From Macrostomum lignano (taxonomy: Eukaryota): 64,000 nucleotides of DNA. This document shows, piece by piece, positions 1 through 64,000 of this stretch (positions are counted from its first letter, which is position 1; every line of letters starts with the position of its first letter). The stretch spans positions 1 through 64,000 of the forward strand of contig NIVC01000612.1 in assembly GCA_002269645.1 (NCBI GenBank). Reading direction: 5' to 3'. Position numbers and translations under genes: made by a program. The notes under the pieces are model-generated. The model was not told the origin of the DNA. It was given only the letters and a program-made list of their open reading frames with translations, and ran no database searches.

Positions 1-227
1 AGATTTGCACTGGGCGACGCAGAAAGTTTTGAAACCTTCCAATCTTCTTAATCTGTAACAATTAAAATGCTGCACGTATTCACTTCAGCTGTCATTAGGA
101 AAAGTACAAAGCAGCAGTAAAGGTAAAGTCTGTTTAAAGCGGCAGTCACGTAAGCGTCCTGCAAGAGATAAGCAAATCCAATTTAATAAGGAGAACGTGA
201 CGAAAGTCGGAGACAAGGAAAAAGGAA

Positions 228-776
228 GACAGTGGGGTAGACAAGAGAGACAGTGAGGTAGACAAGTGAGACAGTAAGGGTAGACAAGGGGACAGTAAGG
301 GTAGAAAGGAGACAGTAAGGGTAGACAAGGGAGACAGTAAGGGTAGACAAGGAGACAGTGGGTAGACAAGGGAGACAATGGGGTAGATAAAAGAGATAGT
401 GAGGTAGAGAAGGATACAGTGGGGTAGACAAGGGAGACAGTGGGTAGACAAGGGAGACAGTGGGTAGCTAAGGGAGACAGTGGGGTAGCTAAGGGAGACA
501 ATGGGTAGATAAAAGAGATAGTGAGGTAGAGAAGGGATACAGTGGGGTAGACAAGGGAGACAGCCGGTAGACAAGGTAGACAGTGGAGTAGACAAGGATA
601 CAGTGGGTAGACAAGGTAGACAGTGGGGTAGACAAGGGAGACAGTGGGTAGACAAGGGAGACCGTGGGGTAGACAAGGGAGACAGTGGGGTAGACAAGGG
701 AGACAGTGGGGTAGACAAGGGAGACAGCGGGGTAGACAAGGGAGACAGCGGGGCAGACAATGTAAACAGTGGGGTG
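228..776. repeat. 21-bp minisatellite (GACAGTGGGGTAGACAAGGGA)n, ~26 copies
   Basis: Direct periodicity; reverse-complement copy at 23788-24291; explains ORFs 85..780, 146..802, 603..809. Confidence 0.95.
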
Positions 777-812
777 CCATGGCTACATGGTATCAGCATC
801 ACCAGCTAAAGG

Positions 813-3800
813 CTACGATTTCGCTGACATCAACTCCTGCATCTCTATCGCCTCGGACCCCAATCGATCTCCCAATCTACCACGGCCGATCCTCAACAGT
901 CTGAACCGGTTGGCCTCTACCTCGGTCAATCTGACTATCCAGGCTTCGACTTCTTCGCCTAGCAACAGGAAAAAGACTTTATTGTTAGCGTTAGCAACCA
1001 GCCGAGTCGCTAATGAGCTGGTTGGTCGCCTTCGAAAAATGATATTGGCTCTTGGATAATTTTGTTGTAGCTGACGGCGCAGTCCTGGCAGGTGGTAGAG
1101 AAGACTCAGTGAAGCGCATCGCCCCGGAGGCAGCAGAACAAGGATTCGATCGTCTGAGTCGTCTGAGTTTGTTGAGCAGCCTTGAATTGATGATTTGGTA
1201 TGCCTTTTTGTAATTTTGATATTTTCCGTTGTTTCACTAAGATTATAATATACACGAACTTGTTCGCCTACTAATAGTAGAAGAAAGTCTTCAAAATGAT
1301 GAAAAGATTTCTCAGATAAAGAAGCACCAAGAAGGGTGGGATGTAGGAAGCTAGAGAGAGAGAGAGAGAGAGAGATGTAGGGAGCCATAGAGAGACTTAA
1401 GGAGATTGGAGAGATGTAGGAGTTAGGAGAGATGATAGGAAGGTATAGAGAGACGAAGGAAGTTAGGGAGAGATGTAGGGAGGTATAGAGCGATGCAGAT
1501 ATTCACCTAACAAAGTAGCCAGAGCCAGCAAGGTCACAGACAAGACTGACGCCATTGCAGCGCAAGAAACTACTACTATAATAGTATGGGGGTAGCAGCA
1601 GTAGTAGAGCCAATTGTAGCCATTCTGTCGCAGTCGCATTCGTCCAGTTTTTCAGCGCTTTGGTCAACAGTAGTTCCCTGATTGATTAAATAATGTTGCT
1701 TGGCTTTCATGCATTGCTCTTTCAGACCTGAAAGTTGTTTAAAAATGCAATTAGGTCGCTCTTCACTAGCTCAAATTAAACCAGACTGGCGCACATTCAA
1801 CATGGGCGTCTTCCCGACACCCAAATTGACGTCTTCCCGACATCCGAATTGACGTCTTCCCGACACCCAAATTGACGTCTTCCCGACATCCAAATTGACG
1901 TCTTTCCGACATCCGAATTGACGTCTTCCCGACACCCAAATTAACGTCTTCCCGACATCCGAATTGACGTCTTTCCGACATCCGAATTGACGTCTTCCCG
2001 AAATTCAAATAATCCAAATTGCCGTCTTCTTTGACACCCAAATTGACGTATTCCCGTCACCAAAATTGACGTCTTCCCGACACCAAAATTGACGTCTTCC
2101 CGACACTCAAACTGACGTCTTCCCGACACCAAAATTGACGTCTTCCCGACACTCAAATTGACGTCTTCCCGACACCAAAATTGACATGCTCCTGTCACAA
2201 AGATTCGTGCAAAATCCCACCTGCTAGATGTAGAACTCGGGGGTCTGCCTGAATCATATGTATGCTTATCTGCAAGCGATTACAAATTCGTTTTAAGAAA
2301 ACTGTTCTTAGGAAGCTTAAATATCAGGATTAGCTCATTTTACCTTGGATAGTTGTCTTCGTTAGTCACGAGCTCTTGAAACATCTCGTGCCACTCGTCC
2401 GGTGTGAGAATGCTCAGCATGTCCAGCTTGCACCAGACTGCCTCGCAGCTAGCCTGCGAATATTGGGCGTTGTGCTGCTGAGCGCTGAGCACATGCAAGC
2501 GCGCCAATACTGTACGCAGACACGCACTCATAGGGGTCGCGGCTCGAGAGTCAGACGCGTCTGCCACTTACCGCTTACCCACAGTGTCAGAAACTGGCAG
2601 ACAGATGAGACAATGACAGATTCGATGACAGACAGTATGACAGACACTATGACGACAATATGACAGACAATATGACAGACACACGACAGAAAATACAACA
2701 GACACTATGACAGACAATATAACAGACACTATGACAGACACTATGACAGACACTATGACAGACACTATGACAGACACTATGACAGACACTAGGACAGACA
2801 ATATGACAGACACTAGGACAGACAATATGACGGACACTATGACAGACACTATGACTGACACTACGACAGACGCAATGACGGATTCGATGACAGAAAATAT
2901 GACAGACACTATGACAGCTTACTTGTTGCTTCTTGGCAACATATTTTCTGAAAAAGGCCCTGACTTTGCCACCCGGTTCCGCAGGCGCGGTGGCCAGGCA
3001 CACCAGCCTGTCCACCAGTCTGTCACTGAGCTGTCGGGTGTCCTCAGCAGTTGCTGGGCCAATGTCCACCGGGCCCTCCAGAATGTAGCCGTAGATTGTC
3101 GGGCTCATCGGTTTGCGAGTTCTGAACTCGCCTAAAAGTGCAATTCGGTTTATCATGCTCTTATTTTATCATCACTGCACGCTTGAGATCTAGAGTGAAT
3201 TAAATTGAAACCTTACTTGGAAGGTAAAGTCCATAATAAACCACCTCGGTTTCATTTGTTAGAACAATTTTCACGTTGAACGGTTTGTATGGATCGATAG
3301 GTATGCTGATATTGATGAGCAGAGTCGATGATGAGCAGGCTAAGCAGCGCGTGTGCTCAAGCGGCTTGTTGTTGGCGTCATCGGTGACGCTGAGATTGAA
3401 ACTGCTTGTGTTAGCACTTGCTTCTATCCAGGGCAGGCGAATACTGATAAGCATTGCCACAGCGTTCTTCTCCTTGAAGCAGACGCTGTAAAGTAGTTCC
3501 TCTTCGATCTTAAAATTGATTAGAACTTCCAATATTGTTTGGACAGTTTCCTGCAACAAATTGGAAGCTACAACATGGAAGGATTAAGATACCACTGATA
3601 TAATTATTTGACTTATAGCTGGTGTATAGAAATTTATCGAAATCAAGAGTCTCATAGAATTTTGATCTGACATGTGTCAAGACATTGTCTGCAACATCTC
3701 AGTTAACACAGCAGTGCATACAGCACCAGGACATTGTCTGTGACATCTCAGTTAACATAGCAGTGCATACAGCATCAGGACATTGTCTGTGACATATCAG

Positions 3801-4273
3801 TTAACACAGCAGTGCATACAGCATCAGGACATTGTCTGTGACATCTCAGTTAACACAGCAGTGCATACAGCATCAGGACATTGTCTGTGACATCTCAGTT
3901 AACACAGCAGTGCATACAGCACAGGCCATTGTCTGTGACATCTCAGTTAACACAGCAGTGCATACAGCACAGGCCATTGTTTGTGACATCTCAGTTAACA
4001 CAGCAGTGCATACAGCATCAGGCCATTGTTGTGACATCTCAGTTAACACAGCAGTGCATACAGCATCAGGCATTGTCTGCGATTGCAGTTGTCTCAAACC
4101 AGACTCACCGCATGTTTCGGGCCAAGGCAGACAATTTCGCCTGGCTGGCCATAATTGTTGCCGCCATCAACAGAAGACAACTCGCCAAGAGTCGGAGCTG
4201 ATTCTATTAGTTTTATGACGGCTAAACCAACGATAAAGACACTCGAGAGAAAAATGAATTGGAGAAAATGCAT
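813..4273 (-). CDS. Orphan secreted/membrane glycoprotein, ~470 aa, ~6 exons: 4109-4273, 3217-3550, 2923-3131, ~2344-2453 (start uncertain), 1507-1677, ~813-1236 (acceptor uncertain)
   Basis: Exon 1 encodes signal-peptide-like [26 protein letters not shown] and ends GCG|gtgagt. Phases match in series (0,1,0,2,2) with donors gtgagt/gtaagg/gtaagc/gtaaat/gtgaat and cag/tag acceptors. Several N-glycosylation sequons (NTS, NLS, NIS, NET, NWT, NAT). No family recognised. Confidence 0.6.
1343..1497. repeat. Degenerate GA-rich repeat (GAGAGATGTAGGGAG-like)
   Basis: (GA)n followed by degenerate purine-rich units, inside an intron of the orphan gene. Confidence 0.7.
1806..2187. repeat. 23-bp minisatellite (GACGTCTTCCCGACACCCAAATT)n, ~16 copies
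   Basis: GACGTC recurs at 1828, 1851, etc. Confidence 0.95.
2601..2916. repeat. 12-bp minisatellite (ATGACAGACACT)n
   Basis: Direct periodicity; related to the 12-bp array at 41587-42645. Confidence 0.95.
3681..4078. repeat. 49-bp minisatellite (GACATTGTCTGTGACATCTCAGTTAACACAGCAGTGCATACAGCATCAG)n, ~8 copies
   Basis: Unit starts at 3681, 3730, 3779. Confidence 0.95.
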
Positions 4274-5057
4274 TGCCGCTTGACAATAGACATATATATT
4301 ACTCCAAGCTTTCGCTCATCAACTTAAACTAAGCTCCTTAAAAATGCGCGCATGGCTTAAATTTCACAGGTGAACAACTTTTTTCTTAATAAAAATCGAC
4401 CAGTTTTGCAGGTTTGTTGCTTTTTGCTCCTCTAACGTTTTTTTACTGAATACGTGCGCAATTGAACCGAAAGAAGAGGCTCAGATAACAGATTTTATAG
4501 TGGAATATCATTTTAGAGGTGGTAAGCCCCAAAAAAAAGCTTACCTGCTGATTACTGAGTACGATGCGTGCTCGGACCATTCTAACCTGTGGGAGCGCGG
4601 CGCGGCTTTATCTACGAGTATCACTCTGTGCGCAAACGGAATAAGCTACAATACATTACGATACGCCGTGAGTGTGGTTCACATGGCATACTAGTTAGTT
4701 TAGTTCTTCTGCACACTTACAGCAACTTTTACAAGTCACCATGCAGCATTCAAAACCCGTCAAAATATTCAATGAAATTTGATAACAAAGTAGCAAAATA
4801 TCAATAACACGATCCCGATATATTTCTTGTCCATCATAAGCCGGTCAGACCATCTCAGGACTTAAATCGCGCGATGCATTTTTTGAGATGTTCGTTTTTT
4901 AGAAGCAAATTCTGGGCCTTTCGCAGTTTTAATGTTAGTAATAATTTTCACCCCAGTTTTGACTTAACACCTATAACCAAAAGCTCTTCAAAAGGCTATG
5001 TCAGTTTGATGTCAGTTCAGGACTCCAACCGAAACGAAAGACAGCAGACTAATTAGT

Positions 5058-7105
5058 TTAATGAGGCGCAACACCTCCGCAGTAGGTGAGATTGACCCCG
5101 ATAGAAGCGTTGAGCGGCTGCAGGAGGCACAACTCTCGCCAGTAGAACGACAGGTAAACATCCTGATAAGCCCGCAGTACGATGGCCGCCACCATGAACA
5201 TCAGCAGGCACAGCCACGTGACGCACCGTCGGATCAGCACGGGTCTCAGTGGTGGCAGCTTTGCTGGACGACTGACATCGAACTCAATGTCGCTCTCGTA
5301 CGGAGTTGAGTAGATCCGGGAGGCACGACGAATGTGGTTCTGCCTCGGCAGCAGGCTCGCATTCTCCGCGTCTAGAGGGGCCGAGGACGTTTTGGCAGCC
5401 TTCGTCCCGGCGACCCGGCTCGCCGCAACCAGCACCTCCTTTTCCCAGTTGGTACGCCAAATTATTATCCAGAATACGACAGTCTCAAAGGAAAGTCCGA
5501 TCAGCAGGCCAACCCAAAAGCCGCGAATCTCCATCTTAGTAAGCAGACTCAACGGAATGCCAATAGGTATCGCCACTGCATAGTAGGCAATCAGATTGAC
5601 GACTGCACCAATAAACTGTCTACCGCTGCCCTTCAGCACACCTGAAGCAGTTGCTGAGAGTCCGTCAACATAGGGAAATGGTGCGTATATTGTCATTAAC
5701 TCAGCGGTGGCGTCTCGAACAACCGGGTCGCTGGTGAAAAGGTTGGCAACGAAAGACTGACAAGTTGAGAACAAGATGCACAGGATGGTGGAAGTTGTAA
5801 GAATCATTGTCACAGCTACTTTGTAGGTGTGCTTCGCCTTCTCAATCTGCTTAGCTCCAATGTGCTGGCCAACCCGGATGTTCACAGCAATGGACATACC
5901 GAGAGAGACCATGTAGGACAGGACTGCAGCTTGAAACACGATGCCCTGAGCTGCCAGCTGAAGTGTGCTGATACTGCCTGCAACAAACGTTCCAATCTGA
6001 AATTGTAGGGGATAAAATTTAGCCAATATGTTCATCAATTAGTGCTTGATGCAGACGGCAATAAAAGCTGTAAACTGTAAAACCCTACCTCAAAACTGAC
6101 TTCCTCTAAAGCAACAAGCATTAGTCCTGGCACAGCCAGCCGGACGAATCCGCCGATGTCGTACAGAGCTTCAATCGTCCAGCCGTCCCACGTGTCCTCA
6201 TAGACGCCCGACACTCGAATGTACGCGATTATGCAGGCGCACATCACGAACAGCGACGCTGCCTGACACGCTGCGGACGCCTCGTACTGAAAGCCCAACA
6301 CGTAGATTGCGATGTACTGAGACACTGCGTTGAACACGTTCCCGATGAAGGCGCAGATCAGAGGCGGGTACACTCGGTTCTGAGTCTGCAGGTACCGAGC
6401 CAGCACCAGGAACGTGTAGTCAAAGAACACGCCCGGCATGAAGATCAGGATGTACTGCGACGCCATGTCACTGACTACTGGGTCTTGACCCAACAGAAGC
6501 AGCAACGGCTTGATGTTCAGGTGCAAGCAGTACACAGGGATCAGAACATGTACATGACAATGAGACTGCGCTGCAGATAGAGACCGACTCTCTTCCTGTA
6601 GGCGCTGCCGTAGGTCTGAGCGAAGTACGTGTCGCATCCGGTGGACAGGCCGAGACCGATACCCAGGCCTGCAACGTTGATGAGCGTGCAGGCAAGAGCG
6701 GCCGCGTCCAGCTGCTCCTTGGACAGGTGGCCGCACATGATCACGCTGATGGTCTGCAAGAAGATCTGGAAGAAGCACGTAAGGAACGACGGCAAGTGGA
6801 GCTTGCCGATCTCGCGGAACTCCTTCCAGTATCCGAGCGGGAAAAAGCGCTGGCCGAACTTTTCCGTGAAGGAGAGTAGCTTCAGTTGCACAGTGTCGGG
6901 ACGCGGTCTGGGGGGTTGAATTAGCAAAAAACTCTCAAATGTTTTCCGAAGCGAGCAAGACAATTCGGAAAATTTCGTTATAAACTTACTCGTACGAAGT
7001 CGATCCTTCTGGGAAAGTTCCGTAGCCACCCTTCTGGGAAACCCGGTCGAGCCCCAGCGACGCCTCGTGCTGGCGCTCGGCCCGACCTGAAGAAGCAAAC
7101 GACAT
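5058..7105 (-). CDS. SLC47A1: MATE/SLC47-family transporter, copy A; exons 6990-7105, 6089-6907, 5058-5996; 1-bp frameshift at 6545-6546 (possible pseudogene or sequencing error)
   Basis: MATE motifs (GLSTGCDTYFAQTYG, LARYLQTQ, IRVGQHIGA, GVLKGSGRQ, TNW) plus a C-terminal 13th TM. Introns of 82 and 92 bp with gtaagt/gtaggg donors and cag acceptors. Spliced length 1874 nt is one base short of 625 codons. Confidence 0.92.
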
Positions 7106-8267
7106 TTCAATGGCTCACTACATAAAATAACGTTGGAACAAGCGCCGCCCTAGAGCTATAAGCTATTTTCCTGACATTAATTCGTGGGTTGAGTTTTCTT
7201 GCTAGAGAAGCGTGACATTCGCCTAGTTCATTTCTTGAGCTTTATGAACTCTCCTTGCCCATACTTGAGCCACGAGTTTATCTCTGGAACTGCAAGTAGT
7301 GAAGACATTTTTGAACCCAGATTGCTTTATCAGAGCTCGGTCGGACGTCTATTGAGCAAAAGAAAATAACGCTTTTTCATGGAAATCTTAAGCTGTAGCA
7401 AAAGAATCATTAATAACGCTGAATTAGTCACGCCATTGACTGTTGGCCTCTTGGAATTTGTACTCGAGCGTCATTTTTAAACAGCCGCTCGAATTTACGG
7501 TTCGAATAAGTTTTTTAGGCCGAAGTTACGAGCGTTTTTTCCAATCCAACTAGCATTTTACAACGTTGATAAAAATTGTCGACATAGTTTACAAGATAGA
7601 CCATGTGATTGACGATATTCTCTGTAAAAAAGTCTACACCATCTACGGAAGTAGATTTGAAGCAAAATTTACTTTTAGCAAGACGTAATTCGACTGCCCT
7701 GCATGCGATCTCAGACTATTTAAAGGTGAATTTTTTTCAAAAAAACTAAAGAAAACTTGACAAGGCATAACAAGTAAAAAATTTCGGCCAAAATCGAGAG
7801 CGGACTGTTTAAAAACAATCGACATACCACTTTGGACTGCTCGATTTTATATTTCACACGGGCTGTAATCAATCAGTTTCAGGTGATTCACTACATACAC
7901 AGTAAGAATGAATTAGTGATTTATACAATTGCTAGACAGCGCCAGCAAATGAAGTTCTTTAACAAAAAATCAATACGTAAAAGTATAATTTTGAATAATA
8001 ATTAAAACACGCATGATTTTTTGTAGACAATTGAATGAATGAATTGGATATAAAATTTTCCGATTTCTAAGTGGTCTCTCTTTAAAGAGAATGCTGTGAA
8101 AGATGGATCGCTGAAATTTGTAACACTTCAGTCTACCTTGGGATGAAATTGTTAGTTAGTACAAATAGCTACAATCTAAAACAAAATAGCTAGCTCATTA
8201 AAATTGAAAACATCATGAGAGACACAGATTACCAACATTCTTGCGTTACACAAGCAAGCAAGGAATT

Positions 8268-11200
8268 TCACACCGGTACAGTTGTGTGGGTTTGTTCTAA
8301 TAGCACTGTAGTATGATTGCCACCGGCGCAGCTCGTGCCAGCGCAGATGTAACGGTTCTGAAAGATTCGAAACAGCACAGCAACAGTCAGGAGCAGCAGC
8401 AGAAGCAGCCAAGTTAGACAGCGACGAGCCAGCACTGGTCGCAGTGGCGGCAGCGAGTCCTGCTGCTCGATGCTCACTTCGGATTCGCTCTCGTACGGTG
8501 TGTCGTAGATCCGTGACGCGTGCCGAATCCGTTTCGGACGACTCTCGGGTAGCAACGGAGTTATTTCATTAGCGCCGCCAGGCGAAGCGGCTGCAAGAAG
8601 TTTGGCCGATGAATCTGACCCTGCGACTCGGTGCTGAGCATCGCTGACTTCCTTCTCCCAATTGGTGCGCAGGACAATCACCCAGAATACAAGAGTTTCA
8701 CCGGCAAGACCGATCAGCAAACCGGTCCAGAAGCCGCGAATCTCCATCGAAGTGAGCAGACTCAACGGAATGCCGATAGGCATGGCCACTGCATAGTACG
8801 CAATGAGATTGACCACTGCACCAATCAACTGCCTACCGCTGCCCTTCAGCACACCTGAAGCAGTCGCTGAGAGTCCGTCAACGTAGGGAAACGGAGCGTA
8901 CATGGTCAGCAGATCAGAGGCGGCGTCTCTCACTACCGGGTCGCTGGTGAACAGGCTGGCAACGTAGAACTGACACGTAGAGAACAAGATGCAGATAATT
9001 GTTGACATTGTGAGAATCATTGTCACAGCTACTTTGTAGGTGTGTTTCGCCTTCTCAATCTGCTGAGCTCCAATGTGCTGACCAACCCGGATGTTCACAG
9101 CAATGGACATCCCCAGCGAGACCATGTAGGACAGGACGGAAGCTTGGAATACGATGCCCTGAGCTGCCAGCTGAAGAGTGCTGATGCCGCCGGCAATGAA
9201 GGTACCGATCTGAGGAAAGGATAAAAGAAGTTACAATGTGCGACGAAAACCCTCTTAACTGTCTCTGTCACTCGGGTACATTTATTTACGCGAGTACGGA
9301 AAAAAGGGAAAAGACAGCCGTAAAATTTTATCTCCCCTCAAATTCATTGTGATATTAAATATCTAATTCAAAAAGCATCAGCTGTGCTTACCTCGAAGCA
9401 TAATTCCTCCATCGCTACGAGCAGAAGGCCTGGCACAGCCAGGCGGACGAATCCGCCGATGTCGTACAGAGCTTCAATCGTCCAGCCGTCCCACGTGTCC
9501 TCATAGACGCCCGACACTCGAATGTACGCGATTATGCAGGCGCACATCACGAACAGCGACGCTGCCTGACACGCTGCGGACGCCTCGTACTGAAAGCCCA
9601 ACACGTAGATTGCGATGTACTGAGACACTGCGTTGAACACGTTCCCGATGAAGGCGCAGATCAGAGGCGGGTACACTCGGTTCTGAGTCTGTAGGTACCG
9701 AGCCAGCACCAGAAACGTGTAGTCAAAGAACACGCCCGGCATGAAGATCAGGATGTACTGCGACGCCATGTCACTGACTACTGGGTCTTGACCCAACAGA
9801 AGCAGCAACGGCTTGATGTTCAGGTGCAAGCAGTACACAGGGATCAGAAACATGTACATGACAATGAGACTGCGCTGCAGATAGAGACCGACTCTCTTCC
9901 TGTAGGCGCTGCCGTAGGTCTGAGCGAAGTACGTGTCGCATCCGGTGGACAGGCCGAGACCGATCCCCATGCCCGCCACGTTGATGAGCGTGCAGGCAAG
10001 AGCGGCCGCGTCCAGCTGCTCCTTGGACAGGTGGCCGCACATGATCACGCTGATGGTCTGCAAGAAGATCTGGAAGAAGCACGTGAGGAACGACGGCAAG
10101 TGGAGCTTGCCGATCTCGCGGAACTCCTTCCAGTATCCGAGCGGGAAAAACCGCTCGCCGAAGCGTCTCAGGAGTTGCTTCACGTTTTGCTGAACTGTTG
10201 TCTTCTTTTTCATTCGAAATGGGATTTTTAACCTGTGGAGAGAACAAATTTCATTGAAATTGATTGAAATTTGCGGCAGAAATGAGGAGCACAGTATTTT
10301 GTTAAGTTTTTTAAATCAGTTTACCACCTAAATATGCCATCAACGGTCTGTTTTTTATCCAACTTACATGTAAGACAACTCCCCCGCAGTATCAGTACAG
10401 TTGTGCTTAAAAGCGAAGTGATCTATCTCTAACAATGACAACAGTCGCAATTTTCTGAGATGCCGATGATTTCCTACACCCACTTGCGATCGTATCGCAT
10501 AACTTTCGACTCCATCATCATGTTTCTACTTTATTTAATTGCACGTTATAATTACGCTAACAAATATTGTTTTGATCGCTTTTGCCTGGCAAAAGCGTTA
10601 AGTGCAGGGAGTCTCAGGGTCAGGAAATAGGGTGCGGGGAATCTCAAGGTCAGGAGATAGGGTGCAGGGAGTCTCAAGGTCAGGAGTTAGGTGCGGGGAA
10701 TCTCAAGGTCAGGAGATAGGGTGCGGGGAATCTCAAGGTCAGGAGATAGGGTGCAGGGAGTCTCAAGGTCAGGAGTTAGGTGCGGGGAATCTCAAGGTCA
10801 GGAGATAGGGTGCGGGGAATCTCAAGGTCAGGAGATAGGGTGCGGGGAATCTCAAGGTCAGGAGATAGGGTGCGGGGAATCTCAAGGTCAGGAGATGGGG
10901 TGCTGGGAATCTCAAGGTCAGGAGATAGGGTGCAGGGAGTCTCAAGGTCAGGAGATAGGTGCGGGGAATCTCAAGGTCAGGAGATAGGTGCGGGGAATTT
11001 CAAGGTCAGGAGATAGGGTGCGGGGAATCTCAAGGTCAGGAGATGGGGTGCTGGGAATCTCAAGGTCAGGAGATAGGGTGCAGGGAGTCTCAAAGTCAGG
11101 AGTTAGGTGCGGGGAATCTCAAGGTCAGGAGATAGGGTGCGGGGAATCTCAAGGTCAGGAGATAGGGTGCGGGGAATCTCAAGGTCAGGAGATGGGGGAA

Positions 11201-12015
11201 TCTCAAGGTCAGGAGATAGGGTGCAGGGAGTCTCAAGGTCAGGAGATAGGTGCGGGGAATCTCAAGGTCAGGAGATAGGGTGCGGGGAATCTCAAGGTCA
11301 GGAGATAGGGTGCGGGGAATCTCAAGGACAGGAGATAGGGTGCGGGGAATCTCAAGGTCAGGAAATAGGTGCGGGGAATCTCAAGGTCAGGAGATAGGTG
11401 CGGGGAATTTCAAGGTCAGGAGATAGGGTGCGGGGAATCTCAAGGACAGGAGATAGGGTGCGGGGAATCTCAAGGTCAGGAGATAGGGTGCGGAGAATCT
11501 CAAGGTCAGGAGATGGGGTGCTGGGAATCTCAAGGTCAGGAGATGGGGTGCGGGGAATCTCAAGGTCAGGAGATGGCGTGCGGGAGTCTCAATGTCAGGA
11601 GATGGCGTGCGGGGAGTCTCAAGGTCAGGAGATGGGGTGTCAGTACCTCCAGAAAGAGGGTGCGTTTACCTCTTAAAGTGTTTTTTTGTAAACGCAGGGG
11701 TTACAACTTACAAGTGGATGGAGATTCCTTAAGCAAAGGTTTTTATGGGAGTGGATCCGTCGCATCATGGTTGCAGTGCAGCGAGTAGAGGCATAAAAAA
11801 CTGATTTGAATTATTGGCTACAGAATGAAGTGAAACGTTTATACTTACTCTGTGGTCGGATTCGAAGCTTCGTATGCTTGTCCGAGATGCGTCTTCATTA
11901 CTGATGCTCGTGGCCCAGCGTCAGACGATGAGGCACAGTTGCTGACAGTGCATCCGAGTCCGTACGGATTGTTTCTAAGAAACTCGCCATTCTTGATCGA
12001 AGCGATTGCTGGCAT
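8268..12015 (-). CDS. SLC47A1: MATE/SLC47-family transporter, copy B (649 aa); exons 11849-12015, 9392-10232, 8268-9209
   Basis: Same motifs and intron phases (2,0) as copy A; spliced 1950 nt is open. Exon 1 is inferred from a GA|gtaagt donor in matching phase and is less certain than exons 2-3. Confidence 0.92.
10602..11640. repeat. 29-30-bp minisatellite (GGGGAATCTCAAGGTCAGGAGATAGGGTGC)n, ~35 copies, in intron 1 of MATE-B
   Basis: 30-bp period visible at 10801-10860; second array of the family at 14574-14790. Confidence 0.95.
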
Positions 12016-13308
12016 GCTGACGTTTCTTATAAGACAGTCCTATTATTTTGTCTGTTCTATTGCAACTTGAAAGGCCCTTTATATGTACTGGTGTTTTGAT
12101 TTAGACTTTGTGCACTATGAACCCAAATATTGGTTGGTGTGTATTATTTATGCACACGAGGAAACCTGGTTCGGTGCGTTCCAAATGGAACACAGCCGTG
12201 GGGGATGGGGGGGGGCTGAGTGGGTGCGTACAGTCGAGAGAAGGTTTAATTGAAGTTGCTAATTGGGCCTCTGCAATAAAAGTAAGGCTGAGCAGTTCAA
12301 AGTTGTTATTGCCGGCCCGACTGACTAATATTAATTTCAAAAGCAAACCCCAACCCACACATGCACGTAGATTTAATCGCGCTCAAACTGCCTAAATGTG
12401 GCACTTATTATGCAACTATCGATCTACACTATCTACACTATAATACTAGGCGAGTTAGTTGGAAATTTTTCTAGACAATATTTCAGCTTGAATAGAAATT
12501 TACTGGTCGACCCATTTCAGTGCTTTTCCGGGGGGGGGGGTGAGGTTGTAAACTTTAGAAAATTGAAAAACGACTACGTTACTACATTACTTTAGTAATG
12601 AGTAGTATGCACTATGTACTCAAGTAGGATGGGAAATCGCTACCATACGTTTTTGGAAACTGTGCTGTGCCATTTTTATGGTTTTAGGCACAGGACATGT
12701 ACGATTGTACGCAGGAGACAAGAGTAACACAGAATCGTAATTTTCTAAACGAAAAGTTTTATGAATATCAATAGAGCTATAAGAAAGACAAGAAATATCA
12801 AAAGATGAACATTGGGTCTGCCTCGTATCGAAAGCAATAACTATTTTTACGTGGAACAAAATCGAAAACCTCCTATCTCCGCGATGTATCTTTTCGAAAG
12901 AAATCTGCCTCTTATAAATATTTCCAAGAAAGTCAGTTTCCCGTATTACTTGATCATAAAATTTCTTGGCTTGACTTGACTTTAAATATTAAATTGATTA
13001 AAGCTAATAGTGTTTTATTGTCGGGTGCAATAATATTTTGCATATTTTGCACTTATTTAGGTTATCGTCAATTTTGCTTTTACAATATTTTAAAAACAAT
13101 TATGTTAGCTTTATCTGATCTTTAAGTTTAATAGCTTTTTCCAGGTATACAGGGGCTATTCAGTGCATGTACATGTAGCACATGTAGTACATGTAGCACA
13201 TGACAAATTGAGATAAGCTTATCTTTTTGAAACTTTTATTCGAGGAGTATGAGTATGTTTTCCTCATCAAGGGCCGCCAGCACCATGTGCTGCCAGCAGA
13301 GACAGGGA

Positions 13309-14160
13309 CGCCCACAAAGAGACAGGGGCGCCCACCAAGAGACAGTGGCGCTCACCAAGAGACAGGGGCGCCAACCAAGAGACAGGGGCGCTCACCAAGA
13401 GACAGGAGCGCCCACAAAGAGACAGGGGCGCCAACAAAGAGACAGGGGCGCCCACCAAGAGACAGGGGCGCCAACCAAGAGACAGGGGCGCTCACCAAGA
13501 GACAGGAGCGCCCACAAAGAGACAGGGGCGCCAACAAAGAGACAGGGGCGCCCACCAAGAGACAGGGGCGCCAACCAAGAGACAGGGACGCCAACCAATA
13601 AACAGGGGCGCCAACCAAGAGACAGGGGCGCCCACCAAGAGACAGGGGCGCCCACAAAGAGACAGGGGCGCCCACAAAGAGACAGGGGTGCCCAATAAGA
13701 GACAGGGGCGCCCACCAAGACACAGGGGCGCCCACAAAGAGACAGGGGCGCCCACCAAGAGACAGGGGCGCCAACCAAGAGACAGGGACGCCAACCAATA
13801 AACAGGGGCGCCAACCAAGAGACAGGGGCGCCCACCAAGAGACAGGGGCGCCCACAAAGAGACAGGGGCGCCCACAAAGAGACAGGGGCGCCCACAAAGA
13901 GACAGGGGTGCCCAATAAGAGACAGGGGCGCCCACCAAGACACAGGGGCGCCAACAAAGAGACAGGGGCGCCAACCAAGAGACAGGGACGCCAACCAATA
14001 AACAGGGGCGCCCACCAAGAGACAGGGGCGTCCACAAAGAGACAGGGGCGCCCACAAAGAGACAGGGGCGCCCACAAAGAGACAGGGGCGCCCATCAAGA
14101 GACAGGGGCGCCAACCAAGAGACAGGGGCGCCAACCAAGAGACAGGTGCACCAACCAAGA
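13309..14160. repeat. 20-bp minisatellite (GACAGGGGCGCCCACCAAGA)n, ~42 copies
   Basis: Exact 20-bp period; explains the ORFs at 13227-14234. Confidence 0.95.
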
Positions 14161-14573
14161 CACCATATACTGGCGCCCCTCAGTGTCGTGGCCCTCTGCA
14201 AATAAAATTGCTGCATACGCTACTGATTTATTAAAGGTTACACTTGATTTTGCTTACAAATGCACAGGCAATATGAGTTATTTTCAGTTTTTTAGCACTA
14301 AATTGTCTGTAACTCTCGCATTTAGTGCTTTTAATACGCATGCTTGTAGTCGAGGCAACACAAACTATTTTTTATTATCAAAAGTTCTGAGCAGACGGTC
14401 TTAGCAGTACTTTAATAACTCTTAAACAATACAAGCAGAAAGCAGGAGAGTAGAGAATAATTTGGAAAAAAAGAAAAAATGATCAATAAATTGTGCGCAT
14501 TGTGCAAAGCTTTAAAAATTCAAAATTCATTTGAAAATAAATGTGTACATATCTTTCAAAAATGATCTGTAGC

Positions 14574-14790
14574 TTGCGGGGAGTCTCAAGGTCAGAAGAT
14601 GGGGTGCGGGGACTCTCAAGGTCAGGAGATGGGGTACGTGCGGGAGTCTCAAGGTCAGGAGATAGGGTGCGGAAATCTCAAGGTCAGGAGATGGGGTGCG
14701 GAAATCTCAAGGTCAGGAGATGGGGTGCGGGAGTCTCAAGGTCAGGAGATGGGGTACGGGGAGTCTCAAGGTCAGGTGACGGGATGTCAG
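14574..14790. repeat. 29-30-bp minisatellite, same family as 10602-11640, ~7 copies
   Basis: GTCTCAAGGTCAGGAGATGGGGT units. Confidence 0.9.
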
Positions 14791-15045
14791 GACCTAGAAT
14801 GAGGGTGCATTTACCTTATAAACAGGTCACGTCTTAGATAATTTATAAACTAATAGAAAATAATGAGTAAGAAATTACAAAGTGGCCCAACATAAATCAC
14901 AATGTCCCGGCCCCTCAACACGCGTAAAATACGGCTTTTTACGCAGAATTTTTATCAGTTACAGTGTATGTACATGGAGGTCCAAGCAAAAGCGGCCTAT
15001 GGTTAGTAAAAAATATCAAAGTTTTTTTTTAACTTAATCTCATTT

Positions 15046-16562
15046 TCATTTCTTCTTCTTAGCAGCCGCCGCGGCGGATTGCTGCTTTCTAGCCGATTCA
15101 ATCGTTGCTTTGTTAATCTCTTCGTCAGATCGCTGCAGCTGGGCTGACACGCTCGCTTGCAGCTGACCCATCTCCTTTTTTAGGCGCTCGCGGATCAACC
15201 GTTTAAGGGCGCTCATGGAGTCCGTGTCGGAATCGAACTGCAAACCATCTGGGTTGGAGTCGCCGACAATCAGAGCGGGTGCTTGGTCGGATACTTCTAG
15301 TTGTTTCTCGTCTGAAATGGGCAAAATAATTAAATTGAATTTTTATTAATTTGTTTAAAATCACTTAATTTGTTTTAAACTACTGAAAACGTTAAACTAA
15401 ATGCAATTAAAGCATACCAAAATATGTCTTATATGAGTTATTTACAATAAATCCAAGCCTTCACTATAGAATATTGCGACACAATTAAAACAATTTTTTT
15501 CAAATTTCTTAAATTATAATTACTACTCATATGTTGCTTAAAGTGATTTTTTGTTTCATTTTGAATCCTTAGAATAAAATTTAAAATAATAAAAAAGAAT
15601 GGTATAGAATTTCATTACTTCTAAATTATTTTGCTAAACTGTTTCCTAACTAATAAATATTTAAGATTTTCAATGCACTTCCATGCAATTATAATAACTT
15701 TTTAAAGTGTGGCTCCAATAAGAAGTGAGTTGAATATTTTTATTAGTAAATATTGTATAAATATTTTAAAATAAATACATACTGTCTGTTCTGTCTGCCT
15801 GTGTTAGAATCTTAGAATATAAACCTAGAAGCTTAAGAATTTAAACATTCAAAGTAAATAGAGTGCTTCGTTCTAACATTATACATAAAAACACACGAGT
15901 TATCTATTATACAGGTAATGCTTACCATCTTCAGCAGTAAATCTGTCCTCATTTTGCTGAGTCCTTGACGAATCCTGATCGAACGCATCAGCCATCATAC
16001 TCTGGCTATTCTTGCCTGACTCCCTTGACGAATTGGGAAATGCTGTATAATTAATAGTCAAATCCAGCTGCACCTGCGGATTGAAAACGTATTTGTACAT
16101 CTTGAAGTGACGAAAGTAGCTGTCAATAAAGTAATTTGACACAGCAGTGGCCTCTTGCGGTGAGAAAATTCCGAGACTAAATGGTGGGCGATGCACAGAG
16201 TGGCAGAGTATCAAATCCTTGAGAAATTCTAGCGTCTCTTTAATATTGCCAAACGGGGTTTCAATGGCCATCTCGTGGATCTGCTTCAGTATGGAGAGAA
16301 AGCATGACGTTTTCTCACTATTGAAATTGTATTCTTTGCAAAACTGTACAGCATAGTAAAACATGTCCAGCACGATAGTGCCTCTTCCATCAGAATCTTC
16401 TCTGATTCCAAAAGTTTCTATAATGAATGCTCTAGTGTCTTCAACCGTAGAGAGTCGTAGGACATAATCGGTTTCAGCAACACCGATGTCTCTCCATACA
16501 GATGCCTTTGCCTTTTTAGTTCTTGGAACAGGAATGACTGGAATAACTTCTCCGTCTGACAT
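15046..16562 (-). CDS. CFAP119: Cilia- and flagella-associated protein 119 (CCDC189/C16orf93, CLAMP/C1a-32 domain), 300 aa; exons 15926-16562, 15046-15311
   Basis: Characteristic LDMFYYAVQFC...FLSILK...LILCHSVHRPPFSLGIFS...YFIDSYFRHFKMYKYVF; phase-1 intron G|gtaagc...ttcag|AC; 903 nt open. Confidence 0.9.
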
Positions 16563-16593
16563 TATTTTTCAGAGTTCAAAATAATCTGCCTTT

Positions 16594-16607
16594 TTAGCCA
16601 AGACAAC
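16594..16607. promoter_or_regulatory. Candidate RFX X-box upstream of the ciliary gene CFAP119 (GTTGTCTTGGCTAA on minus strand)
   Basis: 10/14 match to GTTGCCATGGCAAC, ~32-45 bp upstream of the ATG; RFX regulation of ciliary genes is established; the match is imperfect. Confidence 0.3.
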
Positions 16608-17751
16608 GTTTTCTTTTCAAAACGTCGGACTTTACAATCTTGACTTGATTAAAATGTACAACCGCCATGCATGTTAAATTATAAAACCTAGCAATTCTCA
16701 GGGTTAACAAAGTACGGTCACTGTTTGCTTTAAATAGTTTTAGTTTCTTCTTTAAACCTCGGTGTTTTCTTTTTAAAAAGTTTTTAAAGCATTTTAAAAT
16801 TAGGTAGTAATTTTTGTTTTAAATTACTTAATAACGGAGCCTTTCCTAAATATTTTTTTCCATCGGTACTGCGTTTTAGAAATTTATATGCCTGTTAAAA
16901 ACCATCTATAAGTATGTTTGTAATAAAATTCTAGAACTGCGAAATGCTGTGGCTTCGCTAGACGTTTTAAGAGTCTTAAAGTTTAGAGTTTTAAGAGCTG
17001 AATATATTTGGGATATTCCCAAAACAGTGACCGCAGCTTTTTTAGCACGCTTCAACATCAATACTCTCATAAAGCATAGTTTTATTAAGAATGAATAATT
17101 TTAAATTTGTAAGTCCTTAACATTAACAATTAAATAGTTAAAGTACTTCATGGTTTAATTCCACGAATCTTAATTATTTAGTTATAAGCACTTATACATT
17201 CTGTCTCGATCTCGACGATCTGCACTGACCAGCAAAAGTGATTCAATAAAGTTTAACTGTACTGGTAGAATAATTTTTACTTTTTAATATTTTTAATACT
17301 TTGTGTATTAATTGATTCATTAAATGACAGGATAAAATACGTCAATTTAAAATACGAGTAAAGGCGCCAGAAGAATTTAAAATATTACGAGGATTCCGGA
17401 ATGAATGAATCCGGAATTTAAAGGTTGCACCTCTTGTTCACTTAGAAAGATATGACAGTGTTAAAAAATTCTTAATTTTTGCGCATCAGCTGTGTGTGAA
17501 AAAACAGGATAAAATAAGCAGTTATCGTACAGTATTAAAAATCAAGAATATTTATAACTAAATAATGTTTAGTTAAACATAGAGCTGTTTTGTTGAACTC
17601 GAGCTGTTGAAGTCAAGAATGAGTATGCAAGACAAGGATGATTCGATGTTATATCAATGCAAAATATAGAATAAGGTTCAACATAATTTTTTAGCAAACA
17701 AAGCTGTACGAGTGTAAATATTGTTTGCATTTATTCAGAATTGGGTCAACT

Positions 17752-29522
<11,771 letters not shown>

Positions 29523-29534
29523 CTGGAAGGAAGG

Positions 29535-29781
<247 letters not shown>

Positions 29782-30082
29782 GCAGGTGGCAGTAATATGA
29801 CATTTCATAAAATCGAACTTGAATTCAGACCCAGTCGGGAAAAAACTCTTGAAGCCAGCTGAAAAGAACAAGCAAGCGCAGACTGCATGCTCTGGAGCAG
29901 CGCGATCTATTTCAAGTTGCAAAATGGGTTTAAGCAGGTCAATTGAGTGGAGAATTGAACTCGTGTGTCAATCAACAAACTGGCTGACCTAAACGCTCCC
30001 ACGTAGTCAAGGAGATTTATTGATTTAATATCTGGCGTGGATTATCATTACCTTTGATCTGTCTAATTTGTGAATTATGTTT

Positions 30083-33000
30083 AGTTGGTGAAGTGTTCAG
30101 TTTGTGAATTGTCCAGTTTGTGAATTGTCCAGTTTGTGAATTGTCCAGTTTGTGAATTGTCCAGTTTGTGAATTGTCCAGTTTATGAATTGTCCAGTTTG
30201 TGAATTGTCCAGTTTGTGAATTGCTCAGTTTGTGAATTGTCCAGTTTGTGAATTGTCCAGTTTGTGAATTGTCCAGTTTGTGAATTGTCCAGTTTGTGAA
30301 TTGTCCAGTTTGTGAATTGTCCAGTTTGTGAATTGTCCAGTTTGTGAAGTGTCCAGTTTGTGAATTGTCCAGTTTGTGAATTGTCCAGTTTGTGAAGTGT
30401 CCAGTTGGTGAATTGTCCAGTTTGTGAATTGTCCAGTTCGTGAATTGTCCAGTTTGTGAATTGTCCAGTTTGTGAAGTGACTGGTTTGTGAATTGTCCAG
30501 TTTGTGAATTGTCCAGTTGGTGAATTGTCCAGTTTGTGAATTGTCCAGTTTGTGAATTGTCCAGTTTGTGAATTGTCCAGTTTGTGAATTGTCTAGTTTG
30601 TGAATTGTCCAGTTTGTGAATTGTCCAGTTTGTGAATTGTCCAGTTTGTGAATTGTCTGGTTTGTGAATTGTCCAGTTTGTGAATTGTCCAGTTCGTGAA
30701 TTGTCCAGTTTGTGAATTGTCCAGTTGGTGAATAACAGTTTGTGAATTGTCCAGTTTGTGAATTGTCCAGTTTGTGAATTGTCCAGTTTGTGAATTGTCC
30801 AGTTTGTGAATTGTCCAGTTTGTGAATTGTCCAGTTTGTGGATTGTCCAGTTTGTGAATTGTCCAGTTTGTGAATTGTTCAGTTTGTGAAGTGTCCAGTT
30901 TGTGAATTGTCCAGTTTGTGAATTGTCCAGTTTGTGAATTGTCCAGTTTGTGAATTGTCCAGTTTGTGAATTGTCCAGTTTGTGAATTGTCCAGTTTGTG
31001 AATTGTCCAGTTTGTGAATTGTCCAGTTTGTGAATTGTCCAGTTTGTGAATTGTCCAGTTTGTGAAGTGTCCAGTTGGTGAATTGTCCAGTTTGTGAATT
31101 GTCCAGTTCGTGAAGTGTCCAGTTTGTGAATTGTCCAGTTTGTGAAGTGTCTGGTTTGTGAATTGTCCAGTTTGTGAATTGTCCAGTTGGTGAATTGTCC
31201 AGTTTGTGAATTGTCCAGTTTGTGAATTGTCCAGTTTGTGAATTGTCCAGTTTGTGAATTGTCTAGTTTGTGAAGTGTCCAGTTTGTGAATTGTCCAGTT
31301 TGTGAATTGTCCAGTTTGTGAATTGTCCAGTTGGTGAAGTGTCCAGTTTGTGAATTGTCCAGTTTGTGAAGTGTCCAGTTTTTCAATTGTCCAGTTTGTA
31401 AATTGTCCAGTTTGTGAAGTGTCCAGTTTGTGAATTGTCCAGTTGGTGAATTGTCCAGTTTGTGAATTGTCCAGTTTGTGAATTGTCCAGTTTGTGAAGT
31501 GTACAGTTTGTGAATTGTCCAGTTTGTGAATTGTCCAGTTTGTGAAGTGTACAGTTTGTGAATTGTACAGTTTGTGAATTGTCCAGTTTGTGAATTGTCC
31601 AGTTTGTGAAGTGTACAGTTTGTGAATTGTCCAGTTTGTGAATTGTCCAGTTTGTGAAGTGTACAGTTTGTGAATTGTACAGTTTGTGAATTGTCCAGTT
31701 TGTGAATTGTCCAGTTTGTGAATTGTCTGGTTTGTGAATTGTCCAGTTTGTGAATTGTCCAGTTTGTGAATTGTCCAGTTGGTGAATTGTCCAGTTTGTG
31801 AATTGTCCAGTTTGTGAATTGTCCAGTTTGTGAATTGTCCAGTTTGTGAATTGTCCAGTTTGTGAATTGTCCAGTTTGTGAATTGTCCAGTTTGTGAATT
31901 GTCCAGTTCGTGAAGTGTCCAGTTTGTGAATTGTCCAGTTCGTGAAGTGTCCAGTTTGTGAATTGTCCAGTTTGTGAATTGTCCAGTTTGTGAATTGTCT
32001 GGTTTGTGAAGTGTCCAGTTTGTGAATTGTCCAGTTTGTGAAGTGTACAGTTTGTGAATTGTCAAGTTTGTGAATTGTCCAGTTTGTGAATTGTCCAGTT
32101 CGTGAATTGTCTGGTTTGTGAATTGTCCAGTTTGTGAATTGTCTGGTTTGTGAAGTGTCCAGTTTGTGAATTGTCCAGTTTGTGAAGTGTACAGTTTGTG
32201 AATTGTCAAGTTTGTGAATTGTCCAGTTTGTGAATTGTCCAGTTCGTGAATTGTCTGGTTTGTGAATTGTCCAGTTTGTGAATTGTCAAGTTTGTGAATT
32301 GTCCAGTTTGTGAATTGTACAGTTTGTGAATTGTCTGGTTTGTGAAGTGTCCAGTTTGTGAATTGTCCAGTTTGTGAATTGTCTGGTTTGTGAATTGTCC
32401 AGTTTGTGAATTGTCCAGTTTGTGAATTGTCCAGTTTGTGAATTGTCTAGTTTGTGAATTGTCTAGTTTGTGAATTGTCTAGTTTGTGAATTTTCCAGTT
32501 TGTGAATTGTCAAGTTTGTGAATTGTACAGTTTGTGAATTTTCCAGTTTGTGAATTGTCTGGTTTGTGAAGTGTCCAGTTTGTGAATTGTCCAGTTTGTG
32601 AATTGTCTGGTTTGTGAAGTGTCCCGTTTGTGAATTGTACAGTTTGTGAAGTGTACAGTTTGTGAATTGTACAGTTTGTGAATTGTACAGTTTGTGAATT
32701 GTCCAGTTTGTGAATTGTCCAGTTTGTGAATTGTCCAGTTCGTGAATTGTCCAGTTTGTGAATTGTCCAGTTTGTGAATTGTCCAGTTTGTGAATTGTCC
32801 AGTTTGTGAATTGTCCAGTTTGTGAATTGTACAGTTTGTGAAGTGTCCAGTTTGTGAATTGTCCAGTTTGTGAAGTGTCCAGTTTGTGAAGTGTCCAGTT
32901 TGTAAATTGTCCAGTTTGTGAAGTGTCCAGTTTGTGAATTGTCCAGTTTGTGAAGTGTCCAGTTTGTGAATTGTCCAGTTTGTGAATTGTCCAGTTTGTG

Positions 33001-34298
33001 AATTGTCCAGTTTGTGAATTGTCCAGTTTGTGAAGTGTCCAGTTTGTGAATTGTCCAGTTTGTGAAGTGTCCAGTTTGTGAATTGTCCAGTTTGTGAAGT
33101 GTCCAGTTTGTGAATTGTCCAGTTTGTGAATTGTCCAGTTTGTGAATTGTCCAGTTTGTGAAGTGTCTAGTTTGTGAATTGTCCAGTTTGTGAATTGTCC
33201 AGTTTGTGAATTGTCCAGTTTGTGAATTGTCCAGTTTGTGAATTGTCCAGTTTGTGAATTGTCCAGTTGGTGAAGTGTCCAGTTTGTGAATTGTCCAGTT
33301 TGTGAATTGTCCAGTTTGTGAATTGTCCAGTTTGTGAATTGTCCAGTTTGTGAATTGTCCAGTTTGTGAATTGTCCAGTTTGTGAATTGTCCAGTTTGTG
33401 AAGTGTCCAGTTCGTGAAGTGTCCAGTTTGTGAATTGTCCAGTTTGTGAAGTGTCCAGTTTGTGAATTGTCCAGTTTGTGAATTGTCCAGTTTGTGAATT
33501 GTCCAGTTTGTGAATTGTCTAGTTTGTGAAGTGTCCAGTTTGTGAATTGTCCAGTTTGTGAATTGTCTAGTTTGTGAATTGTCCAGTTTGTGAATTGTCC
33601 AGTTTGTGAATTGTCCAGTTTGTGAATTGTCCAGTTTGTGAATTGTCCAGTTTGTGAATTGTCCAGTTTGTGAAGTGTCCAGTTTGTGAATTGTCCAGTT
33701 TGTGAATTGTCCAGTTGGTGAATTGTCCAGTTTGTGAATTGTCCAGTTTGTGAATTGTCCAGTTGGTGAAGTGTCCAGTTTGTGAATTGTCCAGTTTGTG
33801 AATTGTCCAGTTTGTGAATTGTCCAGTTTGTGAATTGTCCAGTTTGTGAATTGTCCAGTTTGTGAATTGTCCAGTTTGTGAATTGTCCAGTTTGTGAAGT
33901 GTCCAGTTTGTGAATTGTCTAGTTTGTGAATTGTCCAGTTGGTGAATTGTCCAGTTTGTGAATTGTCCAGTTTGTGAATTGTCCAGTTTGTGAATTGTCC
34001 AGTTTGTGAATTGTCCAGTTTGTGAATTGTCCAGTTTGTGAAGTGTCCAGTTTGTGAATTGTCCAGTTTGTGAATTGTCTAGTTTGTGAATTGTCCAGTT
34101 TGTGAATTGTCCAGTTTGTGAATTGTCCAGTTTGTGAATTGTCCAGTTTGTGAATTGTCCAGTTTGTGAATTGTCCAGTTTGTGAAGTGTCCAGTTTGTG
34201 AATTGTCCAGTTTGTGAATTGTCCAGTTGGTGAATTGTCCAGTTTGTGAATTGTCCAGTTTGTGAATTGTCCAGTTGGTGAATTGTCCAGTTCGTGAA
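30083..34298. repeat. 16-bp satellite (GTTTGTGAATTGTCCA)n, ~260 copies, 4.2 kb
   Basis: Period 30121 to 30137; explains the NWTIHKLDNSQTGQFT ORFs. Confidence 0.98.
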
Positions 34299-34832
34299 GT
34301 CTTCAATCCAGACACCTATATTCACAGTTGTCTTTGGCTGGTACAACGAGAACAATTACCAATCGATCGACAACTATAAGCACCTGCGCTGTGGATCAGC
34401 TAGAGAAAAAACTGGTCGAAGTAATATTCTGTATAAAATATGAATTATGAAGCGGCTAATTTAGTAAGACAGTCTGGTCCAGCCATTGTGAGTGATTGTG
34501 TGGGAGTGTCGAAGTGGCCAGGGCCTACAAAATGGAGGCGCAGGTTTTTCGCATCTGTGTGCTCTTGGGTTTTTTTAAATAACTGATTAATATGCTGCCT
34601 ATCAATATGAATTATGAAGTGCTGAGTGACTCATTCAAAACACTCTTATTGGCAGCTATTAAACAAAAAATTTCTACACAAAGGCCCATCTCCTACTGTT
34701 GCGAATTTATGCGGGTAGGAAAGACAAAAAAATGGCGGACAAAGCGAAAAAATGGATGAAAGATTCGATTTTGCTTGACAGTTTTATGGCAACATATCGT
34801 CTGGTGCCGGTGAGAGTGGGGAGGGAGAGAAT

Positions 34833-35050
34833 GAGAGGTGGAGTGAGAAGGGAGAGGAGAGGTGGAGTGAGAAGGGAGAGGAGAGGTGGAGTGAGAAGGG
34901 AGATAAAGAGAGGTGGAGTGAGAAGGAAGAGGAGAGGTGGAGTGAGAAGGGAGAGGAGAGGTGGAGGGAGAAGGGAGAGGAGAGGTGGAGTGATAAGGGA
35001 GAGGAGAGGTGGAGTGAGAAGGGAGAGGAGAGGTGGAGTGTGAAGGGAGA
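34833..35050. repeat. 24-bp purine-rich minisatellite (GAGAGGTGGAGTGAGAAGGGAGAG)n, ~9 copies
   Basis: Direct periodicity. Confidence 0.9.
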
Positions 35051-35405
35051 GCAGGAGAGGGAGGTGTTAGGGAAATGCAGTGAAGCTGTCAGACAGAAAG
35101 TTGCAGAAAGCACATGACGAGCTCGCGCTAACAAAGTCTAAATAAAAAGCGCAGAGTTCAGCGATACAGAAGGAGAGCAAAGGTTCTATTTCAATGATTT
35201 CATGTGCCTGTGACAGTCACAGACAGGTGACTCAGTCATAAATGCTCACAAATCTACTACAGATCCTACCTGACAACATTAGGCATTTTGACGTTCCATT
35301 TCATTGGGCTAGCCCAGAAATAAAACAATTATCTTTTGCTGCAAAATTAACCTGTTTTTGAGCACTGATGCGTATAGACTTCGGCTTTTGAGTAGGATGC
35401 CTCCA

Positions 35406-36044
35406 CTGACTGACTGACTGACTGACTGACTGACTGACTGACTGACTGACTGACTGACTGACTGACTGACTGACTGACTGACTGACTGACTGACTGACTG
35501 ACTGACTGACTTGAGTGGCTGACTGACTGACTGACTGACTGACTGACTGACTTGAGTGGCTGACTGACTGACTGACTGACTGACTGACTGACTGACTGAC
35601 TGACTGACTGACTGACTTGAGTGGCTGACTGACTGACTGACTGACTGACTGACTGACTGACTGACTGACTGACTGACTGACTGACTGACTGACTGACTGA
35701 CTGACTGACTGACTGACTGACTGACTGACTGACTGACTGACTGACTGACTGACTGACTGACTGACTGACTGACTGACTGACTGACTGACTGACTTGAGTG
35801 GCTGACTGACTGACTGACTGACTGACTGACTGACTGACTGACTGACTGACTGACTGACTTGAGTGGCTGACTGACTGACTGACTGACTGACTGACTGACT
35901 GACTTGAGTGGCTGACTGACTTGAGTGGCTGACTGACTGACTGCCTGACTGACTGACTGACTGACTGACTGACTGACTGACTGACTGACTGACTGACTGA
36001 CTGACTGACTGACTGACTGACTGACTGACTGACTGACTGACTGA
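35406..36044. repeat. (GACT)n microsatellite with TTGAGTGG interruptions
   Basis: Tetranucleotide run. Confidence 0.97.
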
Positions 36045-36100
36045 TATCAATACAATAAATTAGCACAGCAACATATCAGTAGGAAGGCAGGAAAACTCAC

Positions 36101-36220
36101 CATAGAGAATCTCCTATGTCCGAAACCAGCATGGTTTGTAGTCGTGGAAGATTGAATTAGCGAATCGACAGGAAAATTTTGCTGACTGGTTTCAGTGGTT
36201 TGTAATTGAAACAGCATCAT
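36101..36220 (-). CDS. Candidate first coding exon of the PDZRN-like gene (MMLFQLQTTETSQQ...GFGHRRFSM, 40 codons)
   Basis: accATG, open 120 nt, strong phase-0 donor ATG|gtgagt compatible with the phase-0 acceptor at 29522; no homology support. Confidence 0.35.
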
Positions 36221-36519
36221 GGTTAATTAATAGTTAATTTCAATACAATTTAAAGATTTAAGACTCAATAAATCTGGATTCGATAAGCTATTTATATGCC
36301 AGAAAGGTGAAGTCGGTGATTAATGAACCATACAATTTTAAGCCAAGACTACACCTCTCTCGAGAGTCTGTCTGGGGAAGGGGTGGGTGTCCTGTCCGAG
36401 CCAATTAGAGTTCACTTCACCCGTGAGTGGCTGGCTTGGTTGGCCAAGGCCCTTGTTCAGAGTGCATGAAATCTTTCTGACAATAATTATAAACTGAACA
36501 GTGATTTTAACTGGCGACA

Positions 36520-37225
36520 CGATTCTTTATTTGGCGCCACGATTTGTAGTTTGGCGCCAGGACTCTCAAATTGGCGCCACCATTCCTAATTTGGCGCTAC
36601 GATTTGTTTTTTGGCGCCACGGTTCCTAATTTGGCGCCACTGTTCCTAATTTGGCGCTACGATTCGTTATTTGGCGCCAAGATTCTTAATTTGGCGCCAC
36701 GATACTTTATTTGGCGCAACGATACTTTATTTGGCGCCACCATTCTTTATTTGGCGCCACCATTCTTAATTGGCACCACGATACTTTATTTGGCGCCACC
36801 ATTCTTTATTTGGCGCCACCATTCTTTATTTGGCGCCACCATTCTTAATTGGCACCATGATACTTTATTTGGCGCCACCATTCTTAATTGGCACCACGAT
36901 ACTTTATTTGGCGCCACCATTTTTAATTTGGCACCAGGACTCTCAGTTTGGCGCCAGGACTCTCAATTTGGCGCCACGATTTGTTATAAGGCGCCACGGT
37001 TCTTAGTTTGGCGCGCTGATTTGTTTTTTGGCGCCACTGTTCCTAATTTGCCGCCACTATTCCCAATTTGGCGCCATGATACTTTATTTGGCACCACAAT
37101 ACTTTATTTGGCGCCAAAATTCTTTATTTGGCGCCAAAATTCTTAATTTGGCGCCACGATGACGATTCTTTATTTAGCGCCGCTATTCTTTATTTTGCAC
37201 CACGATTCTTAATTTGGCGCCTCGG
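36520..37225. repeat. Degenerate ~20-bp minisatellite with an ATTTGGCGCCAC core
   Basis: About 30 repeated TTTGGCGCC cores with variable AT-rich spacers. Confidence 0.9.
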
Positions 37226-37447
37226 TTCTTTTTTCAGTGCTGCTGAAGGACAGCATGTCAGATAACTCAATGCTCCTTTAAGGCCAAGACAACGGAAGCT
37301 TCAGGTTGCCAGGCCTTCTATCACAATTAATCAAAGCTATTTTGGAAACATTTTTGCTATTTTTTTCTCGTTTTTGTCGATTCAAGCTCCAACTTGTCAG
37401 GCCAAACAGCAGGCAATGAATTATGATTATAATACCTCTGGAACGGA

Positions 37448-38019
37448 AGACCCTTCCATTTCTCAGTAAAAGATCTTATCTCTAATCTGCCCTTACGCTG
37501 CAGTACGAGTTGCGGTTTCAGTTATGATTTATTACTCTTGAGCAAGTTAGACAGATTGCTTATCTATCTGAGACAGAGGCTGCAATACTTGTAGCAATAT
37601 GCTCTTGAGAGTGGCTTGTACTCAGATTTTTTAGTCTGTTAAGTTTTGTTGTCAAGCCGACTGGGTACTGGAAGACAGAAGCTCCCGTATTTGAGCTTTG
37701 AAGTTCGGAATGTTCAAACTCGTATGTGGACTGAAGGACAGACCGGCTTCTTTGTTGGGCCTTGCGTTTGCAGAGTGCTTGTTGTTTGACAGTCAGTGAG
37801 TGAGTGAGTCAGTGAGTGAGTGAGTGAGTGAGTGAGTCAGTCAGTCAGTCAGTCAGTCAGTCAGTCAGTCAGTCAGTCAGTCAGTCAGTCAGTCAGTCAG
37901 TCAGTCAGTCAGTCAGTCAGTCAGTCAGTCAGTCAGTCAGTCAGTCAGTCAGTCAGTCAGTCAGTCAGTCAGTCAGTCAGTCAGTCAGTCAGTCAGTCAG
38001 TCAGTCAGTCAGTCAGTCA

Positions 38020-38062
<43 letters not shown>

Positions 38063-38885
38063 AGTCAGTCAGTCAGTCAGCCAGTCAGTCAGTCAGTCAG
38101 TCAGTCAGTCAGTCAGTCAGTCAGTCAGTCAGTCAGTCAGTCAGTCAGTCAGTCAGTCAGTCAGTCAGCCAGTCAGCCAGTCAGTCAGTCAGCCAGTCAG
38201 TCAGTCAGTCAGTCAGCCAGTCAGTCAGTCAGTCAGTCAGTCAGTCAGTCAGTCAGTCAGTCAGTCAGTCAGTCAGTCAGTCAGTCAGTCAGTCAGTCAG
38301 TCAGTCAGCCAGTCAGTCAGTCAGTCAGTCAGTCAGTCAGTCAGTCAGTCAGTCAGTCAGTCAGTTAGTCAGTCAGTCAGTCAGCTAGTCAGTCAGTCAG
38401 TCAGTCAGTCAGTCAGTCAGTCAGTCAGTCAGCCAGTCAGTCAGTCAGTCAGTCAGTCAGTCAGTCAGTCAGTCAGTCAGTCAGTCAGTCAGTCAGTCAG
38501 TCAGTCAGTCAGTCAGTCAGTCAGTCAGTCAGTCAGTCAGTCAGTCAGTCAGTCAGTCAGTCAGTCAGCCAGTCAGTCAGTCAGTCAGTCAGTCAGGCAG
38601 GCAGGCATTTAGTGCCCGAGAACTTTTAAAACTTCCCCCACGCAACCCCCTAAACTCCTTTAGCAGAGTGAGGCGGGGCGGTCGAGGGCCCCTGCCTGAG
38701 AAGCCTGACAAATGATTCACAAGAATGTTGCGACAACTATTGCAGCCTGTTCTGTCTCCAGATAGATAAGCAATCTTAAGCCTTACTAACGAGCTATGAT
38801 ATTATTTCATGGTTCCAACAAGTAATAAATCATAACTGAAACCGGCAACGCGCTAGATCCTTTACTGAGTAACATTAAAGGGTTT
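37448..38885. repeat. Imperfect inverted repeat pair: arm 1 ~37448-37607, arm 2 ~38720-38885
   Basis: Shared reverse-complement blocks TATTGCAGCC, AGATAGATAAGCAATCT and AGTAATAAATCATAACTGAAACC. Confidence 0.8.
37791..38596. repeat. (AGTC)n microsatellite, reverse complement of the (GACT)n tract
   Basis: Tetranucleotide run. Confidence 0.97.
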
Positions 38886-38991
38886 TGTCGTGGAGATCGG
38901 GAACTAGAACCTGGAGTTCCAACTCTTTTAGTCTGGAAAGACCCCACATATAGGATTTCCGATTCTCAATCTCAACTAACTCGGAATAATT

Positions 38992-39094
38992 TGTGTCCTT
39001 ATTGAGCAAGACACTTAACTCTGCATTGCTTCAGTTCACCCAGCTGTAAAATGGGTGCCAGCAATAGCTGGGGTAATCGAGGCTGTGTGGCGAC
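38992..39094 (+). mobile_element. CORE-SINE-like fragment
   Basis: TGTGTCCTTATTGAGCAAGACACTTAACTC...CTTCAGTTCACCCAGCTGTAAAATGGG resembles the MIR/CORE domain as I recall it; inverted copy at 40250-40420. Confidence 0.6.
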
Positions 39095-39244
39095 CTCTAA
39101 AATTTTCTCACAAAAACTCACACTTGACACTTCTTTGTCAGGACTAATTAACGGGGCGCAGAAGCCGCTGGTGCAGTAAACCATGGCCAGGTCAGTCTAG
39201 GCTGGAAAGCAATCGAGTGCGATCTCGCGATGAATTTAATAGGC

Positions 39245-39303
39245 CGCAGATAGACAGAAGGACAGATACACAGACAGACAGACAGACAGACAGGCAGACA
39301 GGC

Positions 39304-39392
<89 letters not shown>

Positions 39393-39393
39393 C

Positions 39394-39474
<81 letters not shown>

Positions 39475-39610
39475 GACAGACAGACAGACAGACAGACAGG
39501 CACACAGACAGACAGACAGACAGACAGGCACACAGACAGACAGACAGACAGACAGACGACAGACAGACAGACAGACAGACAGGCAGACAGGCAGACAGGC
39601 AGAGACAGCC

Positions 39611-39653
<43 letters not shown>

Positions 39654-39662
39654 GACAGCCAG
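39245..39662. repeat. (GACA)n microsatellite, degenerate
   Basis: Tetranucleotide run. Confidence 0.95.
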
Positions 39663-40249
39663 ACACACTATCAAGAGCACAGATGACTATCTACGAGTCA
39701 AAAGGATCCGGCACCAGACAGATGACGACACAGACAGAGTTGGAAAACAGGACCAGAATGCCTGCATGCGAATGCTGAAAGACTTCAGACAAAGGGTTTG
39801 TCCGACAACTGGATCTGTCAAATTCTCTATAGCAGGCGCAGGCGGGCCCCGCCGCTGGTACGGCACAGGCATGGTTTAACACTGATGTCGGCACGTGTTT
39901 GACAGAGCTGAAAGCCAAATCTGTCGGCTGACAGAAGTGCGTGCGTGATTGTGACAAGTGAGGCTGATACGAGACCAGAAAAGCGGCCAATTCAGGCTCA
40001 TAGCAGCAGCAGATTGACACAAATCGAGATAATTGCTGAGCATTTTTTTGCTCACTATAATTAGTACCAGCAATTCTTTGTTTCCAAATATTTTTTTATT
40101 TCAAGCAAAATTCAATGATTTAAAAAATGCATAAAAACTTACTTAGGCTACTTAGAGTAGGGTCGTAAACATGTAATAATATTTTCTTTTGCACCAATAG
40201 GTAGATAATAATACAATGATAATTGATTACACCTGCCCGCAGCTATTGC

Positions 40250-40420
40250 GCGGCGCATCTGAAGGCTGCGTACGGCTGTTCAGTCCAAGGACTGGGGGGG
40301 GGGGGCTCGCCACACACACAGCCTCAATTACCCCAGCTAATGCTGGCACTCATTTTACAGTTGGGTGAACTGAAGCCTTTCAGTCGTGAGTTGGACGCTC
40401 TAACTACTGGGCTACAACCA
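40250..40420 (-). mobile_element. tRNA-headed CORE-SINE-like element, internally deleted
   Basis: Minus strand begins with tRNA-like GTAGCCCAGTAGTTAGAGCG (A-box-like) and joins a ~75-bp segment matching 39025-39094, followed by an AT-rich tail. Confidence 0.55.
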
Positions 40421-40949
40421 TAAAATCGCAATTCGTCAGTTTGTCATGGCAACTGCAATCGATCGTAACTGCCTTCTGTTTTAGCTCAGAATCTTTGAAT
40501 TTGATTGATAGATAGCATTGTCTAAGTTTTTTTACCGAAGGCTTCTTTGATTGCTGCTTTGTGTTGGGCCCTATTGTTCTCAGGCATCGGTAGTTTCTAT
40601 AACTATTGAGGGTGCTTGCTGCTTCTTAATTGGGTAGCCTGGGCCAGAAGATTGGGATGCATTTCACAAAAGACAATTGAAAGTGCAAGTGCTGTGTTGA
40701 GAGCACTAGTATTGAAGAGAATTGAGAAGAGGCAGGAGAGAGGGATATTGAGGAAAACTTGTTTGTAAAAAGAGACGAAACGAAAGAAACCAGGAAAAAG
40801 GGAGGGATGGAGAGAGGGGGAGTGGAGAATCCTCAACCCCCCTCCACCCAAGCACCTGGAAGTTGGTAACGCAGGTGCTTACATGTCAGCGAAGTGAGTG
40901 CCAATATTTTGAATATTTTATATTATTTCTCTGGGCTAATGCTTCGTAA

Positions 40950-41130
40950 GAGGAGAGGAGAGAAGAGAAGAGGAGAGAAGAGAAGAGGAGAGAAGAGAAG
41001 AGGAGAGAAGAGAAGAGGAGAGAAGAGAAGAGGAGAGAAGAGAAGAGGAGAGAAGAGAAGAGGAGAGGAGAGGAGAGAGAGAGATAAGAGGAGAGGAGAG
41101 AAGAGAGGGGAGGAGGAGAGAGAAAGGAGA
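40950..41130. repeat. (GAGAAGAGAAGAGGA)n purine microsatellite
   Basis: Direct periodicity; complement-type tract at 62600-62780. Confidence 0.9.
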
Positions 41131-41586
41131 TTAGAGCAGAGAGAATCAAGAGGCTGCAGTTCTAATGAATTCCAGCTAGTTTGATATTTGACTCAGTCCT
41201 CAAGCCCCTGAGCAAACTGCAGTTATGACACCAATCAGCACAGCACGACTTCAGAGCAAACCTCGCCTCCCGTGTGTTTGGTCAGCCGGTCTCACGAACT
41301 GGAAATTGGATTGCGCAGAATCGCTGCCGCGGCTGCAGCAGAGCCCAACCAATACGTATTTGAGTTTTAGAGGGTTACAATTGGAATCAATTATTCAACA
41401 GATTTGTTCAAGCTAGAGAGATTATTCTTGCTGAGCAGAAATTCCCAGACCGAGTTGATTGCTTGCGAGTTGACAGGTCGTATACTGTTAAGGAACGAAG
41501 ATTGGGCGTGGTTTTGAGGTTGCAGAAAAATCGGTTGACATGAGTTTGGGGAGGATTTGCTTTAGAACTTTCGGGTTAAAAAGCGC

Positions 41587-42645
41587 AGACAGACACTCAG
41601 GCAGACACTGAGACAGATACTGAGACAGACACTCAGACAGACACTGAGACAGATACTGAGACAAACACTGAGACAGACACTCAGACAGACACTGAGACAG
41701 ACACTCAGACAGACACTTAGGCAGACACTGAGACAGACACTCAGACAGACACTGAGACAGACACTGAGACAGACACTGAGACAGACACTGAGACAGACAC
41801 TGAGACAGACACTGAGACAGACAATGAGACAGACACTGAGACAGACACTGAGACAGACACTGAGACAGACAATGAGACAGACAATGAGACAGACACTCAG
41901 ACAGACACTGAGACAGACACTGAGACAGACACTCAGACAGACACTGAGACAGACACTGAGACAGACACTCAGACAGACACTGAGACAGACACTCAGACAG
42001 ACACTGAGGCAGACACTGAGACAGACACTGAGACAGACACTCAGACAGACACTGAGACAGACACTGAGACAGACACTGAGACAGACACTGAGGCAGACAC
42101 TGAGACAAACACTGAGACAGACGCTAAGAGGCAGACACTGAGACAGACACTGAGACAAACACTGAGACAGACACTCAGACAGACACTGAGACAAACACTG
42201 AGACAGACACTCAGACAGACACTGAGACAGACACTCAGACAGACACTGAGACAGACACTCAGACAGACACTGAGACAGACACTCAGACAGACACTGAGAC
42301 AGACACTCAGACAGACACTCAGACAGACACTGAGACAGACACTGAGACAGACACTGAGGCAGACACTGAGACAAACACTGAGACAGACGCTAAGAGGCAG
42401 ACACTGAGACAGACACTGAGACAAACACTGAGACAGACACTCAGACAGACACTGAAACAAACACTGAGACAGACGCTAAGAGGCAGACACTGAGACAGAC
42501 ACTGAGACAAACACTGAGACAGACACTCAGACAGACACTGAGACAAACACTGAGACAGACACTCAGACAGACACTGAGACAGACACTCAGACAGACACTG
42601 AGGCAGACACTGAGACAGACACTGAGACAGACACTGAGACAGACA
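41587..42645. repeat. 12-bp minisatellite (GAGACAGACACT)n with internal block duplications
   Basis: Direct periodicity; variant block GACGCTAAGAGGCAG recurs at ~42120, 42387, 42475. Confidence 0.95.
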
Positions 42646-42809
42646 TTGTGGAAGGCTCTGAGACTGAAAGCCTCACAGCAGCTCACAGCCAGGCTGACCA
42701 ATGAGAATCCATGCGGTTGCTAAGCAGCTCAGAACTCTCTGCTGCAGTAGAAAAGCACACAGCGGGCCCCCAACCCCAGCAGCAGAAGACAGACAGACAG
42801 ACCAGCGCC

Positions 42810-45800
42810 ATGGACTCAAAGCAATCCGACCAGCCCCATACCGCGGCCCCGTCAGCAACTCCGCAGAGCCGGTTGCAGCAGGCCGCGGCAGAGGCGGTGG
42901 CCCGCAGCCGACTGCGCAGGCAGCTGATTGAGTTCACCAAGGAGACTTCGCTGCCAGGGGTGAGCCAGGCCGGTCTGAGCAGCGGCCGCGGCCTGGTGTG
43001 GACCGGCCTCCTCTCTCTGTCACTGGTGGCTCTCATCGTGCACCTGTGTATCATTGTGACCGTCTACCTGCGCTACAGCACCACCACCAGTTCGAGCTAC
43101 GACCAGCCGTTCCAGTGGCCGGATGTGACCCTGTGCAACCTGGTGCCGCTGTCGGTCAGCGCGGTGAACGAGCATCTGGCTGAAGCTCCGACTTCGCCAT
43201 CGAACAGTCTCGGCCGGTTCTTCGACGCTCTGCCAGCGCTGGCCGAGTCAATTTCGGCCGCCAACGGGCCGGACGTGACCAACTCGCAGAGTCTGCGCGA
43301 GCTGATGACGCGATCAAGGAACCTGACACCGGTTGAGCACAAGCTGGCAAACAGCCTGCTGAGCTGCAATTATCGAGGCGTCCAGTGTCCGACTGACTCC
43401 ATCAAGCAAACCTACGTGCCCCGGTTCCACACCTGCTTCACCGTGAGCATCGGATCGGCTGGCGGCAGCTCGGGCACCCTGGCTGATGACGACTTCCTAG
43501 ACATGATGCTGTTTGTTGAGAGCGGCGTGCTGAGCTACTGGGATCGGAGAACTCTCGCGGATTTCTCACCGGCTGGCAAAGTGTTTGTCCACGCTCGGGG
43601 CTCCTACCCGGATGTGGAGGACATCCTGGACTTGCCAACTGGAGCATGGGTGATGCTGGGCCTTCGCTACACTGAGAGACACAATTTCGAGGGCCGGTGC
43701 GCCAAGTACCAGGGCGAAGTGAAGTTTTCCACACCGTCTGGGGAGAAGCTCTTTACCTGTGAGCGGGGAGCAGGATCAGCTACCTTATTGGCTATTTTTT
43801 TTGTCAAGCGTGTCTTTTACGTTTCTGATGATTTTGCTGTATGCTTGCAGATTTCTGGTCTTTCCCTCTACCCCTCTTTCCCTCTACCCCTCTTTCCCTC
43901 TACCCCCTCTTTCCTTCTACCCCCTCTTTCCCTCTAACCCCTCTTTCCCTCTACCCCTCTTTCCCTCTACCCCTCTTTCCCTCTAACCCATCTTTCCTTC
44001 TAACACCTCTTTCCCTCTACCCCTCTTTCCCTCTACCCCTCTTTCCCTCTAACCCCTCTTTCCCTCTACCCCTCTTTCCCTCTACCCCTCTTTCCCTCTA
44101 CCCCTCCTTCCCTCTACCCCTCTTTCCATCTACCTCTCTTTCCCTCTACCCCTCTTTCCCTCTACCCCTCTTTCCCTCTAACCCCTCTTTCCCTCTACCC
44201 CTCTTTCCCTCTACCCCTCTTTCCCTCTACCCCCTCTTTCCCTCTACCCCTCTTTCCCTCTACCCCCTCTTTCCTTCTACCCCTTCTTTCCTTCTGCCCC
44301 CTCTTTCCTTCTACCCGTCTTTCCCTCCACTCATTCTTTTCCTCTAGTCCTCTTTCTCTCTTTCCTCAGCCAATGATTTTTACTAACAGATCGGCAAGGA
44401 TTTAGTGGGTGCCAGATTGGCAACAATAGCAGTGGTTAGTAAAAGATTCACAGAGTCTTACTTACCAAAATAACCTGGCCCGCTAACTGTTTTGTCGCAG
44501 TTAATTGAACACACAAAACCCTGCTACTTGAAACGGAATTGAAGTCTGTTTGCGTTAAGTGCCCAACTAAGGCCTGGACAAATATTGACACTACTACGAC
44601 GTATGCTGTTAGCTGCTAGCTGAGCCGAAATGTTATAATTATGAGACTTTATAGAGACGTGATACTGAATTATTTATACGAATCGATTGATACACAATTT
44701 GCTAAGGTTGCCGGTGCTTTAATTTTTACAAAACAGCCAGTGTTAAAAAACTGAAAAACAAGACTTCTTTGACTCAGCGAACGAGAGGCAAATTCGATTT
44801 GCAAATAGAAATTCCAATAAGAAAGTAAATGAAAATACAGTAGAAAGCGGGAGAGGGTGGGAGAGAGCGGGAGAGGGTGGGAGAGGGTGGGAGAGAGCGG
44901 GAGAGGGTGGGAGAGGGTGGGAGAGAGCGGGAGAGAGCGGGAGAGGGTGGGAGAGGGTGGGAGAGGGTGGGAGAGGGTTGGAGAGAGCGGGAGAGTGCGG
45001 GAGAGAGCGGGAGAGAGTGGGAGAGGGTGGGAGAGGATGGGAGAGGGTGGGAGAGAGCGGGAGAGAGCGGGAGAGAGCGGGAGAGGGTGGGAGAGAGCGG
45101 GAGAGAGCGGGAGAAAGCGGGAGAGAGCGGGAGAGAGCGGGAGAGAGCGGGAGAGAATGGGAGAGAGCGGGAGAGGGTGGGAGAGAGCGGGAGAGAGCGG
45201 GAGAAAGCGGGAGAGAGCGGGAGAGAGCGGGAGAGGGTGGGAGAGAGCGGGAGAGAGCGGGAGAGAGCGGGAGAGAGCGGGAGAGAATGGGAGAGAGCGG
45301 GAGAGGGTGGGAGAGAGCGGGAGAGAGCGGGAGAGAGCGGGAGAGGGTGGGAGAGAGCGGGAGAGAGCGGGAGAAAGCGGGAGAGAGCGGGAGAGAGCGG
45401 GAGAGAGCGGGAGAGAATGGGAGAGAGCGGGAGAGGGTGGGAGAGAGCGGGAGAGAGCGGGAGAAAGCGGGAGAGAGCGGGAGAGAGCGGGAGAGGGTGG
45501 GAGAGAGCGGGAGAGAGCGGGAGAGAGCGGGAGAGAGCGGGAGAGAGTGGGAGAGAGCGGGAGAGAGTGGGAGAGAGCGGGAGAGAGCGCGAGAGAGCGG
45601 AAGAGGGTGGGAGAGAGCGGGAGAGGGTGGGAGAGAGCGGGAGAGAGCGGGAGAAAGCGGGAGAGAGCGGGAGAGGGTGGGAGAGAGCGGGAGAGGGTGG
45701 GAGAGAGCGGGAGAGAGCGGGAGAGAACGGGAGAGGGTGGGAGAGAGCGGAAGAGAGCAGGAGAGAGCGGAAGAGGGTGGGAGAGAGCGGGAGAGAGCGG

Positions 45801-48507
45801 GAGAGAGCGGGAGAGAGCGGGAGAGAGCGGGAGAGAGCGGGAGAGAGCGGGAGAGAACGGGAGAGGGTGGGAGAGAGCGGGAGAGAGCAGGAGAGAGCGG
45901 GAGAGAGAGGGAGAGGGTGGGAGAGAGCGGGAGAGAGCGGGAGAGAGCGGGAGAGAGCGGGAGAGAGCGGGAGGGGGTATGAGAGGGTGGGAGAGAGCGA
46001 GAGAGAGCGGGAGAGAGTGGGAGAGGATGGGAGAGGGTGGGAGAGAGCGGAAGAGAGCGGGAGAGAGCGGGAGAGAGCAGGAGAGAGCGGGAGAGGGTGG
46101 GAGAGAGCGGGAGAGAGAGGGAGAGGGTGGGAGAGAGCGGGAGAGAGCGGGAGAGAGCGGGAGAGAATGGGAGAGAGCGGGAGAGAGCGGGAGGGGGTAT
46201 GAGAGGGTGGGAGAGAGCGAGAGAGAGCGGGAGAGAGTGGGAGAGGATGGGAGAGGGTGGGAGAGAGCGGAAGAGAGCGGGAGAGAGCGGGAGAGAGCAG
46301 GAGAGAGCGGGAGAGGGTGGGAGAGAGCGGGAGAGAGCGGGAGATAAAGGGAGAGTGTGGGAGAGAGCGGGAGAGAGGGCGAGAGGGCGAGAGATAAAGG
46401 GAGAGAGCGGGAGAGAGCGGGAGAGAGGGCGAGAGGGCGAGAGATAAAGGGAGAGTGTGGGAGAGGGTGGGAGAGAGGGCGAGAGGGCGAGAGATAAAGG
46501 CAGAGAGCGGGAGAGGGTGGGAGAGAGGGTGAGAGGGCGAGAGATAAAGGGAGAGATTGAAGAGTTTGCTTTAAACAGTCATAAAAGTTATAGTCCCCAT
46601 ATTGTCCTCTGGCTAATGGCTTTGGCGACTGAGGAAAACAATCGATAAAGGTGGGACCCGCAGTTGTGAGGCATTAAATGAGTTCTCGGGTCACAAAGCA
46701 CTCAGAATCTCTCAGTAATGTGCATTAATTAATTTGTGTTTGTACTCTTTTGCCAACGCATAGGACAAACGGGAAATTAAATAACTTGGTTAATCAAAGA
46801 ACATCAATTAGGAAGATTGATTTGAGGAAGCAGCACCATCTGCCGTTGGAGTGATGCAAATCCCAAATTCCGCCACAGAAATCAATGCCGCAATATTCTC
46901 GATACAATTTGTGCCTCGTAAAATGAAACTGGTATCGACGTCTCACTCCTTAAAGTCCTTCCAATACACCTTATACTGTTCCCCACATTCCACACAGCCG
47001 TTCCCACACCAAAGTCTCTAAATTTTAACTTTAGAAAGCTCACTGCATTGCACCTGCACTTAACCACCAACCAGTACCCAACACAATCAACCCCACATCC
47101 TCCAACCCACACCCCTCACCCCAAAACCTTGCTCCCCACACCCCGAACCCACACCCTCCACCCCACACCCTCTGACCCACACCCTCCAGGCCACCAATTC
47201 ACCCCTCAGCAACGACTCCCTGAACTCCCCGCCCGCAGCTCCATCCGACCGTCGCTCCTGCCTGGAGTCCAGCATCCAAGCCGAGCTTATCCGTCAGTGT
47301 GGCTGCATCAGCGAGAAGTTCCGCCGCTTCGATGCCCATCCTGGCCAGCCGGGCTGCCACTCGGTCGGCAACGCCTCGTCGGGGTCGGCCAGCACCGAGG
47401 ACCGCGCCAGGGCCGCCTGCCACGGCCGGGTGTTGCCGCAGGCGCTGGAGGCGGCCGGCACCGAGTGTCGAATCGACTGCCTCGAACGGGACTGGGCGAT
47501 ACGGGTGTCGCCGCACGTCTGGCCGAAGCTCGACGCCTCCGTAACGGCCCTGTTCGACGCTTACGCCGAACCGGCTGTGCGACTTCGAGGATTCGATCCC
47601 AGGCTCCTGCTGGTGCGCTGGACTCTGGCAGCATTGGAGTGCTGACGAACCCCATACTCTGAACACCATACTATGAACCCCACACTCTGAAACCCACACT
47701 CGGAACCCAATGCTCTGAACCCAATACTCTGAACCCCACACTCTGAACCCCATACAATTAACCAAAAACGTGAGCTGACATTCTTTTACACTGTAATCTA
47801 AACACTTCATTTCCCACACACCCATTCCCCACACCCCCTTCCCCACACCCCCATTCCCCACACACCCATTCCCCACACACCAATTTCCCACACCCTATTC
47901 CCCACACACCCCCATTCCACACACCCCATTCCACACACCCCATTCCCCACACCCCATTCCCCACACCCCATTCCCCACACCCCATTCCACACACCCCCAT
48001 TCCCCACACCCCCATTCCCCACACCCATTCCCCACACCCCCATTTCCCACACACCCATTCCACACACCCATTCCCCACACACCCATTCCCCACACCCCCA
48101 TTCCCCACACACCCATTCCCCACACACCCATTCCCCACACCCCCATTTCCCACACCCCCATTCCCCACACTACGATCTAATTCCCCACCCCACCACTTAA
48201 TCCCCAGGTGAACGGCACCACAAATGTGACCACCCTGGACGCCAAATCTCAGTTAGAATTTGTTCAGCGCAGTTTCCTACGCATCACGGTGAACCCAACA
48301 AGTACCATTGGGCTCCGTATTGATGAAAGCCTGGTTTACACTGCCGGAAACCTGCTCTCGGATCTGGGAGGAATCCTCGGCCTCTACCTGGGATTCAGCA
48401 TCGTGTTCATCTACGAGATCGCATTCCTGCTGGTGAAGCTGGTGCGCGACTCACGTGCTGGAGGCGGTGGCGCGGTCGGGACCGCCGATTCTAAGAGCTC
48501 CTGTTGA
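42810..48507 (+). CDS. DEG/ENaC (amiloride-sensitive sodium channel superfamily) subunit, ~540 aa; exons 42810-43758, 47239-47612, 48208-48507
   Basis: gccATGG start; TM1 (GLVWTGLLSLSLVALIVHLCIIV), post-TM1 WPDVTLCNLVP, thumb CLESSIQAELIRQCGC...ECRIDC, TM2 LLSDLGGILGLYLGFSIVFIYE. Junctions T|gtgagc..cgcag|CT and CTG|gtgcgc..cccag|GTG give 1623 open nt. An alternative exon 2 acceptor at 47190 is possible. Confidence 0.9.
43858..44370. repeat. 16-bp pyrimidine minisatellite (TTTCCCTCTACCCCTC)n
   Basis: Period 43861 to 43877 to 43893. Confidence 0.93.
44845..46555. repeat. 10-bp purine-rich minisatellite (GGGAGAGAGC)n, 1.7 kb
   Basis: Direct periodicity; explains the ERERAGESGR ORFs. Confidence 0.97.
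47650..47755. repeat. Short degenerate repeat (TCTGAACCCCATAC-like)
   Basis: About 6 units at the start of ENaC intron 2. Confidence 0.75.
47808..48170. repeat. C-rich 14-15-bp minisatellite (CCCCACACCCCCATT)n
   Basis: Direct periodicity up to the exon 3 acceptor region. Confidence 0.9.
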
Positions 48508-48561
48508 AGGATTTACTATTACTATGGCAATTACTATGAAAAATATTAAACTGAAAAACTT

Positions 48562-51500
48562 TTGAATATTTTCTATTTTTACCTCTTCTAATTGCATAAT
48601 ACTCTGCTATCTTAATACTGTCTTAAGAAACCGCCCCAAACACTTTGAGAATCTGCCCTAAACCGTCCCTGAGCCACCATGAGAACCGTCCCTGAACCAC
48701 CATGAGAATCGTCCCTGAACCACCATGAGAATCGTCCCTGAACCACCATGAGAATCGTCCCTGAACCACCATGAGAACCGTCCCTGAACCACCATGAGAA
48801 TCGTCCCTGAACCACCATGAGAATCGTCCCTGAACCATGAGAATCGTCCCTGAACCATGAGAATCGTCCCTGAACCACCATGAGAATCGTCACTGAACCA
48901 CCATGAGAATCGTCCCTGAACCACCATGAGAATCGTCCCTGAACCATGAGAATCGTCCCTAAACCACCATGAGAATCGTCCCTAAACCACCATGAGAATC
49001 GTCACTGAACCACCATGAGAATCGTCACTGAACCACCATGAGAATCGTCCCTGAAACACCATGAGAATCGTCCCTGAACCACCATGAGAATCGTCCCTGA
49101 AACACCATGAGAATCGTCCCTAAACCATGAGAATCGTCCCTGAAACACCATGAGAATCGTCCCTGAACCACCATGAGAATCGTCCCTAAACCATGAGAAT
49201 CGTCCCTAAACCACCATGAGAATCGTCCCTAAACCATGAGAATCGTCCCTAAACCATGAGAATCGTCCCTAAACCATGAGAATCGTCACTGAACCACCAT
49301 GAGAATCGTCACTGAACCACCATGAGAATCGTCCCTGAACCACCATGAGAATCGTCCCTGAACCACCATGAGAATCGTCCCTAAACCATGAGAATCGTCC
49401 CTGAATCACCATGAGAATCGTCCCTGAACCACCATGAGAATCGTCCCTGAACCACCATGAGAATCGTCCCTGAACCATGAGAATCGTCCCTAAACCATGA
49501 GAATCGTCCCTAAACCATGAGAATCGTCCCTAAACCATGAGAATCGTCCCTAAACCATGAGAATCGTCACTGAACCACCATGAGAATCGTCCCTGAACCA
49601 CCATGAGAATCGTCCCTGAACCACCATGAGAATCGTCCCTGAACCATGAGAATCGTCCCTAAACCACCATGAGAATCGTCACTGAACCACCATGAGAATC
49701 CTCACTGAACCACCATGAGAATCGTCCCTGAACCATGAGAATCGTCCCTGAACCACCATGAGAATCGTCCCTGAATCATCATGAGAATCGTCCCTGAACC
49801 ACCATGAGAATCGTCCCTGAACCACCATGAGAATCGTCCCTGAACCATGAGAATCGTCCCTGAACCACCATGAGAATCGTCCCTGAACCACCATGAGAAT
49901 CGTCCCTGAACCATGAGAATCGTCCCTGAACCACCATGAGAATCGTCCCTGAACCACCATGAGAATCGTCCCTGAACCATGAGAATCGTCCCTAAACCAT
50001 GAGAATCGTCCCTAAACCATGAGAATCTTCCCTGAACCATTGAATATTTTCTATTTTTACCTCTTCTAATTGCATAATACTCTGCTATCTTAATACTGTC
50101 TTAAGAAACCGCCCCAAACTCTTTGAGAATCTGCCCTAAACCCCCATGAAAATCGTCCCTGAATCATCATGAGAATCGTCCCTGAACCACCATGAGAATC
50201 GTCCCTAAACCACCATGAGAATCGTCCGTAAACCACCATGAGAACCGTCCATAAACCATGAGAATCGTCCCTGAACCACCATGAGAATCGTCCCTGAACC
50301 ACCATGAGAATCGTCCCTGAACCACCATGAGAATCGTCCCTGAACCACCATGAGAATCGTCCCTGAACCACCATGAGAATCGTCCCTAAACCACCATGAG
50401 AACCGTCCATAAACCATGAGAATCGTCCCTGAACCACCATGAGAATCGTCCCTGAACCACCATGAGAATCGTCCCTGAACCACCATGAGAATCGTCCCTG
50501 AACCACCATGAGAATCGTCCCTGAACCACCATGAGAACCGTCCCTGAACCACCATGAGAATCGTCCCTGAATCACCATGAGAATCGTCCCTGAATCATCA
50601 TGAGAATCGTCCCTGAACCACCATGAGAATCGTCACTGAACCACCATGAGAATCGTCCCTGAACCACCATGAGAATCGTCCCTGAACCATGAGAATCGTC
50701 CCTGAACCACCATGAGAATCGTCCCTGAACCACCATGAGAATCGTCCCTGAATCATCATGAGAATCGTCCCTGAACCACCATGAGAACCGTCCCTGAACC
50801 ATGAGAATCGTCCCTGAACCATGAGAATCGTCCCTGAACCACCATGAGAATCGTCCCTGAAACACCATGAGAATCGTCCCTGAACCATGAGAATCGTCCC
50901 TGAACCATGAGAATCGTCCCTGAACCACCATGAGAATCGTCACTGAACCACCATGAGAATCGTCCCTGAACCACCATGAGAATCGTCCCTGAACCATGAG
51001 AATCGTCCCTAAACCACCATGAGAATCGTCCCTAAACTACCATGAGAATCGTCACTGAACCACCATGAGAATCGTCACTGAACCACCATGAGAATCGTCC
51101 CTGAAACACCATGAGAATCGTCCCTGAACCACCATGAGAATCGTCCCTGAAACACCATGAGAATCGTCCCTAAACCATGAGAATCGTCCCTGAAACACCA
51201 TGAGAATCGTCCCTGAACCACCATGAGAATCGTCCCTAAACCATGAGAATCGTCCCTAAACCACCATGAGAATCGTCCCTAAACCATGAGAATCGTCCCT
51301 AAACCATGAGAATCGTCCCTAAACCATGAGAATCGTCACTGAACCACCATGAGAATCGTCACGGAACCACCATGAGAATCGTCCCTGAACCACCATGAGA
51401 ATCGTCCCTGAACCACCATGAGAATCGTCCCTAAACCATGAGAATCGTCCCTGAAACACCATGAGAATCGTCCCTGAACCACCATGAGAATCGTCCCTAA

Positions 51501-54500
51501 ACCATGAGAATCGTCCCTAAACCACAATGAGAATCGTCCCTAAACCATGAGAATCGTCCCTAAACCATGAGAATCGTCACTGAACCACCATGAGAATCGT
51601 CACTGAACCACCATGAGAATCGTCCCTGAACCACCATGAGAATCGTCCCTGAACCACCATGAGAATCGTCCCTGAACCATGAGAATCGTCCCTAAACCAC
51701 CATGAGAATCGTCACTGAACCACCATGAGAATCCTCACTGAACCACCATGAGAATCGTCCCTGAACCATGAGAATCGTCCCTGAACCACCATGAGAATCG
51801 TCCCTGAATCATCATGAGAATCGTCCCTGAACCACCATGAGAATCGTCCCTGAACCACCATGAGAATCGTCCCTGAACCATGAGAATCGTCCCTGAACCA
51901 CCATGAGAATCGTCCCTGAACCATGAGAATCGTCCCTGAATCACCATGAGAATCGTCCCTGAACCACCATGAGAATCGTCCCTGAACCACCATGAGAATC
52001 GTCCCTGAACCATGAGAATCGTCCCTAAACCATGAGAATCGTCCCTAAACCATGAGAATCGTCCCTAAACCATGAGAATCGTCCCTAAACCATGAGAATC
52101 GTCACTGAACCACCATGAGAATCGTCCCTGAACCACCATGAGAATCGTCCCTGAACCACCATGAGAATCGTCCCTGAACCATGAGAATCGTCCCTAAACC
52201 ACCATGAGAATCGTCACTGAACCACCATGAGAATCCTCACTGAACCACCATGAGAATCGTCCCTGAACCATGAGAATCGTCCCTGAACCACCATGAGAAT
52301 CGTCCCTGAATCATCATGAGAATCGTCCCTGAACCACCATGAGAATCGTCCCTGAACCACCATGAGAATCGTCCCTGAACCATGAGAATCGTCCCTGAAC
52401 CACCATGAGAATCGTCCCTGAACCACCATGAGAATCGTCCCTGAACCATGAGAATCGTCCCTGAACCACCATGAGAATCGTCCCTGAACCACCATGAGAA
52501 TCGTCCCTGAACCATGAGAATCGTCCCTAAACCATGAGAATCGTCCCTAAACCATGAGAATCTTCCCTGAACCATTGAATATTTTCTATTTTTACCTCTT
52601 CTAATTGCATAATACTCTGCTATCTTAATACTGTCTTAAGAAACCGCCCCAAACTCTTTGAGAATCTGCCCTAAACCCCCATGAAAATCGTCCCTGAATC
52701 ATCATGAGAATCGTCCCTGAACCACCATGAGAATCGTCCCTAAACCACCATGAGAATCGTCCGTAAACCACCATGAGAACCGTCCATAAACCATGAGAAT
52801 CGTCCCTGAACCACCATGAGAATCGTCCCTGAACCACCATGAGAATCGTCCCTGAACCACCATGAGAATCGTCCCTGAACCACCATGAGAATCGTCCCTG
52901 AACCACCATGAGAATCGTCCCTAAACCACCATGAGAACCGTCCATAAACCATGAGAATCGTCCCTGAACCACCATGAGAATCGTCCCTGAACCACCATGA
53001 GAATCGTCCCTGAACCACCATGAGAATCGTCCCTGAACCACCATGAGAATCGTCCCTGAACCACCATGAGAACCGTCCCTGAACCACCATGAGAATCGTC
53101 CCTGAATCACCATGAGAATCGTCCCTGAATCATCATGAGAATCGTCCCTGAACCACCATGAGAATCGTCACTGAACCACCATGAGAATCGTCCCTGAACC
53201 ACCATGAGAATCGTCCCTGAACCATGAGAATCGTCCCTGAACCACCATGAGAATCGTCCCTGAACCACCATGAGAATCGTCCCTGAATCATCATGAGAAT
53301 CGTCCCTGAACCACCATGAGAACCGTCCCTGAACCATGAGAATCGTCCCTGAACCATGAGAATCGTCCCTGAACCACCATGAGAATCGTCCCTGAAACAC
53401 CATGAGAATCGTCCCTGAACCATGAGAATCGTCCCTGAACCATGAGAATCGTCCCTGAACCACCATGAGAATCGTCACTGAACCACCATGAGAATCGTCC
53501 CTGAACCACCATGAGAATCGTCCCTGAACCATGAGAATCGTCCCTAAACCACCATGAGAATCGTCCCTAAACTACCATGAGAATCGTCACTGAACCACCA
53601 TGAGAATCGTCACTGAACCACCATGAGAATCGTCCCTGAAACACCATGAGAATCGTCCCTGAACCACCATGAGAATCGTCCCTGAAACACCATGAGAATC
53701 GTCCCTAAACCATGAGAATCGTCCCTGAAACACCATGAGAATCGTCCCTGAACCACCATGAGAATCGTCCCTAAACCATGAGAATCGTCCCTAAACCACC
53801 ATGAGAATCGTCCCTAAACCATGAGAATCGTCCCTAAACCATGAGAATCGTCCCTAAACCATGAGAATCGTCACTGAACCACCATGAGAATCGTCACGGA
53901 ACCACCATGAGAATCGTCCCTGAACCACCATGAGAATCGTCCCTGAACCACCATGAGAATCGTCCCTAAACCATGAGAATCGTCCCTGAAACACCATGAG
54001 AATCGTCCCTGAACCACCATGAGAATCGTCCCTAAACCATGAGAATCGTCCCTAAACCACCATGAGAATCGTCCCTAAACCATGAGAATCGTCCCTAAAC
54101 CATGAGAATCGTCACTGAACCACCATGAGAATCGTCACTGAACCACCATGAGAATCGTCCCTGAACCACCATGAGAATCGTCCCTGAACCACCATGAGAA
54201 TCGTCCCTGAACCATGAGAATCGTCCCTAAACCACCATGAGAATCGTCACTGAACCACCATGAGAATCCTCACTGAACCACCATGAGAATCGTCCCTGAA
54301 CCATGAGAATCGTCCCTGAACCACCATGAGAATCGTCCCTGAATCATCATGAGAATCGTCCCTGAACCACCATGAGAATCGTCCCTGAACCACCATGAGA
54401 ATCGTCCCTGAACCATGAGAATCGTCCCTGAACCACCATGAGAATCGTCCCTGAACCATGAGAATCGTCCCTGAATCATCATGAGAATCGTCCCTGAACC

Positions 54501-57500
54501 ACCATGAGAATCGTCCCTGAACCACCATGAGAATCGTCCCTGAACCATGAGAATCGTCCCTAAACCATGAGAATCGTCCCTAAACCATGAGAATCTTCCC
54601 TGAACCATTGAATATTTTCTATTTTTACCTCTTCTAATTGCATAATACTCTGCTATCTTAATACTGTCTTAAGAAACCGCCCCAAACTCTTTGAGAATCT
54701 GCCCTAAACCCCCATGAAAATCGTCCCTGAACCACCATGAGAATCGTCCCTGAACCACCATGAGAATCGTCCCTGAACCACCATGAGAATCGTCCCTGAA
54801 CCATGAGAATCGTCCCTAAACCACCATGAGAATCGTCCCTAAACCACCATGAGAATCGTCACTGAACCACCATGAGAATCGTCACTGAACCACCATGAGA
54901 ATCGTCCCTGAACCACCATGAGAATCGTCACTGAACCACCATGAGAATCGTCCCTAAACCACCATGAGAATCGTCCCTAAACCACCATGAGAATCGTCCC
55001 TGAACCACCATGAGAATCGTCCCTGAACCACCATGAGAATCGTCCCTGAACCACCATGAGAATCGTCCCTGAACCATGAGAATCGTCCCTAAACCACCAT
55101 GAGAATCGTCACTGAACCACCATGAGAATCCTCACTGAACCACCATGAGAATCGTCCCTGAACCATGAGAATCGTCCCTGAACCACCATGAGAATCGTCC
55201 CTGAATCATCATGAGAATCGTCCCTGAACCACCATGAGAATCGTCCCTGAACCACCATGAGAATCGTCCCTGAACCATGAGAATCGTCCCTGAACCACCA
55301 TGAGAATCGTCCCTGAACCACCATGAGAATCGTCCCTGAACCATGAGAATCGTCCCTGAACCACCATGAGAATCGTCCCTGAACCACCATGAGAATCGTC
55401 CCTGAACCATGAGAATCGTCCCTAAACCATGAGAATCGTCCCTAAACCATGAGAATCTTCCCTGAACCATTGAATATTTTCTATTTTTACCTCTTCTAAT
55501 TGCATAATACTCTGCTATCTTAATACTGTCTTAAGAAACCGCCCCAAACTCTTTGAGAATCTGCCCTAAACCCCCATGAAAATCGTCCCTGAACCACCAT
55601 GAGAATCGTCCCTGAACCACCATGAGAATCGTCCCTGAACCACCATGAGAATCGTCCCTGAACCATGAGAATCGTCCCTAAACCACCATGAGAATCGTCC
55701 CTGAACCACCATGAGAATCGTCCCTAAACCATGAGAATCGTCCCTAAACCACCATGAGAATCGTCCCTAAACCATGAGAATCGTCCCTAAACCATGAGAA
55801 TCGTCCCTAAACCATGAGAATCGTCCCTAAACCATGAGAATCGTCACTGAACCACCATGAGAATCGTCCCTGAACCACCATGAGAATCGTCCCTGAACCA
55901 CCATGAGAATCGTCCCTGAACCATGAGAATCGTCCCTAAACCACCATGAGAATCGTCACTGAACCACCATGAGAATCCTCACTGAACCACCATGAGAATC
56001 GTCCCTGAACCATGAGAATCGTCCCTGAACCACCATGAGAATCGTCCCTGAATCATCATGAGAATCGTCCCTGAACCACCATGAGAATCGTCCCTGAACC
56101 ACCATGAGAATCGTCCCTGAACCATGAGAATCGTCCCTGAACCACCATGAGAATCGTCCCTGAACCACCATGAGAATCGTCCCTGAACCATGAGAATCGT
56201 CCCTGAACCACCATGAGAATCGTCCCTGAACCACCATGAGAATCGTCCCTGAACCATGAGAATCGTCCCTAAACCATGAGAATCGTCCCTAAACCATGAG
56301 AATCTTCCCTGAACCATTGAATATTTTCTATTTTTACCTCTTCTAATTGCATAATACTCTGCTATCTTAATACTGTCTTAAGAAACCGCCCCAAACTCTT
56401 TGAGAATCTGCCCTAAACCCCCATGAAAATCGTCCCTGAATCATCATGAGAATCGTCCCTGAACCACCATGAGAATCGTCCCTAAACCACCATGAGAATC
56501 GTCCGTAAACCACCATGAGAACCGTCCATAAACCATGAGAATCGTCCCTGAACCACCATGAGAATCGTCCCTGAACCACCATGAGAATCGTCCCTGAACC
56601 ACCATGAGAATCGTCCCTGAACCACCATGAGAATCGTCCCTGAACCACCATGAGAACCGTCCCTGAACCACCATGAGAATCGTCCCTGAATCACCATGAG
56701 AATCGTCCCTGAATCATCATGAGAATCGTCCCTGAACCACCATGAGAATCGTCACTGAACCACCATGAGAATCGTCCCTGAACCACCATGAGAATCGTCC
56801 CTGAACCATGAGAATCGTCCCTGAACCACCATGAGAATCGTCCCTGAACCACCATGAGAATCGTCCCTGAATCATCATGAGAATCGTCCCTGAACCACCA
56901 TGAGAACCGTCCCTGAACCATGAGAATCGTCCCTGAACCATGAGAATCGTCCCTGAACCACCATGAGAATCGTCCCTGAAACACCATGAGAATCGTCCCT
57001 GAACCATGAGAATCGTCCCTGAACCATGAGAATCGTCCCTGAACCACCATGAGAATCGTCACTGAACCACCATGAGAATCGTCCCTGAACCACCATGAGA
57101 ATCGTCCCTGAACCATGAGAATCGTCCCTAAACCACCATGAGAATCGTCCCTAAACTACCATGAGAATCGTCACTGAACCACCATGAGAATCGTCACTGA
57201 ACCACCATGAGAATCGTCCCTGAAACACCATGAGAATCGTCCCTGAACCACCATGAGAATCGTCCCTGAAACACCATGAGAATCGTCCCTAAACCATGAG
57301 AATCGTCCCTGAAACACCATGAGAATCGTCCCTGAACCACCATGAGAATCGTCCCTAAACCATGAGAATCGTCCCTGAAACACCATGAGAATCGTCCCTG
57401 AACCATGAGAATCGTCCCTGAACCACCATGAGAATCGTCCCTGAACCACCATGAGAATCGTCCCTAAACCACCATGAGAATCGTCCCTAAACCACCATGA

Positions 57501-57925
57501 GAACCGTCCATAAACCATGAGAATCGTCCCTGAACCACCATGAGAATCGTCCCTGAAACACCATGAGAATCGTCCCTGAACCACCATGAGAATCGTCCCT
57601 GAAACACCATGAGAATCGTCCCTGAACCACCATGAGAATCGTCCCTGAACCACCATGAGAATCGTCCCTAAACCATGAGAATCGTCCCTGAAACACCATG
57701 AGAATCGTCCCTGAACCACCATGAGAATCGTCCCTAAACCATGAGAATCGTCCCTAAACCACCATGAGAATCGTCCCTGAACCACCATGAGAATCGTCCC
57801 TGAACCATGAGAATCGTCCCTGAACCATGAGAATCGTCCCTGAACCACCATGAGAATCGTCCCTGAACCACCATGAGAATCGTCCCTGAACCACAATGAA
57901 GATCATCTCTGAGCCACCATGAGAA
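48562..57925. repeat. 9.3-kb satellite of 18/21-bp units (CCATGAGAATCGTCCCTGAA[CCA])n with six copies of a 103-bp non-satellite segment
   Basis: Segment starts at 48562, 50040, 52575, 54608, 55470, 56317; identical spurious ORFs recur at fixed offsets (50090..50578 = 52625..53113). Confidence 0.98.
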
Positions 57926-58279
57926 TCCCCTTTGAAAACATTATGAAGCACAACACTGAAAATGAACTGAATGTACTACTGCACATGAAAATCTAGTAGC
58001 TGGTGATGCATATTTTGTTTTAGAATAGATTAGATGCGGCAACGAAAACTGCTTTTACTGCTTTTACTTACTTGACTTTTGCGCACTAAAAATAGTGCAG
58101 GGCTCTCTCTCGAGCAGGGAGTTAATAAATCTTCAAGTCAGGAGCAAAGAAGACTTATATGCAAATTTAGCCCTTGATCACACCTTGCTGGGAGACTTAT
58201 AAAGTCAAGATTGATCGCAGACTAAGATGAAAAAAAAGTTATTGTCAAAAGACGCTCGTAATTCGAACATCCTGCAATC

Positions 58280-58592
58280 TTCAGTTCAGTTCAGTTCAGT
58301 TCAGTTCAGTTCAGTTCAGTTCAGTTCAGTTCAGTTCAGTTCAGTTCAGTTCAGTTCAGTTCAGTTCAGTTCAGTTCAGTTCAGTTCAGTTCAGTTCAGT
58401 TCAGTTCAGTTCAGTTCAGTTTAGTTTAGTTTAGTTCAGTTTAGTTCAGTTCAGTTCAGTTCAGTTCAGTTCAGTTCAGTTCAGTTCAGTTTAGTTTAGT
58501 TCAGTTTAGTTCAGTTCAGTTCAGTTCAGTTCAGTTCAGTTCAGTTCAGTTCAGTTCAGTTCAGTTCAGTTCAGTTCAGTTCAGTTCAGTTC
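58280..58592. repeat. (TTCAG)n pentanucleotide microsatellite
   Basis: About 60 units with occasional TTTAG. Confidence 0.97.
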
Positions 58593-58761
58593 ATCTGTCC
58601 CTTCCTTCGCAATGTTTGGATTTAAATTTCTCTGTGGCCATTGGCTAGCTAGAGCAGGGAGGCTGAGGCGGTCGGGTCCGATCTCCATCAAAATAGATAC
58701 AAGACATCTAGACAGGAGCTCGCGAACGCGCCTTCATCGCTCATTTTCACCCAAGTCACAT

Positions 58762-58845
58762 ATCAATCAATCGATCAATCAATCAATCAATCAATCGATC
58801 GATCGATCAATCAATCAATCGATCAATCAGTCAATCAGTCAATCA
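58762..58845. repeat. (ATCA/ATCG)n microsatellite directly before the GPCR ATG
   Basis: Tetranucleotide run. Confidence 0.9.
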
Positions 58846-61800
58846 ATGGACGAGAAACTCCCGGACAGCGAGCGGCACCTCAGACTGGGCCTGCTGATTC
58901 TTTACGGCCTCGTTGGCGCGGTGGCCATCGCAGCCAATGCCGGTCTGGGGCTCGCCATCTGGCTCAGCCGCCTAGACCGTCAGCGGCCGAGGACGCAGGC
59001 TCTGCTAGCCAACCTCTGCCTGTGCGACCTCTGCATCAGCGCCGTCGTCCTGCCGGTCACCGCGTTGAGCTTCGCCGATCTGCGCTGGCACCTGGGCGCG
59101 GTACTCTGCCCGCTGGTCCAGTTCGCCAGCTGCTCCGTGATGTTCGCCTCGGTGTTCACCTTGGCCTCGGCCAGCCTGGTTGAAGGATTCGGGTTGGGAG
59201 ACAGTTTTGCCGCAGCAGCTGCGGCTGCAGGAACCAGCGGAGGCGGCAGCGTCGGCAATAGCAGCGGAGTCGAAGGCGGGGCTAGCAGCGGAGACGGGGG
59301 TTCCAGCAGATGGCATCGGTTTTGGAGCTCACGAGGGTGCGTGCGATGGTTTTTACCTGTTAGATAGGGGTGTCCAGGTGTGTACCTGTTAGATAGGGGT
59401 GTCCGGGTGTGTTACCTGTTGGATAAAGGTGTCCGGTGTGTTACCTGTTAGAAAAAGGTGTCCGGGTGTGTTACCTGTTAGAGGTGTCCGAGGGTGCTAC
59501 ATGTATCATGTTAGACAGATTGTGTAACCTATGAGACAATAGTCCCTGTACAATATCTCTCTGTAAAAGCTTAGCAGAAATCATTAACCAACGAATTTCA
59601 TTCGCAGTTTTGCCGGCATAAAATGGATCGCCTGTCTGTGGCTTCTGTCCGGGCTTTTTGCCGCCCCTAATGCGGTTAATTACCGAATCGAGTTTTGCAA
59701 CGACAGGTGTGTGTTTTAAGACACTTATAAATATGCAGCAACAGGCACGGCCCAAATGGAGTCCGGGGAGTGGGGTGGCTGTCCAAATGAAGCCCGGGGA
59801 GTGGGGTGGTTGTCCAACTGATGCCCGGGGAGTGGGGTGGTTGTCCAACTGACGCTCGATGAGTGGGCTGGCTGTCCAACTGATGCCCGGGGAGTGGGGT
59901 GGTTGTCCAACTGACGCTCGAGGAGTGGGCTGGCTGTCCAACTGATGCCCGGGGAGTGGGGTGGTTTTCCAACATACTTAAAGTGTCTCCCCCTGGTTAG
60001 TCTTATCCGCCTCAGAGCTACAATGGGCTTCTTTAGTCCTTTTTGAAATCCCTTCTTGATCAAGCAGAGTTTATTTATAGAAACAGAAGATGCAGAGGCA
60101 GCATGACTTTGATACTGCTTCTCGAGTTTCAAAGGAGAACTGAGAAAGGGAGTAAGTGAGAACAATGAAAAACAAATTAAAGTGAATCTGAGCCAGCTTA
60201 GTCGGGAAATTACGAGCTAAATCAGGATTTCTTCTGTATCGACTTCGAAAATTGACAAAAAAGGAATATTTTCTTAAACAAGTAGTCGGTGTCTAAATCA
60301 AGGGGATTTAGACTTAATCTTTACCTTTCCCTATCGGATCTACTCCCTCTATCGTTTAGCCGCTCCTTCTATCACTTATCCGCTCCCTCCATCACTTATC
60401 CACTTCCTCCATCACTTAGCCGCTCCCTCCATCACTTATCCACTCCCTCCATCACTTAGCCGCTCCCTCCATCACTTATCCGCTCCCTCCATCACTTATC
60501 CACTCCCTCCATCACTTATCCGCTCCCTCCATCACTTAGCCGCTCCCTCCATCACTTTTCCGCTCCCTCCATCACTTATCTACTCCCTCCATCACTTATC
60601 CGCTCCCTCCATCACTTAGCCGCTCCCTCCATCACTTAGCCGCTCCCTCCATCACTTATCCACTCCCTCCATCACTTATCCGCTCCCTCCATCACTTAGC
60701 CGCTCCCTCCATTACTTATCCGCTCCCTCAATCACTTATCCACTCCCTCCATCACTTAGCCGCTCCCTCCATCACTTATCCACTCCCTCCATCACTTATC
60801 CGCTCCCTCAATCACTTATCCACTCCCTCCATCACTTATCCGCTCCTTCCATCACTTATCCACTCCCTCCATCACTTATCCACTCTCTCCATCACTTATC
60901 CACTCTCTCCATCACTTATCCACTCTCTCCATCACTTATCCACTCTCTCCATCACTTATCCACTCTCTCCATCACTTATCCACTCCCTCCATCACTTATC
61001 CACTCCCTCCATCACTTATCCACTCCCTCCATCACTTATCCGCTCCCTCCATCACTTATCCACTCCCTCCATCACTTATCCACTCCCTCCATCACTTATC
61101 CACTCCCTCCATCACTTATCCACTCCCTCCATCACTTAGCCGCTCCCTCCATCACTTATCCACTCCCTCCATCACTTATCCGCTCCCTCCATCACTTATC
61201 CACTCCCTCCATCACTTATCCACTCCCTCCATCACTTATCCACTCCCTCCATCACTTATCCACTCCCTCCATCACTTAGCCGCTCCCTCCATCACTTATC
61301 CACTCCCTCCATCACTTATCCGCTCCCTCCATCACTTATCCACTCCCTCCATCACTTATCCACTCCCTCCATCACTTATCCACTCCCTCCATCACTTATC
61401 TACTCTCTCCATCACTTATCCGCTTAAACTGAAGCCTCAGTCACTGCAACTCGAGCTTAACCTGAAGCCCCAGTCACTGCAACTCCCGCTTAACCTGAAG
61501 CCCCAGTCACTGCAACTCCCGTTTAACCTGAAGCCCCAGTCACTGCAACTCCCGCTTAACCTGAAGCCTCAGTGACCGCAAATCCCGTCTCTTCCCTTCT
61601 CTTCTCTTCCCCTGTCCAGCAACCCGCACGCCACCTACGAGCTGACGCCCGCTGAAGAGTCGCAGAGCTGCCAGCTGTGCTCCGAGAGCTGGAGCCGCAG
61701 TCTCCGCCTGCTCGGCCTGCAGGCCAACCGCAGCAACGAAGACGCCGCTCGAAGCGGCTACGCCTCCCTAACTGCCGTCTGCCTGCTGCTGCTGCCCACA

Positions 61801-62358
61801 CTGGCCATCGGCGCCGCTCACTGCCGGATCTACCAGCGCCTGTCGGGTCTGGTGCACCGACGCCAGACCGAACTGCGGCTTCAACTGCTTCGCGGCGACC
61901 CCACGGCCGACACGGCTGCTGCAGCGGAATCGGCGGTCGATTTCCGGATGCGACGGGCTCGATGCATCTACCGCGCGTCAGTTGTCATGGTGCTGGTGTT
62001 CGTCCTGTTCTGGGCGCCGCTGCACCTGTACAACCTGTTCGCCGACACCCTGATGAACCAGCTGATCAAGCTGAACACCAGCCTGGAGTTCTTTATCGTT
62101 GCTAAGAATGTCTACCAGGTGTTCATGTGTCTGGCACTCACTAATTCGGCCGCTAATCCATTCTTTCTATTTGCCATGCATTCCGTCTATCGGAGGTCGC
62201 TAGTTCGAATCTGCTGCCGCTGTCTACGTAATGGAAGAGACGCGGCTGTTGATAGCAATTGCGAGGAAGTAATCAACAATGACACCGCGGATGCGGATGC
62301 AGAGCTGCTGCCGCTGCGTCCGATTGAGACTGGGTCGGCCGGGAGGGGATCCGAGTAA
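58846..62358 (+). CDS. Class A (rhodopsin-like) GPCR, neuropeptide-receptor-like, 442 aa; exons 58846-59336, 59608-59706, 61620-62358
   Basis: TM1 N1.50 (AIAANAGL), TM2 LANLCLCDL, ECL1 WHLGAVLC, TM4 LWLLSGLFAAP in a 99-nt phase 2-2 exon absent from the ORF track, ECL2 CSESW, TM5 LLPTL, TM6 FVLFWAPLHLY, TM7 TNSAANPF; 1329 nt open. Confidence 0.9.
59353..59492. repeat. ~29-30-bp minisatellite (GTGTTACCTGTTAGATAGGGGTGTCCGG), 5 copies
   Basis: In GPCR intron 1. Confidence 0.85.
59760..59972. repeat. 31-bp G-rich minisatellite (GATGCCCGGGGAGTGGGGTGGTTGTCCAACT) with an alternating variant, ~7 copies
   Basis: In GPCR intron 2. Confidence 0.88.
60345..61424. repeat. 20-bp minisatellite (CCACTCCCTCCATCACTTAT)n, ~54 copies
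   Basis: Direct periodicity. Confidence 0.97.
61423..61585. repeat. 33-bp minisatellite (CTTAACCTGAAGCCCCAGTCACTGCAACTCCCG), 5 copies
   Basis: Period 61423 to 61456; ends just before the exon 3 pyrimidine tract. Confidence 0.9.
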
Positions 62359-62599
62359 GAGGCTGCTGCCGCTGCGTCCTAACACTGAAGGAAATGAACG
62401 CGTTTCATAATCTGGAAATTTCATATCGTCGAAAGACAGCGGCTTTTACAAGCTTGAAACTTTAAACTAAGTTTGAAGATTAATTGGAGCTTATGAATTA
62501 ATTGCCTTCATTGACGATGCGATATTTGACCAGGGGGTCGGCAAACTTTGACCAGCAAAGCCACTATATCCGGCGCGGGCCTTGGGTCAAACCTTTCTT

Positions 62600-62780
62600 A
62601 TCTCCTCTCCTCCCTCTTCTCCGTCTCCTCTTCTCTTCTCTTTTCTTCTCTCCTCTCATCTCCTCTCATCTCCTCTCCTCTCCTCTCCTCCCCTCTCCTC
62701 TCCTCTCCTCTCCTCCCCTCTCCTCTCCTCTCCTCTCCTCTTCTCTTCTCTCCTCTCCTCCCCTCTCCTCTTTCCTCCTC
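62600..62780. repeat. (CTCTC/CTCCT)n pyrimidine microsatellite
   Basis: Direct periodicity. Confidence 0.9.
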
Positions 62781-63732
62781 ATCTGGCAAGCAGTCATGCG
62801 CTAGGTTTTCTATCTGGCTTTTGAGTCTGGCTTTGGCTTACACCGCCTGATAACAAGAAAGTCTGAGATCGGATTTACAGTACTGCATATGCTGTCTGCT
62901 AGCGTCTCTGTGTGCATGCACAGATGTGTCTGTGTTTGCGCTTGATTGTTGTCTCAACATCCTCATCAGATTAGAGCTACGGGCTAGTACTCACAAATTA
63001 ACTAAAAAACAATCAACCTGCAACTCGTGTGATAATTAATTGGTTTTTCTGTAAACTCATCGCAACATTCGCGTGTAACTTTTGAATTTTGTCAATCGAA
63101 GGTCACCGAAGACCCCTGGGAACATGGGTAGCAAACAACCAGTTCTATAGGGAACTCCCATAGGCCGTAATATGAGGCGAAGAGAGGATTAAAAGGTGCA
63201 GCAAAGTAGAATTACAAACTGTGTGAGCACATGCCAATTAGAAGGCAAGGTTTTCGTCATCATCACTGAGCAGTCTGTTTAGTTACGAGTAATTACAGCA
63301 AGTACTTTTTTGTCCCAAGTCTGCGTTGATTCAGCGTCCTCTTGTCTGTTTTGTTTGAAGCGGTTTGCAACCATGACAACACCTGTGTTTTATTGTATTC
63401 GGTTGTGCTGCAGATCCATGTTGAGTAACTGTTGAAATATATATAGCTTTAAGAAACAGCTTCTATGGGTTAATAATGATACAAGTTCCCTCTTACTCGT
63501 AGAAGACTATTCTTCCCTCTGATAAACTCACGGATATTGTGAGCTAAGATTGAACTAAAGATTAAAATGCCCTCTGCAATCAAGAAAAAGGCTTACCTGA
63601 ATAACATTTTATGCTCTGCTTTAATACTATGGATTTTATGGTTGGGGACAAAGCCAAGAATTCTACATTACATGTTACACATGACTAAATTCCTACATGT
63701 ACATAAATTTCAGAATCGGTGTTGTCAACGCT

Positions 63733-63968
63733 TTTTTGGCACCGCAGGCCAACAGGCACTCGTTATAGTGCCACAGGTCCTCATTTTGGCGCCGCAGGCA
63801 CTTATTTTGGTGCCGCAGGCACTCATTTTGGCGCCGCAGGCACTCATTTTGGCGCCGCAGGCACTTATTTTGGCGCCGCAGACACTCATTTTGGCGCCGC
63901 AGGCACTCATTTTGGCGCCGCAGGCACTTATTTTGGCGCCGCAAGCACTCATTTTGGCGCCGCAGGCA
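63733..63968. repeat. 21-bp minisatellite (TTTTGGCGCCGCAGGCACTCA)n, ~11 copies
   Basis: Period 63784 to 63805. Confidence 0.95.
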
Positions 63969-64000
63969 CTATGTTTTGTCGCCCTGAAGCAAAACTATTA

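What the first reader, a model, noticed from the sequence alone, without database searches (positions are those of the whole stretch)
58846..62358. Class A GPCR lacking all three intracellular activation switches (R3.50, Y5.58, Y7.53)
Seen: counting from C3.25, the DRY position reads V-E-G (no Arg in SASLVEGF). Counting from P5.50, position 5.58 is His (AAHCRIY). NPxxY reads NPFFL. N1.50, D2.50, the ECL1 W..G..C, W4.50, the ECL2 Cys, P5.50, W6.48/P6.50 and N7.49/P7.50 are all retained and the ORF is intact. Established: R3.50, Y5.58 and Y7.53 form the conserved network for G-protein activation, and atypical receptors such as ACKRs alter these motifs. Inference: a folded, ligand-binding but G-protein-uncoupled (decoy, scavenger or arrestin-biased) neuropeptide-type receptor, possibly an undescribed invertebrate atypical receptor.
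Basis: partly seen in the sequence, partly recalled or inferred. Interest (0 to 1): 0.75.

Follow-up and report, generated by a model that had tools for sequence, protein, structure and literature searches.

The report
Flatworm receptor missing three activation switches
An intact gene in the flatworm Macrostomum lignano, with no matching protein in the libraries searched, encodes a peptide-receptor-like membrane receptor that lacks three residues normally needed to switch on G proteins; an old sister gene lacks them too, so this looks like a working unusual receptor rather than a broken one.

Summary
A three-exon gene (58846-59336, 59608-59706, 61620-62358, + strand, all GT-AG) encodes an intact 442-aa class A GPCR. 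It reads V-E-G at 3.49-3.51, His at 5.58 and NPFFL in TM7. It keeps N1.50, D2.50, S3.39, the C3.25/ECL2 cysteines, W4.50, P5.50, F6.44, W6.48/P6.50, N7.45/S7.46 and N7.49/P7.50.

No alternative exon or splice restores DRY.

The window is Macrostomum lignano. A library of 1.84 billion protein representatives holds one close relative, M. lignano A0A1I8IT42, a paralog about 41-45% identical. It carries Q-H-G, H5.58 and NPIFL. It also shares GFGL (3.51-3.54), AHCRIYQ, RIYRxS (6.32-6.37), NPxFLFxxHSxYRR and an A/G-rich insertion in ICL2.

Among 142 nearest other relatives, R3.50 is present in 139, and none lacks even two of the three residues.

The cytoplasmic face is therefore remodelled and conserved, not decayed. 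The closest known family is the QRFP/NPY-type peptide receptors; orthology is not established.

Loss of G-protein coupling, and a decoy or arrestin-biased role, remain plausible inferences, not shown. Non-canonical G-protein coupling and an unexpressed gene are live rivals.

Verdict: a new variant of a known kind, moderately interesting.

The parts
58846..59336 (+). Exon 1: start codon, a short N-terminus of about 8 residues, TM1, TM2, TM3 and most of ICL2
   Evidence: Translation. The donor is GG|gtgcgtg at 59336/59337. tblastn hits from about 100 class A relatives all end at about 59178, just before VEG.
59179..59196 (+). Codons for V112-E113-G114-F115-G116-L117 (3.49-3.54). This is VEG in place of D/E-R-Y, followed by the family-specific GFGL.
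   Evidence: The paralog reads Q-H-G-F-G-L. Human QRFPR reads E-R-H-Q-G-L at the same columns.
59209..59307 (+). In-frame Ala/Gly/Ser-rich low-complexity insertion in ICL2 (A122-S154), made of degenerate GCN/GGN/AGC triplets
   Evidence: The AF2 model has pLDDT below 50 at 137-147 and no secondary structure at 130-154. The paralog has a shorter A/G-rich insertion at the same place. It cannot be removed by any canonical intron (direct reading).
59337..59607 (+). Intron 1 (271 nt, GT-AG), containing a 29-bp minisatellite
59608..59706 (+). Exon 2 (99 nt): TM4 with W175 (4.50) and the start of ECL2
   Evidence: It aligns to the paralog's TM4.
59707..61619 (+). Intron 2 (1913 nt, GT-AG, strong polypyrimidine tract), mostly 31-, 20- and 33-bp minisatellites
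61620..62358 (+). Exon 3: ECL2 (conserved SCxLCxExWxRSLxLLGLQ), TM5, ICL3, TM6, TM7, helix 8, the CCRC cysteines, an acidic C-tail and the stop codon
61819..61821 (+). Codon CAC = H264 at position 5.58, within the conserved AHCRIYQ
   Evidence: Y in 124/142 relatives, H in 7. The paralog also has H.
61966..61980 (+). Codons I313-Y314-R315-A316-S317 (6.33-6.37): derived Y6.34 and S6.37 at the cytoplasmic end of TM6, shared with the paralog
   Evidence: The other relatives have A/T/V/I/S at 6.34 and L/V/I at 6.37.
62011..62019 (+). W328-A329-P330 (W6.48, P6.50): the toggle-switch motif is retained
62155..62169 (+). N376-P377-F-F-L380: NPxxL in place of NPxxY
   Evidence: The paralog reads NPIFL.

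Best explanation
SHOWN. This is a real, intact, three-exon gene of Macrostomum lignano, with no match in the protein libraries searched. It encodes a class A, peptide-receptor-like 7TM protein.

Together with one old paralog (UniProt A0A1I8IT42), it forms a small clade known so far only from Macrostomum. The common ancestor of the two had most likely already replaced the D/E-R-Y arginine, Y5.58 and Y7.53, and had opened ICL2 with a flexible Ala/Gly-rich insertion.

The ligand side and the middle of the activation pathway are kept:
- the C3.25-ECL2 disulfide cysteines;
- a strongly conserved ECL2 with a predicted beta-hairpin;
- the Na+-pocket residues D2.50, S3.39, N7.45, S7.46 and N7.49;
- the P5.50/V3.40/F6.44 triad and W6.48-x-P.

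The cytoplasmic face is rebuilt into a different but conserved surface: GFGL at 3.51-3.54, AHCRIYQ at 5.57-5.63, A6.30, Y6.34, S6.37, and NPxFLFxxHSxYRR.

INFERRED. The receptor still binds an extracellular ligand, probably a peptide, and still undergoes a ligand-driven rearrangement. It cannot make the R3.50 contact with the G-alpha C-terminal helix or the Y5.58-water-Y7.53 lock. Canonical heterotrimeric G-protein activation is therefore most likely lost or strongly weakened. Its output, or its regulatory role, would then go through the conserved alternative cytoplasmic surface. It would be an 'atypical' 7TM receptor: arrestin- or scaffold-coupled, ligand-sequestering, or a modulator of another receptor.
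For: - Gene model and intact ORF. Exon GC is 0.51-0.66 against intron GC of 0.45-0.50, and GC3 is 0.73.
- 7tm_1 domain match, E 1.2e-23.
- Confident 7TM model and peptide-receptor fold matches.
- Species: an M. lignano UniProt MATE fragment maps to the window at 98-99% identity over two exons.
- Single close relative P0001, E 7e-54, from M. lignano.
- Shared atypical residues and derived motifs.
- Rarity of the combination: 0 of 141 other relatives lack even two of the three residues.
- No hidden DRY exon or splice.
- No relaxation of the cytoplasmic face: 54% identity there against 44% in the extracellular halves and 41.5% overall.
- Role of R3.50, Y5.58, Y7.53 and ICL2 in G-protein coupling: review PMC12624438.
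- Precedent for natural 7TM receptors that recruit arrestin without activating G proteins (D6R/ACKR2, C5aR2): PMC7612807.
Against: - There is no expression or cDNA evidence. No protein or ORF fragment from this locus exists in the searched collections, which include some transcriptome-derived assemblies.
- Constraint is judged from a single paralog, taken from a chimeric, N-terminally truncated gene model. No orthologs from other species were found, and dN/dS could not be computed.
- A conserved cytoplasmic surface is equally what one would expect if the receptor still binds a G protein in a non-canonical way.
- From my own knowledge, 7TM families without DRY or NPxxY, such as T2R taste receptors and many nematode chemoreceptors, do signal through G proteins.
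- The C-tail has only 5 Ser/Thr in 42 residues and no cluster, so classical phosphorylation-dependent arrestin binding is not obviously encoded.
- Residues 3.49-3.50 differ between the paralogs (VE against QH), so no specific replacement chemistry is conserved at 3.50.
Confidence: 0.5

Rival explanations
1. The receptor is functional and still signals through heterotrimeric G proteins, using a lineage-specific, non-canonical interface. The conserved R5.60, Y5.62, Y6.34, R6.35 and helix-8 YRR would substitute for the lost TM3/TM7 residues.
For: - The cytoplasmic halves and helix 8 are the best conserved parts between the two paralogs, with conserved Arg and Tyr residues relocated to TM5 and TM6.
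- The Na+ pocket, the PIF-like triad and CWxP are intact, as expected for a receptor that still transmits an activation signal.
- From my own knowledge, T2Rs and nematode chemoreceptors couple to G proteins without DRY or NPxxY.
Against: - Within class A, R3.50 was present in 139 of the 142 nearest relatives, and it directly contacts the G-alpha C-terminal helix (PMC12624438).
- ICL2 also loses the conserved proline (S/A at 3.57, where 31/42 relatives have P).
- ICL2 is interrupted by a 17-33 residue flexible insertion.
- Several coupling determinants are therefore gone at once.
Confidence: 0.28
2. The window copy is a non-functional or unexpressed relic: a young pseudogene or silent duplicate whose ORF has not yet been disrupted. 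Only the paralog, or neither gene, would be functional.
For: - No predicted protein or ORF fragment from this locus appears in any searched collection.
- The locus is embedded in minisatellite-rich DNA.
- A triplet-repeat-like stretch has expanded in ICL2.
- 3.46 is Ala, where the 42 relatives have I/M/L/V.
Against: - The ORF of 442 codons is uninterrupted across three exons, with canonical splice sites and a good polypyrimidine tract.
- All structural class A hallmarks and the family-specific motifs are intact.
- The atypical residues are ancestral to the duplication, not recent damage.
- The exons have coding-like GC3 of 0.73, against intron GC of 0.45-0.50.
Confidence: 0.17
3. Gene-model or assembly artefact. 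The true transcript would splice out or replace the VEG and low-complexity region and carry a normal DRY.
For: - Many peptide-receptor genes have an intron near the DRY codon (my own knowledge).
- A GT follows the Leu111 codon (CTG|GTTGAAGG).
Against: - No in-frame AG acceptor exists for that donor. The two out-of-frame acceptors run into a stop in the TM4 exon (direct reading; frames).
- No DRY-like exon lies anywhere in 59150-61640.
- The residues right after position 3.50 (GFGL) are conserved at the protein level in the paralog, and G-L also aligns with human QRFPR. This sequence is therefore coding.
Confidence: 0.03

Closest known systems
QRFP (26RFa) receptor / extended NPY-receptor family of class A peptide receptors (QRFPR, NPY2R, PrRPR; also ETB, BB3, galanin, apelin, RXFP3/4)
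   Same: - Best sequence matches. A two-sequence family profile hits human QRFPR at E 1.1e-21, about 15 bits ahead of ETB and NPY2R. The top non-family library hit is annotated 'QRFP-like peptide receptor'.
- Same fold, with target-normalised TM-scores of 0.75-0.87.
- Predicted ECL2 beta-hairpin, H6.52, G3.53-L3.54, an ICL2 '..F...(K/R)W' frame, and a helix 8 followed by Cys residues.
   Different: - Only about 17-23% identical.
- QRFPR has E-R-H, Y5.58 and NPIVY where this protein has V-E-G, H and NPFFL.
- This protein has a 33-residue low-complexity insertion in ICL2 and a very short N-terminus.
- Orthology to any one peptide-receptor family is not established.
Arrestin-coupled / atypical 7TM receptors (ACKR1-4, GPR182, C5aR2)
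   Same: These are class A receptors with an intact ligand-binding fold and altered DRY-region motifs, and they do not activate G proteins (PMC7612807; PMC10405735 listed).
   Different: - There is no specific sequence relationship: none is among the best 60 solved-structure matches.
- They are vertebrate chemokine or complement receptors.
- From my own knowledge, most of them keep Y5.58 and Y7.53, and several keep R3.50.
- Here the whole cytoplasmic layer is changed, and no function has been measured.
PROF1 / Srfb and other flatworm-specific rhodopsin orphan groups (Rho-L, Rho-R, Srfa/c, fwRhods)
   Same: These are flatworm-restricted, highly diverged class A orphans with modified classical motifs (PMC3261222, PMC4862687, PMC6114109).
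   Different: - PROF1 genes are intronless. They keep D-[R/K/S]-x, lack W6.48, and have N-[F/G/I] instead of N-P in TM7 (Table 3 of PMC3261222). This gene has two introns, lacks R3.50, and keeps W6.48 and N-P.
- Planarian rhodopsin-like families keep (D/E)R(Y/F).
- fwRhods keep the TM3 and TM7 motifs, and none passing the filters was found in turbellarians.
T2R taste receptors and nematode chemoreceptor families (my own knowledge, not tested here)
   Same: These are 7TM receptors that lack DRY and NPxxY-type Tyr residues, which shows such receptors can be functional.
   Different: They are unrelated in sequence, form large tandem expansions and signal through G proteins. This clade has only two known members, no tandem copy within 64 kb, and clear peptide-receptor ancestry.

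Membership tests
Class A (rhodopsin-like) GPCR, Pfam PF00001 7tm_1 | Significant match to the 7tm_1 profile, above the gathering score | tested here: met
   E 1.2e-23, 84.4 bits against a cut-off of 30.5
Class A (rhodopsin-like) GPCR, Pfam PF00001 7tm_1 | Seven-helix fold with helix 8, superposable on solved class A receptors | tested here: met
   AF2 pLDDT 82.9, pTM 0.83, seven long helices plus H385-400. Foldseek E about 1e-11, target-normalised TM-score 0.75-0.87, to OX1R, APJ, QRFPR, GAL1 and NPY2R.
Class A (rhodopsin-like) GPCR, Pfam PF00001 7tm_1 | Reference residues N1.50, D2.50, C3.25 with the ECL2 Cys, W4.50, P5.50, W6.48/P6.50, N7.49/P7.50 | tested here: met
   N31, D61, C88/C217, W175, P256, W328/P330 and N376/P377
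Class A (rhodopsin-like) GPCR, Pfam PF00001 7tm_1 | D/E-R-Y at 3.49-3.51, Y5.58, and the Y of NPxxY | tested here: not met
   V-E-G, H and L here; Q-H-G, H and L in the paralog. These are hallmark motifs, not strict membership criteria. The protein is still a class A member by profile and fold.
QRFP-receptor / NPY-receptor-type peptide receptors | Orthology: a clearly best or reciprocal match to one receptor family | tested here: inconclusive
   The profile hits QRFPR at E 1e-21 against 5e-17 for the next family. The top library hit is 'QRFP-like' at E 3e-12, followed closely by galanin-, GPR54- and RYamide-like receptors. No phylogeny was made.
QRFP-receptor / NPY-receptor-type peptide receptors | Activation by an RFamide/RYamide-type peptide | not testable with these tools
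   Needs a ligand assay
PROF1 (platyhelminth rhodopsin orphan family 1) | Intronless gene | tested here: not met
   Two GT-AG introns. PROF1 is described as exclusively intronless.
PROF1 (platyhelminth rhodopsin orphan family 1) | Motifs: TM3 D[R/K/S]x; TM6 lacking W (S/A/T/I at 6.48); TM7 N[F/G/I]..[Y/F/M/L] | tested here: not met
   Here the motifs are VEG, F...W.P and NP..L, against Table 3 of PMC3261222.
Atypical / arrestin-coupled 7TM receptors (ACKRs, C5aR2) | Ligand binding without G-protein activation; arrestin recruitment or scavenging | not testable with these tools
   This is a functional definition (PMC7612807) and needs cell assays.
Atypical / arrestin-coupled 7TM receptors (ACKRs, C5aR2) | Sequence kinship with the chemokine/complement receptor branch | tested here: not met
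   No ACKR or C5aR2 is among the best 60 solved-structure matches in either search. Only a weak CXCR2 hit was seen.
Opsins | Retinal-binding Lys at 7.43 | tested here: not met
   Leu at 7.43 in both paralogs

The most novel reading that the evidence does not exclude
The two Macrostomum genes define a class A lineage that has evolved a new, selectively maintained intracellular coupling surface. It comprises GFGL after TM3 with a long flexible ICL2, HCRIYQ on TM5, IYRxS on TM6 and NPxFLFxxHSxYRR. The surface would serve a transducer that is neither a canonically docked G protein nor a phosphorylation-dependent arrestin. That would be a previously unseen output mode for a peptide-receptor scaffold.
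Probability: 0.1. Interest if true: 0.8.

Novelty: new variant of a known kind. Interest (0 to 1): 0.5.

Why it matters
Natural class A receptors that keep the ligand pocket, the Na+ site and the toggle switch, but have replaced R3.50, Y5.58 and Y7.53 all at once, are rare. The known examples of G-protein-silent receptors are vertebrate immune receptors.

A conserved invertebrate example would have two uses. It would offer an independent natural experiment on which parts of the activation network are needed for which output. It would also raise the possibility that atypical receptors extend to invertebrate peptide signalling.

M. lignano has established genetic tools (in situ hybridisation, RNAi and transgenesis; my own knowledge), so the question is directly testable.

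A practical point also follows. The protein libraries searched hold no product of this locus, and the UniProt model of its paralog is fused to transposon-derived sequence. Surveys that filter on DRY or NPxxY can exclude such receptors; one survey did exclude sequences lacking the ubiquitous rhodopsin motifs (PMC6114109).

Tried and rejected
1. **Hidden DRY exon or alternative splice.** I translated all three + frames of 59100-59720 and searched 59150-61640 for [DE]R[YFWHCL]. Three matches turned up, none in an exon-compatible context. The donor after Leu111 has no in-frame acceptor. Rejected.

2. **'SRW' (residues 154-156) as a DRY displaced by a 42-residue in-frame insertion.** This was attractive because deleting the stretch would put S-R-W exactly at 3.49-3.51. 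I rejected it for three reasons. GFGL directly after position 3.50 is conserved in the paralog, and G-L aligns with QRFPR. The RW aligns with the ICL2 'KW' of QRFPR and the 'NW' of the paralog. R155 lies only 20 residues before W4.50, instead of about 25-27.

3. **PROF1 or planarian Rho/Srf membership.** The motifs and the intron content do not fit.

4. **Opsin.** There is no K7.43.

5. **Word-index homology searches.** The full protein gave nothing. The trimmed two-sequence profile gave only three distant receptors: two annotated gastrin-releasing peptide receptor and one unnamed. It did not even return the paralog, so these negatives are weak.

6. **Exact look-ups.** The 442-aa protein is not in the collection, and no encoding contig is on record for the paralog. 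The paralog's gene structure and dN/dS could therefore not be obtained.

7. **Metagenome scan with the family motifs AHCRIYQ and VFV[LV][FC]WAP.** There were 113 pattern matches, and none encodes a relative.

8. **A fast MAFFT alignment of all 156 sequences.** It misaligned the DRY and NPxxY columns. I replaced it with anchor-based counting.

9. **Upstream ATG at 58612 as the start.** The 78-residue extension is Arg-rich, and part of it is a translated (ATCA)n microsatellite. It is an unlikely extracellular N-terminus, but this is not disproved.
Full report
**1. What is in the sequence**

The + strand between 58846 and 62358 carries a three-exon gene: 58846-59336, 59608-59706 and 61620-62358. 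Both introns are GT-AG, and the second acceptor has a long polypyrimidine tract. The spliced CDS is 1329 nt and 442 codons, with no internal stop.

The exons are GC-rich (0.66, 0.51, 0.61; GC3 0.73). The introns have GC of 0.45-0.50 and are largely minisatellites.

The product matches Pfam 7tm_1 at E 1.2e-23, 84 bits against a 30.5-bit cut-off.

An AlphaFold2 model built on a 44-sequence alignment is confident (mean pLDDT 82.9, pTM 0.83). It has seven long helices, an ECL2 beta-hairpin (189-194 and 214-219) and helix 8 (385-400). Only ICL2 residues 137-147 and the last 27 residues fall below pLDDT 50. Foldseek places it among peptide receptors (OX1R, apelin, ETB, QRFPR, GAL1, NPY2R) with E about 1e-11 and target-normalised TM-scores of 0.75-0.87.

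**2. Check of the observation**

- *Counting from anchors.* C88 (3.25) gives V112-E113-G114 as 3.49-3.51. P256 (5.50) gives H264 as 5.58. P377 (7.50) gives L380 as 7.53.
- *Alignment with 42 nearest non-family relatives.* The E113 column is Arg in 42/42, the V112 column is Asp/Glu in 36/42, the G114 column is Tyr/Phe in 37/42, and the H264 and L380 columns are each Tyr in 37/42.
- *HMMER alignments to solved receptors.* Human QRFPR aligns E-R-H-Q-G-L with V-E-G-F-G-L, Y5.58 with His, and NPIVY with NPFFL.

So are S3.39, V3.40, F6.44, N7.45 and S7.46, which means the Na+ pocket and the PIF-like triad are intact.

I then counted by anchor in the 142 best library relatives that have C3.25, P5.50 and P7.50. 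R3.50 is present in 139, Y5.58 in 124 and Y7.53 in 130. Apart from the paralog described below, none lacks two or three. The triple absence is real and rare.

**3. Could a different gene model restore DRY?**

No. There is no [DE]R[YFWHCL] in an exon-like context in any + frame between 59150 and 61640.

The only GT right after Leu111 (CTG|GTTGAAGG) has no in-frame AG acceptor. The two out-of-frame acceptors (..TTCCAG|CAG|ATGG) run into a stop in the TM4 exon.

I also considered that S154-R155-W156 might be a DRY displaced by an in-frame insertion. The paralog and QRFPR alignments show instead that G-F-G-L directly continues TM3, and that the R-W belongs to the ICL2/TM4 junction.

**4. Organism and relatives**

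A MATE-transporter ORF elsewhere in the window (9371-10213, - strand) matches a Macrostomum lignano UniProt fragment at 100%. That fragment maps back to two window exons at 98-99% identity. The window is therefore M. lignano, a free-living flatworm.

A HMMER scan of 1.84 billion representative proteins found 395 hits at E<=1e-3, but only one below 1e-30. This is P0001 = UniProt A0A1I8IT42 of M. lignano, at E 7e-54. Its identity to the window protein is 40% by BLASTP, 41.5% over residues 25-400 in a global alignment, and 45% with the low-complexity regions removed. Since both genes are from the same species, it is an old paralog, not an ortholog.

P0001 is an N-terminally truncated, 747-aa chimeric model. 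Its C-terminal part carries a segment (LTDSLEQQV[D/N]AAHAGLLRAAF) that also appears in an unrelated M. lignano model, so it is presumably transposon-derived.

Nothing more than 44% identical to the window protein exists in the library, and the exact sequence is not in the 15-billion-protein collection. The libraries searched therefore hold no product of this gene.

The next hits are much weaker, starting at E 3e-12. They are annotated as QRFP-like, galanin-like, GPR54-like and RYamide-like receptors. A two-sequence family profile hits human QRFPR best, at E 1.1e-21, about 15 bits ahead of ETB and NPY2R. QRFPR belongs to the extended NPY-receptor family (PMC5818035).

**5. The paralog carries the same peculiarities**

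| Feature | Window protein | P0001 |
|---|---|---|
| 3.49-3.54 | V-E-G-F-G-L | Q-H-G-F-G-L |
| TM5 (5.57-5.63) | AHCRIYQ | AHCRIYQ |
| TM6 cytoplasmic end (6.30-6.37) | A-R-C-I-Y-R-A-S | A-K-R-I-Y-R-L-S |
| TM7 / helix 8 | NPFFLFAMHSVYRR | NPIFLFCTHSAYRR |

Both proteins also differ from the 42 relatives in three further ways:
- They lack the ICL2 proline: S/A at 3.57, where 31/42 relatives have Pro.
- They have Ala at 6.30, where most relatives have Lys or Arg.
- They carry an Ala/Gly-rich insertion at the same point of ICL2: 33 residues here (A122-S154), and about 17 in P0001.

ECL2 is usually variable, but here it is strikingly conserved: SCxLCxExWxRSLxLLGLQ, with three conserved cysteines.

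By region, the cytoplasmic halves of the helices plus helix 8 are 54% identical (58/108). The extracellular halves are 44% identical (47/107), and the overall figure is 41.5%. The difference is not statistically significant, but it does show that the cytoplasmic face has not relaxed.

The parsimonious reading is that G3.51, H5.58 and L7.53, and probably the loss of R3.50, predate the duplication. The remodelled face has been maintained since then. This speaks against simple decay at the family level. It is still a qualitative argument: dN/dS could not be computed, because no DNA of the paralog or of any ortholog was obtainable.

**6. How it most likely works**

*Established.* R3.50 contacts the C-terminal helix of G-alpha. 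Y5.58 and Y7.53 form the water-mediated lock that stabilises the open, active cytoplasmic cavity. ICL2 contributes to the interface (PMC12624438).

*Shown here.* All of these elements are replaced, while the ligand side and the mid-membrane switches are kept.

*Inferred.* The receptor still binds a ligand, probably a peptide, and still changes conformation. Canonical G-protein activation is lost or much reduced. The conserved new cytoplasmic surface serves another partner or a regulatory role.

Precedent exists in D6R/ACKR2 and C5aR2, which recruit arrestins without measurable G-protein activation (PMC7612807).

I put this reading at about 0.5. The main rival, at about 0.28, is non-canonical G-protein coupling. 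The conserved cytoplasmic face and the relocated Arg/Tyr residues on TM5 and TM6 are equally compatible with that. From my own knowledge, receptor families without DRY or NPxxY can signal through G proteins.

A silent or unexpressed copy is at about 0.17. It cannot be excluded for the window gene, because there is no transcript evidence. A gene-model artefact is unlikely, at about 0.03.

Specific support for arrestin bias is weak. The C-tail is acidic but has only five Ser/Thr, and no cluster.

**7. Comparison with what is known**

- *By sequence and fold*, this is a class A receptor nearest to the QRFP/NPY-type peptide receptors. Orthology to one family is not established.
- *It is not PROF1.* PROF1 genes are intronless, keep D-[R/K/S]-x, lack W6.48 and have N-F/G in TM7 (PMC3261222).
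- *Planarian rhodopsin-like families* keep (D/E)R(Y/F) (PMC4862687).
- *Fasciola-type fwRhods* keep the TM3 and TM7 motifs, and none passing the filters was found in turbellarians (PMC6114109).
- *Lophotrochozoan lineage-specific expansions* keep DRY and NPxxY (PMC11886862).
- *It is not an opsin*, having L7.43.
- *It works like an atypical receptor only by analogy.* It is not related to the ACKR or C5aR2 branch.

**8. Verdict**

The protein is folded and intact, it is peptide-receptor-like, it is undescribed as far as the searched libraries and the papers read go, and it is not a decaying family. Whether it is uncoupled from G proteins, and whether it is a decoy or arrestin-biased, is open.

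I rate it a new variant of a known kind, with interest 0.5.

Noticed in passing
window 5058-7110 and 8268-12015, - strand: Two tandem copies of a MATE (SLC47-like) multidrug/toxin extrusion transporter gene (Pfam MatE). The second copy matches an M. lignano UniProt fragment at 98-99%, which identifies the species. The two copies are about 85% identical over the 91 residues compared (P0157 matches the first copy at 84.6%, against 99% for the second).
   Followed up: partly
window 15900-16562, - strand: A 220-aa ORF with a CLAMP / flagellar C1a-32 domain (Pfam PF14769, E 1.5e-36), probably a ciliary central-apparatus protein gene.
   Followed up: partly
window 17752-18450 (-) and 42711-43937 (+): A PDZ-domain exon (Pfam PDZ_6, E 8e-6) and a 408-aa first exon of an amiloride-sensitive sodium channel (ASC/DEG-ENaC, E 2e-17).
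   Followed up: partly
whole window, e.g. 48664-57927, 30083-34298, 26883-28829, 44842-46556, 60343-61424: At least half of the 64 kb is tandem minisatellite or microsatellite DNA. Examples are a 9.3-kb array of a 23/46-bp unit, a 4.2-kb array of a 16-mer, and many 1-2 kb arrays of 10-30 bp units. Many of them create long spurious ORFs on both strands. Intron 2 of the receptor gene is mostly a 1.08-kb 20-mer array.
   Followed up: partly
window 58612-58848: An (ATCA)n microsatellite (58762-58847) abuts the receptor's ATG. It is in frame with an upstream ATG at 58612, so it would read (INQS)n, that is, repeated N-x-S sequons. The upstream extension is Arg-rich and unlikely to be a real extracellular N-terminus. 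The true 5' end, and a possible trans-splice acceptor at ..aatcag|tcaatcaATG, are unverified.
   Followed up: no
P0001 residues ~380-470 and P0156 residues ~15-55 (M. lignano UniProt models): Two unrelated M. lignano gene models, one a GPCR and one a MATE transporter, carry the same segment LTDSLEQQV[D/N]AAHAGLLRAAF... This is presumably transposon-derived sequence fused into the predictions, so these public models are chimeric.
   Followed up: no
window 59209-59307: The ICL2 insertion is a degenerate GCN/GGN/AGC triplet run, so it looks like a coding triplet-repeat expansion. Its length differs between the two paralogs (33 against about 17 residues), which suggests it may be length-polymorphic.
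   Followed up: no
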